A DNA stretch of 64,000 nucleotides from a bacterium (GCA_963674965.2 CAXXFL010000001.1:448001-512000); one strand, 5' to 3'; shown: positions 1 to 64,000, counted from the stretch's first letter. The notes: generated by a model not told the origin, from the sequence alone. Numbers and translations: made by a program.

Positions 1-70
1 TATAAACCCTTGCGCCGCCAAGGCGCTGAAGCAAGAAAACATTGCGCTCAACTTGGCGCTTTATGGGTCA

Positions 71-1030
71 TCATTCGCATAAATCTCCCTCTTTAACTTC
101 CCCCGCGGGCTCGACGTGGGTCACCACGTCAATGACGTCCGGGCCTTTATCAAGCAGGGCGTGCTTAACGCTCGAGGCTATCTCATGCCCTTCCCTGACG
201 GTCAGATCGTCTTGCACCTGGACGTGCAGGTCCACTTGAACGCCCAGCCCTTGACGCCTTGTCCTTATTTTGTGGACCTCGAGCACCCCGTCGGTGGCCA
301 GGCAAATCTCGCGTATGCGCTCGCAGGTCTCGCGGCCCGCGCCCGCGTCGGAAAGTTCCTTCAGGGCCGGCCAGGCTATTCTCCAGGCCGCCTGAAGTAT
401 GAAAACGGTTACTATCACCGCGCCCACGTGATCGAGGAAATACCAGTCGGGGAATAACCTGGTCAGCCCCGCGGCCAGGGCCGCCGGTATCGAACTCAGG
501 CCGTCCGAGCGGTGGTGCCAGGCGTTGGCCATGAGAGCGCTCGACCTGGCGCGCTTTCCCGCGATCCTCGTGGCGTGGTAGAGGCCTTCCTTGATAATGA
601 TCGAGGCGACCGCCGCCGCGACGGCGATCAGGCCGGGAGGCCGGGAGTGGCTCTCGGGAATGGTGGCGACCGCGTTGTAGCCGATACCGAGCGCGGCCGC
701 GGCCAGGGCCAGCCCGATAAAGAAGGTGACCACCGTCTCGATCCGCCGGTGCCCGTATGGATGGGACTCGTCGGGAGGCGCCGACCAGTATCTTACGCCT
801 ATCAGCACGGCCAGGTCCGTGACCAGGTCCGAAAGGCTGTGCACCCCGTCGGCCGCAACCGCCTGGCTGCCGCCCAGCGTGCCGGCCGCTATCTTGAAGC
901 CCGAAAGGACCACGTTGATCGCGAGTCCTATCCAGGTTATCCGCTTGATCGTTCTGGTCTCTTGAGTATCGATCCCGATCTCCCATGGTCCGGAGTTAAT
1001 TGCAAACCAGCCGCGCGGACTGACCATCAT
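71..1030 (-). CDS. Cation diffusion facilitator (FieF-like) transporter
   Basis: ADGVHSLSD, PPDESHPYGHRRIE, ANAWHHRSD motifs; C-terminal dimerisation domain ending VVTHVEP; true start probably ~55 nt downstream of the ORF start. Confidence 0.92.
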   Translation of the reverse strand: MMVSPRGWFAINSGPWEIGIDTQETRTIKRITWIGLAINVVLSGFKIAAGTLGGSQAVAADGVHSLSDLVTDLAVLIGVRYWSAPPDESHPYGHRRIETVVTFFIGLALAAAALGIGYNAVATIPESHSRPPGLIAVAAAVASIIIKEGLYHATRIAGKRARSSALMANAWHHRSDGLSSIPAALAAGLTRLFPDWYFLDHVGAVIVTVFILQAAWRIAWPALKELSDAGAGRETCERIREICLATDGVLEVHKIRTRRQGLGVQVDLHVQVQDDLTVREGHEIASSVKHALLDKGPDVIDVVTHVEPAGEVKEGDLCE

Positions 1031-1136
1031 GCTGACTGATCTTTTCCGCCGGCCCCGGCGCGATTAATATAGCACGGCGATTAAGATACGGGAAGGAACC
1101 GGACGAGGTCGATAAGGCGCGTCCTGGATTGCCGAG

Positions 1137-3374
1137 TTACTTCGCCTTGGCCCGGGAGCAGGCTTTTCGTTCTCCCAGGTCGCAGGCCTTTTGGAAAAGC
1201 GACTTGGCCTTGTCCTTGTCCGCTTGCAATCCTCCCTGGCCCTCGAGGTAATATTCCGCGAGCCGGGCGCAGCCGAGGGGATGCTCGGCTTTGCAGGCTT
1301 TCTCGTAAAGCTCCCTGGCTTTTTGCCGGCTCTTCTCGAGGCCGAACAGTCCGTTTTCGTGCCATCTGGCCAAGCTTACGCAGGCTATCATGATCTTTCC
1401 GTCGCAGGCCGTCCTCATAAGCTCGACCGCCCGGGCCGGGTCTTTTTCCCCCGCCAGGTCGTCATAGAGGTAATAGGGAGCCAGATCGAAACAGGCGACA
1501 AGCTCGCCCGCGCCGCAGGATTTATCGAGCAGTTCGAAAGCCTTTTCCGGGTCTTTTTCCTGGCCGCACTCGCCCCTGGCCATGCATGACGCCAAGCCGT
1601 AGCATCCGGAGGGATTACCCGCGTCGCAGGCTTTCTTATAAAGCTCGGCGGCTTTTCTGGGATCGAGGTCGGCCCCGTCCTCCCCTTTCTCGTGCAGCCG
1701 GCCCAGATGAGCGCACGCGGTCATCGAGCCTTTTTCGCAAGACCGCTCGAAGAGGCCCCTGGCTTTTTCCAGGTCCTTATCGAGTCCGCCCGCTCCTCTT
1801 TCGATCAGAGTTCCCAGGCTGTAACATCCGTTCTCGTCGCCCGCGTCGCAGGTCTTGCGAAAGAGGGCGGCGGCCTTGAGAAGGTCCGCCTTGAACCCGC
1901 AGTCGCCGAACTTATAGCAATTGCCCAGGGCGTAGCATCCGGGCAGGTCTCCTCCCTCGCAGGCGCTCTTGAAATATTCGCCCCCCCTTTCCCGGTCCGT
2001 TTCCAGGCCGCAGTCACCGTTCCAGTAGCAGGCGCCAAGGGCGTGGCAGGCGAACATGCCTCCCTTTTGGCAGGTCTCGTCGAAAAGCTCGACGGCCTTT
2101 TGGGCGTCCTTATCAAGGCCGCACTCGCCGCTCATGTAACAGGCAGCCAAGGCCCCGCAGGCGGCGGGCTCTCCTCCCTCGCAGGCCCGCTGGTAATAAG
2201 GACCGGCGGCGTCCTCGTCCTTTTCCAGCCCGCATTCCCCTTGCCAAAGACATCGTCCGAAGTCGTAGCAGCCGGCGGGATATCCCTTTTCGCAAGCGCT
2301 CTTGAAATAATCGCCGAACTCTTCCCCGCCGCCGGCCCGGCATCCTCCGTCCCTCAGGCACGAGGCCAGGTTGTAGCATCCTCTCGCCGCGCCCCCCATA
2401 CAAGCTTTTTCCAAAAGCCTTCCCGCCTCGGCGGGGTCGGGGTCCCGGCCGCAGACGCCGGTGATATAGCAGGCTCCCAGGTTGTTGCACCCGGCCATGT
2501 TGCCGCCCGAGCAGGCCCGCTCGTGAAACTGGGCCGCCTTGACCGGATCGTTTTCCACGCCGCAGTCTCCGGACTCGTGACACTGGGCCAGGCTGAAACA
2601 GGCGTCCATCCTGCCGCCCTCGCAGGCCGCGAAAAGCAGCTCGCCCGCCCGCTTCGGGTCCCGGTCCATGCCGGCGGCCCCTTCCAAAAGAGCGTGAGCC
2701 AGTCTCTCGCAGGCCTCGAGGTCGCCGCCCTTACAGGCCTCGTCGTATATTTTTCCCGGGGACGGCGCGCCCTCGGGGGCCTCGCCGGAGAGGAAGGAGT
2801 CGGCCAGGCCGGTAAGACCCGAGCAGGCTCTCGCCACTCCCCCCAGACAGGACTCGGAATAGAACTCGTAGGCGAACTCCGGGTCGGCCTTTACTCCTCC
2901 GGTCCCTTTTTCGAAACGCCTCGCCAGGCTCGAAAGCTCGACGCAGGCAGCCGCGTACCCGTACTTGCATGAGCGGCGATAGTATTCGCCGGCGCGCTTG
3001 GGGTCGGGCGCTATCTTCTCGTCTCCATTCAGGAAAAGGCCGGCTATCTCGGCCAGCTTTTCGCAGTCGCCCAAGTCTTCCGACTGACAACCGACCGAAT
3101 ATTCCTCCGCCGCCAGCTTGGGATCGAGAAATACTTTTATGTAGCCAAGGGAATACAGATGAAATACCAGGGCCAGAAGAAGAAGAAAAGCGATTAAGAC
3201 GAGCGCGAAAATCCTGAAGGCGGTAGTGGCCCCCCTTGGTTTTTCGTCCACCAGGGGAATATCGTCGAGTCCCTTATCGAGACCCGCCGCCTGGCCCTCC
3301 GTGAAAGGAAGGTCGTATGGGTTTTTCTGCCCCTTCTCCTTGTCCACCTTAGAACCTCCGCCTCGGCGCGCCAC
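1137..3374 (-). CDS. Membrane-anchored Cys-rich Sel1-like repeat protein (Hcp-like)
   Basis: One TM helix near residues 55-80, then about 18 repeats of ~37 aa with D.KA...Y.KAC..G...GC..LG pattern. Confidence 0.9.
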   Translation of the reverse strand: MARRGGGSKVDKEKGQKNPYDLPFTEGQAAGLDKGLDDIPLVDEKPRGATTAFRIFALVLIAFLLLLALVFHLYSLGYIKVFLDPKLAAEEYSVGCQSEDLGDCEKLAEIAGLFLNGDEKIAPDPKRAGEYYRRSCKYGYAAACVELSSLARRFEKGTGGVKADPEFAYEFYSESCLGGVARACSGLTGLADSFLSGEAPEGAPSPGKIYDEACKGGDLEACERLAHALLEGAAGMDRDPKRAGELLFAACEGGRMDACFSLAQCHESGDCGVENDPVKAAQFHERACSGGNMAGCNNLGACYITGVCGRDPDPAEAGRLLEKACMGGAARGCYNLASCLRDGGCRAGGGEEFGDYFKSACEKGYPAGCYDFGRCLWQGECGLEKDEDAAGPYYQRACEGGEPAACGALAACYMSGECGLDKDAQKAVELFDETCQKGGMFACHALGACYWNGDCGLETDRERGGEYFKSACEGGDLPGCYALGNCYKFGDCGFKADLLKAAALFRKTCDAGDENGCYSLGTLIERGAGGLDKDLEKARGLFERSCEKGSMTACAHLGRLHEKGEDGADLDPRKAAELYKKACDAGNPSGCYGLASCMARGECGQEKDPEKAFELLDKSCGAGELVACFDLAPYYLYDDLAGEKDPARAVELMRTACDGKIMIACVSLARWHENGLFGLEKSRQKARELYEKACKAEHPLGCARLAEYYLEGQGGLQADKDKAKSLFQKACDLGERKACSRAKAK

Positions 3375-3459
3375 CTTCTATTTATTTTATACTTCTTTCA
3401 TCGAAGTTGAAAGCCCATTTTTCCGAGGCGATAAATCCGACAAAACTAAACGAACAAGG

Positions 3460-4536
3460 TCAATGCAGATATCCCCCATGAAAATCTTCCTCGTCGTCAT
3501 CGTCGTCCGGCTCGTCATCCTCCGCGGCGTACAGGCCAAGCCTTTGCCTGTCTTTCAGTCTCATGGCCTCTTCATTCTCCAGCTCGCGATAGCTCTTGCC
3601 CGCGTCTCCCAGCCAGGCATCTTCCCACTTTGCGTGCTTTTTCATTTTGCGGGCCTTCTTCCAGTAGGCGATTATGGCCAGGAGACCCAACAGGAACCAA
3701 AGGGCCCCGCCTCCTGAAATAACTGAAACCAGTCCGTAAGATTTTCTCATGTGCTGGGCCCACATATCCTGGAGCTCGGGCAGGGACTCGCCAAAAGACT
3801 CCTTCATGGCCCGGTCGGGGCTCGATCCCTTGGCCAGGAGGTCGAGGAAAGAGATGAAAGTCTCGGACCCGTACCTTACGTTCAGAAAGCGGACAAAGTC
3901 TCCCGATTGGGCGTAGGCCGTCGCGGCCGCGCTTCTCGCGTAGGGGAAGGAGTCTTCAAGGTCCCGGAAATCCATGAAGCGCCCGGAGATGGCCATCGAG
4001 CCAAGCGTGTCCACGCGCGAGAACAACGGCTCGTCCGCCATGAACACGGCCAGGCCCTCATCCAGCCAGACCGGCGGCCGAGCGTCACCCAGCTTGTGAT
4101 GAAGCGCGAGATGAGTCAACTCGTGGGCGACGATGGCCCGCATGGAAGAGTGCCTTACCTCGCTTCCAGACAATGGGCGCAGGTAAATGACGTTTCGGGC
4201 GGGATAGGCCGTGCCCGAGGACCAGGAAGGCACGGATCGATTCTGGATGGCCATGAAGGAATCCCGGTCGGGAGCGACTATTACGGTTATCGAGGAAGGA
4301 GGAGAAGTGGAAAGGGCGGCCGAAATCCGCTCGAGCTCGGGCGCCAGATGGGGGGATATGGAATCCACCAGCCCCTCCGACCCAGAAAGATACAGTATGG
4401 CAAACGGACCCCGCTTCAGGGTCAGCCATTTTTTATCAGGCTCTCTCGCCGACGACGTGAGTGGCAAAACGACTGATATGTAAAGAAAAATAACGATCAG
4501 GAACGATCGGGGCGATATCTTGGGCCAAGCGGTCAT
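3460..4536 (-). CDS. Peptidase MA-family (gluzincin-like) metallopeptidase, exported, C-terminal TM anchor
   Basis: Signal peptide; AHELTH zinc motif followed by PVWLDEGLA; AYAQS motif; C-terminal TM and acidic tail. Confidence 0.85.
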   Translation of the reverse strand: MTAWPKISPRSFLIVIFLYISVVLPLTSSAREPDKKWLTLKRGPFAILYLSGSEGLVDSISPHLAPELERISAALSTSPPSSITVIVAPDRDSFMAIQNRSVPSWSSGTAYPARNVIYLRPLSGSEVRHSSMRAIVAHELTHLALHHKLGDARPPVWLDEGLAVFMADEPLFSRVDTLGSMAISGRFMDFRDLEDSFPYARSAAATAYAQSGDFVRFLNVRYGSETFISFLDLLAKGSSPDRAMKESFGESLPELQDMWAQHMRKSYGLVSVISGGGALWFLLGLLAIIAYWKKARKMKKHAKWEDAWLGDAGKSYRELENEEAMRLKDRQRLGLYAAEDDEPDDDDDEEDFHGGYLH

Positions 4537-4832
4537 CTCTTAAGGATGTTAGCATGTCATCCTTTTCCTGGCAATTTGTCCAGACAGGAAATACCCGCAT
4601 TATGCATTCTTTAGATCGAATTTCAGCAGATTGCATTGCCTTTTAGGGTTCATAGCCCTTAATGGCGATCGGCCGTAAGGGCGTCTATAAATCCAGCGAA
4701 ATAACCCATGGCAACTTCTTCCTTGCAACGTCCTGCAATTAAAAGTATATTTTTTCCGGACTGTACTGTCCCTTCAACCGCGGACATTTTTCCGAACTTT
4801 TTCCAAACAAATACTGGAAGGCAAACAAAGAA

Positions 4833-4848
4833 TGGCCCATATTATGCA
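4833..4848 (+). promoter_or_regulatory. Putative sigma54 (-24/-12) promoter for the TonB-dependent receptor
   Basis: TGGCCCATATTATGCA fits GG-N10-GC; palindrome TTGCA-N6-TGCAA at 4723-4738 could be an upstream activator site. Confidence 0.45.
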
Positions 4849-5002
4849 TTATCTTGAAATGCTCTTGTCGCGTTTTATGGACATTGGGGTTTTCCAGTAA
4901 AACGCCGTAAAATGCCCAAGAGGAAGTAAAATATTATTATGGTTATTGTCGGTATTGACAAAAAGATTTTCAAAAACGAAAACCGAAAATAAGGAGACGG
5001 AC

Positions 5003-7078
5003 ATGATACTACTGAACCGTCGGCTCAAGTCTTTTCCCATCCTTACCATCCTGATCGCTTGTAGCTTTTTCTTCGCGGGCCAGTCCTTGGCTCTGGACGA
5101 TGAGGAACAATTCGAGGATTTCTCCGAGCTTGACCTCAACGACATGCTCGACGTGACGGTGGTTTCGGCCTCGAAGATCGAGCAGTCCCTCCGCGACTCG
5201 GCCAACGCCATTTACGTGATCACGGCCGAGGACATAAGGCGCTCGGGGGTCCGCTCGATACCCGAGGCCCTCCGCCTGGCTCCCGGGGTCTTCGTGGCCC
5301 AGATTTCCGGCAATAAGTGGGTCGTTACCATGGGAGGGTTCACGCTTTTCGAGTACTCGAACAAGCTGCTCGTGCTTATAGACGGGGTCTCGGTCTATAA
5401 CCCCATTTCGGGCGGCGTTGACTGGGACTTTCTGCCCGTGTCCCTCGAGGAAATCGACCGCATCGAGGTAATAAGGGGAACGGGCGGGGTACTGTACGGC
5501 GCCAACGCCGTCAACGGCGTTATCAACATCATCACCCGGTCAGGCGAGACGGAATCGGCGTCCTTCGTCAACGTGATGGCGGGCACGCAGAACATGCGCC
5601 AGATGCACGCCACCACCAGGCTCGAGTCCGAGGACGGCGCCCTTTCCAGCCGCGTTTCGGTTTCCTACGAGGAGGACGCCGGGCTTGGCCAGGCGCGGGG
5701 TACCCAGCAAGTATACGACGGCCAGGAGTTGGCCACGGCCTCCATCCGGAACACCGTCAAGCTCGACGACTCGGCCGAGGTCCATTTCGACGCCCGCTAT
5801 AAGGGCGGGATCATCCAAAGGCCGAACGTTGACGAAACCTGGAGAGGAGATGATTCCAAACTCGAGTCCGACATTATGAGGGGCCGCCTCGATTTATTTT
5901 TCGACAATGGGGCCCAGTTATACGTGCAGGGCTACCGCTGGATGGAAAACGTGCGGATCGACCGGGACGGCTATGAGACCTATTCGGCCCAGTTGGTCTA
6001 CGACGGCGAGGCCCAGGTCATGGTCCCCTTCGAATTGGCCGGGACGCATCAGTTCATCTTCGGCGGCGGCTACCGCGAGGTCTACGGCAAGAGCGAGGAC
6101 ATCCTGGATTTCGACCAGGACTTTACCGTGGGCAACGCCTACATGCATGACGCCTGGAAGCTTACCGACGAGCTCGCCCTCAACTCGGGCGTGAAATGGG
6201 AGCACGTGAACCTGGTCGACCCGACCTGGCAGTGGCGCGGGGCCCTGGTTTACAACCCCACCCCCCAGCATGGTATAAGGCTTTCCGTCTCGAACGCCTA
6301 CCGATCGCCCACGCTGACCGAAACCTATCACCAGGTCTTCTATGAAATTCCCGACGAGCTGGCCTTCCTTATCCCGGGCTGGCCCCCGGAACAGGACCAA
6401 TTCCTGGCCAGCGTGGTGGGCAACGAGGACCTCGAGCCCGAGCAGGTCGTGTCCTACGAGGCCGAGTATCGAGGCTTCTGGTTCAACCGGGTTAACTTCG
6501 ACGTGTCCTATTCCTACAGGGAATACACCAACCTCATCACCGTCTTTATAGCCGACCCCGGTTTCTACGTGGACCTGCCGCCCGTCATCGGGCCCCTCAG
6601 CCAGAATATCACCTACGTCAACGACGGCCAGGCCATAAGCAACAACGTGGAAGTGAGCATGGACGCCAAAGTGACCGACGAGCTCCGGGTCATGCTCAAC
6701 TACGCCCATATCGACATCCGGCTCACGGGGGACAAGGTTTTCAAGAACTACGAGGAAAACACCCCGAGGAACCTGGGAAGAGCGGCCGTCTCCTATACCC
6801 ATCCCAAGGGGTTCATGGTCGACGTCTCCGGCTCGTACATGGACGAGTACACGGTCCAGCCCGTCTCGCTGGCCACGTACGATTTCAACTCCTACTGGCG
6901 GATGGACGCCAGGATCGCCCAGAAAATCGAGCTTAACTCGGGCGACCTCGAGATAGGAGTGGTGGGCCAGAACCTCACCGAGGAATGGCACTCCGAGTAC
7001 CCAGACGTCGAGATCGACACCCAGCCTCTCCCCCTCAGAAGCGCTTTCTACGGGTACGTCGAGTTCAGGGACAAATAA
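5003..7078 (+). CDS. TonB-dependent outer-membrane receptor
   Basis: RBS AAGGAG then ATG 5003; signal peptide; plug motifs VVSASK, IYVITAEDIRRSG, LIDG, IDRIEVIRG, LYGANAVNGVINIIT; beta-barrel-type C-terminus. Confidence 0.93.
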   Translation: MILLNRRLKSFPILTILIACSFFFAGQSLALDDEEQFEDFSELDLNDMLDVTVVSASKIEQSLRDSANAIYVITAEDIRRSGVRSIPEALRLAPGVFVAQISGNKWVVTMGGFTLFEYSNKLLVLIDGVSVYNPISGGVDWDFLPVSLEEIDRIEVIRGTGGVLYGANAVNGVINIITRSGETESASFVNVMAGTQNMRQMHATTRLESEDGALSSRVSVSYEEDAGLGQARGTQQVYDGQELATASIRNTVKLDDSAEVHFDARYKGGIIQRPNVDETWRGDDSKLESDIMRGRLDLFFDNGAQLYVQGYRWMENVRIDRDGYETYSAQLVYDGEAQVMVPFELAGTHQFIFGGGYREVYGKSEDILDFDQDFTVGNAYMHDAWKLTDELALNSGVKWEHVNLVDPTWQWRGALVYNPTPQHGIRLSVSNAYRSPTLTETYHQVFYEIPDELAFLIPGWPPEQDQFLASVVGNEDLEPEQVVSYEAEYRGFWFNRVNFDVSYSYREYTNLITVFIADPGFYVDLPPVIGPLSQNITYVNDGQAISNNVEVSMDAKVTDELRVMLNYAHIDIRLTGDKVFKNYEENTPRNLGRAAVSYTHPKGFMVDVSGSYMDEYTVQPVSLATYDFNSYWRMDARIAQKIELNSGDLEIGVVGQNLTEEWHSEYPDVEIDTQPLPLRSAFYGYVEFRDK

Positions 7079-7105
7079 CCGGCGCTTGTATCCTTCACTC
7101 TTGAC

Positions 7106-7142
7106 GAGGCCGTCCGACGTTTGCCGGGCGGCCTCTTTTTTT
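7106..7142 (+). terminator. Rho-independent terminator
   Basis: GAGGCCGTCCG / CGGGCGGCCTC stem followed by T7. Confidence 0.8.
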
Positions 7143-7280
7143 CGCGCAAAGGACTTGGGACTTGATTCAATTTTGACAACTTCAGAACCATGGCCGAAAA
7201 TGCCGGGAGACGCGATATCCCGGCGACCCGTTATTATCGCGATCATTCAAACCCCTTCAACGTTAAAAGGAGAGCCTCCC

Positions 7281-10187
7281 TTGGACAGGAGACAATTTAT
7301 CAAGTCCACTTCCGCCGGAGCGGCCGGTCTGGCCTTCGGCGAAACGATTTTAGCGGCAAAAGACGATCATGGGCCGGGAGACTTCGTTCTGGCGGACCGC
7401 CTCGGGGTCGCGGACGTCCTCTTTGATCTTAACGACCACGAGGTGGTGGGCGTGGCCGCGACCGCGCTGGCCCGCGACGTGGAGAGCGTGACGGGGAAGA
7501 CGTGTTCTTTGAATGAAGGCTCCAGTCCAAATGCGGTCGTGGCCGGGACCATTGGAAAGAGCGAGTTGGTCGACGCTCTTATCCATGACGGCCGGCTGGA
7601 CGCGAGCGAGGTGGCGGGCCAATGGGAAAGCTGCCTCTTCTCCGTTGTAAAGAAACCCTTTCCCGGCGTGGATGAAGCGCTGGTCATCGCGGGCTCCGAC
7701 CGGCGGGGAACTGCCTTCGGAATTTTCGAGCTTAGCCGCCAAATCGGCGTGTCGCCCTGGATTTTCTGGGCCGACGCGGTCCCGGATAAACGCGAGGGAC
7801 TGGTTATTAAAGGAGGCTCGCGCCGCCTGGGTCCTCCGTCCGTAAAGTACCGAGGTATCTTCATCAACGACGAGGACTTCGGCTTGCAGCCCTGGTCGGC
7901 CAAGACCTTCGAGGCCGAGCTGGGAGACATAGGTCCCAAAACCTACGCCAGGGTATTCGAGCTGCTCCTACGCCTCAAGGCCAACCATATCTGGCCGGCC
8001 ATGCATAAATGCACCAAGGCCTTCAACTTCTACCCGGACAATAAAATCGTGGCCGACCGTTACGCCATCGTCATGGGTTCATCCCACTGCGAGCAGATGC
8101 TGAGGAACAACGTGAGCGAATGGAAACCAGACGGCAAAGGCCCCTATATATACCAGGTAAACCGGGAGGGCGTGCTCGACTACTGGGAGGAAAGAGTAAA
8201 GGAGAACGGGCGCTATGAAAACGTCTATACCCTGGGCATGCGCGGCCTCCACGACTCTCCCATGTTCGCCGTGGGATCGAGGAGGACCAAGATAAAGCTC
8301 TACGAAAAAATCATCGCCGACCAAAGAGATATCCTTCGCCGCGGAGTCGATCGGGACGTCTCGAGGGTCCCCCAGATTTTCTGCGCTTATAACGAGATGC
8401 TCGATTTTTACAGGGACGGCCTTCCCATCCCTGAGGACGCTACCATGATGTGGGTGGACGACAATCACGGCTATATCCGAGGTCTTTCCGGCCCTCTCGA
8501 GCAAGGCAGGGAGGGCGGCTCGGGGGTTTATTACCATATATCCTACTGGGGTCCGCCCTTCGATTATTTATGGCTCTGCTCGACTCCTCCCGCCCTGATC
8601 TGGGAGGAGATGAGAAAGGCCTACGCCCATGACGCCCGCCGGGTATGGATGCTGAACGTGGGAGATATCAAACCGGGTGAGCTAATGACCGAGTTCTTCC
8701 TCGATCTGGCCTGGGACGTCGATAAATGGGACCGTAAAAAACCCGCGGACTTCTTGCTGGAAGCCGCCGAGCGCGAGTTCGGACCCGACAAGGCCCGGGA
8801 AATCGCGGACGTTATGAACGAGTACTTCCGGCTGAACTTCCAGCGAAAGCCCGAGCATATGGGCTTCAACATGATCGGAGAGAAGGGTATCCCGGTCAAC
8901 GATCCCGAGTTTACGCCCTTCCATTACGGGGACGAGGCGCAAAAAAGAATCGACGCCTACGCCGACCTCGATAAAAGAGCAACCCTTGTATATGAGGAAT
9001 TGCCCGAGCATAAGCGCGCCTCATTTTATCAACTCGTGCTCTACCCCGTTCGCGGGTCATCCCTTCTTAACTCCATGACGCTTAACGCCTACAAGAGCAG
9101 AATATACGCGGCCCAGGGCAGGAAAAGCGCAAAGGATTACGCTATAAAATCCAGGGAAGCGCATAAAGGACTCCGGGAGGAAGACGCTTATTACAACGAG
9201 GTACTTTCAAAGGGAAAATGGAAATACATGATGTGCCATCACCCCAAGGACCTTTCAGTCTTCGATCAGCCCAAAACGGCAAAAGCCAGGCTTAAAACGG
9301 GACCGGCTCTTGGAATATTCATCGAGGGCATGGAGAACGGACGCGGCGTTTCAGGCGGGGAGCTGCCGGAGTTCAACGCCCTTACCCGGCGAAAGTATTT
9401 CATCGACGTCTTCAACCGCGGAGACCGGCCCCTCGAGTGGAGGGCATATCCATCGGAGGAATGGATACTCCTGGACAAGGACCATGGAACGGCCGACGGA
9501 GAAGAAAGGATTTGGGTCGATATCGATTACGGCCAGGCGCCGAAAGGCGAGGCCCTGGCCGCGAGCGTGGAAATAAAAGGCGCCGACGATTCCCGGCTCG
9601 TGAAAATCACCGCTTATAACCCGGCCTACGCCGGGACGGCCGGGACCCTTTTCGTGGAGGACAACAAAGTGGTGGCCATGGACGCTGGAAGCGGTCTTAC
9701 AGGTCGTACCGGCAACCGCGGTTCCCGCTGGGAATCGATACGCGGTCTTGGCCGCAGCGGCAAGGCCATAGCCCTGCTTCCTCTCGATTCTCCCACTTTA
9801 AAGGACAATGAAATATCAGACGCGGCCCTGGCCGAGTATCCGGTCCGAGTGATTACCGGCGGCGAGGCAAGGCTGATCTTCGAGGTGCTTCCCACTTATC
9901 CGATCCATGAGGGGCGGGAGTTGGCCCTGGCTTTTTCATTTGACGATCTAGGACCTCGTAAAATCAATCTCGAAAAAAAGGGACGTACTCTTCTGGGTTT
10001 CTATTGGGGCGAGGACGTGCTCGCGGGCTATTTCCAGTCTTCCACTCAAGTAAATCTTGCCAAGGGCGATCACTCCCTCAAGTTATGGGGGCTTGACCCG
10101 AGCGTGGTTGTGGACAGGATTGTCATCGACTTTGGAGGACTGAAGAAGTCGTGCCTCGGACCGCCGGAGACTATCGCCCGCGTATAG
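7281..10187 (+). CDS. Glycoside hydrolase family 115 (xylan alpha-1,2-glucuronidase-like) with Tat signal
   Basis: RBS AGGAG, TTG start; Tat signal DRRQFIK; GH115 motifs GSDRRGTAFG, YRGIFINDE, LLRLKANHIWPAMH, MGSSHCEQM, GMRGLHD, NVGDIKP. Confidence 0.9.
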   Translation: MDRRQFIKSTSAGAAGLAFGETILAAKDDHGPGDFVLADRLGVADVLFDLNDHEVVGVAATALARDVESVTGKTCSLNEGSSPNAVVAGTIGKSELVDALIHDGRLDASEVAGQWESCLFSVVKKPFPGVDEALVIAGSDRRGTAFGIFELSRQIGVSPWIFWADAVPDKREGLVIKGGSRRLGPPSVKYRGIFINDEDFGLQPWSAKTFEAELGDIGPKTYARVFELLLRLKANHIWPAMHKCTKAFNFYPDNKIVADRYAIVMGSSHCEQMLRNNVSEWKPDGKGPYIYQVNREGVLDYWEERVKENGRYENVYTLGMRGLHDSPMFAVGSRRTKIKLYEKIIADQRDILRRGVDRDVSRVPQIFCAYNEMLDFYRDGLPIPEDATMMWVDDNHGYIRGLSGPLEQGREGGSGVYYHISYWGPPFDYLWLCSTPPALIWEEMRKAYAHDARRVWMLNVGDIKPGELMTEFFLDLAWDVDKWDRKKPADFLLEAAEREFGPDKAREIADVMNEYFRLNFQRKPEHMGFNMIGEKGIPVNDPEFTPFHYGDEAQKRIDAYADLDKRATLVYEELPEHKRASFYQLVLYPVRGSSLLNSMTLNAYKSRIYAAQGRKSAKDYAIKSREAHKGLREEDAYYNEVLSKGKWKYMMCHHPKDLSVFDQPKTAKARLKTGPALGIFIEGMENGRGVSGGELPEFNALTRRKYFIDVFNRGDRPLEWRAYPSEEWILLDKDHGTADGEERIWVDIDYGQAPKGEALAASVEIKGADDSRLVKITAYNPAYAGTAGTLFVEDNKVVAMDAGSGLTGRTGNRGSRWESIRGLGRSGKAIALLPLDSPTLKDNEISDAALAEYPVRVITGGEARLIFEVLPTYPIHEGRELALAFSFDDLGPRKINLEKKGRTLLGFYWGEDVLAGYFQSSTQVNLAKGDHSLKLWGLDPSVVVDRIVIDFGGLKKSCLGPPETIARV

Positions 10188-10223
10188 AAAATTGAGGCTG
10201 AATTTTCCAGGCCATTACTATAA

Positions 10224-11690
10224 TTACTGCTTCCCCGATTCCGCCTCCAGGTCGTACTCGAGGCAGTCCGTTATTTCCGCCTCGATTATTTCACCGGGAC
10301 GGGCGTCTCCCACGAGCCTGACCAGGCCGTCCACCTCGACGGCCATGCCCGAAAAGCGGGCGGCCCATTCGTTGGGAGATGATTGCGTGACTGTCTCGCC
10401 TTCCCCTTCTTCTTCCTCGATAAGAGGCGGCCAGGGCTCGTCCACCAGGAGGGGCAGCTTCCTGCCCACAAGCTCGGAAAGCTTCCGGGCCGTCACCTCG
10501 CGCTGGGCCTCGAGAAGCGCGGACAATCTTTCCTCGGCCACCTCCTCTGGAACGCGGTCCGGCAGGCGCTTTGCCGGGGTCCCCTCTTGCGGCGAGAACG
10601 TAAAGCCCGAGGCCCAGAGGAAGCGGCCTTCCTCGACCAAATCGAGAAGCTCCTCGAACTCGGCGTCCCCCTCCCCCGGGTAACCCACCAAAAAGGTCGA
10701 GCGAAGAACAAGGCCGGGAACGCGCGACTCGAGCTTGTCCAGAAGCTCCATGGTGGACCGCTTGTCATGAGACCTGCCCATGGCGGCCAGGACCTTGTCC
10801 GAGGCGTGCTGGAGGGGCAGGTCGAGGTAATGAAGGAGCCTGTCCTCGTTGGCCAGAAGTTCGATAAGCCTATCGGTCACGTGGGACGGGTGGCCGTAAA
10901 GCAGCCTGATCCAGGGGATGGAGGTCTTATCGAGGATGGCCCGGATGAGGTCGGCAAGCTCGAGACCGGGACTTAAGTCCTTGCCATAGGCGGTGACGTC
11001 CTGGCCCACCAGGTAAAGCTCCTTGACCCCGGCCCGCTCGAGGGCCTTGGCCTCCTTTACCAGCCGATCCAAATCCTCGGACCTCAGCTTCCCCCTGATG
11101 CGGGGTATGGCGCAGAAGCGGCAGGCCGAGTTACACCCGTCGCAAATCTTCAAGAAGGCGTAATGATCGGGGGTGGTCAGAATCCTTCGGCCGGTGGGAG
11201 CGGAAAAAGGATCGATCCTCGAGTGAAGCCTCGGCTCATCCGATCCTTCCCGAGCGTGGATATCCACGATCGCCCTGTGGATATCCATGTTGATATCCCT
11301 TGGGATTTCCCTTTTCAAGCCGGGATTTTCCCTTTCCCAAAGCGCGTTTAGGGTTTTCCACAACTTATCCACATGATCTGTCCCCAATACCGCGTCGGCC
11401 TCGGGAATTTCCTCGATCAACTCCCGTTTATAACGCTCGCTCAGGCAGCCCACTATGGCCACTACTCGATAGAGTCCCTCCTCCTTGGCCCGGATTCCCT
11501 CCATGACCGCCGCCACGCTCTCCTCCTTGGCCGCGTCGATAAAACCGCAGGTATTCACCACCAGGGCAAAGGCCGGCTCGGGCGCTTGAACTATCCGCCA
11601 CCCCGCCGCGTCCAGCGCCCCCAAGGTCCTCTCCGTGTCCACCCGGTTCTTGTCGCAACCGAGGGTCAGGTATGCCGCGCTCTTGTCCAT
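10224..11690 (-). CDS. rimO: Ribosomal protein S12 methylthiotransferase
   Basis: LGCDKNRVDTE, NTCGFIDAAKEES, GCLSERY, CDGCNSACRFCAIP radical SAM motif, TRAM domain with MAVEVDG. Confidence 0.93.
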   Translation of the reverse strand: MDKSAAYLTLGCDKNRVDTERTLGALDAAGWRIVQAPEPAFALVVNTCGFIDAAKEESVAAVMEGIRAKEEGLYRVVAIVGCLSERYKRELIEEIPEADAVLGTDHVDKLWKTLNALWERENPGLKREIPRDINMDIHRAIVDIHAREGSDEPRLHSRIDPFSAPTGRRILTTPDHYAFLKICDGCNSACRFCAIPRIRGKLRSEDLDRLVKEAKALERAGVKELYLVGQDVTAYGKDLSPGLELADLIRAILDKTSIPWIRLLYGHPSHVTDRLIELLANEDRLLHYLDLPLQHASDKVLAAMGRSHDKRSTMELLDKLESRVPGLVLRSTFLVGYPGEGDAEFEELLDLVEEGRFLWASGFTFSPQEGTPAKRLPDRVPEEVAEERLSALLEAQREVTARKLSELVGRKLPLLVDEPWPPLIEEEEGEGETVTQSSPNEWAARFSGMAVEVDGLVRLVGDARPGEIIEAEITDCLEYDLEAESGKQ

Positions 11691-11734
11691 TTTTTTATGC
11701 AAAAGTGTAAATTATTATTCCGCTTCAGGAGACT

Positions 11735-12619
11735 TCATTCGAGCCGAGTCCCAATTCGGCTTATATCCGGGCTAAGATAAATATAGAGGACTTTTCCCGT
11801 GACCGCCTCAATACTTATAGGCCCGAATCTCCGTGAATCAAGACTTGCAAGCCTATTGTCTCCCATTACAAAAACATGTCCCGTCGGTATATTCATTTCT
11901 TTAAAATTTTCCGTGTGCTCCATGCGGCCAAGATAAGTTTGATCGAGATAAATATATGGCTCTTCAAGTTCATTTCCATTGATATAGACAACATTGTCCT
12001 TTATTGCCAAGACTTCACCAGGAAGTCCTATTACTCTTTCTATCCATTTCTTAGACGGATCATCAGGAGATTTGAACGCGACGACGTCTCCTCTTTTAGG
12101 AGTTTTAATTACGCTAGCTCTCGTATCCGTGACAATACAGTCATTTCGGATTAGCGTCCATTTCATTCCGGATGACCCTATTCGAAAGACTTCAGTATAA
12201 TGAGGTTTGATAAAGTAAATTCCAATGACCGCCAAATAAATGAAAATTCCCGGCAACGAGTAGACAATCCAGTGGTTGAACCAAAAAAGTATCACTGTGC
12301 CTTTTCTTCTCGCGGTAAAGAACGCGTCAATTGCACTGAATAGCGGAAGCATTAGAAGCATAATGACGTAAATATACAAATATGAAATATGTCGAGAAAA
12401 AAGAAGGACAAAAATGGTTGCGTAAGCTACCGCTAACCAAAGGCCGATAAAGATACAACCTTTCTTTAATTGTCCGTTATAGATTTGTCCCAATCCCAAG
12501 AACCCAAAAGAAAGCACTGCGGCCAGAAGAGGCTCTCTCTTTTTTCCAATTGCGGTTTCTTCACTCAACGCTCCAGTCCTTCCTTTTAATTTTCCAGTCC
12601 GGCGTGAAAGACCTTTCAC
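11735..12619 (-). CDS. Signal peptidase I (S26) homolog, catalytic residues substituted
   Basis: PKRGDVVAF, RVIGLPGE, FVMGDNR..S.DSR.FG boxes; N-terminal TM region; box B reads IGSSGM and box D reads WIERVIG; clearly lower GC than flanks. Confidence 0.85.
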   Translation of the reverse strand: MKGLSRRTGKLKGRTGALSEETAIGKKREPLLAAVLSFGFLGLGQIYNGQLKKGCIFIGLWLAVAYATIFVLLFSRHISYLYIYVIMLLMLPLFSAIDAFFTARRKGTVILFWFNHWIVYSLPGIFIYLAVIGIYFIKPHYTEVFRIGSSGMKWTLIRNDCIVTDTRASVIKTPKRGDVVAFKSPDDPSKKWIERVIGLPGEVLAIKDNVVYINGNELEEPYIYLDQTYLGRMEHTENFKEMNIPTGHVFVMGDNRLASLDSRRFGPISIEAVTGKVLYIYLSPDISRIGTRLE

Positions 12620-12811
12620 GCATTAGCGAACCATTCTTTACAAGAATACTCTTCGGCTAACTTGCCAGTCAAATTCTTTTATCCTCAAAGAAGGACGACT
12701 CCTTTGTTTCATCTCTTGCGCCCCATGATTGACAACTCGGGCATGGGCCGTAAAATCAATAACTCATGGTTTTATTAATGGACAGGAACAAAACTCCCTG
12801 GCGAGGGCCGC

Positions 12812-13807
12812 ATGAGTAAGGACCTTATAGCCATAGCCCTTATGAGCGGCGGTCTGGACTCGGCCCTGGCCGCGGCGGTGGTCATGGAATGGGGCGCCGC
12901 GGTCATCGGTATATGGTGCGACCATCCCTTCCATCCCGACGAGCGAGGCGGCGCCCGTCCCCACGCGGAGCTGGTGGCGAAGGAGCTGGGAATCGAGTTG
13001 GTGAAAAGGGACGTTACCGAAAAGATGATCGAGACGGTCAAGTCCCCCGCCCACGGGTACGGGAAACACTTAAACCCCTGCGTTGACTGCCGCATACTCT
13101 ACCTGGCCGAGGCCCGGGAACTGATGGAGGAAAGGGGCGCCCATTTCCTGGTCACGGGCGAGGTCCTGGGCCAGCGGCCCATGAGCCAGCGGCGGGACTC
13201 GATGGATATCATCGACCGCGACTCTGGACTTCGGGGACTTATTGTCCGGCCCCTTTGCGGGAAGTTCATGCGGCCCACCATACCCGAGCAAAAGGGATGG
13301 ATCGAGCGCGAGAAGCTCCTGGATATCGACGGCCGGGGCCGCAAGCGCCAGATCGAGCTGGCCGGGAAATTCAGCGTCAAGGAATACGCCTCCCCCGCCG
13401 GCGGGTGCCTTCTTACCATGGAGGACTTCGCCCGCAAGATGAAGGACCTTATCGGCCACGGCGAAGTATCGCGCGCCGACGTCGAGCTTCTCAAGGTCGG
13501 GCGGCGCCTGCGTCTTTCGGACAAGGCCATTCTGGTGCTGGGCAAGAACGAAGGGGAAAACCGGCGCCTCGAGAACATGGTACTGCCGGGAGACGCGGCC
13601 CTTACCACCATCGACGTTCCCGGACCTTTCGGTTTAATAAGGGGAAAGTTCGAACGGGAAGACCTCGAGCTTGCCTGTTCGATCCTTCTTCGTTACGTCC
13701 GTCCCACGGGTAACCCGATCCCGGTCCTTGCCTCGACAGGGGACGAGAGGATAACGATTAGCGCCTCTCCCATGGGCCGGGCCGATGCCAAAAGGTATCT
13801 TATTTGA
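12812..13807 (+). CDS. ThiI/MnmA-like PP-loop tRNA sulfurtransferase with C-terminal DUF814-like domain
   Basis: SGGLDS PP-loop, NPCVDCR, TGEVLGQRPMSQ, PAGGCLLT. Confidence 0.85.
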   Translation: MSKDLIAIALMSGGLDSALAAAVVMEWGAAVIGIWCDHPFHPDERGGARPHAELVAKELGIELVKRDVTEKMIETVKSPAHGYGKHLNPCVDCRILYLAEARELMEERGAHFLVTGEVLGQRPMSQRRDSMDIIDRDSGLRGLIVRPLCGKFMRPTIPEQKGWIEREKLLDIDGRGRKRQIELAGKFSVKEYASPAGGCLLTMEDFARKMKDLIGHGEVSRADVELLKVGRRLRLSDKAILVLGKNEGENRRLENMVLPGDAALTTIDVPGPFGLIRGKFEREDLELACSILLRYVRPTGNPIPVLASTGDERITISASPMGRADAKRYLI

Positions 13808-14098
13808 CCCAAAACCGACGGCTCGCGAAAACATGCCCCTCCTAACAAATTGAAATAGTAACGTAAATATAATTTGCCCTTTTGGCCCGGACATTATTTT
13901 TTTTATGACGGGGCATTTTTTCTTGCAAATAAGCGATGAAAAATGTTAGCATTAGGTTGGGCGAAGTAATATCATTGGCAAGTAGCGGCCTCATTTTCCT
14001 TTCCCGTTTGAGAAAAGCGATAACCCGACCTACTACGGCGAATCCTCTTTCCTTTTGCCGGGAAAGGCTCAAACGGCTCGAATTGAAGGGACGATTCC

Positions 14099-15523
14099 TT
14101 GGGCAAATGGTGGGATGAAGAGTGCGGTATAGTTGGGGTCTACGGCCATCCGGAGGCCGCCAACCTGGCCTATCTTTGTATGTACGCCCTCCAGCATCGC
14201 GGCCAGGAAAGCGCCGGCATAGTCAGCTCGACTGGCTCGAGAATGTTTTCCCACCGCTCGATGGGCCTTGTGCAGGACGTGTTCAATGAGGACATCCTCA
14301 TGAAGCTGCCAGGCTCGTTGGCCATTGGCCACGTCAGGTACTCGACGGCGGGCTCGTCCCTTTTGAAAAACGCCCAGCCCTACGCCATGGAAAGCAGCAG
14401 GCGCGGCCGTCTGGCGGTCGGCCATAACGGCAACCTGGTCAACGCCCGCGCCATCAGGGAGACCCTCGAGGACAGCGGCGCCATTTTCCAGTCCGCCACC
14501 GACACGGAGGTGATCGTTCACCTTATGGCCCAGGCCGGGTCGGGACGGCTGATCGACAAGATAGGCTTCGCCACCGGCCAGATACTCGGGGCCTTCAGCG
14601 CCGTGTTCATGACGGACAAGGAGGTGGCCGGCTGCCGCGACCCCTGGGGATTTCGGCCGCTGGTGGTGGGCAAGGTCAAGAACGCCTACATCCTGGCCTC
14701 CGAGACCTGCGCCCTCGACTTGGTGGGCGCCATCTACGAGCGCGAGGTCCAGCCGGGCGAGGTGGTCATTATCAACGAGAACGGACTTACCAGCTACGCG
14801 AACATGCCCACCCGAAAGCACGCGAGATGCGTGTTCGAGCATATCTATTTCGCCCGCCCCGACTCGAAGATTTTCGGGGACTCCGTTTACGCGGTGCGAA
14901 AGAGGCTGGGGGCCAAGCTCTACGAGGAACAACCGGCCGAGGCCGACGTGGTTATCTGCGTGCCCGACTCGGGCCGGGTCGCGGCCATAGGCTACGCCGA
15001 GGCCGCCGGCCTTCCCTACGAGGAGGGCCTAATAAGGAACCACTACGTGGGCCGGACTTTTATCGAGCCCTCCCACGCCATCCGCAACTTCGGGGTCAAG
15101 GTCAAACTCAACGCCGTCAAGAGCGTCCTGGAAGGAAAGCGGGTGGTGGTGGTCGACGACTCGATCGTTCGGGGCACCACCTGCCAGAAGATAGTCCACA
15201 TGCTGCGCGAGATGGGCGGGGCCAAAGAGGTCCATTTCCGGATCAGCTCTCCGCCCGTGACCCATCCTTGCTATTATGGAATAGATACCCCCACCAAAGA
15301 GGAACTTTGCTATAACGTCATGGACGGGAACGTGAGCGGAATCTGCGATTTCATCACGGCCGAATCCTTGGGTTATATATCGGTGCCGGGCATGCTCGAG
15401 GCGGTTAGAGACGGGAAAGATTTGGGTTTTTGCGACGCCTGCTTTACGGGCAACTATCCGGTGACCGTAATAGACGACCTGGAAAACAAGCAGATGGAAC
15501 TTTTCTTGCAAGAAATAGAATGA
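14099..15523 (+). CDS. purF: Amidophosphoribosyltransferase
   Basis: EECG, LQHRGQESAG, GHVRYST, HNGNLVN, VVVDDSIVRGTT; Fe-S cysteines (CVFE, PCYYG, CDAC). Confidence 0.97.
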   Translation: MGKWWDEECGIVGVYGHPEAANLAYLCMYALQHRGQESAGIVSSTGSRMFSHRSMGLVQDVFNEDILMKLPGSLAIGHVRYSTAGSSLLKNAQPYAMESSRRGRLAVGHNGNLVNARAIRETLEDSGAIFQSATDTEVIVHLMAQAGSGRLIDKIGFATGQILGAFSAVFMTDKEVAGCRDPWGFRPLVVGKVKNAYILASETCALDLVGAIYEREVQPGEVVIINENGLTSYANMPTRKHARCVFEHIYFARPDSKIFGDSVYAVRKRLGAKLYEEQPAEADVVICVPDSGRVAAIGYAEAAGLPYEEGLIRNHYVGRTFIEPSHAIRNFGVKVKLNAVKSVLEGKRVVVVDDSIVRGTTCQKIVHMLREMGGAKEVHFRISSPPVTHPCYYGIDTPTKEELCYNVMDGNVSGICDFITAESLGYISVPGMLEAVRDGKDLGFCDACFTGNYPVTVIDDLENKQMELFLQEIE

Positions 15524-15529
15524 AAATGG

Positions 15530-15558
15530 TTGACAAAGCCTGAAAGAGCGGTTATAAT
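15530..15558 (+). promoter_or_regulatory. Perfect consensus sigma70 promoter
   Basis: TTGACA (15530-15535), 17 bp, TATAAT (15553-15558). Confidence 0.85.
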
Positions 15559-15695
15559 TATCGGGTTTGTTTGGTTAAGTGTTTGATAGACAAAGCGAAA
15601 TTAAAGCTCCCTGATTTGGGAACTTTTTTTATTATAAAGCATCTTAAATAGCTGTGAGGTAAACTATAAGATGCGACGTTATGAGGAGTAGTAAA

Positions 15696-15884
15696 ATGGC
15701 AAAGCGTAGAAAGAAAAAGAAAACTAAAAGGGTTTGCCTTCGTTGCGACAGAGAGTTCATGAGCGACGGAATCTATAACCGGATTTGCCCCAACTGCCGG
15801 GAATCCAACGCTAATATAGCTCTGTATCCTTACGACTCCGTCCACGATTACCCGTCGGGCGATATTGTAAGCAAGCGCGACTGA
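15696..15884 (+). CDS. Small basic zinc-finger protein (62 aa)
   Basis: RBS GAGGAG; AKRRKKKKTKR then CLRC-x13-CPNC. Confidence 0.75.
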   Translation: MAKRRKKKKTKRVCLRCDREFMSDGIYNRICPNCRESNANIALYPYDSVHDYPSGDIVSKRD

Positions 15885-16012
15885 GAAAGGTAGACGGGCT
15901 TTGGTCAGCCAAAGAGACATGGGAAAGATCGTTACCATTGCTGAAAACCCAATGCCAGAGGTTCGCCCGGAGCCAAAAAGTCATTAGTCACCGTTTTTAA
16001 ACGACTTTTTCC

Positions 16013-16041
16013 AAGAGCGCCCAGGCGGCGCTCTTTTTTTT
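16013..16041 (+). terminator. Rho-independent terminator
   Basis: AAGAGCGCC / GGCGCTCTT stem with T-run. Confidence 0.85.
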
Positions 16042-16119
16042 GGTAACTCGTATCCTTCTTGGGCTTCTCAGATTATTTAACGCATGACATGTCGCATTGG
16101 TTGTGGTATTTGCTTTTTA

Positions 16120-16341
16120 ATGCGAATATCATCTTCAAAGATTCGCGAGCGGGCGCTTGGCGCCTATCAAACTGGCGATTACACCCAATTGGAGGTCGCC
16201 GCCATATTCAAAGTCAGCACTCGTTACTTTCAACGCTGGCTCAGGCGGTACCATAGTCATGGTTCGACCGAACAGAGTAAACGCGGCCACCGCGTCGCCG
16301 TTTATCGGGCGCCTGGTTTTTCTCGGCGAGTCCGGCGCTAA
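16120..16341 (+). pseudogene. IS630-family transposase N-terminal HTH remnant
   Basis: IRERALGAYQTGDYTQLEVAAIFKVSTRYFQRWLRRYHSHGS resembles the IS630 HTH; no DDE domain follows. Confidence 0.65.
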
Positions 16342-16374
16342 AACCAGCATAAGTCGCCACTGGGGGCGGGGACG

Positions 16375-16525
16375 AACAGCGTTGAAGCGGCCAAGTCTCT
16401 CTTGGAAGGTGGAGCGGACGTTAGCGCCATGAACTAGGACAATTCATCACCCCCTTGCGGTAGCCAAAAAATACGATAAGACGCAGATGGCGGCTTTCCT
16501 TTTTGAGAAAGGCGGCGTGGAATCA
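16375..16525 (+). pseudogene. Ankyrin-repeat gene remnant
   Basis: Manual translation NSVEAAKSLLEGGADVSAMN*DNSSP / LAVAKKYDKTQMAAFLFEKGG with in-frame TAG (16435-16437) and a frameshift. Confidence 0.6.
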
Positions 16526-16719
16526 AGCCTTCATTCGAGTGGCGGCCATTCAACAGGCATGGTATCCGCTCGGATTTTAATTATTTTTCTGGCGCCGCCC
16601 GCATTTCCTTTATGTTGATGAGCGGTTAAACCGGGCCCGGTTTTACCGATGAAGAGCTCCCCAGAAAACCCTTATGGCGTCCCTATTTTAAAAAAATTAG
16701 AAAAGTTAATATTTTTTTC

Positions 16720-16758
16720 TTGACAAACCTAATCAATTGATTTAATCTTATGATTAAA
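16720..16758 (+). promoter_or_regulatory. Promoter with tandem palindromic operators (likely TetR autorepression)
   Basis: TTGACA at 16720; AATCAATTGATT (16731-16742) and TTTAATCTTATGATTAAA (16741-16758), both AATC-N4-GATT. Confidence 0.65.
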
Positions 16759-16780
16759 GTGATTGATCAAAAGGGCGGAT

Positions 16781-17464
16781 ATGCAAGAAAATATAATTAA
16801 AATCGACCATGTACCGGTTAGAAGACTCGAAACCGCTATACACGATCCCTCCTCACCGCCGGGCAGAATCCTTCAGGCCGCCGAGGATATCTTCGCCGAT
16901 GAGGGGTACAAGGCGGCCACTACAAGGGCCATCGCCAAAAAAGCGGGCGTCAATATCGCCACCATCCACTACTATTGGGGCTCAAAGGACGAGCTTTGGT
17001 ACGCGGTCATTTATAACGTGATTACTCGGATCACGCGGCTGACCGAGGGGATTTTGGAACCCAGGACCGAGACCGAAGACCCTCGCGCCCTCATCCGGCA
17101 CATCATCGGCAAGCTGGTGGATATTTTCGCCGACAATCCCAACTACGCCCGTCTTCTTCAGCACCGCACCCTGGAGGGCGTCAGCCCCGAGGTGGCCGAG
17201 GAGATATCTTTGCCCCTCCTGAATATCGGCCTTAAATTCATCAAGCAGCGGAACATAAAGGGATACGCGGAGAATATCGACCCCTCCATGATGCTTTTCA
17301 GCCTCCAGGGGGCGCTTAGAATTTTTTTTCACGAGAAGGACTCGGTCAAGGCCATATTCGGGGAAGACCCAGCGTCCTTTTCCGACGGTTTCAGGCAAAG
17401 GCTAAAGGACCTGATCTCGTCTTTGGCCATTCATTACGCGGGACTTGACGGTAATAAGGGGTAG
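16781..17464 (+). CDS. TetR/AcrR family transcriptional regulator
   Basis: RILQAAEDIFADEGYKAATTRAIAKKAGVNIATIHYYWGSKDEL HTH. Confidence 0.93.
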   Translation: MQENIIKIDHVPVRRLETAIHDPSSPPGRILQAAEDIFADEGYKAATTRAIAKKAGVNIATIHYYWGSKDELWYAVIYNVITRITRLTEGILEPRTETEDPRALIRHIIGKLVDIFADNPNYARLLQHRTLEGVSPEVAEEISLPLLNIGLKFIKQRNIKGYAENIDPSMMLFSLQGALRIFFHEKDSVKAIFGEDPASFSDGFRQRLKDLISSLAIHYAGLDGNKG

Positions 17465-17582
17465 TGGGGGAGTCGCCGCCCAGGCGGCCTAACATCGTCA
17501 TCTTTGCATGAACGGGAAGATTTTCCGGATCGGCTGTATCGTTCGCGCGGACTCGTGATTGCAAAAAGCGGGAGGATTTTCC

Positions 17583-18056
17583 GTGGGATCGATACCGACG
17601 GCAAACGTCGCGGCCGTTTTGCACCTGGCCTTCGTGTCCGCCCTTATCGGCGTGATCGCGGCGGAGACGGTAATGGAGGCGCTTCCACTTCGCCAGAGAG
17701 ACCTCCACCAGGGCGCGGTCCGGTTCCATCTATGGATCGGCCTCTTGCTCGAGGTACCCATCGCCATGGGCGTGGTCGTAACGGGAATAGCCATGGCCAC
17801 GCTGGTCGACTCCTTTTCCCTTTTCCACGTCGTGAAAATTTCCCTGGCTTCCATCGCCCTTCTTCTCGGTCTCACCTGCGTCTTCCGGGTCATCAGAAGA
17901 TACCGGCTATGGGACGACGGGGCCATGGACGACGTCCTCGAGAAGGACACGCGAAAAATCCATCTGACCGCCGCGTTTATTTACGCGCTCATGATCGGGC
18001 CGGCGATATTGGGGGTTTGGCTCGCCTATAAGCGGGTCGCCGAGTTCTACGGATAA
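17583..18056 (+). CDS. Hypothetical 4-TM membrane protein
   Basis: RBS GGGAGG then GTG 17583; four hydrophobic segments with several His residues. Confidence 0.75.
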   Translation: MGSIPTANVAAVLHLAFVSALIGVIAAETVMEALPLRQRDLHQGAVRFHLWIGLLLEVPIAMGVVVTGIAMATLVDSFSLFHVVKISLASIALLLGLTCVFRVIRRYRLWDDGAMDDVLEKDTRKIHLTAAFIYALMIGPAILGVWLAYKRVAEFYG

Positions 18057-18089
18057 AGGAAAGAAATAATAAGGGTCAATGGGGGGATA

Positions 18090-19703
18090 ATGAAAATGAG
18101 CGCAAACGGAAAAAAACGCGCGGCCGTTTCGGAAAAATCGAAGCTTTACCTGGTGGGAGGCGGGATAGCGGGTCTGTCCGCCGCGGTGTTCGCCATTCGG
18201 GACGCGGGGATCAAAGGCGAAAACATCCATCTTTTCGAGTCGCTCGATTTATTGGGCGGCGCCCTCGAGGGTCACGTGCGGCCCGACAAGGTCTGCGTTA
18301 CGCGGGGGGACTGGAAGTTCAACAAGGAGGCCTACCAGTGCGTATGGGACGTGTTCTCGACCATACCGTCTCTTACGATCCCGGGCAAATCGGTGACGCA
18401 GGAAATACTCGATCATAACGAGCGGCACAAGAAAAACGCGAGGTCGCGGCTGATCGACAAGGACCGCAACGTGGACCACGTGGAAAGCATGGGTCTTACG
18501 CTGGGTCAGAAACTTCTATTCCTGCGGCTCCTGTTTATCCCCGAGGAGAAAATCGAGAACAGAAGGATCGACTCCTGGTTCGATCCTCCCTTCTTCGAGA
18601 CCAATTTCTGGAAGGTCTTCAGTTCCATGTTCGCCATCGAGCATTGGAACGACCTGGTCGAGATGAAGAGGTACATGAGGCGTTTCATGCACGATTTCGA
18701 CAAGATGAGCAAGGGCAGGGGAGAGGTGGTCACGCCCAACCATAACCACGACACCATGATCCGTCCCATGGTCAAGTGGCTCGAGGAGCGGAGCGTCAAT
18801 TTCCATACGGGATGCAAGGTATTGGACATGGACCTTAAGCCCGGCGGCCGCGATATTACGGTTGAAAAAATTCATTACGTTCAACGCGGAGAGAACAAGG
18901 AGATAGCTCTCGGGGAAGGAGACTTCGTTTTCGTGACCAACGGCTCGATGACGGCCGACTCGAGGAGCGGCTCGATGACCGAGCCTCCCGAGCTCGAGAC
19001 CCGCAAGGTTGACGGCTCCTGGACCTTGTGGGAGAACCTGGCGAGGAAAAAGCCCGGCCTGGGCAATCCTTCCGTTTTCAACGACAGGATTGACGAGTCC
19101 AAATGGATAACCTTCGTGGTCACGGCCACGGACCCGATATTCCTCGAGAAGTACGAGGAGTTCACGGGCAACAAGCCGGGTCAGGCGGACATGGTGACCT
19201 TTCGGGACTCGAGCTGGCATATCTCGGTGCTGGTCATGCACCAGCCTCATTTCCTCGAGCAGCCTGAGGGGACTTATTTCTGGGGAGGGTGCGGCCTCAT
19301 TCCCGACAAGCCGGGTGATTTCGTGAACATCGAGATGACCGAGTGCAACGGCCGGGACCTCCTGACCGAGGTGTGCCACCATTTCGGGTTCGTGGACGAG
19401 CTGCCGCGCATTCTCGAGACCTCGACCGTCGTTCCAAATATGATGCCCTACGAGATGAGCCATTTCCTCCCCCACAAGAGAAGCGACCGGCCCAAGGTGG
19501 CGCCGGATGGTTCGACCAACCTGGCCTTCATGGGCCAGTTCGTGGAGAGCGAAGAGTGCGTCATGCTGGTCGAGTCGTCGGTACGGACCGCCAAGATGGC
19601 GGTATACGACCTGATGGGAATCGCCAAGGAAATCCCGGCGCCTTACACGGCCATCAAGGACCCGGTGGTCTGGGCCAAGGTTTTGAAAACCTTGTTCAAA
19701 TAA
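18090..19703 (+). CDS. Oleate hydratase (MCRA) family FAD protein, divergent
   Basis: GGGIAGLSAA FAD motif, LLGGALEG, TIPSL, FFETNFW, EMKRY, TNGSMT, DSSW, HQPHF, NLAFMGQFVE, SSVRTA. Confidence 0.88.
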   Translation: MKMSANGKKRAAVSEKSKLYLVGGGIAGLSAAVFAIRDAGIKGENIHLFESLDLLGGALEGHVRPDKVCVTRGDWKFNKEAYQCVWDVFSTIPSLTIPGKSVTQEILDHNERHKKNARSRLIDKDRNVDHVESMGLTLGQKLLFLRLLFIPEEKIENRRIDSWFDPPFFETNFWKVFSSMFAIEHWNDLVEMKRYMRRFMHDFDKMSKGRGEVVTPNHNHDTMIRPMVKWLEERSVNFHTGCKVLDMDLKPGGRDITVEKIHYVQRGENKEIALGEGDFVFVTNGSMTADSRSGSMTEPPELETRKVDGSWTLWENLARKKPGLGNPSVFNDRIDESKWITFVVTATDPIFLEKYEEFTGNKPGQADMVTFRDSSWHISVLVMHQPHFLEQPEGTYFWGGCGLIPDKPGDFVNIEMTECNGRDLLTEVCHHFGFVDELPRILETSTVVPNMMPYEMSHFLPHKRSDRPKVAPDGSTNLAFMGQFVESEECVMLVESSVRTAKMAVYDLMGIAKEIPAPYTAIKDPVVWAKVLKTLFK

Positions 19704-19749
19704 AACCATCTTATTTTCATGGAGAAGACGATCGCAAGGAGGCGTAATC

Positions 19750-21030
19750 ATGGAATATCTGGCGAAACTGTTAGACGAGTTTTCCGACACCCCGCGCAAC
19801 ATCATCCTTCACGCCGACCTTCTTCGGCGCGGCATCAAGAGGACCCCGGACCTTATGGACGCGGGCGAGAACACCTGTATCACGGGGATATCGACCAAGC
19901 TTCAGTCCTTTATGGGGGACGCGAAGCCCATTCCCAGCATGCTCCATTTCAAGGAGGACGAGGTCTCGGTGGATATCAAGACCGACGACAGGAGCCCCTA
20001 TGAAATCAAGAAGAACGGCAACGGCGGTTACGCGCTCTATTGCGGTGACGAGAACTTCGGTGAGGTAAGGTTTACCAAGCGTCCATCTTACACGGACAAG
20101 CTCACCTCGGACGGGCAGTCCTGCGCGGCCCTGCTTCTACAGAGGGGCCCCTTTTGCATTATGGTCAACCCCCTGGAGTTCTGCGCCTATTACAAGAACA
20201 AGGAAGCATGCAAGTACTGCGTCCTTTCCCTGGCCATGGAGATGGGAGTAAACGCCAAGCTGATGAAGCCGGTGCCGGACCCTGAGATGATCGCCGAGGC
20301 GCTCGAGATGGCGACCATGGATATCAATCTCAAGGACCTTAAAATATGCGGCGGCGCGCTTTACGATACCAAAAAGGAGGCCGTTCATTACAAGAAGTGC
20401 CTCGAGGCGATCCTTAACCGGATCGAGAAGCCCGAGGAGATCACCATATTTTCACAAGCCTTCGACGAGGGGGACACGAGGGACCTGAAAGAGCTGGGAG
20501 CCACCAACATCCTGTTCAACATGGAAGTATGGAACGAGGGGATGTGGCCGGAGTTGTTGCCGGGGAAGGCCAAAGCCATTGGCAGGCAGGAGTGGATCGA
20601 CCGCTTGACCAAGGCGGTGGACATTTTTGGACGAGGTCACGTGGGAAGCGGGTTCGTGGGCGGGTTCGAGTGCGCTCCCCGCCCGGGGTTCCTTTCCAGG
20701 GAAGAGGCGTTCAAGTCTTACCTCGAGGCCTTCGAGTACCTGATCGAGAGGGACGTCGTGCCCTGGTTTACCGTGTGGACGGCCGCGCCCATCGTGGGCG
20801 GCTTCAGCGTCGACGACCCTCCCCCCACCGACTTTTATTTGCGTCTGGGCCAGGAGCTTCACGAGCTTCTTGACAAGTATGGGATGTACAAGGACCTTGG
20901 TTTTCCCACCATGGGCGTAAACCCCCCGACCCTGGGACTTTATTGCTACTACTGTTTCAGTATGACCTTCAATCGCGATTACCCGAGGCTGATCGGGCGT
21001 ACTCCCCGGCCTTCCCAGAGCGCGGAATGA
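19750..21030 (+). CDS. Radical SAM protein with extended CX8CX2C motif (MSMEG_0568/COG2516-like)
   Basis: RBS AAGGAGG; FCAYYKNKEACKYC; CGG; FNMEVWN...PGK; C-terminal YCYYC. Confidence 0.85.
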   Translation: MEYLAKLLDEFSDTPRNIILHADLLRRGIKRTPDLMDAGENTCITGISTKLQSFMGDAKPIPSMLHFKEDEVSVDIKTDDRSPYEIKKNGNGGYALYCGDENFGEVRFTKRPSYTDKLTSDGQSCAALLLQRGPFCIMVNPLEFCAYYKNKEACKYCVLSLAMEMGVNAKLMKPVPDPEMIAEALEMATMDINLKDLKICGGALYDTKKEAVHYKKCLEAILNRIEKPEEITIFSQAFDEGDTRDLKELGATNILFNMEVWNEGMWPELLPGKAKAIGRQEWIDRLTKAVDIFGRGHVGSGFVGGFECAPRPGFLSREEAFKSYLEAFEYLIERDVVPWFTVWTAAPIVGGFSVDDPPPTDFYLRLGQELHELLDKYGMYKDLGFPTMGVNPPTLGLYCYYCFSMTFNRDYPRLIGRTPRPSQSAE

Positions 21031-21047
21031 TATCGAGGTGAGCGGCT

Positions 21048-21686
21048 ATGAAGCTTGCGGGAAAAAAACGAGTTTGCACGGCGCTGGCCATCATCTGGCT
21101 TTCGGCCTCGGCCGTCGCGAGCAAGACGGAAAAGCCCGGGATCGATCTCTCTCCCGAGGACCTTAAGGTCCTCGAGGAGGGGAAGCTGGTCACCAAGGTG
21201 GATGAATACAAGGACGATAAGGGAAACGTCAATCATCGCATGGGTAATTACCTCATCATCGACGTCCCGCCCAAGGAGGTTTGGAAAGTCCTGACCGAGC
21301 CGGAGAAGGACCATGAATGGATATCGGGAGTAAAAAAGAGCGAGGTGCTAAAAAGGGATGACGACTCCTGTGACGTGCACTACGAGGTGTCAATTATTTT
21401 CATGGATTTCCAGTTTAATATCCACAGGCGCTTCCAAGATCAAGACCTTTATATTAAAAACGACCTCATCGAGGAAATGGAAAACGACCTCGAGGTGGCC
21501 GACTCCTACTATGCCCTATATCCGCACGCCAACGGCGAGAAGACGATCATGAAATATTCCCTCCGCCTGGTGGTAAGCGAGGGTATACCCAAGTCGGTCG
21601 AGGATTGGTTCGTGAAGCAAAGCGGGAAGGGATGGATGCAGAACCTTAAAAAACGGGCTGAAAGTAAGGGGACCTGGAAAAAATGA
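21048..21686 (+). CDS. Exported SRPBCC/START-domain protein
   Basis: Signal peptide; IDVPPKEVWKVLTEPEKDHEWISGVKKSEVL; C-terminal helix WMQNLKKRAE. Confidence 0.8.
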   Translation: MKLAGKKRVCTALAIIWLSASAVASKTEKPGIDLSPEDLKVLEEGKLVTKVDEYKDDKGNVNHRMGNYLIIDVPPKEVWKVLTEPEKDHEWISGVKKSEVLKRDDDSCDVHYEVSIIFMDFQFNIHRRFQDQDLYIKNDLIEEMENDLEVADSYYALYPHANGEKTIMKYSLRLVVSEGIPKSVEDWFVKQSGKGWMQNLKKRAESKGTWKK

Positions 21687-21705
21687 GGCCTATCTTCGAG
21701 GCCCT

Positions 21706-22917
21706 TTAGGCCCCGCCGCATTGTTTATCGAACTCCTCGATGATCTTCTCGGCGTAGGCCGACCTCGTGCGGCCGCGGACGAATTTGTTGGCGTTTTTCC
21801 TGAGGCCTTCATAAAGATCGGCGTTTTCGGTCACTTTCTTCAGAGCTCCGGCCATTTCGGCGACGTTATCGGATGAAATTAGCACGCCCGTTTTTCCGTC
21901 TTCTATCATTTGAGGCACGCCGCCAACCCTGGTGGCGATTACGGGTATGCCCCTCGCCATGGCCTCGAAAATAACCTTGGGCGTTCCCTCGGAGCGGGAA
22001 GGATGCACGAAAACGTCGGCCCAGTCGTATTGGGCGACGATCTCCGGCCCGAAGGGTACGCCGCCGGTAAATTCCACCGAGTCACCCAATCCCAAGTCTT
22101 TAGCCTTTTTCTGGAGCGACTCCTTGAGGTGGCCCCATCCTACTATCCTGGCCTCCCATTTCAACTCTGACTCATCCTTGAGCCGCGCCAGCGCCTCGAG
22201 AAGCACGTTATGTCCCTTCTCATTGGACAACCTGCCCACGGCCAGCACCCGGGCGGTCTCACGCGGAGCCGGTTTTTCGGGAAATACTATGTTTTCATCG
22301 TCGATGCTGGTGGCGAAAATAGCGTTGGCCCTATCGGTGTATCGCGACAGTCGGCCGGTGATGGATTGTCCATGGCAGAAAAGAAGATTGTTCTTTACCG
22401 CTTTCTTTTCCATGGCCAAATAGAACATGAAAAAAATCCGACGGATGGGATTGATGAAAGGTCTCAGCAAAGGCCCCTTTGAGGACCCCAGTTTAGCCTC
22501 GACTTCCCAGTCTCCCACCACCGTGTGAAATGACGGAACGCCCAGCTCACTCGCTTGCAAGGCCGCGAATACCCCAACCAGATCAGGATAGCGGGGGTTT
22601 ACAACGTCCCATCTGCCCATGTTTTGCCTGATCCTCCACCATATTACCGGGTACATAATCGTGAGTGACAAAAAAGACACGTAAAAGGGAAGTTCAATAA
22701 CATGGAATTTCTTAGAGTCGATATGAACCGCGGCGTCAATCTTGTTCCTTCTCGTTACGGGAACGCAAAGCTCGATTTTATCGAAGTAGCGGGTCATTGA
22801 CTCGATATATTTCATAAAGGCGCCGTTAGTGGCGTATCCATCCGCGTTCTTTACGAACTTCTTGCCGCAGATGACGCCCAGTACCCCTCTTTTTTTTTGT
22901 CCGCTCGTTTCCGACAT
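21706..22917 (-). CDS. Glycosyltransferase family 4
   Basis: VGRLSNEKG, DVFVHPSRSEGTPKVIFEAMARGIPVIATRVGG. Confidence 0.92.
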   Translation of the reverse strand: MSETSGQKKRGVLGVICGKKFVKNADGYATNGAFMKYIESMTRYFDKIELCVPVTRRNKIDAAVHIDSKKFHVIELPFYVSFLSLTIMYPVIWWRIRQNMGRWDVVNPRYPDLVGVFAALQASELGVPSFHTVVGDWEVEAKLGSSKGPLLRPFINPIRRIFFMFYLAMEKKAVKNNLLFCHGQSITGRLSRYTDRANAIFATSIDDENIVFPEKPAPRETARVLAVGRLSNEKGHNVLLEALARLKDESELKWEARIVGWGHLKESLQKKAKDLGLGDSVEFTGGVPFGPEIVAQYDWADVFVHPSRSEGTPKVIFEAMARGIPVIATRVGGVPQMIEDGKTGVLISSDNVAEMAGALKKVTENADLYEGLRKNANKFVRGRTRSAYAEKIIEEFDKQCGGA

Positions 22918-22919
22918 TG

Positions 22920-24182
22920 CTATTGATTCTTCTCGGTAATGGACAGCGATCTTTTACGTTTCGTTCGGACGCCGCCCGCTGCCAGTCGTAACTTTAAGGA
23001 ATTAAAGGCCATGCTGAAAAACGTGACGAGAAAACCATAAAGAGCCTCCATCTTTTCTCTCGCTCCAAAACGCCCCTCAAGAACGGCCTTAATTTCAACT
23101 CCAATAATATCACCTGCTCCCTCCGAACACCAATACTTTCTTGAGGCTTCCCTGGCGAAGGTTGAAAGAGATTCCCTGTAAGTTTTATCCTCCATGATTT
23201 TTCCGATCGCTCGGGCAAGCTCACTTGGCTCCTTTTCCTCAAGGCAATTCCTGCCCGCCATATTATACCTGTAAAGCTCTTTCGCGTTCTCGGGATCGAA
23301 CACTCCCGCCATGCCTTTCTCGCCTACCACTATCGCCGGTATCCCCATTGCCAGAGGTTCCATGACTCCGCGGCCAACGCCGAGTACAAGGTCCGCGTCC
23401 GCGAAAAAGGAAGATATGTCCTTTTGGTAGCCCGGCAAAAAAACCGTCTCGCGGCCTATCCTCCGATTTGTGTCTCGGGCCAGTTCGTCCATCTCCTCTT
23501 TATAGGGACCGTCGCCGAAAATAACCAGCTTGATTTTCGGGTCCTTGTTCGCCAACTCCTCGACGGCGCGCGTCATTTGGCTTACGCCTTTTATACGATT
23601 GAACACCAGCCTGGTAGCCGCCACGACGATGAAGTCGTCCGGCGCAAGGGACAACAACTCCCTTAGCCGGCCGCTTCGTCCCGTATAATTGAAGTATTCA
23701 GGACCTATCCTGTTCGCGAGCACCCGGACGCGATTCGGGTCGAATCCGTGCCTTTGGACAAGGCCGTCTTTCAATTCCTCGCTGAAAACAATGAGTCGAG
23801 CCGGCATGCCGGGCCTGAATATCGGTACCTCGCCGCCGGCGTAAATCCCTATCACGGGGACCCCTCTCAGGAAAGTCCCCATTAGAAGGGAACCCATGAC
23901 CTCCTCATAGCCGCAGGCTAAAATCACCCGCGGGTGAAGATCCGAGATGATCGACTGTAATTTCACCCATCGCGAGGGCCATTTGGCCACCCTCGCGGGT
24001 TTTGCCAGATGAACGCTATTATAACCCTCGTTCCTGTATATCGAACCGTGGCCTTCATCGCCCACCACCGCGATAATCCTGTTTTTAGGGATAGACTTAA
24101 CCAGCGCGAGCATTGATAAAGGGGCGCCGCCCTCGCCATACTGGAAGGCTAAGTATACAAGCGCTTCTGGATTGGAGTTCAT
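22920..24182 (-). CDS. Glycosyltransferase family 4-like (GT-B)
   Basis: GGA N-terminal loop, IFGDGP, ADLVLGVGRGVMEPLAMGIP. Confidence 0.8.
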   Translation of the reverse strand: MNSNPEALVYLAFQYGEGGAPLSMLALVKSIPKNRIIAVVGDEGHGSIYRNEGYNSVHLAKPARVAKWPSRWVKLQSIISDLHPRVILACGYEEVMGSLLMGTFLRGVPVIGIYAGGEVPIFRPGMPARLIVFSEELKDGLVQRHGFDPNRVRVLANRIGPEYFNYTGRSGRLRELLSLAPDDFIVVAATRLVFNRIKGVSQMTRAVEELANKDPKIKLVIFGDGPYKEEMDELARDTNRRIGRETVFLPGYQKDISSFFADADLVLGVGRGVMEPLAMGIPAIVVGEKGMAGVFDPENAKELYRYNMAGRNCLEEKEPSELARAIGKIMEDKTYRESLSTFAREASRKYWCSEGAGDIIGVEIKAVLEGRFGAREKMEALYGFLVTFFSMAFNSLKLRLAAGGVRTKRKRSLSITEKNQ

Positions 24183-24186
24183 CCTA

Positions 24187-24855
24187 TCAAATACCGCCCA
24201 GATACTTCTTCCGGAATCTGAAGATGATATTCTGCAAGATGTCCCAGCCCCGCTGTTCTCCCACCAACATGTTCAAAGACTCTAAATCCGGCAATCTCAT
24301 GGCTATGTCATCCCATTGCCCGGGATGCCTGCTCCCGACGTAAAACAGGTAAACGTCTTTACTCTTGTTGGGCGAAAAACTCTCGTAAACAACCTCCAGC
24401 CCGTTCAACTCGTACAGGCGGCGCATGGCGGCTGGAGTAAAGCGCCAGAAATCAAGATAATTTCCCGGCTCGAAATGGAATTTCTGCCTGAAGGGAACCA
24501 CGGAGATAACCGCATCCGCGCTCATTTTGCAGATGTTTTCAAATGCAATGAAAGGGTCGGGCACGTGCTCGAGAACGGTGTGGTGAAAACAAACCTCCCA
24601 ATTCTTCTCAAGCTCCCTGGGCAGGGGAGCGGTAATGTCGATTTCCAAATCGGTGGACTCGTTGCTCCCCCGTTTTTTATCCCCTGGATGGTTGGATATT
24701 TCATAACTCGCGGCGTTGGGGAAATAATCCCGATATCGATTCCCCTCGCGGTCTTCATCACGCCAGGCGCTTACGTTGATGATCCTGCCTTTAAAATTTG
24801 GACCCAATTCCCTGAGAATATCATTGGACCAGTATCTGGCCACCATTTCACGCAT
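24187..24855 (-). CDS. Class I SAM-dependent methyltransferase-like protein (surface glycan cluster)
   Basis: HTVLEHVPDP, SVVPF, DFWRFTP motifs typical of type-11-like MTases in polysaccharide loci. Confidence 0.7.
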   Translation of the reverse strand: MREMVARYWSNDILRELGPNFKGRIINVSAWRDEDREGNRYRDYFPNAASYEISNHPGDKKRGSNESTDLEIDITAPLPRELEKNWEVCFHHTVLEHVPDPFIAFENICKMSADAVISVVPFRQKFHFEPGNYLDFWRFTPAAMRRLYELNGLEVVYESFSPNKSKDVYLFYVGSRHPGQWDDIAMRLPDLESLNMLVGEQRGWDILQNIIFRFRKKYLGGI

Positions 24856-24989
24856 CGTGTGTTTCCCGTTAAGTTGTTTGAACCGCTTGACCGGCCATTA
24901 ATTTTAACATGTTCCGCCGCGTGAGATAAATCGACGCGCGCTTGATGGAAAATGACGGTCTCCGAGACCCGGCCCATTATTATAGCCGG

Positions 24990-27101
24990 CTAACCTTTTA
25001 AGACGAAGTTGATCCGCCTTTTCTCCACGCTGGCCGAATGGATGACCACCACCACATCGTCGCCCACGCGGTAGTCCCCCTCCGGCGTCGAGAGGGTCAT
25101 CTTCTCCTCGACGTAATAAACGTCCCGGGAAATGGTTTCCGAGGGCACGAGACCCTCGATGAAGACGTCGGAAAGCTCGACGAAAAGACCGAACCGGGCC
25201 ACGCCGCTCACGATTCCTTTATGTACTTCGCCCAGGTGGCGGGCGGCGTACATGGCGCAATAAACGTCCACCATCTCGCGCTCGGCGTCCTCGGCCGCCC
25301 TTTCCCGCTCCGAGCAGTGAAGCGCCGCTCGGGAAAGCTCCTCGGGGGCGGCCTCCCGTCCTCCCCCCTCCGGCCTTTGCTCGGGAATAGCCCCGCCGGC
25401 CTTCTCCTCTCCCGACTCGACCGCGCCAAGCTCGGATTCCATAAGCCTCACCAGAAGCCGATGCACGATGAGATCCGGATACCTCCGAATCGGAGAGGTA
25501 AAGTGGCAATAAAGGGGAGCGGCCAGCCCGAAGTGCATGATCGGCTCGGCCGAATACCGGGCCTGGCTCATCGAGCGAAGACAAAGTATCTTCACCGCCC
25601 GGCCGTAGGGCGTATCCCTCGACTGATCGATAACGCGCTGGTAATCGGAGGGCTTTATATGTTCCGGCTCCGATCCGCGGCCGTACAGGACGATGCCGAA
25701 AGGTCCCAGAGCCGCCGCCAGGGACTCGACCGCGCCGGGCGGCGGCGGCTCGTGGATTCGGTACACCATAGGTTGGCGGGCGTCGGTCATGAAGGAGGCC
25801 ACCGCCTCGTTGGCCGCGAGCATGAACTCCTCGACCAGGCCGTGGCTCCAGGTTTGCTCTCTCCGCAGGACGTCCGTCACTTCGCCCGACTCGTCAAGCA
25901 CTACCTCGGCCTCGGGAACGTCCAGGTCGATCGAGCCGCGGGAGGCCCGGACCTTGCCCCGCCGCTCGGCCAGCTCGCGCATGATCTTTATCGCCTCCCA
26001 GGCGCCGGGAAATTGTTCCCGCAAGCCGGGGTCCTCGGCCATGGCCTCGACCTGATCGTAGGTCAGACGATGATCGCTCCGTATTACCGACCTGTACATC
26101 CTGGCCCGCTTTCTCAGGCCACTAGCGCTAAAGTCCATCTCCACCGTGACCGCCGGCCTGTCCTTTTCCGGCATGAGCGAGCAAAGGTTGGACGAAAGAC
26201 GCCCCGGCAGCATGGGCACGCACCGGCCGGGCAGGTAAACGCTGGTCGCCCGCTCATAAGCCTCATCGTCCATGGCCGAGCCGGGAGTGACGTAATGGCT
26301 CACGTCGGCTATGGACACCCAGGCCTTGAAGCCTCCCTTGCTCCTCTCAATGGCAAGCGCGTCGTCAAAGTCCCTGGCCGTCTCGGGGTCGATGGTGACG
26401 GTGAAGATATCGCGAAGGTCCGTCCGCCCCGCGACCTCCGAGTCCGGGATACCATCGGGAAAGGAGTCCGCCTCGGCCAGCACCTCGGGTAAAAACTCCT
26501 CGGAGAAGCCGCGGGAACGAAGGGCAACCCGAGCCTCGAGGCCGGGATCGCCCGCCGCCCCGAGGACCTCGAGCACCTTGCCGTGGATGCCCCGAGCGTT
26601 CCGCTTCGTGACGCGGACCATGACCACGTCGCCGACCTCGGCCTCCCCCGAGTCGGCGGCGTGGACCCTAACGTAAAACCGGAGCCGATCGTCGCGGGGC
26701 GTCACGCCCTCGCCGTCGAAAGCTCCAATGATGACCGAGTCGCCGTGCTCGAGGACCCTTAATACCTCGCCCGAGGTCTTGCCCTCCGGACCGCGCTCCC
26801 TGATCCTGGCCTCGACCCGGTCGCCGTGGATGGCGTCGTTAACGTAGCGGGCGGGAATGAAAAGGTCTTCCTCCTCCCCGGAATCGGGACGCACGAAACC
26901 GTAGCCCTGTGGGTTGCTCTGAAAGAAGCCGATGATTGCCGGACCGCCGCCCTTGACCGCCCTCGACTTTTTCGTCGCTCCCCACTTCATGCCCGAGGAA
27001 GGACCGCCGCCGGCTTTGCCATTATGCCCCTTTTTCCCGGCCCCGGCCCTTGTTTTTTTTCCGGCCCCTTTGCCGGACGATCTTTTTCCACGTCTTTTCA
27101 A
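24990..27101 (-). CDS. rnr: Ribonuclease R
   Basis: RBS AAGGAG then TTG 27101; GYGFV cold-shock domain, TIDPETARDFDDA, HFTSPIRRYPDL, S1 domain. Confidence 0.93.
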   Translation of the reverse strand: MKRRGKRSSGKGAGKKTRAGAGKKGHNGKAGGGPSSGMKWGATKKSRAVKGGGPAIIGFFQSNPQGYGFVRPDSGEEEDLFIPARYVNDAIHGDRVEARIRERGPEGKTSGEVLRVLEHGDSVIIGAFDGEGVTPRDDRLRFYVRVHAADSGEAEVGDVVMVRVTKRNARGIHGKVLEVLGAAGDPGLEARVALRSRGFSEEFLPEVLAEADSFPDGIPDSEVAGRTDLRDIFTVTIDPETARDFDDALAIERSKGGFKAWVSIADVSHYVTPGSAMDDEAYERATSVYLPGRCVPMLPGRLSSNLCSLMPEKDRPAVTVEMDFSASGLRKRARMYRSVIRSDHRLTYDQVEAMAEDPGLREQFPGAWEAIKIMRELAERRGKVRASRGSIDLDVPEAEVVLDESGEVTDVLRREQTWSHGLVEEFMLAANEAVASFMTDARQPMVYRIHEPPPPGAVESLAAALGPFGIVLYGRGSEPEHIKPSDYQRVIDQSRDTPYGRAVKILCLRSMSQARYSAEPIMHFGLAAPLYCHFTSPIRRYPDLIVHRLLVRLMESELGAVESGEEKAGGAIPEQRPEGGGREAAPEELSRAALHCSERERAAEDAEREMVDVYCAMYAARHLGEVHKGIVSGVARFGLFVELSDVFIEGLVPSETISRDVYYVEEKMTLSTPEGDYRVGDDVVVVIHSASVEKRRINFVLKG

Positions 27102-27254
27102 TGGCGCTCCTTTCACCGATGGGTACATTGTCGCATGGACCGACCGAAATGTCGCGGCTCCCGGATTGCTTCTTGGGTAAATACTTACGGAGAAAGCCTT
27201 AATCAGGTCTGCTAAATTGCCGGCGAAGGGCCACGCGCGCTCCACCCCAAAACT

Positions 27255-28667
27255 TCATTCCCTGGGCTCGGGAACGTCGAGGCCGTATTTCTTCATCTTG
27301 CGCCAGAGGGTGGTGCGGTGCATGCCCAGTTCCTCGGCGGCTTTTTGCCTGTTGCCCCGCCACCGGGTGAGGGTTTCCTTGATGATGGCCTCCTCCGAGG
27401 TCCCCGGGCGGGAGGCGGTAATGGGCTGGGAGCCGAGTCTTTCCACCGCCTGGGTTATCTTGGCGGGAAGGTGCTCGACCTGGATGAAGTCGGAGTGGCA
27501 GAGCACGAAGGCGTGTTCGATGGCGTTCTCCAACTCCCGGATGTTCCCCGGATAATCGTAGCAACGAAGGACCCGGAGCGTCTCGGGCGCGGCGCCCTGG
27601 ATGGCCTTTCCCCGCTTGAGCGAGAACTTGCGGATGAACAGGTCCACCAGCATGGGCAGGTCCTCGATCCTTTCCCTGAGGGGAGGTATCTGCACGGTGA
27701 TGATATTGATCCGGTAAAACAGGTCCTCCCGGAAGGTCCCTTCCCCCACCATCTTCTCCAGGTCCCGGTTGGTGCTGGTGATGATGCGGGCGTCGGAATG
27801 GACCGTCTTGGTCGAGCCCAGGGGCTGGAACTCCCCGTTTTGCAGGACCCGTAAAAGCTTTACCTGCACGGACAGGGGCATCTCGCCTATCTCGTCGAGA
27901 AGGATGGTCCCGCCGTTAGCCGCGAGGAAAAGGCCCGACTTGTCGCGCTTGGCGTCGGTAAAGGCCCCCTTGGCGTATCCGAAGAGCTCGCTTTCGAGCA
28001 GGGTCTCGGGCAGCGCCGCGCAGTTGATACGGATGTATGGCCCCTCCTTGCGGGAGGAAAGCTTGTGCAGGGCCTGAGATATAAGCTCCTTGCCCGCGCC
28101 CGACGGTCCTTGAATCAAAACGTTGCAGCCCGATTCGGAAACCTCGGGCAGCAGGTTGTAGATGCGTTGCATTTTGGCGTTGGCTGAGGACAGGTTACCC
28201 GTTTCCTCGAGCTTGGAAATGCGGTCCCTAAGCACCTCGACTTGAGAGAGGTCCTGGAAAAACTCGACCGCCCCGGTCAGCCGGTCGCGGGAATCCCTAA
28301 GGACCGAGGTGCTGACGCTGATGGGTACCTGCCTGCCGCTCTTGGTGATGATGGTGGCCCGGACGTTGCGGTGGCTCTCTCCGTTTTTAAGGGTGTTTAA
28401 AAGAGCGCAACGCGAATGGCAGATGTCGCTGCGGAAGATATCGAAGCAAAAGTTGCCGATCGCCTCTTCCCGGGAAAATTCAGTAATTTTTTCAGCGGCT
28501 TGATTAAAGCTGGTGATACGGCAGTTTTTGTCCGTCGTAAAGACGCCGTCGTTGATGCTCTCGAGGATAAGCTCCGCTACTTTGGCGTCGGTAACGCTGG
28601 GGGCGCCGGTTTCCTCGAGTTGCGGCGATTCGGGTGGAACGTCTTTTTTAAGGAGATCGCCGTCCAT
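27255..28667 (-). CDS. PAS-domain sigma54-dependent Fis-family activator
   Basis: PAS; GPSGAGKE; ESELFGYAKGAFTDA; LLDEIGE; YPGNIRELEN; C-terminal HTH. Confidence 0.95.
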   Translation of the reverse strand: MDGDLLKKDVPPESPQLEETGAPSVTDAKVAELILESINDGVFTTDKNCRITSFNQAAEKITEFSREEAIGNFCFDIFRSDICHSRCALLNTLKNGESHRNVRATIITKSGRQVPISVSTSVLRDSRDRLTGAVEFFQDLSQVEVLRDRISKLEETGNLSSANAKMQRIYNLLPEVSESGCNVLIQGPSGAGKELISQALHKLSSRKEGPYIRINCAALPETLLESELFGYAKGAFTDAKRDKSGLFLAANGGTILLDEIGEMPLSVQVKLLRVLQNGEFQPLGSTKTVHSDARIITSTNRDLEKMVGEGTFREDLFYRINIITVQIPPLRERIEDLPMLVDLFIRKFSLKRGKAIQGAAPETLRVLRCYDYPGNIRELENAIEHAFVLCHSDFIQVEHLPAKITQAVERLGSQPITASRPGTSEEAIIKETLTRWRGNRQKAAEELGMHRTTLWRKMKKYGLDVPEPRE

Positions 28668-28796
28668 AAAAAACTCCTTTAATTACAACTGCATATCCCT
28701 TCCGGGATTCGGGAGTTGAAAGGTTCGAAACATTATAAATTTTAAAGTTCACAACAATAATATTACCCTATAATCATAGCATTTAACAGGTACAAT

Positions 28797-28814
28797 TGCA
28801 ACATTAACGTTGCA
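28797..28814. promoter_or_regulatory. Palindromic site, candidate enhancer-binding-protein site
   Basis: TGCAAC-ATTAAC-GTTGCA in the AT-rich region upstream of the sigma54 activator. Confidence 0.45.
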
Positions 28815-29334
28815 TTAGTTGCTGATATTACCGGACGGCATGGGAGGCTAATTGAATTTACGCGGACAAATCAATGGCTTCATTGTGGAAAGCTCGATTT
28901 GATGTGTCGTTACATGACTTTAATTTTTAAGAGCGACGGGCCTTATATCGACACAATTGGATAACGAACGTTATGGAGCGCGATTTACACTATAGGATGC
29001 TTTTTGCGATCCGACCATGAGGGATAATAATTACTCCATGAGACAAGGCCGCCTTACGAAAAAATCTGGGAGGTCCGGTTCGGACTGCGACTTGCCATCC
29101 ATTACCGCTGGTCCCCTTGCGCTATACATTCGGACAACGCTACAGTTTGAGTGCCCCCGTCCGCGTTGTTTTAGCTGGAGAGGCAGGTCGATAAAGTTTG
29201 TCGCCCCTATCGCCCGTTACCGCCCTTTCCATTTTTCAAACCACCGCAATAAGGAGCGTTCATCAATCAAATATGGCCTTTTTTCAAAGCTTCCTTGACA
29301 ATCCGGCGGGTAACGATAAACTATTAATTTTACT

Positions 29335-29901
29335 ATGGCAAGGGATATTAACGATCGGCTCGTGGTCGACGTCGGCCGGATTCCGGCAAATGGGCTCATT
29401 ATAGACGAGACTTTTCCCAGGGAATGGCTCACGAATATTCCCGAGTTCCTGGGCGACGGCGACACGCGGATAAACGGAGACTTAAAGGTCGCGGGCAAGG
29501 TGACCCTCGAGGGGGGCAACCTGCGCCTGAAGGGCTCGATCCATTATTTACTTTCAACCTTTTGCACCCGGTGCGGCGACCCGACCGAGGTACCCGTAAG
29601 CGGAGATATCGAGTTGACCCTTATTCCCGGCGAGGAGCCCGAGCTTCCCGACGGCTCCGAGATCGGCGACGACGAGACGGGCAGCGCCTATTTCCAGGGC
29701 GAGCGGGTGGACCTCAACCCTTACTTCAAGGAGGAGGCCGCCATCCAGATCCCGGTTCAGGCGCTTTGCCGTGATGACTGCAAGGGTCTTTGCCCGAAGT
29801 GCGGAGCCAACTTGAATCGCGAGAGCTGCTCGTGCGACAAGCAAAATGGAGACCCTCGTCTTCAGGTCCTTCGCGGCCTGAAGCTTGATGACGACCGGTA
29901 G
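29335..29901 (+). CDS. yceD: YceD/DUF177 family protein
   Basis: [29 protein letters not shown]; upstream of rpmF. Confidence 0.9.
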
Positions 29902-29954
29902 TTGTCTTTTTCGAAAGCGGATTGCCGGCGAATAATTCTAGAATGGAGAATGAA

Positions 29955-30137
29955 ATGGCGGTACCTAAAAGAAGGAAATCCAGGACCAGGGCCAGGACAA
30001 GAAGGGCCCATGACGCCCTTACCCCCGCGGGCTACGTCGCTTGCCCGAACTGCGGCGAGACCAAGCTTCCCCACCGCATGTGCCCGAGCTGCGGCGAGTA
30101 CAAGGGCAGGCAGGTAAAGGAAGTGGAGGAGTCCTGA
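29955..30137 (+). CDS. rpmF: 50S ribosomal protein L32
   Basis: [34 protein letters not shown]. Confidence 0.97.
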
Positions 30138-30177
30138 TAAAGGTCGGCTCGAATACCCTCGCCAAGGCGGCCTGGTC

Positions 30178-31119
30178 ATGAGCGTCGCGGCGGTGGTGTT
30201 TCCCGGCCAGGGCTCGCAGGCCCTGGGCATGGGAAAGACCCTCTATGAAACCTTCGCCCCGGCCAGGGACGCCTTTGACAGGGCGTCCGAGGCCGCCGGT
30301 TTCGACGTGGCCGACCTTTGCTTTAACGGACCGGCGGAAAGGCTGGGACGGACCAGTTTCACTCAGCCCTGCGTTCTTACCGCCAGCGTCGCGGCGTGGG
30401 CGGTGCTCCTGTCCGAGACCGGCTTGCAACCGGCCGTGGCCGCGGGTCACAGCCTGGGAGAATACTCGGCCCTTTGCGCCGCGGGCGCGATTTCCCTCGA
30501 GGACGCGGTCAGGGCGGTGAACCTTCGAGGCAAGCTGATGGAGGAGGCCGCTCCCGACGGCGTTGGCGTTATGGCCGCCATTTTAAAGGCCACGGCCGCC
30601 GAGGTGGAGACGGCCTGCGCCGAGGCGGCGGGGGGCGAGATAGTCGTGCCGGCCAACTACAACTCCGAGCAGCAGACGGTCATCTCCGGACACGCCCAGG
30701 CGGTCGAGCGGGCCGCGGCCATCCTGAAGGAAAAAGGCGCCCGCGTCATGCCCCTCAAAGTGAGCGGACCTTTCCATACTTCCCTGATGGAGCCGGCGGC
30801 CGAGGGCATGAAAAGCCACCTGGAAAAGGTTTCCTTTTCCGACCCCTCTTTTCCCGTGGTGTCCAACGTGGACGCCGTACCCTATCCGTCAGCCGACTCG
30901 GCGGCCGAGATTCTCGTCAGGCAGATAACCAATCCCGTCAGGTGGCTCGAGGCCACCATGGAAATGGCCAACATGGGAGCGACCACCTTTATCGAGTCCG
31001 GACCCGGCTCCGTGCTGGCGGGACTGGTTAAAAGGGTCCGTCCCGAGGCGGTGGTCCTGCCCATGTCCGAGCCGTCGCACCTGGACGCCATTGCCAAGGC
31101 CCTTGCAAATGGCGGCTGA
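30178..31119 (+). CDS. fabD: Malonyl-CoA:ACP transacylase
   Basis: FPGQGSQ, GHSLGE, ANYN, VSGPFHT. Confidence 0.95.
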   Translation: MSVAAVVFPGQGSQALGMGKTLYETFAPARDAFDRASEAAGFDVADLCFNGPAERLGRTSFTQPCVLTASVAAWAVLLSETGLQPAVAAGHSLGEYSALCAAGAISLEDAVRAVNLRGKLMEEAAPDGVGVMAAILKATAAEVETACAEAAGGEIVVPANYNSEQQTVISGHAQAVERAAAILKEKGARVMPLKVSGPFHTSLMEPAAEGMKSHLEKVSFSDPSFPVVSNVDAVPYPSADSAAEILVRQITNPVRWLEATMEMANMGATTFIESGPGSVLAGLVKRVRPEAVVLPMSEPSHLDAIAKALANGG

Positions 31120-31867
31120 CAAGTTCCTGGACGGAAAGGTGGCCCTTGTCACGGGAGGGGCCGCCGGAATAGGACGCGCCATTTCCCTCGCTCTGGCCCG
31201 GGCCGGGGCGGTCACCGTGGTGGCCGACGTGAAGATAGACGACTCGGAACAGGCGACCCATAAAATCATCCAGGCCGAGGGGGGCAAGGCCCGGTCACTC
31301 GAGCTTGACGTGTCCGATTTCGAGGCGGTAAAGGAATCCTTCAAAGACCTGGAAAAAGAACTGGGCGGCCTTTACGCCCTGGTGAACAACGCCGGCATAA
31401 CCGCCGACCAGCTTATGGGGCGCATGAGCCGGGAGCAATGGGACAAGGTGATCGGCGTCAACCTGGGCGGCTGCTTCAACTGCTGTCGGGCCGCTTCCCG
31501 CGTCATGCTCAAGGGCCGGGAAGGAAGGGTAATCAACGTGTCCAGCGTGGTGGCCCGCATCGGAAGACCCGGCCAGGCCAACTACGCGGCCTCGAAGTCC
31601 GGAATCGAGGGACTTACCAGGTCCCTGGCCATCGAGCTTGGCCACAGGGGCATTACCGTCAACGCCGTGGCTCCGGGATTCATCGACACGGACATGACCC
31701 GGGCCCTGCCCGAGGAAATGCTCGAGCGGTTCATCGAGAATATACCCCTGGGCCGGAGCGGGAGCATCGAGGAAGTGGCCCAGGCCGTCCTGTTCCTGGC
31801 CGGTCCGGGCGCCTCGTATATTACGGGCCAGACCCTCCACGTAAACGGCGGGTTGTATTTCGGCTGA
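31109..31867 (+). CDS. fabG: 3-oxoacyl-ACP reductase
   Basis: TGGAAGIG, NNAGIT, GQANYAASK, VAPGFIDTDMT; between fabD and acpP. Confidence 0.93.
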   Translation: MAADKFLDGKVALVTGGAAGIGRAISLALARAGAVTVVADVKIDDSEQATHKIIQAEGGKARSLELDVSDFEAVKESFKDLEKELGGLYALVNNAGITADQLMGRMSREQWDKVIGVNLGGCFNCCRAASRVMLKGREGRVINVSSVVARIGRPGQANYAASKSGIEGLTRSLAIELGHRGITVNAVAPGFIDTDMTRALPEEMLERFIENIPLGRSGSIEEVAQAVLFLAGPGASYITGQTLHVNGGLYFG

Positions 31868-31958
31868 TACCCGGTTAAAATTTACCGTGCCGGCGGAGAG
31901 TGGCCAAACGGGACTCGCCGCCGCTTGAGCGCCTATAAATACTTTTTGGAGGCCATTC

Positions 31959-32198
31959 ATGGCGGTTACCGATCGCATTATCGCTTTGATTATAAAGCAC
32001 CTTGACGTGGACGAGGCCAAGGTCGCGCCCGAGGCCAAATTTATCGACGACCTCGGCGTAAGCTCGATGGACCTTTGGGAACTGGTGCTGGTCATGGAGG
32101 ATGAGTTCGACCTCGAGGTGCCCGACGAGGACCTCGAGAAGATAGTCAGCATCCAGGACGCCATCGATTTCGTCGAGTCTCAGATCGGCAAGGAATAA
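31959..32198 (+). CDS. acpP: Acyl carrier protein
   Basis: FIDDLGVSSMDLWELVL.MEDEFDLEVPDE; acidic 79 aa; follows fabG. Confidence 0.9.
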   Translation: MAVTDRIIALIIKHLDVDEAKVAPEAKFIDDLGVSSMDLWELVLVMEDEFDLEVPDEDLEKIVSIQDAIDFVESQIGKE

Positions 32199-32230
32199 AA
32201 AACTCCTCGGGAAAGAGGCGTCATTTTCAG

Positions 32231-32255
32231 GCGGGCCATAAGGTCCGCTTTTTTT
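32231..32255 (+). terminator. Rho-independent terminator ending the fab cluster
   Basis: GCGGGCC / GGTCCGC stem followed by T7. Confidence 0.7.
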
Positions 32256-32324
32256 AATAGGGTATTGGCGCCTTGCCCGCCCGTTGCAACGAGTCGCGTA
32301 ACCGTGTACCTTCTAAGACGTCCG

Positions 32325-32993
32325 ATGAAGAAGACGCTTTATCCGCTTTTTTTCATTTTGCTCGCGGCGTTTCGGGCCGGGTCCGAGCCCGGTCCGGCGG
32401 CCAAGGACCCGGACCCCTCTCCCTACGACCTTATTGTGGACCATAGCGAATGGACCTCTCCATCCGGGAAGCTCATTGATTTCTGCCTGCTGGGAAAGGC
32501 GGGGGAGGAGAGGGCAAGGACCGCGGCCGTCTATCAGTTCGAGCAAGGCGAGTGGAATAGAGCTTTCCTCGACAGGGACCGCAATTTTTCGCCGTGGAAG
32601 ATCGAGGCCGTCGAGTTGGACGGCGACCCCATGCCCGAGGTCGCGGTGGGCGTCTATAAAACGACCGTCCGCGACCCGGTGGCGCGAAACAGACTCTTTA
32701 TCTTCGACTGGAACGAGGACCATACCCTGGCCGCCAAGTGGCTGGGCTCGAGCCTTGGTCTTCCCCTTTTGGACTTCGGCTTCCAGGCCGGGGCAGACGG
32801 GAAGGACCGGCTTGTAACCATCGAGCAAAACGGGGACGAACGCCTGGTCCTCCGCGCCTACCGCTGGAAGGGCTTCGGTTTCGCGCACGAAAGGGAAATT
32901 ATACGGGTCGTGAACCCGAAGGATAAAAATGACGCCATCTCGCGTCTCGAGAAAAAGCTTATCGAGCTTACGGAAAAAGGAGAGAGGCCATGA
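32325..32993 (+). CDS. Exported hypothetical protein (FG-GAP-like ELDGD motif)
   Basis: Signal peptide; VELDGDPMPEVAVGVYK, KWLGSSL; ATGA overlap with next gene. Confidence 0.7.
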   Translation: MKKTLYPLFFILLAAFRAGSEPGPAAKDPDPSPYDLIVDHSEWTSPSGKLIDFCLLGKAGEERARTAAVYQFEQGEWNRAFLDRDRNFSPWKIEAVELDGDPMPEVAVGVYKTTVRDPVARNRLFIFDWNEDHTLAAKWLGSSLGLPLLDFGFQAGADGKDRLVTIEQNGDERLVLRAYRWKGFGFAHEREIIRVVNPKDKNDAISRLEKKLIELTEKGERP

Positions 32994-35422
32994 AATCATT
33001 CATATTGCGGACGGCTTATTTGTCGATCGCGGCTTTACTGTTTGTTTCCGCGTCGGCGATCGCGGCCGTTAACCCGGACGCGATCGATCTGGGCATGGAC
33101 GTAAAGGGCCTTGACGCCGAGGCGCTTAAGCTCCATAAAAACGCGGTATACGCCAGGCACTGCAAGTATTTCACCGAGGCCCACGCCCGGGCCGCCTTCC
33201 GGGGTTACCAGGAGAACAAGTGCGGAAGCGACTTCTACTGGGGCGACCCCAAGCCCTTTGACGAGAATAAGCTGAGCAAAGCGGAGAAGGACTTTATCGC
33301 CCGCGTCGAGAAAAGGGAAGCCGAGCTCCGTAAGTCGCAAATAAAAAAGGAAGGCGGCAAGCTGGTTTTCGACAGGAACGCGGTGGTCAACATTTCCCAG
33401 TTCCGCGAGCTTTCGCCCCGGGTGATGGACAAGCTCTTCCAGAACGGCTTTGTGGCCGTGCCCAGCGAGCACGAGCAGCTTTTCCAGGTGTACGAGGGAA
33501 ACGACTACAAGCTTATACCCAACTTCATTACCACCGACTCGGTGCTTCAGCTCTATCACCTTTATTTCGACTTTACCCTGCGCCAGATCGAGGAAGAAAA
33601 GCTCCTGCCCGAGGCCCGCTCCCTTTGTATCGAGATGGCCATGAAGCTGAACGGATTGAAGAATAAATATAAAACCGGAAGTGAAAACAAAGCCTTAAAC
33701 GTTGCCGTGGTTTACTTCGCCGTGGCGGAGGACATGGCCACCATGTCCCCGGAGAAGCCCAAGGAAGGTGAGGGGGAAGAAGAAATCTACGATTACGAGC
33801 ACATGCCCGAGCCGGGTCCGCCCGAGCTTATCTCGGAGGATGACTATAAACGTCCGCCTCCCGCGTGGCTGGATACCTCGCTCCACGCCGACTTCCTGCT
33901 CCAGCGAGAGCTGATACTGAAAGCCAAGGAAACGAAAAAAGGGCCCATTATGGGCACGGTCGATTACACCATGTTCATACCTCGCGGCCATTACACTCGG
34001 AGCAAGGCCCTGGCCGCCTACTTTCGGACCCTTATGTGGATGGGGCTGCCGGGCTTCATTTTGGACGACAACGTCATGCCCGTCGAGACCCCTCTTATCA
34101 TCTCCCACGTCCTGACCGGCGACCCGACCCTGATGCAGAAGTATAACCTGATTTACGAGCCCACCTGTTTTTACGTGGGCCCTACCGACGACATAACGCC
34201 CATGCTGGTCAAAGAGGTGGCGGACGAGATATGCGGCAAGGACTCATCCCTCGACGCCTGGCTGGCCAAAAAGGACGAGATCGTAAAGGAACTGATCAAA
34301 AGGGACCCCACCAGGATAAGGATAACCAACCTTTCCCCCGAGAAGATGTCCCAGCTCGACGACCGCAACAAGCCGCAGGTCAGAGTCATGGGCATGCGCT
34401 ACATACCCGACTCGGAGATGTTCCAGCGTTTGACCCACTTCGAGCGCCGACCCTTCCCGACTGGCCTGGACGTCTTCGGCGTCATGGGGGTCGAGACGGC
34501 CCTTAAGCTCCTCAAGGACTCGAAAATCGAATGGGACGGCTATTGGCCCGCAATGGAGGAACTCCAGGTCCAGTTCAAGGACATGAAGCCGCAGAGCGGC
34601 GAGGACAACCTCTACTGGAGGTGGATGCACCTTCTCAAGACCCTTAACCAGCCGCCGCCGGCCGCCGCGCCGGAGACCTTCAAGACCCCGGCCTGGCAAG
34701 CAAAAAACCTGACCACTTCCCTGGCCAGCTGGGCCGAGCTTCGTCACGACACCATCCTTTACGCCAAGCCCGCCTTTGCCGAGGGGGGCGGGGAGGAGGA
34801 GATGCCGCCCAGGATGGTGGGCTACGTCGAGCCCAGGCCCGACGTGTTCAAGGAACTCCTCGAGCTGCAACGGCTGACCTATACGAGCCTCGAGAAAAAG
34901 GGACTTCTTACCGAGCGCCTGACCAACGTGGGCGCCGACGTGGAGGAGGTCTTCAAGAGGCTGCTCGAGATCACTGAAAAGGAAGTGGCGGGCAAGACCT
35001 TGTCCGATGACGACTACGGGTACATCAAGCGGATGGGCAACGCCCTCGAGTGGCTGACCATCGGCATCCTCACCGACCCGTATAACGACTGGTACCAGGT
35101 GACCGGGCCCGACCGGTTCGTGGCCGTTATCGCCGACGTGCACACGGCCGGGGATACCACCCTCGAGGAAGGCGTGGGCTTTCCCGACGAGATTTACGTG
35201 CTTGCCGAGATCGAGGGAGAATTGTATATCACAAGGGGGGCGCTCCTCAGCTACTACGAGTTTACATGGCCCTCGAAGGACAGGCTGACCGACGAGAAAT
35301 GGCAGCAAACGCTAAGGGACGGAAAAGCACCGCCCCGTCCATCCTGGATTGACGAGTACTGGGTGGGAGAGAAGGCCAAAGAGTTTCCCTTATATTACGA
35401 TTACTCGCCGGGGGGATACTAA
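32990..35422 (+). CDS. YARHG-domain + DUF3160 exported protein
   Basis: Signal peptide; KNAVYARHC (YARHG-like); FITTDSVL, PRGHYT, RYIPDS, SWAELRHDTILYAK, GYVEP, ADVHT, RLTDEKW. Confidence 0.85.
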   Translation: MKSFILRTAYLSIAALLFVSASAIAAVNPDAIDLGMDVKGLDAEALKLHKNAVYARHCKYFTEAHARAAFRGYQENKCGSDFYWGDPKPFDENKLSKAEKDFIARVEKREAELRKSQIKKEGGKLVFDRNAVVNISQFRELSPRVMDKLFQNGFVAVPSEHEQLFQVYEGNDYKLIPNFITTDSVLQLYHLYFDFTLRQIEEEKLLPEARSLCIEMAMKLNGLKNKYKTGSENKALNVAVVYFAVAEDMATMSPEKPKEGEGEEEIYDYEHMPEPGPPELISEDDYKRPPPAWLDTSLHADFLLQRELILKAKETKKGPIMGTVDYTMFIPRGHYTRSKALAAYFRTLMWMGLPGFILDDNVMPVETPLIISHVLTGDPTLMQKYNLIYEPTCFYVGPTDDITPMLVKEVADEICGKDSSLDAWLAKKDEIVKELIKRDPTRIRITNLSPEKMSQLDDRNKPQVRVMGMRYIPDSEMFQRLTHFERRPFPTGLDVFGVMGVETALKLLKDSKIEWDGYWPAMEELQVQFKDMKPQSGEDNLYWRWMHLLKTLNQPPPAAAPETFKTPAWQAKNLTTSLASWAELRHDTILYAKPAFAEGGGEEEMPPRMVGYVEPRPDVFKELLELQRLTYTSLEKKGLLTERLTNVGADVEEVFKRLLEITEKEVAGKTLSDDDYGYIKRMGNALEWLTIGILTDPYNDWYQVTGPDRFVAVIADVHTAGDTTLEEGVGFPDEIYVLAEIEGELYITRGALLSYYEFTWPSKDRLTDEKWQQTLRDGKAPPRPSWIDEYWVGEKAKEFPLYYDYSPGGY
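35391..35420 (+). repeat. 30-bp direct repeat, copy 1 (3' end of DUF3160 gene)
   Basis: TATATTACGATTACTCGCCGGGGGGATACT, identical to 36241-36270. Confidence 0.95.
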
Positions 35423-35692
35423 GCGGCCTCCTACCAGCGAAAAGCGCTTGACTTGGCCGCGACGATTGAAGTAGCCTGAGCTTGCCGGGAGGAATGAAGC
35501 GAGACCCGAGGGTCCGTTTCCCAGCCGGAGACTGAATCGAGCGTGGAACATGGCGAAGGCCCCATCCGCGGGCCTCGCCTGTAAACCTCTTTTAGTAGAG
35601 GCAGACGAAATGGGAAACAAGCCCACTAATATTACCCTGGCCCGTAAAAGCGGAGTCCCCGCCGCGCGCCTGGTCCCGCTCAGGATCCGGCC

Positions 35693-36154
35693 ATGAAAGC
35701 TCCCGCCTGCTCCTGCGGCGGCCGGCTGGACCAGGTCGAGGCCGACAAGTACCAATGCTCCAGTTGTGGTAAGGTCCATCATCTAGTGGACCGGCCCGCC
35801 GATCCAACCGACAAGCGACTCGATATAGAGAAGACCAGACGCGAACTCGAAAAGGTCGAGGAAGAAATTTATTGGCTCAATTTGTCTATAGTAGGCCCCG
35901 CGGCAAGATACATGCGGTTTCTCAGCATTGGGGGCATTATTATGAGCGTTTTCGGAATGGTTTATGACCTTTTCCGAGGCGGCCATGGAAATTCCAATAT
36001 GAGTTTATTAGTCGCCAGCGCCGCCGTGTTTTTGGTTTGCACGCTAATCTTAAAAGCCCAGAGATGGGAGAAGGAAAATCGTATCGATGACCTGAAAATC
36101 AAAAGACGGTACCTGCGAATGAAACTCAAAGCCTACAAGTCTAAAAAGGCTTAA
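35693..36154 (+). CDS. Hypothetical zinc-ribbon / coiled-coil / 2-TM protein
   Basis: CSC...CSSC N-terminus, two TM helices, basic C-terminus; lower GC. Confidence 0.7.
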   Translation: MKAPACSCGGRLDQVEADKYQCSSCGKVHHLVDRPADPTDKRLDIEKTRRELEKVEEEIYWLNLSIVGPAARYMRFLSIGGIIMSVFGMVYDLFRGGHGNSNMSLLVASAAVFLVCTLILKAQRWEKENRIDDLKIKRRYLRMKLKAYKSKKA

Positions 36155-36240
36155 TCGCGGATTGAATTTCAATACTGAAGCGCGCATCCAGCCTCACGGG
36201 CACTGGACGGTCCTTGGCTTTGCGAAACGGTGGTTCCACC

Positions 36241-36270
36241 TATATTACGATTACTCGCCGGGGGGATACT
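36241..36270 (+). repeat. 30-bp direct repeat, copy 2, overlapping a hairpin
   Basis: Identical to 35391-35420; forms GGGGGATAC-TGAG-GTATCCCCC (36261-36282). Confidence 0.95.
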
Positions 36271-36298
36271 GAGGTATCCCCCTTCAGCGAGGCGCTCT

Positions 36299-36724
36299 CT
36301 ACTGGGCGGCGGTTTTAGCTTCCGGCTCGGCCTGGGCCTCCCGCAACAGGTGGGGAAAAGCCCGGTGCAGCAGGTCGTCCAGGTACTCGAGGGGAAAGGG
36401 CTTGATAAGGAAATACTTGGCGCCCAGTTTCTTTGCCTCCTCCAGGATGTCGTCCCTGGGGTAGGCCGACATGAAGATGACCGGCACCTCGGCGGTGCCG
36501 TCGTTGTTTCTCAGGGCCTTGAGGAGGGTAACGCCGTCGAGCTTGGGCATGCGGATGTCGGAGATTATAAGGTCCGGCACCATGTACATCGAGAGCAGGA
36601 GCACCTCGAAGCCGTTGGCCAGGGTCTTGATCTCGAACCCCGCCTTGGTCAGGTATCTTTGGAGCGAGTACCTGATGGTCTGGTCGTCGTCGACCACGAA
36701 GATGAGTTTCTTTTTCGTTTCCAT
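36299..36724 (-). CDS. Single-domain response regulator
   Basis: VVDDD, ISDIRMPKLDG, IKPF. Confidence 0.92.
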   Translation of the reverse strand: METKKKLIFVVDDDQTIRYSLQRYLTKAGFEIKTLANGFEVLLLSMYMVPDLIISDIRMPKLDGVTLLKALRNNDGTAEVPVIFMSAYPRDDILEEAKKLGAKYFLIKPFPLEYLDDLLHRAFPHLLREAQAEPEAKTAAQ

Positions 36725-36776
36725 TTTGCACCTCTTTATACAGGCTATGGTTTCTTCGGCCGCCCTTTCCGGCGGC

Positions 36777-37844
36777 TCAGTTTTTCATATCCTCCAGCTC
36801 GGCCGCCGTTTCCTTGCCCGCGCTCACGTCAAGGACGGCCTTGAGCTCGATCTCGATTTTTCCGTCCCCCCTCGATTTGAGTCCGGCCTGGTCCACGGAG
36901 ACGAGACGTCCCTTTTTGAAGAGCGACTCGATGAGAACGCCCTTGCCGCCCTTGTCCGACTTCATGATCCTCTCGGTCAGATCGGGGACCGGCATCAGCT
37001 CTTCCACGCCCCTCTCGAACTCCTCGATCACGGGCCGGAGCTCCTTTTCGCTTCCCTTATAAAAGACCACCCGCTTGTCGAGGAATTTTTCGATTTCATC
37101 CTCCGCCCCGTCGCGGAAGGGGTTGGCCGAGACCATGTGCAGTTTTCCATCCTCGATAAACAGGGGAATGACCAGGTATTTCTTCATGAGGGAAAGGGGG
37201 AATTCCCCGATCAGGACCGGATCGAGCATCTGCTCGTTCACGTGCACGAAGGGTATCTCGAGGAAGCTGGAGGTGGCCCAGTCCAGATCGTCCTCCGAGG
37301 TGGCGCCGTTGGCGATCAGTTCTTCCCTCAGGCTCGAGCCCTTTTGGGCGGACTCGATTTTGGCCTTCTCGAAGGCGGCCCCCGATATCCATCCCGACTC
37401 GAGCAGTATCTCGCCGAGCAGGACCTCGCTCGATATGGGCCGGCCCTCCCTGAGGAGGGACTTGGCCGCGGCCTGGCCCACGGTCTTGACCACTCTCCGC
37501 ACGTCGTCGAAGGGCTTGATCATAACGGCGTGGGCGCCCAGTTTGCCGGCCTCTCCCACCATGTCGTCGTTCGAGTATGAGGTCATGATGATTATCTCGG
37601 TGGTGGGCCACATCCTTTTCAGGACGCGCATGCACTCGAGTCCGTTCATGACGGGCATCTTCAGGTCCATCAGCACGGCCCTCGCGGTTTTTTGGACCAG
37701 CGCGTCCAGGGCCTCGGTCCCGCACTGCGCCGTCCTAACCTCGTAGCCCTTGCGCTGGAGGGCCCGCTCGCAGGCCACCCGTATGATGCCGGCGTCGTCA
37801 ACGATCAGCACTTCACGCTCGTAGGTATCCAAGGCTTTATCCAT
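36777..37844 (-). CDS. Response regulator fused to MshEN/GspE-N-like domain
   Basis: REC (IVDD, MDLKMP, KPF), then LLGEILLESGWIS...LREELIANG...LEIPFV...KYLVIPL...VSANPF. Confidence 0.8.
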   Translation of the reverse strand: MDKALDTYEREVLIVDDAGIIRVACERALQRKGYEVRTAQCGTEALDALVQKTARAVLMDLKMPVMNGLECMRVLKRMWPTTEIIIMTSYSNDDMVGEAGKLGAHAVMIKPFDDVRRVVKTVGQAAAKSLLREGRPISSEVLLGEILLESGWISGAAFEKAKIESAQKGSSLREELIANGATSEDDLDWATSSFLEIPFVHVNEQMLDPVLIGEFPLSLMKKYLVIPLFIEDGKLHMVSANPFRDGAEDEIEKFLDKRVVFYKGSEKELRPVIEEFERGVEELMPVPDLTERIMKSDKGGKGVLIESLFKKGRLVSVDQAGLKSRGDGKIEIELKAVLDVSAGKETAAELEDMKN

Positions 37845-37855
37845 GCTCTCATCCT

Positions 37856-39112
37856 TTATTTTTCCCGGGGTGGGGCCGCGGGCAAGTTGATCTTGAACAG
37901 GGCCCCCCTCTCGGGCACGCTGTGGACCTCGATCGACCCTCCATGGTCCTTGACTATGCCGTAGACAATGGACAGGCCCAGGCCGGTCCCCTCTCCCTCC
38001 GGCTTGGTGGTGAAGAAGGGGTCGAATATCTTCTCCTTTACCTCGTCGGGAATCCCGGGGCCGTGGTCCTCGACCTCGATCTCGGCCCCGCCGTCCTCCC
38101 GGGCCCGCCCGCGTATGGCCACGCTTCCATGCTCGTCCATGGCGTGGGCCGCGTTCAAGATAAGGTTCATGAGCACCTGCTGGACCTGGCTGGGATTGGC
38201 CCAGAGCAGGGGAAGGTCGTCGTCATACTCGGTCTCGAGCTCGATCTTCCTGTTCCTCAGCTCGTGCCCGATAAGGGTCGCCGTCCGGTCCACGATGGCG
38301 GGCAGGTATACCTCCTCCCTCCTCTTGTCGTCCGATTGCCTGGCAAAGGAAAGAAGGCCCTGCACGATCTCCTTGCATTGGTGGACCGCCTGCTCGATCT
38401 GCCTTAAGTCCTCGACGACCTCGTCCTCCTTTTGTTCCATCAGCATCACCTGGGCCAGGGCCAGGATGCCGGAAAGAGGATTGTTGATCTCGTGGGCCAC
38501 GCCCCCCGCCAGGGTCCCGATCGAGGCCATCTTCTCCGACTGCACCAGCTTGCCCTGGGCCTCCCTCAAGGCCCGGGTCCTTTCCTCGACCTTTCTCTCG
38601 AGTCCCTCGTTAAGCTCGAGAAGCTCCTGGTTCTGTTCCTCGATTTTATTCAGGAGCCGCTCGTTAAAGTCCTTTAACTGCCAGTTCTTAAGGCCCGCCT
38701 TGATGGTGACCTTGAGGTCCTCGTCGTTCCAGGGCTTGGTCAGAAACCTGAATATCTCGACCTTGTTGATCGCCTCCTCGGCCGTCTTCAGGTCCGAGTA
38801 GCCCGTGAGCATGACCCGGACCGTCTCCGGTTTTATCTCCTTGGCCTTGCTCAGGAACTCGATCCCGCTCATGATCGGCATACGCTGGTCGCTCACGATC
38901 AGGTGGACCTCGTTTTGCGCGAGCGTATCGAGTCCCGCCTGGCCGCAGTCGGCGGTGACGATATTGTATCCCTCGTGCTTGAGCACCCTCTTCAGGCTCC
39001 TCAGCACGTTAGCCTCGTCGTCCACCAAAAGGACCGTGAGCTCGCCCATGTCCCTGGGCCTGACGCGGGATTCCTCGGCTTCTTCCAGCTTGATTAAAGG
39101 ATGAACGGTCAT
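37856..39112 (-). CDS. Hybrid REC-histidine kinase
   Basis: REC (SDQRMP, TKPW); [28 protein letters not shown]. Confidence 0.95.
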
Positions 39113-42100
39113 CAGGAGGCCTCCTTCATGATTTCCGGACCGGTTATGGGCAGCCTTATGGTAAAGGTGGTCCCTTTCCCTTCCTCGCTCTTGACCTTGA
39201 TCTGGCCGCCGTGCTTTTGCACGATGCGATAGGAAATAGCCAGGCCCAGCCCGGTGCCCTTGCCAACCTCCTTCGTGGTGAAGAAGGGATCGAATATTCT
39301 GTTCATCAGCTCGGGCTTGATGCCGGAGCCGGTGTCGCTGACCTGGACGCAGACGTGATCGTCTTCCTTGTATGTTTTGAGCCTTATCTCCCCGTGCTCG
39401 GGGATGGCGTGGGAGGCGTTGATCAGAAGGTTCATGAAGACCTGGTTTAGCTCCTGCGGATACCCCTTGATGGGAGGAACGTCATCGAACTCCCTCAGGA
39501 CCTCGGCCTTGTATTTGAGCTCGTTCCACACGATGTTCAGGGTGCTCGCCAGTCCCTGCTGAACGTCGAGCCACTCGGGTTTGCCCGACTCGGGATGGGA
39601 AAACTCCCGCAGGTCGAGCACGATGGCCTTGACCCTGCTGGCCCCCTCCTGGCATTCCCTGATGATGTTCTCGAACTCCTCGAACAACTCGTCGGGATCG
39701 AGTTCCTCCCTTATCGCCCGCAGCCGGGATAAAAAGTCCGAATAGTCGTCGTCCAGCCCGTCCCCGGCCGCCTCCATGATGGCCTCGTAGCCGCAGGTGG
39801 GGGAATAATCCCTCGAGCCGGACCTCTCGAGGTCGCCGATCGAGTCGAGGACGTCGTCGTAGGTCCGGAAAAGCTTTAAAAGCTCCCGCCTGTATTCGTC
39901 GAGAACGTTCAGGTTCGAGCTGATGTAGCCCATGGGGTTGTTGATCTCGTGGGCCACGCCCGCGGCGAGCTGCCCGATGGAGGCCATCTTTTCCGATTGC
40001 AGGAGCTGCATGGTCGCGCTTTCTAGTTCCTCGTTCTTGCACATCAGCTCCTTGTTCTTGTTTTGGATGACGTCCAGGAGCTTTTGCCTGGCCACTCCCA
40101 TGGCCAGCTCGATGGCCATGTGCTTGATGGTGGCGCGCCTCTCCTCGGTGAAGTCGCTCGCGTCGGTGCTCATGAGGACGATCACGCCCTCCAGCTTTCC
40201 GTCCACCACCAGGGGCTCGGACAAAAGCGACTTGAGCCCCATGGTGGCCAGCTTTTTCCTGGTTCCGGCGGTCAACTTAAGGTCCGAGGCGTCGTCGATA
40301 AAAATGCTTTTCTTGAAAAGGGCGGACCTGCTGGCCAGGCCGCTGGCCGACCAGTCGGCCGCCGCCGCCGCTATCTCGGTCATGGACTTGGCGGAAAAAC
40401 TCTGGTGCGCCAGGAGTTTTAGCTCCTGGGAGTCCTGCACGAAAAGGGCTGCCACCGGAACGCCCATGATGGTGCAGATGCCGGTCAGGGCGTTCTGGGC
40501 CAGGCTGTTGAGGTCGGGGGCCTCCTTGATCGACTGGGAGATCGAGAGAAGCAGGTTCTTCTCGAACTCCTCCCTTTTCCGGGCCGTGATGTCACGGTAT
40601 ATGCTCTGAATACCAACGGCCTTGCCGCCGATAAAGATGGGTATGGACCTCACCTCGACGTCGATCACCCGGCCGTCCCTTCTGATGATCTCCATCTCGA
40701 ACTGGCGGGCGTAGCCGTCCTCGAGCATCCTGCTCACCAGGTTTTTGATCCGTTCGTGCTCGGCCTTGGGAAGGATGCCGTACTCGAGGACCGAGCGGCC
40801 GATGGTCGTCTCGTTGGGGTCCAGGCCCAGTAGCTGGGCCATCTGCCAATTCGACTCGATGACGGTAAAATCCAGGTCGTGGATCAAGATGGCGTCGGCG
40901 GCGTTGCGCATGTAGTTCCTGTACTTGGCCTCCGATTCCTCGAGGGCCACCGTCTTGTCGTTCAGCTCGAGCTCGAGTTCCTTTTTGTCCTGGACGTCGA
41001 CCGCGGCGTGGGACACGCCCGCCAGGCTGCCGTCCTCGTCCAGGAGCGCGTTAAGGGTGACGTAATTCCATTTCTTCCGGCCGTTCTTGTCCAGGTATTC
41101 CCTTTCCATGGACTCCTTGCCGCCGCCGGCCAGGACATCTTCGATCTTGCAGTCGGGGCAGGGACTCGTGTCCCAGCGGAAAGCCTCGTAACACTTAAGG
41201 CCGACTATTTCTCCATGAAGGGACTTGGCGTAGCGGTTGGAGAATATTATGGTGTAATCGGGGTCGATCTTGACCACCGACACGCCCGATCCCTCGAGAA
41301 TGGACTCGGCGTTTTCCGCTCGCGTGGCCATCTGCCTGAGCGAAACAAGGACGACCCTTACCGTGTAAATCCCGTTGACGAGGACAAGGGCCGATAAAAG
41401 AAGACCTATGGCCATGGAGGAGGTCGAGTCGGAAAGCACGAAGAACCAGGCGGCCGGAAACACCGTGAACAGGGCCAGAAGAAGATACGCGAGGTATTTG
41501 GCCCGCGTCACGTCGAAGGACGACTCCCATTTTATCAGGTGATTGCCGAGCGAGAAGATGGCCTTGTATTCCTCCTCGCCCACGTCCTCCCCGTCCCGGG
41601 CCTTGAACAGGGTCGATAGGGAGGCGGCCAGTCTTTTAATAAAGGACGGCGAGCGGTCGTCCCACTCCACCACGTACTCGCAGCGGCTCGAGCCGAAGGC
41701 CGTGCCGCATACCTCGACTTCTCCGTCCACCCGCGCCTCGCCCATGTCCGACTCGAGCCCGCCGGCTTCCCTGGCCTTGAGCCGGCCATCCTCGCCGAAC
41801 TCGTACTCCCTGCCGTCTATCGGGCCGGCCATGTCCACTCGCACCTGGCAGTGGCTCTCGCCAATCCGGTAGGACCCGACCCCGCTCTTGATTAAAATCC
41901 CCTCCATAACTCCCCTGGCCAAAAGGCAATGGTCCCGAGTATGAAGTCCGTCGTTGGCCCTCGAGATGGACAACCTTAATTTCCGGCCGTTGGTCTCCTC
42001 GATTTCCACCCGGTGGTTCCTGTCGATGAGCTTGGCGAAGCGGGGAAAATGGGAAAGGGTCTCCCTGGCGCCCACCTGCGTGAGAATGGCGCGGTCCAGC

Positions 42101-42342
42101 TCGGCGTCTCCGCCAAAGGCCACCCGCTTTCCGGTCTCGAGGCCGATGTTGGGGTCTCCGGTTATGGTTTTCGCCTGAGCCAGCATAAGGGTCAGCTCCT
42201 CGTTGGTCAGCCAGCCGTCGGGGCCGCTAAGGTAGTCGCCGTCGCGCCCGGCGATCTCGATAAGCGACGACGGGTCTATGCCCCGCTCCAAAAGGACCTG
42301 GAACAGCGCCCTCGTCACTCGAGTGCTTACTTCACCTTGCAT
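39112..42342 (-). CDS. Multi-sensor histidine kinase (N-terminal V4R-like domain, 2 TM, PAS, PAS, GAF)
   Basis: [31 protein letters not shown] and GAF-like segments. Confidence 0.92.
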   Translation of the reverse strand: MQGEVSTRVTRALFQVLLERGIDPSSLIEIAGRDGDYLSGPDGWLTNEELTLMLAQAKTITGDPNIGLETGKRVAFGGDAELDRAILTQVGARETLSHFPRFAKLIDRNHRVEIEETNGRKLRLSISRANDGLHTRDHCLLARGVMEGILIKSGVGSYRIGESHCQVRVDMAGPIDGREYEFGEDGRLKAREAGGLESDMGEARVDGEVEVCGTAFGSSRCEYVVEWDDRSPSFIKRLAASLSTLFKARDGEDVGEEEYKAIFSLGNHLIKWESSFDVTRAKYLAYLLLALFTVFPAAWFFVLSDSTSSMAIGLLLSALVLVNGIYTVRVVLVSLRQMATRAENAESILEGSGVSVVKIDPDYTIIFSNRYAKSLHGEIVGLKCYEAFRWDTSPCPDCKIEDVLAGGGKESMEREYLDKNGRKKWNYVTLNALLDEDGSLAGVSHAAVDVQDKKELELELNDKTVALEESEAKYRNYMRNAADAILIHDLDFTVIESNWQMAQLLGLDPNETTIGRSVLEYGILPKAEHERIKNLVSRMLEDGYARQFEMEIIRRDGRVIDVEVRSIPIFIGGKAVGIQSIYRDITARKREEFEKNLLLSISQSIKEAPDLNSLAQNALTGICTIMGVPVAALFVQDSQELKLLAHQSFSAKSMTEIAAAAADWSASGLASRSALFKKSIFIDDASDLKLTAGTRKKLATMGLKSLLSEPLVVDGKLEGVIVLMSTDASDFTEERRATIKHMAIELAMGVARQKLLDVIQNKNKELMCKNEELESATMQLLQSEKMASIGQLAAGVAHEINNPMGYISSNLNVLDEYRRELLKLFRTYDDVLDSIGDLERSGSRDYSPTCGYEAIMEAAGDGLDDDYSDFLSRLRAIREELDPDELFEEFENIIRECQEGASRVKAIVLDLREFSHPESGKPEWLDVQQGLASTLNIVWNELKYKAEVLREFDDVPPIKGYPQELNQVFMNLLINASHAIPEHGEIRLKTYKEDDHVCVQVSDTGSGIKPELMNRIFDPFFTTKEVGKGTGLGLAISYRIVQKHGGQIKVKSEEGKGTTFTIRLPITGPEIMKEAS

Positions 42343-42410
42343 CTGGCAACCCCGGATTATGCAACTGCCCGTCTTCCATCCCTTCTCAAAACCAGGAGGT
42401 TACTTAACTC

Positions 42411-42935
42411 CTAATCCTCGATAATGATCGCGCCCCGGCTGTCGCGCTTGACCTTGCTGATGCCCGGGTGCTTGGCCTCGAGAACGTGGGCAACGTCGGC
42501 GCGGCGCTTGAGGTCCACCAGCATCTCACGCGACTTGCCCTGCATAAGCGAGACGTCCACCGCCTTTTTGATTATCGACCTGACCTCATGGTCGTCCCAG
42601 GGTTTCTCCAGGAAACGGAAAAGCTTCCCCTCGTTGATCCCCGAGATGGCCATGTCCAGGTCGGCGTGACCCGTCAGCAGTATGCGCGTCACGCTGGGGA
42701 AGCGCTTCCTAACCTCGATCAGAAGGTCCATGCCGCTCATGCCGGGCATGCGGTAATCGGAGACGATCACGTTGAAGGGACCCTTTTCAAGAAGACCGAT
42801 GGCCTTGGTGGGGTCCTGGCACGTCGCCACCTCGTAGGGCTCGTTTCGCAAGGACCGAACCAGTGAGTTCAGAACGTACTCCTCATCGTCAACCAGGAGT
42901 ATCGAGCCGATTTTCTTTTCGTTTGTCTTGCCCAT
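42411..42935 (-). CDS. Response regulator (REC with short C-terminal tail)
   Basis: LVDDE, SDYRMP, LTGHAD, EKPW. Confidence 0.92.
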   Translation of the reverse strand: MGKTNEKKIGSILLVDDEEYVLNSLVRSLRNEPYEVATCQDPTKAIGLLEKGPFNVIVSDYRMPGMSGMDLLIEVRKRFPSVTRILLTGHADLDMAISGINEGKLFRFLEKPWDDHEVRSIIKKAVDVSLMQGKSREMLVDLKRRADVAHVLEAKHPGISKVKRDSRGAIIIED

Positions 42936-43465
42936 CCATTCCTCCTCGCGCTTTTTCCCATAAATTCCAAATAAGAGAATTGCTTCTCCCGCGTCCGGTT
43001 CTAAGAGTAATCAAGAATAATGCCGAAACCGACCGGTCTTGTTCATTCAACCTAAACTTCTGATATCGTTATTTTAAATGGCTGATATCGGCCGAGTTGC
43101 AAATATTTTGCGCTTTTCTCTTATCGGATTCGCGAATTGTACTTTCCCGGCCCGGCCAAGAAAATTGTCTTTCGTTTTCAATCGGCTAGCGCAATAAGGG
43201 GGCGAAATCTCATAAATGATATTTCCAATTATGGAAATCCTAAATTATTACGGAGAGTAACGCCGGTATCGGCGCCACCCGCGTCGCGTCCTGGCGCGGT
43301 CCATAATCGAGTTCATTGCCCATAAAATAAAAAACTCTTTGGGCTATACTATATATCTATTCCCCGCCCGTTCGGGCGGGGAAACCTTTTTACTTCGCCA
43401 AAGATAAAACCGCCTGCAATTGACGCGGCGGGAGAGTTTGGCTAGTTTATTAATGGAGAAAAAAC

Positions 43466-44116
43466 ATGGAAGTAAATCCCGAGACATATAAATATATTCT
43501 GCTTGTGCCCCATTTCCTTTTCGCCATAAGCTTTCACGAGTTCTCCCACGCGGGGGCCGCCTACCTGCTGGGGGACGACACGGCCAAACATATGGGAAGA
43601 CTCACGCTCAATCCCATCAAGCATATCGACCCCATTGGCGCCATAGCCCTTTTTATCATCGGACTGGGATGGGCCAAGCCCGTTCCCATCAACCCTCTCC
43701 GCTTTAAAAACCCCAGGAGGGACGACGTAATCGTAAGCCTGGCCGGACCCGGCTCGAACCTGGTCCTGGCCCTGGCCTTTATCGCCCTCATCTGGATAGT
43801 CGTGTTAATCGCGTTTAAATCCACGCCTTTCCTCGAGATCGTCTTTCGCTTTTTGCTCGTGGGCGCCAGCATTAACATGCTGCTTTGCTTTTTCAACCTC
43901 CTTCCCGTTCCCCCCCTCGATGGAAGCCACGTGCTGATGGGTATATTGCCCGAGTCCGTGAGCGAGGCCTTAAGGCCGCTCATGAGCGCCGGACCCATGC
44001 TGCTTCTGGCCATCATCATGCTGGAAAGCTTCGCCCATATCCCCATCTTCAGCTACCTGGTCTTCAAGCCGGCCGACGGTTTAACCAAGCTTCTCCTTAC
44101 CGGCGTGGTTGGATGA
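43466..44116 (+). CDS. Site-2 protease (M50) family protein
   Basis: HEFSH, RLTLNP, GWAKPVP, AGPGSN, NLLPVPPLDG. Confidence 0.93.
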   Translation: MEVNPETYKYILLVPHFLFAISFHEFSHAGAAYLLGDDTAKHMGRLTLNPIKHIDPIGAIALFIIGLGWAKPVPINPLRFKNPRRDDVIVSLAGPGSNLVLALAFIALIWIVVLIAFKSTPFLEIVFRFLLVGASINMLLCFFNLLPVPPLDGSHVLMGILPESVSEALRPLMSAGPMLLLAIIMLESFAHIPIFSYLVFKPADGLTKLLLTGVVG

Positions 44117-44238
44117 GGCGGCCGGGTGGCCGGCCACTCGTCCGCGATCTTTTGCGCCGGTCCCATGTTTCATGAGAAAATAATTATTCGGCCGGCGAGC
44201 GTCGTTTCTCGCCGCTACATTAACTCGGGAGTAATCAA

Positions 44239-45222
44239 TTGGAAAGGAAAAGAATCTTAAGCGGCAACCGTCCCACCGGGGCCCTCCATCTCGGGCATCT
44301 GTGGGGGGCCCTTCAAAACTGGGTCGACCTCCAGGAAGACTACGATTGCTTTTACTTCGTGGCCGACTGGCACGCCCTGACCACGGAGTTCGAAAATACG
44401 GGGATCATCAAGCCGAGCACGGTTGAAATGGTCATGGACTGGCTGGCGGTGGGTCTCGACCCTGACCGGAGCACCATTTTCGTCCAGTCCCAAATCAAGG
44501 AGCACGCCGAGTTGTACCTCCTTTTGGGGATGACGGCCTCGGTGGCCCGCCTCGAGCGGGTACCCTCCTACAAGGCCTTCCAGGAGGAAACGGGCCGGGA
44601 CGTCTCGACCTACGGTTTCCTCGGGTATCCTCTCCTTCAGACGGCCGACATTCTCATGTACCGCCCGGTGGGAGTGCCGGTGGGGGAGGACCAACTCGCC
44701 CACGTCGAGCTGACGAGGGAATTCGCCCGCCGCTTCAACAACCTCTACGGCGAGGTCTTCCCCGAGCCCGAGGCCCTTTTGACCAAGACCGCCAAGGTGC
44801 CGGGAACGGACGGAAGAAAAATGAGCAAGTCCTACGGGAACTCCATCGCCCTGGCCGAGCCGCCCGAGTCCATCGAGCGGAAGATCAAGACCATGATGAC
44901 CGACCCGGCCCGCAAAAGGAAGACCGACCCCGGCGACCCCGATCTCTGTCCGGTTTACGACCTCCACCGGATTTACTCGGACCATGAAACCCTTTTGTGG
45001 TCGGCCGACGGGTGCAGGACCGCCGGCATCGGATGCGTCGAGTGCAAGAAAAAGCTCTGGCCGCGCGTGATCGACTCGCTCGAGCCGGTCCGGACCAAGC
45101 GCGCCTATTACCAGGACAGGCCGGGCGAGATACTGGAAATCCTGGAGGAGGGAAACAAAAAGGCCAGGGCCTTCGCCGGGGAAACCATGGCCGCCGTAAG
45201 AAAAGCCATGCAAATCGACTAG
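44239..45222 (+). CDS. trpS: Tryptophan--tRNA ligase
   Basis: PTGALHLGH, YPLLQTADIL, VPVGEDQ, KMSKS. Confidence 0.97.
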   Translation: MERKRILSGNRPTGALHLGHLWGALQNWVDLQEDYDCFYFVADWHALTTEFENTGIIKPSTVEMVMDWLAVGLDPDRSTIFVQSQIKEHAELYLLLGMTASVARLERVPSYKAFQEETGRDVSTYGFLGYPLLQTADILMYRPVGVPVGEDQLAHVELTREFARRFNNLYGEVFPEPEALLTKTAKVPGTDGRKMSKSYGNSIALAEPPESIERKIKTMMTDPARKRKTDPGDPDLCPVYDLHRIYSDHETLLWSADGCRTAGIGCVECKKKLWPRVIDSLEPVRTKRAYYQDRPGEILEILEEGNKKARAFAGETMAAVRKAMQID

Positions 45223-45272
45223 GCCAAGTCCCGCGAGGTCCATGCCGTGGCCGCCGTAAGGGGGAAGCTTTT

Positions 45273-45839
45273 ATGGACAAGCCGCGCTCCAAAAACAAAA
45301 TCGCTCTGTTTTTCATCCAGCTCGCAACGATGGCGCTTTGCATGGGATCATCCTGCGGACTTGGCGAGGACGGGACGGTGCCGGCGACCAAGGCGGTGGG
45401 TCCGGAGGAGTTCGTGGTCCGGATGAAGCCGTCCCTGGGCTTTCGTCCGGCGCAATACGAAACGGTCCGCGTACTTGGCGTAAGGGCTATTTTCAGCGAC
45501 GAGGACGGAGGTTTCGAGGGGGCCATACAAAGGCTGGACAATCTGGTGGCGGGCAAAAGGGTCGTTCTTCAATACGAGCGTCCCGGGGTTAAATCGAGGA
45601 CGGCGAACGGCGCGCTTCTCGTTTGGGTCAAGGTTGACGGCCGGGACCTTAGCGAGCTTATGATCGAAAGCGGCATGGCCCGCTTTCATTCCGGCTACGA
45701 TTGCCAAAGCAAACGGGAAGCCCTGAAAAAACTGGACCTCGAGATATACGGGGAGATGGAGCCGGAAAAACGCTGGTCCTACCCCGGTTTTTACGACCGC
45801 GAGGACGGCGATTACGAGATAATCCTCGAGGAGTGGTAG
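45273..45839 (+). CDS. Thermonuclease (SNase)-fold lipoprotein, degenerate active site
   Basis: Signal peptide with Cys; TVRVLGV, LVAGKRVVL, LLVWVKVDGRDLSELMIESGMA. Confidence 0.65.
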   Translation: MDKPRSKNKIALFFIQLATMALCMGSSCGLGEDGTVPATKAVGPEEFVVRMKPSLGFRPAQYETVRVLGVRAIFSDEDGGFEGAIQRLDNLVAGKRVVLQYERPGVKSRTANGALLVWVKVDGRDLSELMIESGMARFHSGYDCQSKREALKKLDLEIYGEMEPEKRWSYPGFYDREDGDYEIILEEW

Positions 45840-46010
45840 CCGTCGTTCCCCCGGGCTTTCAAGCCGGGCTTTTTTAATATAATATAGTCTTCCGGCAAGG
45901 GTTTATTGCATTCGAGATAAAAAGAGCGCGCCGGGTTGAATGGTCCGCTCCTTATTCGAGGCGCGGCGTTTTTTTTTTCGAGCCGCGCTTTTAGGGTATT
46001 TTGCCGCCGC

Positions 46011-46811
46011 ATGGAAAGTCAGGATACATACAGGGTACGGCTCGAGATATTCGAGGGTCCCTTGGACCTTCTGCTTTATCTGATCAAGAAGAACGAGCTG
46101 GACGTATACGATATTCCCATCGCTCTTATCGTCGAGCAGTACAACGCCTATCTCGATCTGATGCAGGCGCTGAACCTCGACATGGTGGGCGATTTTCTGG
46201 TCATGGCCGCCACCTTGTCCCACGTGAAGTCACGCATGCTTCTTCCGTCGGTGGAGGGCGAGGACGAGGAGGAGGGGGGGGAGGACCCCCGGGCCGAGCT
46301 GGTTCGCAAAATACTCGAGTACCAGCGCTACAAGGAGGCGGCCGAGGACCTTATCGCCCGTCCCCTTTTGGGCCGCGACGTTTACACGCGGGAAACGGAC
46401 CAGTCGGCCATCCACGGCGCCGCCCAGGAGGCGGGCATTCCCGAGGTGACCTTTATCGAGGTGGGGGTGTTCGGTCTTCTCGAGGCCTTCAAGGAGGTCA
46501 TGGAGAAGGCCCAGATCACGAACTGGCACGAGGTCGCCATGGAGCGCGTCTCGATCATGGACCGGATCAACCAGGTGCTCGATCTGTTCAAGGACGTTGA
46601 CACGCTGGGCTTCGAGCAGCTTTTCACCGAGGTGACCGACCGGTTCATGGTTATCGCCACCTTTTTGGCCATCCTCGAGCTGGTCAAGCTCAAGGTGATT
46701 AAAGTACACCAGGAGACCAGGTTCGGCGCCATCGTGCTGGTCAGGGCCGTGACCATAGACGACGAGTGGCTGACGGAAAACCTGCCGGGACTGGACACTG
46801 AAAGAGGTTAG
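46011..46811 (+). CDS. scpA: Segregation and condensation protein A
   Basis: FEGPLDLLLYLIKK, FLVMAATL, EDPRAELV, TFLAILEL. Confidence 0.95.
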   Translation: MESQDTYRVRLEIFEGPLDLLLYLIKKNELDVYDIPIALIVEQYNAYLDLMQALNLDMVGDFLVMAATLSHVKSRMLLPSVEGEDEEEGGEDPRAELVRKILEYQRYKEAAEDLIARPLLGRDVYTRETDQSAIHGAAQEAGIPEVTFIEVGVFGLLEAFKEVMEKAQITNWHEVAMERVSIMDRINQVLDLFKDVDTLGFEQLFTEVTDRFMVIATFLAILELVKLKVIKVHQETRFGAIVLVRAVTIDDEWLTENLPGLDTERG

Positions 46812-46815
46812 GAAA

Positions 46816-47538
46816 TTGGACCGGGAAAAGATAGAGTCGATCATCGAGAGCCTTCTTTTCGCCGCCGGCGAGGCGATCACTCTCCGGCGTCTTTGCGACG
46901 TGATCTCCGAGGCGGACAAGAAGGAAGTCAGGGCGGCGATGGAGGAACTGGCGAGGAAATGGGACCATCCCGGCCGCGGGTTGAGACTGGTCGAGGTGTC
47001 GGGCGGATACCAGTTCCAGACGGCGCCCGAGAACTCGGCCTGGGTGGGCAGGCTGTTGCAGACCCGTCCCGTCCGCCTGTCAAGGGCTTCCCTCGAGACC
47101 CTGGCCATCGTGGCCTACAAGCAGCCCGTTACCAGGACCGAGCTCGAGGAAATAAGGGGAGTCGACTCGGGAGGAGTATTGAAAACCTTATTGGAACACG
47201 GCTTCATCCGGATCGCCGGAAGGAAAGACGTGGCCGGAAGGCCGCTTATTTACGCCACCGATAAGAAGTTCATGGAATTCTTCCGCATGAAGAGCCTGGC
47301 CGAGCTTCCAACTTTGAAGGAGCTTGACGACATGCATGGGGAGGCGACGGCCGAGACCGGACCCGCGTCCGATGGGGACGCGATCGAGGAAGTCCCCGTC
47401 CATGGCGAGGAGGAAGCCGGGGCCCCAAACGAGCCCGAGGAACTGGAAGAAACGGACGCCGATTCCCGCGAGGAAGAGATGGAGACGGACGCCCCGGGAC
47501 TCGATGAAGAAGGACCGGACGACGGCGAGGGACCCTGA
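46816..47538 (+). CDS. scpB: Segregation and condensation protein B
   Basis: IESLLFA, LETLAIVAYKQPVTR, IRGVDS, GRPLIY; acidic tail. Confidence 0.95.
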   Translation: MDREKIESIIESLLFAAGEAITLRRLCDVISEADKKEVRAAMEELARKWDHPGRGLRLVEVSGGYQFQTAPENSAWVGRLLQTRPVRLSRASLETLAIVAYKQPVTRTELEEIRGVDSGGVLKTLLEHGFIRIAGRKDVAGRPLIYATDKKFMEFFRMKSLAELPTLKELDDMHGEATAETGPASDGDAIEEVPVHGEEEAGAPNEPEELEETDADSREEEMETDAPGLDEEGPDDGEGP

Positions 47539-47598
47539 GCGCTAGCGACGATTGTATTGAAGCGCCGATCGATTTTCCAACCAAGAGTAGTTTTCAAC

Positions 47599-50424
47599 AT
47601 GTACGGCGAAAAAGAGAGAATAAGTTACCTTTTCAAGGGCCGCTGGTTCGTCAGCCTCTGGTTCGGACTGGGCTCGGCCGCGCTGGCGGTCATGGTCAAT
47701 CCCTCGGTAATTCCTTATATAGTATTGATCGGCGTTTTTCAGATGACGCTCAACCAGCCCTTTACCTGGAAAAGACTTCTGGGCGTCGATATTTCCCGGC
47801 TGGCTCGCGCCCATCTTTATACCGACGTCATTATTATTACTCTTTCCATACATTTCTTCGGAGGCCTGCACGCCGGCCCCCTTTTGATGGTCTATCTTCT
47901 ACTCATCGTTCACGCCTCTCTTACCCTGGGTCCGAACGAGGGACTGAGATCGTCCGCGGCCAGCCTCTTTTGTTTTTTCCTGATGGTGATAGTCGAGAAA
48001 ATATCGGGTATTTATTACCCTCCTCTTTACGGTCCCGGCGCGGGCTGGTCCAACTACCTGGCCATGTTCCTGTCCACCGTCACCATATTCACCGTGCCCT
48101 TCCTCACGGGCAAGTTCGTTTTCGGCGTTATCAACCGGCAGCAGTCGGAGATTAAAAGCACCCTCGAGGCCTTCCAGGGCGTTTTTATGGGCGCCATCGA
48201 GCCCGCTATCATGCTCGATCACGAGGCCCGGGTGGTCCAGGCCAATTATTCCGCCTCGGCGATTTTCAATATGGACTCCGAGGCCATGCGCGGGAAAATC
48301 CTTTACGATCTGGTGTCAGGGGAGACGGCCGACGAGTTCGCCGTAATCCTCCAGAACGTGGCCGCGGGCGAAAGGGTCGCGGGCCGAAACCTTCCCTTCC
48401 ATCCTCTGGGCGGAGAATCCAGGGTGCTCGAGATCGGCGCATCTCCCTTTGACACGGGCGCGGGAAAGCCCGGGTCCATACTCGCCCTCCTGGACGTGAC
48501 GGAAAAAATCCGCATGGCCGAGGAACTTAAAAGATACTCCGAGGAACTGTACAGGAAAGTCGAGGAAAGGACCGCCGAGCTCGAGGAATCCAGGGAGATT
48601 TACCTCAGCCTCTTCGAGAAAGCCGCCGTTCCCCTTTGCTGGCTCGATCCCGAGGGAGTTTTGCAATCGGCCAACAACGCCTTTAAAAACCTCACGGGAA
48701 TGGAGGACAAGGACCAGGGAACGGCGGCCCTGGTCGATTTGGTGGAAAACCCCAGGGAAAGGGCGGCCGTGGCGGACGCCCTTGACAGGCTGAGAAGGGG
48801 ACTTGACGCTCCCACCCGGGGCGAGGTCGAGATCAAAAGCAGGCGGGGCAAATCGTTCACGACCGAATGGTTCGTCCGTTTCGATCCTCTTACCGACCAG
48901 ATACTTGTCTCGATGATCGACATCACCGACCGCAAGCTGGCTGAGAGGGCGCTTAAAGAGAGCGAGGAAAGATACCGGACCCTGGTCGAGACCTCGCCCG
49001 ACGCCATCAACGTCACCGACCTGGCCGGTCGTTTTCTGATGGCCAACCGCCAGTCGCTAATAATGGGGGGCTTTTCGAGCGAGGAGGAACTGCTGGGCTC
49101 GAGCGCCTTCGACGCGGTAGCGCCCGAGGACAAGGACGAGGCCATTAAGGGCATGATGAAGACCCTTTCCGAGGGGACCGTGCGCAACCTCGAGTACGTT
49201 TGCCTCAAAAAGGACGGGACCCGGTATCCGGCCGAGATGAGCGTTTCCATTCTCAAGAACGCCGGCGGCGACCCGGTGGGCTATATCGGGGTGACCCGCG
49301 ACGTCTCCGCGCGGCGGGTCGCCGAGGACGCCCTTAAAAAGAGCGAGGAAAGGTTCCGCGCCCTCATCGAGCACAGCCAGGACGTCATCTCCATAATCGA
49401 CGCGACGGGCAAGATATTATACGAAAGCCCGGCGGCCATGCGCATCCTGGGCTACGATCCCGAGGAGCTCATCGGCCACAGCGCGTTCGATTTCATCCGT
49501 CCATCGGACTCCAAGGAAGTGGTCGAGCGTTTTTTCGAGGGCCTCGGTAATTACGGCTCCACCATTTACATGGACCTGACGCTCATGGCGAAGGACGGCT
49601 CGGAGAAGACGGTCGAGGCCACGGTCACGAACCTTATTGACAACCCGATAGTGGGCGGGTATATCATCAACTCGCGAGATATCACGTACAAGAAGGAACT
49701 GGAGGAAGCAAGAGAGAAGCTTCAAGAGGAACTTGTCCTGGCCCGGCAGCTGGCGGCGGCGGGCAAGATGGCCGCGGGCGTGGCCCACGAGATGAACAGC
49801 CCCCTCACCGCGATCAGCTTCTACACGGACGCCCTCGAGAAGTCGGAGGAGTTAAGCGCCGAGCAGGTCGGGAAAATCCAACGCATCAGGGAGTCGTCGG
49901 ACAGGCTTCAATACCTTATCTCCCGCCTGATCAATTTTTCCTCCGCGGACAGGGCCGAGCTCGAGCCGCTGGATATTAACGAGGTCATAAGTCAGGTGGT
50001 GGACGCCCTTTCTCACGAGTTTGCAAAGCGGCCGGAAGTGGAGTTGACTCTCGATCTGCAGGACGGCCTGGCCAGAGTTAACGGCAATAAGAAGCATCTT
50101 TTCCATATGACCTCCAACCTGGTCGTGAACGCCCTGCAGGCCATGGGGGAGAAGGGAGGCAAGGTCTCCGTCAAAACGCTCGCCGCTCCCGACGCGATAC
50201 TCCTCGAAGTAAGGGACAGCGGATCGGGGATCGAGGAAAAGGACGTCCCCAATATATTCAAGCCTTTTTTCACCAGCAAGGCGGAAGGCGAGGGCTTCGG
50301 CCTGGGCCTGGCCATCGTGGCCCAGGTCGCCAGGCTGCATGGCGCCGAGGTAAAAGTGGACTCGAAGTCCGGCGAGGGATCGACCTTTACCGTCGAGTTC
50401 CCCCTTCCAAAACAGAGCGCCTGA
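47599..50424 (+). CDS. Membrane multi-PAS sensor histidine kinase
   Basis: N-terminal TMs, several PAS/PAC repeats (SEERYR, SEERFR), VAHEMNSPL, GEGFGLGL. Confidence 0.93.
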   Translation: MYGEKERISYLFKGRWFVSLWFGLGSAALAVMVNPSVIPYIVLIGVFQMTLNQPFTWKRLLGVDISRLARAHLYTDVIIITLSIHFFGGLHAGPLLMVYLLLIVHASLTLGPNEGLRSSAASLFCFFLMVIVEKISGIYYPPLYGPGAGWSNYLAMFLSTVTIFTVPFLTGKFVFGVINRQQSEIKSTLEAFQGVFMGAIEPAIMLDHEARVVQANYSASAIFNMDSEAMRGKILYDLVSGETADEFAVILQNVAAGERVAGRNLPFHPLGGESRVLEIGASPFDTGAGKPGSILALLDVTEKIRMAEELKRYSEELYRKVEERTAELEESREIYLSLFEKAAVPLCWLDPEGVLQSANNAFKNLTGMEDKDQGTAALVDLVENPRERAAVADALDRLRRGLDAPTRGEVEIKSRRGKSFTTEWFVRFDPLTDQILVSMIDITDRKLAERALKESEERYRTLVETSPDAINVTDLAGRFLMANRQSLIMGGFSSEEELLGSSAFDAVAPEDKDEAIKGMMKTLSEGTVRNLEYVCLKKDGTRYPAEMSVSILKNAGGDPVGYIGVTRDVSARRVAEDALKKSEERFRALIEHSQDVISIIDATGKILYESPAAMRILGYDPEELIGHSAFDFIRPSDSKEVVERFFEGLGNYGSTIYMDLTLMAKDGSEKTVEATVTNLIDNPIVGGYIINSRDITYKKELEEAREKLQEELVLARQLAAAGKMAAGVAHEMNSPLTAISFYTDALEKSEELSAEQVGKIQRIRESSDRLQYLISRLINFSSADRAELEPLDINEVISQVVDALSHEFAKRPEVELTLDLQDGLARVNGNKKHLFHMTSNLVVNALQAMGEKGGKVSVKTLAAPDAILLEVRDSGSGIEEKDVPNIFKPFFTSKAEGEGFGLGLAIVAQVARLHGAEVKVDSKSGEGSTFTVEFPLPKQSA

Positions 50425-50454
50425 ATAAGCCCCGGTCTTCTATCGCGAGCGAAT

Positions 50455-50490
50455 AAAAAGGCGCGGCCTCGAAGGAAAAGCCGCGCCTTT
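50455..50490. terminator. Bidirectional terminator between the HK and rho
   Basis: AAAGGCGCGGC / GCCGCGCCTTT stem with A/T flanks. Confidence 0.8.
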
Positions 50491-50507
50491 ACTTTTGGGC
50501 GAAGTCA

Positions 50508-51941
50508 TTACTGGTTCATGGAAGAGAGGAACTCCTCGTTCGACTTGGTCCCGCTGATCTTGTCGAGCAGGAACTCCATGGCGTCGATGGTGTTGAGGGG
50601 AGAGATGACCTTCCTTAAAAGCCAGACGCGCTGGCGCACGTGCTCGGGTACCAGAAGCTCCTCCCGCCGCGTGGCCGAGCGGTTGATGTCGATGGCCGGG
50701 AAGATGCGCTTCTCCATCAGGCGCCTGTCGAGCTGAATCTCGCAGTTGCCCGTTCCCTTGAACTCCTCGAAGATGACCTCGTCCATCCTCGAGCCCGTGT
50801 CGATGAGAGCGGTGGCGATGATGGTCAGGCTTCCTCCCTCCTCGATGTTGCGGGCCGCGCCGAAAAAGCGCTTGGGACGCTGGAGAGCGGCCGAGTCCAC
50901 GCCGCCCGTCAGTATCTTGCCCGAGGGCGGAAGCACGTTATTATAGGCCCGGGCAAGTCTCGTGATCGAGTCAAGCAGAATGACCACGTCCTTTTTATGC
51001 TCGACCAGGCGCTTGGCCTTCTCGATGACCATCTCGGAAACCTGCACGTGGCGCTGGGGAGGCTCGTCAAAGGTCGAGGATATGACCTCGCCCCTTACCG
51101 AGCGCTGCATGTCCGTCACCTCCTCGGGCCGCTCGTCGATAAGGAGCACGATGAGGTAAATATTGGGATGGTTCCTCATAAGCGCGTTGGCCACGTTCTG
51201 CAGCATGACCGTCTTGCCCGAATAAGGCGGAGCAACGATAAGGGCGCGCTGGCCCTTGCCGATGGGCGAAATCATGTCGAGCACGCGGGTAAGGTAGTTA
51301 TCGTGGTCCGACTCGAGCTGGAGCCACTCGTCCGGATAAAGGGGAGTCAGGTTGTCGAAAAGTATCTTTTCCCTGCTCACCTCGGGTTCCTCGAAGTTGA
51401 CCGCCTCGACCTTGAGCAGGGCGAAGTAGCGCTCCGAGTCCTTGGGCGGACGGATTTGTCCCGCCACCGTGTCGCCCGTCCTTAAATTGAAGCGCCGTAT
51501 CTGGGAGGGCGAAACGTAAATGTCGTCCGGCCCGGGAAGGTAGTTGTAAGTGGGCGAGCGCAGGAAGCCGAAGCCGTCGGGAAGTATCTCGAGCACGCCC
51601 TCCCCGTAGATGAGCCCGTCTCGCTCGGCCCGGCGCTGGAGAATGGCGAAAATCAGGTCCGCCTTGCGCATGCCCGCCGCGCCCTCCAGGTTGATGTCCT
51701 TGGCGATCTGCAGAAGCTCGGCGATCTTCTTTTGCTTGAGTTCCTTGAGGTTGAGCTCGGAGAAGTTGACGTCCGCCGCGCGCCTTTCCGGTTTTTCAGG
51801 CTTCTCAGGTTTTTCCGAGTTCTCGGCCTGCTTGGCCTCCGGTTCCTCGACGGGATCGGTCTTCCTCGCGTTCTTCCTTGCCGTGGTCTTCTTTTCCGTG
51901 TCGTTGTTTTCTTTGTCGTTTGACTTGCTTGCGCGGGGCAT
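50508..51941 (-). CDS. rho: Transcription termination factor Rho
   Basis: [52 protein letters not shown]. Confidence 0.98.
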
Positions 51942-52503
51942 GTCGTTCTCCTTTAACGGTCAACTTTCCCGATCGGCCGGAACCTGGTCCAGCCGCTTAA
52001 GGACGGGGTACGTTTATCCTTCAATTCCATCGATAATTTTTTGGGAATCATCCACAATGGAGCCTGTGGCGCCAGTGGCCGAAAAACCCTGGATACTTTT
52101 CGGACGGCCCCTTTTCCGTGAACCGGGGAGCCCCTTTTAAAATCCCGCTCGATCTATATTTTATGGAAATCCTGTCGTGAGTCGATAATCAAGTTAAGAT
52201 CAATCAGGGAAATGTCATGTAAGGCCTTGACGCTTACACTCTAATAATGAACGCCATCAAGGTATTTGTCAAGTCAGGCCTAAGCCCCGAATAAGAATAA
52301 GGATGGCCGCGCCCTAAAAGTTGTCCCCCGATCGAGTTTCCCACTCCATTTAAAACAGTTACAAATATAACCCGAACATGAGCCGGGAGTCAACTCCCCC
52401 AGCGGAAAAAATGTCAATATAAGGATTTGAAGGCGGCGTGAAGAGAAAAAGCCCGGCCAAGGCCCCGTCTGAAAACCGGGCCCTGGCCGGCGCGAGAGGT
52501 TGT

Positions 52504-53283
52504 CTATTGCCCAGCGGGCAGGGCCGCTCCCGCCTCCCACATCCCCAGCATGCTGCGCTTGGCGAAGTTCTCGAGACGGTTAAAGAGGCTCCTGTACTCG
52601 ACGTTGGGAGGGACCACGTGGCTTCGGGCGTAGCCGTTCATCACCAGGTCGGCGTTGACGAACATGTCCGTGCCCAGGTAAACGTAGGCCACGGTCCTGC
52701 CTTTTTCGTCCTGGCGCTGGGGACCGAAAACCATCTTGATCGTTCTGCCCTTCATGAGCTTCTCCTGGTACTGGACGACCTCCTCGTGAAGCCTCGTGTT
52801 CCCCTTCAACTCGTCCGGATACTCGATGCCGGCGTAGGTCACCTTGCGCCCGTCCGCCAGCTCGAAGGTGTCGGCCGAGATAATCCTGACCACCTTGCCG
52901 TCCTCGAGCTGCGGCTTGGGCTCGCCGCCCCACTCGAGATAGCGGCGCTTGATCTCGGCCAACTGCTGAGCCGTCACGGCCGAGCCGGGAGGACCGTCAA
53001 GGGCGGGCTCGGGCCGCTTCGTTTTTTCCTTGGCGGGGGACGTGTGGTCGAAGAAGCGTATCCTGCCCATGTCGTCCTTCTCGAAGCCGATGCCCTCGGG
53101 CGTTACGTAATGGTCGACATCGTGGCGTACGATGCCCTGGTATCGAGCGGGAAGTTTGTCCACCCTGTCCGTGGCGTGATAGCTGCCGTCGGGATCGTTC
53201 CAGGTGTAGGTGACCGCGTGACCCGCGCGGCCGAGGAAGAGAAGAAGTAGGGTTAATAATAAAACCTTGGTTATACGCGTCAT
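52504..53283 (-). CDS. Exported DUF4124-like + thermonuclease-fold protein
   Basis: Signal peptide; YTWNDPDGSYHATD; ISADTFEL, DEKGRTVAYVY, VNADLVMNGYA, PNVEY, LGMW. Confidence 0.8.
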   Translation of the reverse strand: MTRITKVLLLTLLLLFLGRAGHAVTYTWNDPDGSYHATDRVDKLPARYQGIVRHDVDHYVTPEGIGFEKDDMGRIRFFDHTSPAKEKTKRPEPALDGPPGSAVTAQQLAEIKRRYLEWGGEPKPQLEDGKVVRIISADTFELADGRKVTYAGIEYPDELKGNTRLHEEVVQYQEKLMKGRTIKMVFGPQRQDEKGRTVAYVYLGTDMFVNADLVMNGYARSHVVPPNVEYRSLFNRLENFAKRSMLGMWEAGAALPAGQ

Positions 53284-53440
53284 GTTCCACCTCCGCTTAT
53301 TCAGTATTTAGCTTCCACGTGAACCGTTATTTAAAGCATTATAACAATTAGATCGCCTAAGCGCAAGAGGCAAAAGCGTTTTTCCGGTAATGCCGGCGGC
53401 GTGCTTTACTAAGCCAACGCGATGAAAAATGAGGGCAAAT

Positions 53441-53477
53441 AAAAAGCCCGCCTTTCACCTGGCTGGAAAAGGCGGGC
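53441..53477 (-). terminator. Rho-independent terminator after the acyl-CoA ligase
   Basis: GCCCGCCTTT / AAAGGCGGGC stem with A5 on the + strand (U-run on the - strand). Confidence 0.7.
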
Positions 53478-53499
53478 CGCGGGGGCCAGGATAGGTAGA

Positions 53500-55356
53500 T
53501 TAAAGGCCCACGTATAAAAGGTTTTCCCTTCCCATCTTCTCGAACTCCTTTTTCACCTCTTCAAAGGCCTTCGAGTCAAGAGGCAGATACGTGGCGTCTC
53601 CGCGCCGGCGATGGAAGACCACCATGTCGGGAAATTTATCCACGTTGAAATGCTGCCTTTTCAATTTCTTCGAGAGTATCTTCAAGGTCTGATGCGTCAT
53701 CTCGAAAGAGTCGACGATCCGAAAATAGTCGGGCATCCACTTGGGGTCCATCCCGCCGTTACTTTGCTGTTCCATAAGCCAGTCGTAGGCTTTTTGAGGA
53801 TCGAAGGTTTGCCCCTCGCCAAGCTGGAGCGCCACCATGACCTTCTCGTCCGCCACCTCGCACGGGGCCCCATAGGCCGCGGCCAGGTCCACGCCGGGCA
53901 TGTCCAGCATGTAATTCAACACGTTCTCGGCCGAGAAGTTCTCGCCGTCCTTCCTTATCCAGTCGTCGGTCCGGCCATCGAAATAAAGGTACTTCTTGCC
54001 GTTGATTACTCTAACGTGACCCAGGTCGCCCGAGTGGAAATAGCCGTCACGGAACTTTTTATTGCTGGCCTCATCGTTCTTGAAATAGCCGTCAAAGATG
54101 ATGTTGTCCTGCCTGGTCTTCTTGCATATCTCGCCCACCGCCTCGTCGTAGTTAAGAAGACAGCCCTTCTCGTCGCATTCACCGGGCGGGCAGGGCTCGT
54201 CCCTGTCGTTCAATATAACCACGTTTTTATTCGTGAGCCGGCCCACGCTGTCGATGGGGTCTCCCGGCATGATGACCGTGTTGATGGCCGCCTCGGTGGA
54301 CCCGTAAAGCTCGTAAACGTGGTCCATGTTGAAATAGCGGATGAGCTTTTTTCTGTCCACCGCCGTGGCCCCGTTGCCGTGGGCCACGCGGAAGCGGTTG
54401 TTGGGATGATTGGCCACCGCCTTGATTATTTCCTCCTCGCTTCCGTACTTCTTCTCCAGGGCCACGAGGATGTAATGGATGGGCTGGCCCACGTAATTCA
54501 AATAAGTCACGCCGTACTTCAGGGCGTCCTCCGTGAAGGCGCTGGCCGAGAACTTCGTCTTTAAAACGAAGCTCGCGCCGCCGATCATGATGGGAAGAAT
54601 CCCGATGAACCAGGCGTTCGAGTGGAACATGGGCATCGATATATGTCCCCTGTCGTCGAACCCCAGCCGGAGGCGGGACCAGGTAAGACCGGCCGCTCCC
54701 AGGAGCTTGGCGTGCGTGCAGGGAACGCCCTTGGGCTCGCCGGTCGTGCCCGAGGTGTAGATGACGATAAGCACGGCGAAGTTGTCCACCTTCTTGGGAA
54801 GCGCGTACCCCTTCTTGACCTCGGGAGTCGCCAGGGCCTCGCTCATGCTCTTGTAGCCCTCCGGCGCCTTGCCCTCTCCACCAGCAATGAAAACGTCGTC
54901 CTTGCCGATGGCCTCGATATCGGAAAGGTTGCGCTCGACTTCCTCCAGGCCCCCGGCGTCCGTTATCATCAGGCCGATTTCCGCCCGGTTGCAAACCCGG
55001 GACAGGGTCTCGCCCCTGAAGCCGGTGTTGATGGCGATGATGGCCGAGCCGGTCATGGCCGCCCCGAAAAAGGCGAAAACGTAGTCGGGACTATTGTCCA
55101 TGTAAACGCCCACCGCCAACTGCTCGTCGGCTTTCATCTTGCCGGCGTCAACGCGTTTTTGCTTGTAATAAAGGAAGAAGTCGGCGTACTTTCTGGCCTG
55201 GTCGTAGGTTTCCTGGTAGGTGTATTCTTTTTCGTTGAAGATAAAAAAAGGAAGGCCGCGTCTGTTCTTTTTCCGGCTTAAGAAGCTGAAGACCGAGCCC
55301 ATGTTGACAAAGCCAAGGACGTTATTCAGAAGAAACTTCTCGCGGTTGAAAGCCAT
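53500..55356 (-). CDS. Long-chain acyl-CoA synthetase (FATP/FadD17-like)
   Basis: RBS GGAGG; YTSGTTGEPKG, MPMFHSNA, YGSTE, SGDLG, GRTDDWIRKDGEN. Confidence 0.9.
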   Translation of the reverse strand: MAFNREKFLLNNVLGFVNMGSVFSFLSRKKNRRGLPFFIFNEKEYTYQETYDQARKYADFFLYYKQKRVDAGKMKADEQLAVGVYMDNSPDYVFAFFGAAMTGSAIIAINTGFRGETLSRVCNRAEIGLMITDAGGLEEVERNLSDIEAIGKDDVFIAGGEGKAPEGYKSMSEALATPEVKKGYALPKKVDNFAVLIVIYTSGTTGEPKGVPCTHAKLLGAAGLTWSRLRLGFDDRGHISMPMFHSNAWFIGILPIMIGGASFVLKTKFSASAFTEDALKYGVTYLNYVGQPIHYILVALEKKYGSEEEIIKAVANHPNNRFRVAHGNGATAVDRKKLIRYFNMDHVYELYGSTEAAINTVIMPGDPIDSVGRLTNKNVVILNDRDEPCPPGECDEKGCLLNYDEAVGEICKKTRQDNIIFDGYFKNDEASNKKFRDGYFHSGDLGHVRVINGKKYLYFDGRTDDWIRKDGENFSAENVLNYMLDMPGVDLAAAYGAPCEVADEKVMVALQLGEGQTFDPQKAYDWLMEQQSNGGMDPKWMPDYFRIVDSFEMTHQTLKILSKKLKRQHFNVDKFPDMVVFHRRRGDATYLPLDSKAFEEVKKEFEKMGRENLLYVGL

Positions 55357-55429
55357 GTTTTGCACCTCCTGGATCGGTAGATTAAATTTTGCAGGGACTA
55401 CATGGCCAATCATAGCGTTTGGCGACTCG

Positions 55430-55449
55430 CCAGTCAATCAACCGACTGG
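55430..55449. promoter_or_regulatory. Palindromic operator candidate upstream of the acyl-CoA ligase
   Basis: CCAGTC-AATCAACC-GACTGG. Confidence 0.45.
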
Positions 55450-55560
55450 TAAACGCGTCGGTCAATTGTTAGCCCGGTCTTTATCACGCTTGCTCGTCCT
55501 TAGATAAAAAGGCTTTTTCCGAAAATTATAAGTCTCGGCAAGGTGTAATTGGTCCTCTTA

Positions 55561-55812
55561 TCATTCAAGGGCCCTTGCTATCAGCTTCGCTATTTTTTCC
55601 TTATTCAGAAGAGGCCTTCCCTGGTGGGCGACCTTCTCGTTGATCACCAGGCCCGGAGTCATCATCACGTATTTGCCGATCTTGTCTATTTCCGTCACGT
55701 ACTCGATCTCCGCGTCGACTCCCGTTTCCTTTACCGCCGCCTGAGTGTCCTCCAGGAGCTTTTTACAGTTGGCGCATCCTGGACCAAGGACCTTGATATT
55801 CATCTTGGACAT
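55561..55812 (-). CDS. Small redox-active disulfide (thioredoxin-like) protein
   Basis: IKVLGPGCANC, VMMTPGLVINEKV. Confidence 0.9.
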   Translation of the reverse strand: MSKMNIKVLGPGCANCKKLLEDTQAAVKETGVDAEIEYVTEIDKIGKYVMMTPGLVINEKVAHQGRPLLNKEKIAKLIARALE

Positions 55813-55828
55813 CTTACTCTCTCCCTTC

Positions 55829-57073
55829 TCAATCGAAAATAAATCCGTAAATCAGCCCGGCAACGGTGGACATGAAAACCACCAGGGCAACGTAAACGGC
55901 CGTCTTCCTCGTGCCCAGCACGCCCCTTATCACCAGCATGTTGGGCAGCGACACGGCCGGTCCCGCCAGCAAAAGGGCCAGCGCCGGGCCCTTGCCCATG
56001 CCCGCGCCCATCAGGCTCTCTAGGATGGGCACTTCGGTAAGGGTCGCGAAGTACATGAAGGCCGCGGCTATCGAGGCGAAAAAATTGGTCCATACCGGCC
56101 AGACCGCCGAGACGACGTCATGGAGCGTTCCGTCCCCCATTCCCGTGAGAGCGAAAAAGGCGTCGGGCCTTGCGCCCACCAGGGCCTCCACGTATCGAGA
56201 GGGGATGATCGCCTCGTGGCCGGGACGGCCAAGCAGGAACCCAGCTATAAGTACTCCCATGAAAAGAAGGGGCATGATAAGGAGCGAATAATTATATGTC
56301 TCCCTGGTCCAGTCCTTTAGCTCATCCTTGTCGAACCACAGCCACAGAACGGGCGCGAGCAGGGCCAGGGAAGCGCCCGCGATGTACCACTTTATTCCAT
56401 GGATCATGGCCCACGTTCCCTCGGGACCTTCCGGCTTGCCCCAGTTGGCGAAAACCAAAAACGCGATCATGAGCGCGAAAAAGATTACCTCCTGCCAGAG
56501 CTTGCGGGGCGGTTCCATATCCATCGAGTCCGCGGCCCGCGAGGCCAGTCGCGCCTCATCGTCCTTTCTGAAGATAATCGACATGGCGACGCCGATTACT
56601 ATGGCGAAGACTATGGCCCCCGCGGCGCGCGCGATTCCCATTTTAACGCCCAACACCCGGGCCGTCAGAATAATGGCCAGCACGTTCACGGCCGGACCGG
56701 AATAGAGGAAGGCCGCGGCCGGTCCGATGCCGGCCCCCCGCTGATAGATGCCCGTGAAAAGAGGGAGCACCGTGCAGGAGCAGACGGCCAGGATCGAGCC
56801 CGACACGGAGGCCACGCCATAAGCCACCGCCTTTTTCGCGTCGGCGCCGAAATACTTGATCACCGACGCCTGGGACACGAACGCCGCTATCCCGCCGGCG
56901 ATGAAGAACGCCGGGACCAGGCAGAGGAGCACGTGGTCCCGGGCGTACTCCTGGAGCATGTAAAAGGCCTCCATGATGGCGCCCCTGACCCGAGGATGGC
57001 CGAGAGGTATTAAATAGGCCCCGACAAAGGCCGCGACAAGGTAGATAAATTTCTTCAGGTCGCTCATTATCAT
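55829..57073 (-). CDS. ArsP/DUF318 family permease
   Basis: HVLLCLVPAFFIAG, LAVCSCTVLPLF, FLYSGPAVN, MYFATLTEVP, AGPAVSLP; ATGA overlap with ArsR stop. Confidence 0.88.
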   Translation of the reverse strand: MIMSDLKKFIYLVAAFVGAYLIPLGHPRVRGAIMEAFYMLQEYARDHVLLCLVPAFFIAGGIAAFVSQASVIKYFGADAKKAVAYGVASVSGSILAVCSCTVLPLFTGIYQRGAGIGPAAAFLYSGPAVNVLAIILTARVLGVKMGIARAAGAIVFAIVIGVAMSIIFRKDDEARLASRAADSMDMEPPRKLWQEVIFFALMIAFLVFANWGKPEGPEGTWAMIHGIKWYIAGASLALLAPVLWLWFDKDELKDWTRETYNYSLLIMPLLFMGVLIAGFLLGRPGHEAIIPSRYVEALVGARPDAFFALTGMGDGTLHDVVSAVWPVWTNFFASIAAAFMYFATLTEVPILESLMGAGMGKGPALALLLAGPAVSLPNMLVIRGVLGTRKTAVYVALVVFMSTVAGLIYGFIFD

Positions 57074-57450
57074 TTCCCCGCGCCAACGCGCGACTTGGCT
57101 CTTAAAGACTCGGCGATCATGGCGTGCTCGTCCGCCATCTTGCATACGCCGTCCTCAAGGCAATGGAGCATGGACACGAGACAGGGCAGCTTGATCGAGT
57201 AGAACACGTTCAGTCCCTCCTTGCGGGTGGAGACCAGCCCGGCGGCCCTCATCACCGCGAGATGGCGGGAGGCGTTCGATTCCTTCTCGCCCAGTATGGC
57301 CACCAACTCGGCCACGGTCTTCTCGCCGCCGGCCAGGGCCTCGAAGGCCGTGATCCTGACGGGATGGGCCAGGGCCTTGAGGATATTGGCCTTGCGCTGC
57401 GCCGCCCCCGCCAGGGCTTCCCGATTAAAAGCGTCTTTTTTCTTTTTCAT
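57070..57450 (-). CDS. ArsR/SmtB family regulator
   Basis: LKALAHPVR, SRHLAVMRAAGLV..RKEG; C-terminal Cys residues. Confidence 0.92.
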   Translation of the reverse strand: MKKKKDAFNREALAGAAQRKANILKALAHPVRITAFEALAGGEKTVAELVAILGEKESNASRHLAVMRAAGLVSTRKEGLNVFYSIKLPCLVSMLHCLEDGVCKMADEHAMIAESLRAKSRVGAGK

Positions 57451-57485
57451 TTTTTTCACCGATCCATGTCCGCGCGCCGTCAATC

Positions 57486-57509
57486 ATTACTAATTTACTA
57501 TTTAGTAAT
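57486..57509. promoter_or_regulatory. ArsR operator candidate
   Basis: ATTACTAA-N8-TTAGTAAT inverted repeat just upstream of arsR. Confidence 0.6.
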
Positions 57510-57796
57510 ATTATAGCACATAATAAAACCGGCGCAAGGGGGGGCGACCGGTTTCGTAAGCAACCGCCCGGGGCCGGCGAAGCCGGATGGGTGGAGTGGC
57601 AAGACGGCTGAGACCGGTGGAAAGATGAGGTCGCGAGTAGAGGTGAGGCGGCCTACCCATCCCGAGAAGCCACCACCCCCGCGACCGGGGACCGCCTCTT
57701 TGACCGGAATCAATCAATTTCCCACATTGCGGTCCACCCGTCCCAAGCGCAATCGAAGACCACCCGGCGGCCGTCACCCTGTAACCATATACGAGC

Positions 57797-58138
57797 TCAG
57801 TTGCGTATGGCGTCCCCGGAACTCCCAATGGAGTCCTCTCCGCAATAGTAGGTGTATTGCGTAAAGCCTTCCGCTTCCCAGCCGAGAAGAGAAAAACAAT
57901 CGGGACCCGAGGCGAAAACTCCATGGGCCTTTCGGTAATTAAGCTGGGCCTCCCTTATTGCTCTAAGGTTATAATTGGGCTCCCATTGCGCCGATCTGGT
58001 ATTGAACTCCAGGAACCGGCCGATAGACAGCACGAAAAGCTGTACAAACCACGCGGCCAAAACCAGAAAAATAATTAAGGAGCTCAGAGACACTCGTTTC
58101 TTTGCCTCCGGGATGGGCGGCGTTTGCATTTGCGTCAT
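57797..58138 (-). CDS. Pilin-like membrane protein, probably truncated or frameshifted
   Basis: TM helix, then YNLRAIREAQLNYRKAHGVF...LGWEAEG..YTYY resembling deltaproteobacterial PilA helix; no GFTLxE cleavage motif. Confidence 0.5.
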   Translation of the reverse strand: MTQMQTPPIPEAKKRVSLSSLIIFLVLAAWFVQLFVLSIGRFLEFNTRSAQWEPNYNLRAIREAQLNYRKAHGVFASGPDCFSLLGWEAEGFTQYTYYCGEDSIGSSGDAIRN

Positions 58139-58201
58139 AATCTCTTCTCCAAAAAGGTTTTCAATTTTCCCTCTCAAACTTTAGAAAATATCCTAAGGGA
58201 A

Positions 58202-58717
58202 TCACTTAAATGCGTTCATATTCGAAAGCCCAATCATCGCGAGGACGACGACAATCATGAACAGGAGAAAGAACGACAATATCTGGGAAAGGCTAGCGAG
58301 TTCTTTCATTTTCAACTCTTTATCTTTTTCGACTATTCTGTTCGCGGCGATGGAAAGGCCGAGGCCCGCGATGGGGAACAGCAACATGGCAATGACCGAG
58401 GTGAGCATCAATAAATCATAGATTTTCCCGCAAGCCAGCCCGGCTATCCCGTTCAAGAAGCCGCCGTCCATAAACAGGACACCGCATCTTCCTTTATCCG
58501 TCAGATAGTACATCATGGCCCATAAGTTGATTACGACGCAACTCGACAGCGAGTATAGGAAGGCGGCAGCGGAAGTGACGGATACCTTGAAGCCGGGGTC
58601 TTTTCTTTGTCTGAATTCGTCCCAGGGAAAACGCATGTACACGGTAAGGAGAGTGAACGACATTTGGCCAAGGAAAATCATCGAGACAATAATATCGCCC
58701 TTGCCCACGTCCTCCAT
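58202..58717 (-). CDS. Hypothetical 4-TM membrane protein
   Basis: RBS GAGG; four hydrophobic segments; lower GC. Confidence 0.65.
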   Translation of the reverse strand: MEDVGKGDIIVSMIFLGQMSFTLLTVYMRFPWDEFRQRKDPGFKVSVTSAAAFLYSLSSCVVINLWAMMYYLTDKGRCGVLFMDGGFLNGIAGLACGKIYDLLMLTSVIAMLLFPIAGLGLSIAANRIVEKDKELKMKELASLSQILSFFLLFMIVVVLAMIGLSNMNAFK

Positions 58718-58803
58718 GGTTCCTCCTCTTTGATCTCAGTCTCACTCCGGAGCGTTAATTTCATTGCCTCGGCGCGGCTTTATCCCGGCCGTGTGTCCGA
58801 GTC

Positions 58804-59613
58804 TTACTTCCCCTCGAAGTTGGGCTTCCTTTTCTGCATGTAGGCGGACACGGCCTCCATGATGTCGTTTCCCTTGAGGATGAGGCAGCTTCGGGCGGCG
58901 GCGTAGGCCAGGCCGTCGCGGTTGGTCTTGTCGCGGCAGTAGTTCATGACCTCCTTGGCGCCCTGCACGGCCAGGGGGGCCGTCTCGGCTATCTCGGCGG
59001 CCAGGGTCCGGGCCGCCTCGAGGAGGGCGTCCCTGTCCTCGTACACGTCGTTTACCAGGCCGATCTTTTCCGCTCGGGCCGAGTCGATGTTCTTGCCCGT
59101 AAAGGCCAGCTCGCGCGTGGGCCCTTCCCCGATCAGGCGGGGAAGCCTGTTGAGGCTGCCGATGTCGGCGATGATGGCCAACTTGGCCTCACGAAGCGAG
59201 AAGTAGGCGTCCCTCGAGCAAAGTCGTATGTCGCAGGCCGCGATAAGGTCCAGACCACCGCCCACGCAGGCCCCGTGCACGGCCGCGATGACGGGCTTTC
59301 GGCATTCGTCCACGGCGTTGAAGGCCTGCTGGATGCGGATGACGGTGCGGTAAAGGGTATCGGTTTCGTGGGTCCCCTTTTGGCTCTCCAGGGTGCCGGC
59401 GCTTTCCATCAGGTCCAGGCCGGCGCTGAAGTTCTTGCCGTTGCCGCCTATGATCACGACCCTGACCTCGCGGTCGTCGTGGATTTGTTTAAACAGGCCC
59501 TCGATCTCGGGCCAGAAGTCGGGGTTCATGGCGTTGGACTTGGCGGGCCGGTTCATGAACACCTCGGCCACGTGGTTTTTGAGTTCATAGGTAATGGTTT
59601 TGTATTCGGTCAT
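58804..59613 (-). CDS. Crotonase/enoyl-CoA hydratase family (dienoyl-CoA isomerase-like)
   Basis: NRPAKSNAM, FSAGLDL, VHGACVGGGLDL, EAKLAIIADIGSL. Confidence 0.92.
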   Translation of the reverse strand: MTEYKTITYELKNHVAEVFMNRPAKSNAMNPDFWPEIEGLFKQIHDDREVRVVIIGGNGKNFSAGLDLMESAGTLESQKGTHETDTLYRTVIRIQQAFNAVDECRKPVIAAVHGACVGGGLDLIAACDIRLCSRDAYFSLREAKLAIIADIGSLNRLPRLIGEGPTRELAFTGKNIDSARAEKIGLVNDVYEDRDALLEAARTLAAEIAETAPLAVQGAKEVMNYCRDKTNRDGLAYAAARSCLILKGNDIMEAVSAYMQKRKPNFEGK

Positions 59614-59811
59614 TTTCACGCTCCTGAGAGGTCTTAATCGCCCGCCGCCTGGCTTTTTTAGGCGGCGCGTTTAAACAGGCTATCCGGCTCGGTGGCCTCG
59701 TGTCAAGCGGAGTGATCGTTCTTCGGTTGCCAAGCGTATTCAGTTATGCTAGAAAGGCGTTGGATAACGCACGTTATCCGATGGGGAAGAAAGATAACGG
59801 AGGCCTTTATC

Positions 59812-60858
59812 ATGCCCGAATTCGACAAGGAAAAGATCGCCGGGTACCTCGAGGAAAAGCTCGAGGCCGCCGGCCTCGAGATCACCAGCTTCTGGCAGAA
59901 CCTCGAGGGATGGTCCATGGTGACCTACGGGTTGGGCCTGTCCTACGAAAAGGACGGGAAGAAAATCCAGCGGGACATAATCATCAGGAGGGAACCGGTG
60001 GCCGGCCTGCTCGAGCCTTATGACGTGTCCATCGAGTTCCGCGTCATCTCGGCCCTGGGCAAGACCGACGTGGCCGTGCCCGGTACCCTCTGGCACGAGC
60101 CCGACCCGTCGGTGCTGGGCAAGCCCTTTTACGTTATGGACAAGGTGGAGGGCAAGGTCCACTTCTGGCAAATGAGGTTCGACCCCGAGTGGCGCCTCAT
60201 TCCCGACGACGAGGAAAGGCGGACCTTGGGCGAGGACTTCGTGGCCAACATAGCGGCCATCCACAACGCGGACTGGAAAGGACTGGGCCTCGAGTTCCTG
60301 GGCGACCCGGGCAAGGGCAAGGGCTCGGCCGAGAAGATACTGGACTACTGGGAGGACGTGATCGAGCGGGCGGGCTTTCGGGACAAGCCGGTGGTGGCCT
60401 ACGCCGCCAACTGGCTTCGCGACAACGTGCCCGACTGGGACCGTCCGGGCCTGGTTCACGCGGACTACAGGACGGGCAACTACATCGCGCGCGACGGCCG
60501 TATAGCGGCGGTGCTCGACTGGGAGATGGTTCACCTGGGAGACCCCATGGAGGACATATCTTATATAATCGGCACGGCCTGGCGCTCTCCTCGCCCGTAC
60601 CTGTGGGTCAGCCACCTCATGCCCAAGGAGGAGTTCTTCGAGAGGTACGAGGAAAAAAGCAAGATCAAGATCGACGCGGATCGGATCAAGTACTACCACG
60701 TGCTCAACAACTTCAAGGCCGTGGGCATAGCGGGCACGGCGGCCAACGCCTTTCGTACCAAGCCCAACCCGGACCTCAAGCCGGGGGTGTTCGGGGTGAC
60801 CCTGGTGGTCCAGTTCTTCAACCTCATCCGGGCCCTTGACAAGTACTTGTCCAAGTGA
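59812..60858 (+). CDS. APH/ACAD10-N-like phosphotransferase
   Basis: GWS, IIIRREP, PFYVMDKVEG, LVHADYRTGN, VLDWEMVHLGDPMEDI. Confidence 0.9.
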   Translation: MPEFDKEKIAGYLEEKLEAAGLEITSFWQNLEGWSMVTYGLGLSYEKDGKKIQRDIIIRREPVAGLLEPYDVSIEFRVISALGKTDVAVPGTLWHEPDPSVLGKPFYVMDKVEGKVHFWQMRFDPEWRLIPDDEERRTLGEDFVANIAAIHNADWKGLGLEFLGDPGKGKGSAEKILDYWEDVIERAGFRDKPVVAYAANWLRDNVPDWDRPGLVHADYRTGNYIARDGRIAAVLDWEMVHLGDPMEDISYIIGTAWRSPRPYLWVSHLMPKEEFFERYEEKSKIKIDADRIKYYHVLNNFKAVGIAGTAANAFRTKPNPDLKPGVFGVTLVVQFFNLIRALDKYLSK

Positions 60859-60871
60859 AGCGGAGGAAGAG

Positions 60872-61366
60872 ATGTATTATCCCATAGACATATATTTCCG
60901 CAGGCTGATGGATTCCCTCGAGAAGGTGATCGCGCCCCGGATTGAGGACGAGTTTACCCTTGGCCAGGTTTACGCGGTGATCGAGATGCTCGAGCAGATC
61001 AAGGGCAAGGTCGAGTACAAAAGGGACCTCATCCGGGAGGACGTGGAAAGGGGGGAGGAGATCATGGAGAAGATATCCCAGGCCCTCTCCGGCGCCGGAG
61101 CGGCGGTCCCTCCCGAGATAGAGGAAGTTGAAAAGGAAATCCGGGAAAAGGGCGCCTTGCCCGACCTGGCCCTCCGCAAGAAGGTCGAGCAGGCCGCGTG
61201 CAAGGCCATTGACGCGGCCCACTCGGCGCGGGAGGATTTGGGTCCCGAGGCGAGCGCCGGCCTCGACTCCGAGATCAGGCGGTACCTGGTCAAGGTCAGC
61301 ACCAGGGACCTGGGCCTTATGAAGCCACCACGCCTGGCCAAGATTTCCCGGCCCAAGGAGTCCTAG
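60872..61366 (+). CDS. Helical hypothetical protein, probable partner of the phosphotransferase
   Basis: RBS GGAGG; SLEKVIAPRIEDEFTLGQVYAV pattern; 13 bp downstream of the kinase. Confidence 0.7.
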   Translation: MYYPIDIYFRRLMDSLEKVIAPRIEDEFTLGQVYAVIEMLEQIKGKVEYKRDLIREDVERGEEIMEKISQALSGAGAAVPPEIEEVEKEIREKGALPDLALRKKVEQAACKAIDAAHSAREDLGPEASAGLDSEIRRYLVKVSTRDLGLMKPPRLAKISRPKES

Positions 61367-62826
61367 CGCGGGGCCTCGGCCAGTCTTTTTTCAAGGGTGG
61401 TTTTTCCGAGCAGGAACAGGGAGGGGACAAGGTCGGGTCCGCTTGCGCGGCCAAGGGCCGCCGCCCTGATCGGCTGGAAGAGGTTTTTTCCCGCAAGGCC
61501 CAGGGTCTTTCCCGTTTCCATTACGGTCTTTTGGATGGAAGCCTCGGTGAACTCCTCGAGATCGGCCAGGCGCCGCGTAAATTCCCCGATTACCCGCGCC
61601 GACTCGGGCTGGGCCAGGGTTTGCCTCGCGTCCTTGCCGTAGGGCACGGACCGGCCTAAAAATGGCCTCATCTCCCGGGCCACGTCGAGAAGGGTGGATA
61701 TCCGGGGCTTTACCAGTTCGATGGCCCGGTGAAGGCTTTTCTCGGCCAGGGCGTCCGTTTCCAGTCCCTCGTGCTCGAGGTATGGCCGGGCCTTCTCGAT
61801 GAGGTCCTCATCGGACATGGCGCGAAGGCGCTTGCCGCTTAACCATCTTAGTTTTTTCAAGTCGAAGACGGAGGCGCTTTTATTTATACGATCGAGAGAG
61901 AATTCCCTGGCAAGCTCCTGGATGGTCAGGATTTCCTTGCCCGAGGGGGATGACCACCCGAGCAGGGCCAGGTAGTTCACGATGGCCTCGGGCGTGAACC
62001 CGGCGCGGTAAAGGTCGTCCAGGGACGAGGCCCCGTGACGCTTGGCAAGGGGCTTTTTGTCGGGCCCGGTAATGAGGGGCAAGTGGGCGAACCTCGGCGG
62101 GTCCCATCCCAGGGCGTCGTAGAGCATGATCTGTTTGGCCGTGTTGGACAGGTGGTCGTCACCCCTGATGACGTGAGAGATATCCATCAGGTGGTCGTCG
62201 ATGACCACGGCAAAGTTGTAAGTAGGAATACCGCTCGAGCGATGGATGACGAAGTCGCCCACGCGGGAGGCCTCCCATTTTATCGTTCCCCTTACCTCGT
62301 CTTTCCACTCGACGGTCCCCGGCGCGGCCCGGAAGCGCCACACCGGGTTGGGGTTCCGCTCGAGACACTGGCGCGCGCCTTTTTCGTCCAGCTTCGCGCA
62401 CCGGCCGGGGTAGACGTAGGCCAGTCCCTTTCGGTTATAGGCCCTCCTCTCGGCCTCGATCTCCTCGGCCGTGCAAAAGCACGGATAGGCGCGTCCCATC
62501 TCCTTTAGCTTCTCGAGATGCTCCTCGTAGACGGCCAGCCGCTCGCTCTGGCGGTAAGGACCTCTCGATCCGCGTCCCTCCTCGGAGAACTTCTCGTGGG
62601 AAACCGGTCCCTCGTCCCATTTCAGGCCCAGCCACTTGAGGCTTAAGTAAACGCCTCTTTCGGCCTTGGGGTCTATCCGGGAAAGGTCCGTGTCCTCCAG
62701 ACGAAGCACGAAAGTCCCGCCCCAGCGGCGAGCGAAAAGCCAGTTGAAAAGCGCCGTGTGTACGTTCCCTATATGGAGAAGGCCGGTGGGTGATGGAGCG
62801 AATCGGACCCTTGTTTTTTCATCCAT
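61363..62826 (-). CDS. gltX: Glutamate--tRNA ligase
   Basis: RFAPSPTG.LHIGN, LRLEDTD, YNFAVVIDD, HVIRGDDH, KPLAKR, anticodon-binding domain. Confidence 0.95.
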   Translation of the reverse strand: MDEKTRVRFAPSPTGLLHIGNVHTALFNWLFARRWGGTFVLRLEDTDLSRIDPKAERGVYLSLKWLGLKWDEGPVSHEKFSEEGRGSRGPYRQSERLAVYEEHLEKLKEMGRAYPCFCTAEEIEAERRAYNRKGLAYVYPGRCAKLDEKGARQCLERNPNPVWRFRAAPGTVEWKDEVRGTIKWEASRVGDFVIHRSSGIPTYNFAVVIDDHLMDISHVIRGDDHLSNTAKQIMLYDALGWDPPRFAHLPLITGPDKKPLAKRHGASSLDDLYRAGFTPEAIVNYLALLGWSSPSGKEILTIQELAREFSLDRINKSASVFDLKKLRWLSGKRLRAMSDEDLIEKARPYLEHEGLETDALAEKSLHRAIELVKPRISTLLDVAREMRPFLGRSVPYGKDARQTLAQPESARVIGEFTRRLADLEEFTEASIQKTVMETGKTLGLAGKNLFQPIRAAALGRASGPDLVPSLFLLGKTTLEKRLAEAPR

Positions 62827-62940
62827 TTATTAAATACCCGCGATCTTTCATGGTATTCGAGCCTTCCTTCCATTTCAAATGGTTTGACTTATAAAGCCAT
62901 GCCGTCATAGCATAAACGGTTTAAAGGAGCTTTACCCGGA

Positions 62941-64000
62941 ATGAAGGAAGAAGAGAAGATAATATCCATCCATCTGGCGGCCGCGGCCTTTCCTCTTTTG
63001 ATCGGCGGCGCCATGGCGGTTTGCCTTACCGGACTGGCCGGAAGCCTCGAGTCCGCTGGACTGGCGTCGGCGCGGTCATCAGCGATATTTACCGCCGCCT
63101 GCTTCGCGGGCATGGGTCTCATGGGCGTTCTCGTTGCCAGGATATGGACGCCGAGGACCAAAAGGCCATTGTTTGTAACGGCGCTCACGCTGATAGGGTC
63201 CGCCTTATTCCTGGTATTGGGGCCTTTATTTTGGGTGTCCTTTGTTCCGGGGGTGATGGGCGCCGCCGGTTCCGCGGTTGATCCGGGCTCGATTTCCATG
63301 GATATTTTCCGCCTGGTCTTTTTATCTATCCTTCTTTCGGCCGCCGTAATTTCCATTGGCGGGGTCCCACCGCTATTCGGAAGAGTCGCGGCTATTGGGA
63401 AAAAATCTTCCAGACTCATCTCTTCCATGGCCTTGGCTTCACTACTTATTGGGGCGGCCATTGGTAAATTCGCGGCCGGCTATTGGACGTCCCTGACCCT
63501 TGGTTATGAAAAAACGACGTGGGCCGGCTCCGCCATATTGGGGCTGGTTTCTTTGGTGATTATCATAATTCCCTCCCTCCGCGACGCAAAAGCCGCCTCG
63601 GAGGAGATTGAAGAAATTAAGGACGGCCAAAAGCGGGGCGCCAACGCCGTTTTCCTCTTTGCCCTTTTTCTCGCGGGAACGGGCGCGGCGATACTCCTTT
63701 CCACGTGGAGGGCGGTGCTCGTACTCGCCATAGGGACCTCGGTCTACTCGTCGGTGATCATATCCACCGCGGCTTTAACTTCGGCCGCCCTGGGGAACTT
63801 GTTGGCTCTTTTGCTTTTCAAGAAATTCAATAAGGCGAGTTTCATCTCGGGCGCTCTTCTTTTATCGGCTTCCTTTATTTCGACGCTCACCCTCTGGATA
63901 TATCCTTGGATCGCGGCCTCGGCCTTCAAGTGGGACGTCCTCTATCGGGAAAACTTCATCTCCTACATGTGGGTCAAGACCGGCGCGGCCTTCCTCCTTA
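62941..64000 (+). CDS. Polytopic membrane protein, N-terminal part of a probable fused MFS/spermidine synthase (runs off window)
   Basis: ATG 62941 after AAGGAG; manually translated open frame to the window end with many TMs and a WRAVLVLAIGTSVYS motif; missing from the ORF track because no stop is reached. Confidence 0.65.
   Translation, partial: MKEEEKIISIHLAAAAFPLLIGGAMAVCLTGLAGSLESAGLASARSSAIFTAACFAGMGLMGVLVARIWTPRTKRPLFVTALTLIGSALFLVLGPLFWVSFVPGVMGAAGSAVDPGSISMDIFRLVFLSILLSAAVISIGGVPPLFGRVAAIGKKSSRLISSMALASLLIGAAIGKFAAGYWTSLTLGYEKTTWAGSAILGLVSLVIIIIPSLRDAKAASEEIEEIKDGQKRGANAVFLFALFLAGTGAAILLSTWRAVLVLAIGTSVYSSVIISTAALTSAALGNLLALLLFKKFNKASFISGALLLSASFISTLTLWIYPWIAASAFKWDVLYRENFISYMWVKTGAAFLL

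Follow-up and report, generated by a model that had tools for sequence, protein, structure and literature searches.

What do the five co-oriented genes at positions 16763-21686 of a 64-kb stretch of bacterial DNA (64,000 nucleotides; the window) do together, and does any pair of them define the system? A first-pass annotation had read them as a candidate new lipid-modification system in which an 'OhyA-fold' enzyme is paired with an 'MSMEG_0568-like' radical-SAM (rSAM) enzyme behind a TetR-type promoter. The host is an uncultured anaerobe and a member of a candidate phylum; we take the five glycyl-radical-enzyme genes of its genome (G000) as an anaerobic setting. For comparison we drew on related genomes, among them G007 (a second genus) and G012.

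The five genes form a predicted operon (Table 1), the layout of which agrees with the earlier description in both the ORF listing and the sequence: spacers of 33, 46 and 17 bp separate the last four genes, and RBS-like sequences (GGGGGA, AAGGAGG and GAGGTGA) lie 5' of starts. At the likely start of the membrane-protein gene, relatives begin with MGSIP, and GGGAGGA is found upstream. The terminator-like site at the end of the operon was called on the minus strand (terminator scan and sequence reading); the next gene after the START gene encodes a glycosyltransferase (21706-22917, minus strand). Near the operon, the case for the 'IS630 debris' of the first-pass annotation is weak: an 85-aa ORF (16084-16341) has transposase HTH matches below threshold (IS481, 6e-4; IS630, 2.3e-3). 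An ankyrin remnant was read by eye.

Table 1. Features of the predicted operon and its promoter (window coordinates)
Feature	Position	Strand	Details
-35-like hexamer TTGACA	16720-16725	+	read in sequence; invariant in window, G007 and G012 (alignment)
Palindrome 1, AATCAATTGATT, candidate TetR operator	16731-16742	.	half-sites kept in G007 and G012
Palindrome 2, AATCTTATGATT, candidate TetR operator	16744-16755	.	kept as AATCTTTTGATT in G007 and G012
TetR gene	16763-17464	+	233 aa as ORF; opens TTG 16763; likely start ATG 16781
Membrane-protein gene	17559-18056	+	165 aa as ORF; opens TTG 17559; likely start GTG 17584
MCRA/oleate-hydratase-family flavoprotein gene	18090-19703	+	537 aa; loop RGDWKF, residues 72-77
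Variant rSAM gene	19750-21030	+	426 aa; Cx8Cx2C; NF045502 family
SRPBCC/START-like gene	21048-21686	+	212 aa; PF03364 match
Stem-loop, operon end	21686-21704	.	between START gene and convergent glycosyltransferase gene

The promoter bears out what had been claimed for it. Between the TTGACA hexamer, which a simple promoter scan did not call, and the TetR start codon lie two AATC-N4-GATT palindromes. They are adjacent to each other, AATCNNNNGATT has no other match anywhere in the window, and both are kept in three genomes between which the operon proteins share 65-78% identity. Their number is not above chance (2 found versus 1.49 expected; at least two in 43 of 100 shuffles), and the signal comes instead from their side-by-side placement in the promoter and their conservation in G007 and G012 despite diverged flanking DNA. 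The TetR protein matches PF00440 (TetR_N; E 4.9e-16, 58.7 bits in a profile search) and has orthologues at 65-71% identity in G007, G012 and a further locus, L008. It is predicted to control the operon through the palindromes of its own promoter, which would make them a putative operator.

The rSAM protein belongs to the NF045502 'variant_rSAM' family (200.3 bits, cut-off 125; residues 17-376 cover positions 4-357 of 357). All 23 aligned sequences share its Cys triad (C145, C154 and C157), which follows the Cx8Cx2C pattern expected for that family; the canonical CX3CX2C spacing is absent, and PF04055 was not matched at E 0.01. The AF2 model (pLDDT 91.7) is a radical-SAM (beta/alpha) barrel with 132 Foldseek matches in the PDB at E <=0.001, and radical-SAM enzymes make up nearly all of the top matches listed, with ThiH, LipA, HydE, MoaA and BioB leading. 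BioB, LipA, HydE and ThiH are the best structural matches (Foldseek E 1e-7 to 2e-5; target-normalised TM 0.43-0.62 over ~250 residues), and the family profile matches biotin synthase 8VDW at E 1.8e-6. However, these enzymes are 12-20% identical to the rSAM protein, have CX3CX2C where it has Cx8Cx2C, and lack both its extra N-terminal domain of ~130 residues and its subfamily-specific C-terminal CxxC; their sulfur-donor or substrate logic is not transferable to it.

Membership of the MSMEG_0568 family, as first proposed, was ruled out by a score of 66.2 bits against TIGR04043, for which the cut-off is 303.7. Both that family and the window rSAM fall under the NF045502 domain model, but the subfamily in the window is a branch apart, and no nitrilase, GNAT or AIRS gene occurs at the operon. 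We take the MSMEG_0568 enzyme to be part of the nitrilase-linked cluster Nit1C, which one sampled NF045502 locus (L022), with GNAT and AIR-synthase-like neighbours, presumably resembles. Contexts across NF045502 are very mixed, so membership of the family predicts no substrate; among 106 ORFs taken from 27 loci of the wider family, Pfam scanning found no MCRA and no Polyketide_cyc match. Of the 13 host-phylum genomes, 3 have the subfamily itself, as do 3 of 11 from a second phylum, and 73 relatives at 45% identity or more were among the matches listed.

The flavoprotein has more than a likeness of fold to oleate hydratases, and its catalytic loop is changed. It is a strong MCRA member (PF06100, E 9.7e-167; residues 17-506 cover profile positions 2-495 of 495) that narrowly misses the NCBI equivalog for oleate hydratase, NF010584 (556.4 bits, cut-off 567). 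Alignment scores reach 355.8 bits with Lactobacillus acidophilus 4IA5 and 347.2 bits with Elizabethkingia meningoseptica 4UIR, but the protein is shorter at the C terminus than known OhyA (591-646 aa; Staphylococcus aureus 7KAV, 4IA5 and 4UIR). The RGDWKF loop aligns with RGGREM in 4IA5, 4UIR, 9IQA and 7KAV, and the corresponding position in the E82A mutant 7KAX reads 'rggram'. According to PMC7948970, Arg81 is the gatekeeper and Glu82 the catalytic residue of Staphylococcus aureus OhyA (Glu82 is E122 in E. meningoseptica numbering); the OhyA-like loop has Trp and Lys, respectively. The conserved active-site Tyr (Em Y241/Sa Y201) is kept (KRYMRRF versus KLYMHRF of 4UIR) and is present in 115 of the 120 homologues listed. 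The N-terminal FAD-binding GxGxxG region is present; by our own reading, the FAD motif deviates at one position from the pattern quoted in PMC7306040.

The altered loop is not peculiar to this operon. Lys occupies the Glu82 position in 68 of the 120 homologues listed; four orthologues from the phylum all keep D74, K76 and F77; and the change is shared with a large uncharacterised MCRA subclade, rSAM-linked or not. HFam1/HFam3 hydratases (RGGRML; for example, Rhodococcus erythropolis 5ODO, a 278.5-bit match) are likewise short and without the catalytic Glu, and PMC7306040 describes these enzymes, in which Met replaces Glu, as demonstrated hydratases. They keep Gly-Gly-Arg, whereas the OhyA-like subclade has Gly-Asp-Trp/Arg-Lys; RGGRM is carried by 42 of the 120 homologues listed, at up to ~48% identity. 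The window protein has neither RGGREM nor the active variant RGGRML, and in the portions of the literature covered, Asp-Trp-Lys for Gly-Arg-Glu appears in no solved or assayed hydratase examined. Hydratase activity is predicted at most.

The membrane protein in the window matches no Pfam family even at E 10, and some of its relatives do (DUF2269, 8 of 40, best E 9.7e-7; CopD, 5 of 40; DUF2214, 2 of 40). Its AF2 model (pLDDT 94) has four long helices, as does the CopD-like clan (DUF2269, CopD, DUF2214 and HemJ/UPF0093), to which its atlas look-alikes belong; these are leads only, as is a feature-based look-alike, a HemJ-type protoporphyrinogen oxidase cluster (score 0.90). Fold searches returned generic helical bundles and nothing above that background. 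In the family alignment, H22, E36, E40, H57, E65, P67, G76, R114 and G152 are invariant, and the H22/E36/E40/H57/E65 pattern is the family's own rather than the clan's. We regard the protein as a predicted integral membrane protein and a candidate distant relative of the CopD/DUF2269 clan, in a small family of 139 representatives among 1.84 billion proteins.

The START protein matches part of PF03364 (Polyketide_cyc; E 1.1e-7, 32.6 bits, gathering threshold 23.4) over residues 71-145, and the search for a solved relative found none (best E 0.1). In the alignment, the N terminus is hydrophobic and resembles a signal peptide in each of the four orthologues, as judged by eye, and we predict an exported ligand-binding protein. 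Orthologues follow the rSAM gene in G007, G012 and another locus, L009. Identity is 65% between the START proteins of the two OhyA-bearing loci and 39-44% to those of OhyA-less loci, whereas rSAM identity is not split in this way (78% between the window and G012, 74.6% between the window and G007). With two loci set against three, all from related genomes, this co-variation is a hint that START and OhyA are linked. Every one of the 13 phylum genomes has START-like genes (four copies in G000), and G000 has eight DUF2378-like copies; finding such genes at the operon may be nothing specific to it.

The rSAM context could be read in seven lineages (G000, G007, G012, L008, L009, G406/G407 and G401). 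The five-gene order TetR-membrane-OhyA-rSAM-START is identical in G000 and G007. G012 has TetR-DUF2378-like-membrane-rSAM-START; L008 has TetR-membrane-rSAM-DUF2378-like-thiolase-nitroreductase/ferredoxin-two acyl-CoA dehydrogenases; L009 has GntR/FCD-rSAM-START-EamA; G406/G407, from the second phylum, have TetR-rSAM, the TetR gene alone travelling with rSAM there; and the G401 gene is at a contig end. TetR thus lies upstream of rSAM in five of the seven lineages, the membrane-protein gene adjoins it in four and the OhyA-like gene is inside the operon in two. Synteny in the cassette flanks is absent among G000, G007 and G012. No MCRA gene was found in the five genomes searched (G401, G406, G407, G002 and G251), the first three of which have the rSAM subfamily; conversely, members of the OhyA subclade (59-67% identity) occur in G009, G022 and G343, where NF045502 has no match, and G012 has both genes on separate contigs. 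The OhyA-like gene is therefore facultative. Three more contigs (12024, 3997 and 5767 bp) likely hold both genes, judging by equal size and shared source. The check proposed in the first-pass annotation, whether the two genes are neighbours elsewhere, gives a mixed outcome: they are neighbours in G000 and G007, and each gene also occurs without the other. Of the new lipid-modification system, the operon and the conserved TetR-type operator stand, and OhyA plus rSAM as the defining pair is not supported.

The two enzymes might be obligate partners in one new pathway, in which a single unsaturated lipid, sterol or terpenoid undergoes both hydration or isomerisation and radical chemistry. In favour are the in-operon position of OhyA between its 33- and 46-bp spacers, the same order in a second genus, the probable further contigs, the co-varying START sequence and the changed catalytic loop. 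We nevertheless consider this unlikely: the gene adjoins in only two of seven lineages, rSAM genomes without MCRA and subclade genomes without NF045502 both exist, the genes are unlinked in G012, and the altered loop is subclade-wide. Another proposal, which we also hold to be improbable, is that the OhyA-like gene encodes a conventional fatty-acid hydratase that acts on its own, to detoxify or use unsaturated fatty acids; it would simply have landed under the same TetR promoter, with chemistry unrelated to that of the rSAM, membrane and START genes. Strong family membership, the near-intact FAD motif, the retained Tyr and the active RGGRML enzymes argue for it, as does a classic hydroxy-fatty-acid setting in G022, where the subclade gene lies beside TetR, an SDR/3-beta-HSD-like gene and a thioesterase. 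Tight in-operon spacing kept in two genera, a loop foreign to the hydratases examined and the missed NF010584 cut-off argue against it.

The rSAM protein might instead be a maturase rather than a lipid enzyme, one that builds or modifies a cofactor or metal site of the CopD/HemJ-like membrane protein or activates some other protein. Its nearest folds are cofactor-building enzymes, and the membrane protein offers an invariant H/E/E/H/E set, the HemJ-type lead and adjacency to rSAM in four of seven lineages; but the G002 orthologue of the membrane protein lies next to lexA, away from START, and the second phylum has rSAM without a membrane protein. G005:C74 has the order TetR-NF045502 rSAM-PFL-like glycyl-radical enzyme-START-like-SBF, yet that rSAM paralogue is only 22% identical to the window protein and canonical activases exist in those genomes. 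There is no PFL-like or other glycyl-radical-enzyme gene in the operon, and the canonical G000 activases are elsewhere (C5, C6 and C7). Taken with these objections, the maturase role seems very unlikely.

We give an even chance to a TetR-repressed operon built on a core of TetR and the NF045502-subfamily rSAM, for inducible, oxygen-independent processing of a hydrophobic compound, with hydration optional. The hydrophobic or acyl theme is drawn from the beta-oxidation genes at the L008 locus, the START domain, and the best NCBIfam matches of TetR, which are weak and include PsrA, FadR, FasR and KstR; substrate and chemistry are inferred. The evolutionary core would be TetR and a Cx8Cx2C rSAM of an uncharacterised subfamily, joined in the host phylum by the CopD/DUF2269-like membrane protein and the putatively Sec-exported START/SRPBCC protein. 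The OhyA-like flavoprotein is an optional extra; its gene, already resident in the order, appears to have been moved between the membrane and rSAM genes in one family (two genera). In this operon, a hydrophobic, probably fatty-acyl-like compound may free TetR from its two operators; in the periplasm, the exported START protein may ferry this compound or what is made from it; and the cytoplasmic rSAM may carry out oxygen-independent C-H functionalisation of the compound, with the membrane protein as a possible site of action or as a partner for electrons or metal. In lineages that have it, the OhyA-like enzyme could contribute C=C hydration or isomerisation to the same stimulon. The rSAM subfamily, the membrane family and the OhyA subclade are without a characterised member, so each chemical step is a guess.

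A bolder version, which we regard as a long shot, is an anaerobic 'desaturate then hydrate' hydroxylation of an unactivated alkyl chain at the membrane. The rSAM, with a metal- or haem-binding membrane protein, would take hydrogen from a saturated lipid or hydrocarbon chain and so desaturate it or activate it in another way; in lineages that recruited the Lys-loop OhyA-like enzyme, water would then be added by it across the double bond so formed, and the exported START protein would shuttle substrate or product. If true, this would be the first function for a branch of NF045502 and for the MCRA subclade with RGD(W/R)K.

All four structural genes, among them the three for rSAM, the membrane protein and the OhyA-like protein, come from uncharacterised family branches, and in the portions of the literature searched we, like the first-pass annotation, found no characterised pathway that pairs OhyA with rSAM. 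The unit to study is TetR, rSAM, the membrane protein and START, with OhyA, present in some lineages and absent from others, as a natural variable; the conserved operator is a handle for finding the inducer. Should the operon prove to modify lipids in the absence of oxygen, anaerobic chemistry of lipids or hydrocarbons would gain a radical route, and the known chemistry of oleate-hydratase-like enzymes, themselves of biocatalytic interest, would widen.

The operon begins downstream of a TTGACA hexamer and a pair of palindromes and comprises five co-oriented genes. The first-pass annotation had described this arrangement, with spacers of 33, 46 and 17 bp among the last four genes and RBS-like sequences, and our analysis bears it out. 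GGGGGA, AAGGAGG and GAGGTGA lie upstream of ATG codons in the operon; alignment with relatives shifted two of the starts, and GGGAGGA precedes the revised start of the membrane-protein gene. At its 3′ end, the operon shares a stem-loop with a convergent glycosyltransferase gene. Intrinsic terminators were predicted at 9 sites in the operon, compared with 6.4 ± 2.3 in shuffled sequences, and every site falls inside coding sequence; this count is uninformative. A search of sequencing runs returned three entries of a single study, all of them contigs, and no RNA run containing this DNA.

Coordinates of the operon, its promoter region and loci elsewhere
Feature	Sequence	Position	Strand	Remark
67-aa ORF	window	15681-15884	+	two CxxC pairs, zinc-ribbon-like; between purF and the transposase fragment
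85-aa ORF and tail	window	16084-16545		tail across frames, ankyrin-repeat-like by eye
TTGACA	window	16720-16725		upstream of operon
Palindrome AATCAATTGATT	window	16731-16742		upstream of operon
Palindrome AATCTTATGATT	window	16744-16755		upstream of operon
TetR	window	16763-17464	+	likely start ATG 16781
Membrane protein	window	17559-18056	+	likely start GTG 17584
OhyA-like	window	18090-19703	+	
Radical SAM	window	19750-21030	+	
START	window	21048-21686	+	
Accessory and glycyl-radical genes	G000:C7	832057-840516		host genome, outside window
Paralogous cluster (L045)	G005:C74:8000-17916	about 850-9900		same bacterial family
TetR-rSAM pair with dehydratase system (L074)	G406:C237	6128-11868		second phylum
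Membrane-protein orthologue (L044)	G002:C319	192-2669		near lexA
START orthologue (L048)	G002:C196	17-1551		followed by EamA

Within the window, AATCNNNNGATT matches these two palindromes alone, a count of 2 that is not above chance (1.49 expected). Their interest comes instead from their juxtaposition in the promoter and from their retention in the related genomes G007 and G012, where alignment shows the neighbouring DNA to diverge; as read from sequence, they fit a candidate TetR operator pair. The sequence immediately upstream of the promoter resembles degraded mobile or repetitive DNA, although the IS630 and ankyrin debris reported there is less firmly placed: transposase-HTH matches are only weak (IS481, 6e-4; IS630, 2.3e-3) and the ankyrin remnant is purely a by-eye reading. 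The 67-aa ORF farther upstream has no Pfam family match. We set aside the idea of a mobile cassette: flanks differ among G000 (the host genome), G007 and G012, and because GC content is unremarkable and the transposase fragment weak, recent transfer is not claimed.

The radical-SAM enzyme matches the NF045502 'variant_rSAM' model (200.3 bits, cut-off 125) and, contrary to the first proposal, is not MSMEG_0568-like (TIGR04043, 66.2 bits against a cut-off of 303.7). Its Cx8Cx2C triad (C145, C154 and C157) is invariant in 23 of 23 sequences of 25-100% identity, and Cys136 and a C-terminal CxxC are also common to members at ≥45% identity. The predicted model (pLDDT 91.7) matches ThiH, LipA, HydE and BioB over ~250 residues; an atlas search returned unnamed radical-SAM clusters only. 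NF045502 is present in 50 of the 401 genomes sampled. Around 27 sampled NF045502 loci outside the subfamily, neither OhyA nor START nor the membrane protein was found by tblastn within ~1.5 kb, and a Pfam scan of 106 ORFs from these loci found no MCRA and no Polyketide_cyc. Their contexts are mixed (polyprenyl synthase, ThiF/JAB, GNAT/AIRS, sulfatase and 2-hydroxyacid dehydrogenase/ABC-2), and family membership therefore predicts no substrate.

The subfamily itself occurs in 3 of the 13 species genomes of the host phylum in our collection (G000, G007 and G012) and in 3 of 11 genomes of a second small phylum, at 46-48% identity to the window enzyme. Metagenome contigs contributed two further lineages; L006 and L007, with alignment figures identical to those of the G012 locus, were counted with it. 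TetR adjoins the radical-SAM gene in five of the seven lineages, the membrane protein and START in four each, and DUF2378-like and OhyA genes in two each.

Gene order around the radical-SAM (rSAM) gene in seven lineages
Lineage	Order
G000 (window)	TetR-membrane-OhyA-rSAM-START
G007	TetR-membrane-OhyA-rSAM-START
G012	TetR-DUF2378-like-membrane-rSAM-START
L008	TetR-membrane-rSAM-DUF2378-like-thiolase-nitroreductase/ferredoxin-two acyl-CoA dehydrogenases
L009	GntR/FCD-rSAM-START-EamA
G406/G407	TetR-rSAM, convergent with 2-hydroxyacyl-CoA-dehydratase system
G401	rSAM at contig end

The convergent system of the second phylum (L074, and L073 on G407:C177) consists of two HGD-D subunits and a BcrAD/BadFG activator ATPase, with a URO-D-like gene upstream; the radical-SAM enzymes of these two loci are 44-47% identical to that of the window. 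The metagenome locus L009 and G002, a genome in which the START gene opens a separate contig, share an identical START protein (100%); the radical-SAM gene of this lineage is probably absent from the assembly rather than from the organism.

The OhyA-like protein matches PF06100 (E 9.7e-167) and 4IA5 (355.8 bits), and at 556.4 bits it falls below the NCBI oleate-hydratase cut-off of 567. Whereas every solved hydratase aligned carries RGGREM in the catalytic loop, the window protein has RGDWKF: Glu82 and Arg81 of Staphylococcus aureus OhyA, described in PMC7948970 as critical for activity and as the gatekeeper, respectively, are replaced by Lys76 and Trp75. The window protein keeps the conserved Tyr. 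Of the best-listed 120 among 2077 homologues with E ≤1e-50, 68 carry Lys at the position of Glu82, 43 carry Met, 3 Leu and only 1 Glu; the other 5 are fragments that lack the loop. Loop type follows identity to the window protein across these 120 (P0097-P0216), with RGD(W/R)K at ~57% and up, RGARK at ~46-61% and RGGRM at ~48% and below. Enzymes with the Met loop (RGGRML) are active hydratases, according to PMC7306040, so loss of the Glu does not by itself exclude hydratase activity; the literature consulted yielded no assayed enzyme with an Asp-Trp/Arg-Lys loop. The Lys-loop branch of MCRA is large and seemingly unstudied, and its listed sources include Actinomycetota, Smithella and Syntrophaceae MAGs.

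OhyA and the radical-SAM enzyme had been proposed as the defining pair of the system, and this does not hold generally: they are neighbours in two of the seven lineages. The G012 orthologue of OhyA (68% identical) lies on a different contig from the G012 radical-SAM gene, whose product is 78% identical to that of the window, and members of the OhyA subclade occur in G009 (67%), G022 (59%) and G343 (60%), genomes with no NF045502 match. The second-phylum genomes G401, G406 and G407 have the radical-SAM subfamily and no MCRA gene; they are among five genomes searched, none of which gave an MCRA match (completeness 92-98%). Set beside this distribution, an obligate joint pathway of the two enzymes appears unlikely. 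Some evidence nevertheless favours a functional tie where both occur together. In two genera the OhyA gene is part of the operon and is set off by short spacers. Contigs of 12024, 3997 and 5767 bp from the same source are in the top matches of both the OhyA and the radical-SAM lists, and by inference probably hold both genes. START proteins are 65% identical between the two OhyA-bearing loci, but the figure drops to 39-44% when they are compared with OhyA-less loci; the radical-SAM enzyme shows no such split, given its 78% identity between the window and G012. This co-variation is a hint only, as the genomes are few and related. We give an equally low probability to the reading that the OhyA-like gene is an unrelated passenger hydratase; its place within the operon speaks against it. 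In G022, the OhyA-like gene sits beside genes for TetR, an SDR/3-beta-HSD-like protein and a thioesterase.

The membrane protein is matched by no family model in Pfam or NCBIfam, even at E 10. An exhaustive HMMER search of 1.84 billion proteins found 139 representatives at E ≤0.001, and H22, E36, E40, H57, E65, P67, G76, R114 and G152 are invariant in a 40-sequence alignment. Of these 40 relatives, 8 match DUF2269, 5 CopD and 2 DUF2214, in agreement with the feature-based look-alikes; a paper that mentions DUF2269 notes a distant similarity to DUF989. The predicted model (pLDDT 94) has four long helices. Foldseek returned nothing from the PDB at E ≤0.001, and a wide fold search (VIA) returned designed or generic four-helix bundles only, with a top Z of 16; the Z scores of cytochrome b561 (11.7) and superoxide oxidase (10.8) are under the level trusted for helical bundles, and both were rejected. 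The G002 orthologue is 57-59% identical. That the radical-SAM enzyme is a maturase for this or another protein we consider very improbable; the two genes are often adjacent, and a complex prediction for their products (score 0.00, mark 0.32) counts neither for nor against contact.

TetR matches PF00440 (E 4.9e-16), its NCBIfam matches, among them RutR, PsrA, FadR, FasR and KstR, all being far below cut-offs, and its solved relatives are generic TetR structures only. START matches PF03364 (32.6 bits) and has no solved relative (best E 0.1); as read from the alignment, all orthologues have a signal-peptide-like N terminus. G000 carries 4 START-like and 8 DUF2378-like genes, one of the latter matching DUF2378 weakly (E 3e-4); both kinds are multi-copy, and every one of the 13 phylum genomes has START-like genes. 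Elsewhere in G000, a stretch of ~9 kb holds one DUF2378-like and one START-like gene together with genes for a glycyl-radical enzyme and a canonical activase. Both families also accompany glycyl-radical loci; they therefore have the look of general binders of hydrophobic substrates, in an accessory role that, in this organism, seems common to radical-enzyme loci. The 5 glycyl-radical-enzyme genes and 3 canonical activases of G000 point to an anaerobe.

The same bacterial family has a paralogous cluster (L045; also L030 in G004), which encodes two URO-D-like proteins, a B12-binding protein, TetR, an NF045502 enzyme, an 879-aa PFL-like glycyl-radical enzyme, a 219-aa START-like protein and an SBF transporter. 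Its radical-SAM protein (286 bits to NF045502; 22% identical to that of the window) occupies the place where a glycyl-radical activase is expected; that contig also carries, at a distance of ~10 kb, a canonical activase and another glycyl-radical enzyme.

The first-pass annotation proposed a new lipid-modification system. The operon is real and conserved, the pairing is not general, and a role in lipid modification is putative. Its anatomy, families, conservation and facultative linkage are observed, and all of the chemistry is inferred. The reading to which we give about even chances is a module that a ligand induces, that works without oxygen and that handles a hydrophobic, probably acyl-type compound. 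TetR would sense this compound and the exported START protein would carry it; radical C-H chemistry would fall to the radical-SAM enzyme, the reaction may take place at the membrane protein or this protein may be a redox or metal partner, and OhyA could add an optional hydration or isomerisation step. The literature searched contained no characterised system that combines OhyA with a radical-SAM enzyme, and each part of the operon is a branch, without a characterised member, of a known superfamily. The operon is best placed among TetR-controlled hydrophobic-substrate operons with radical enzymes, as a variant of them.
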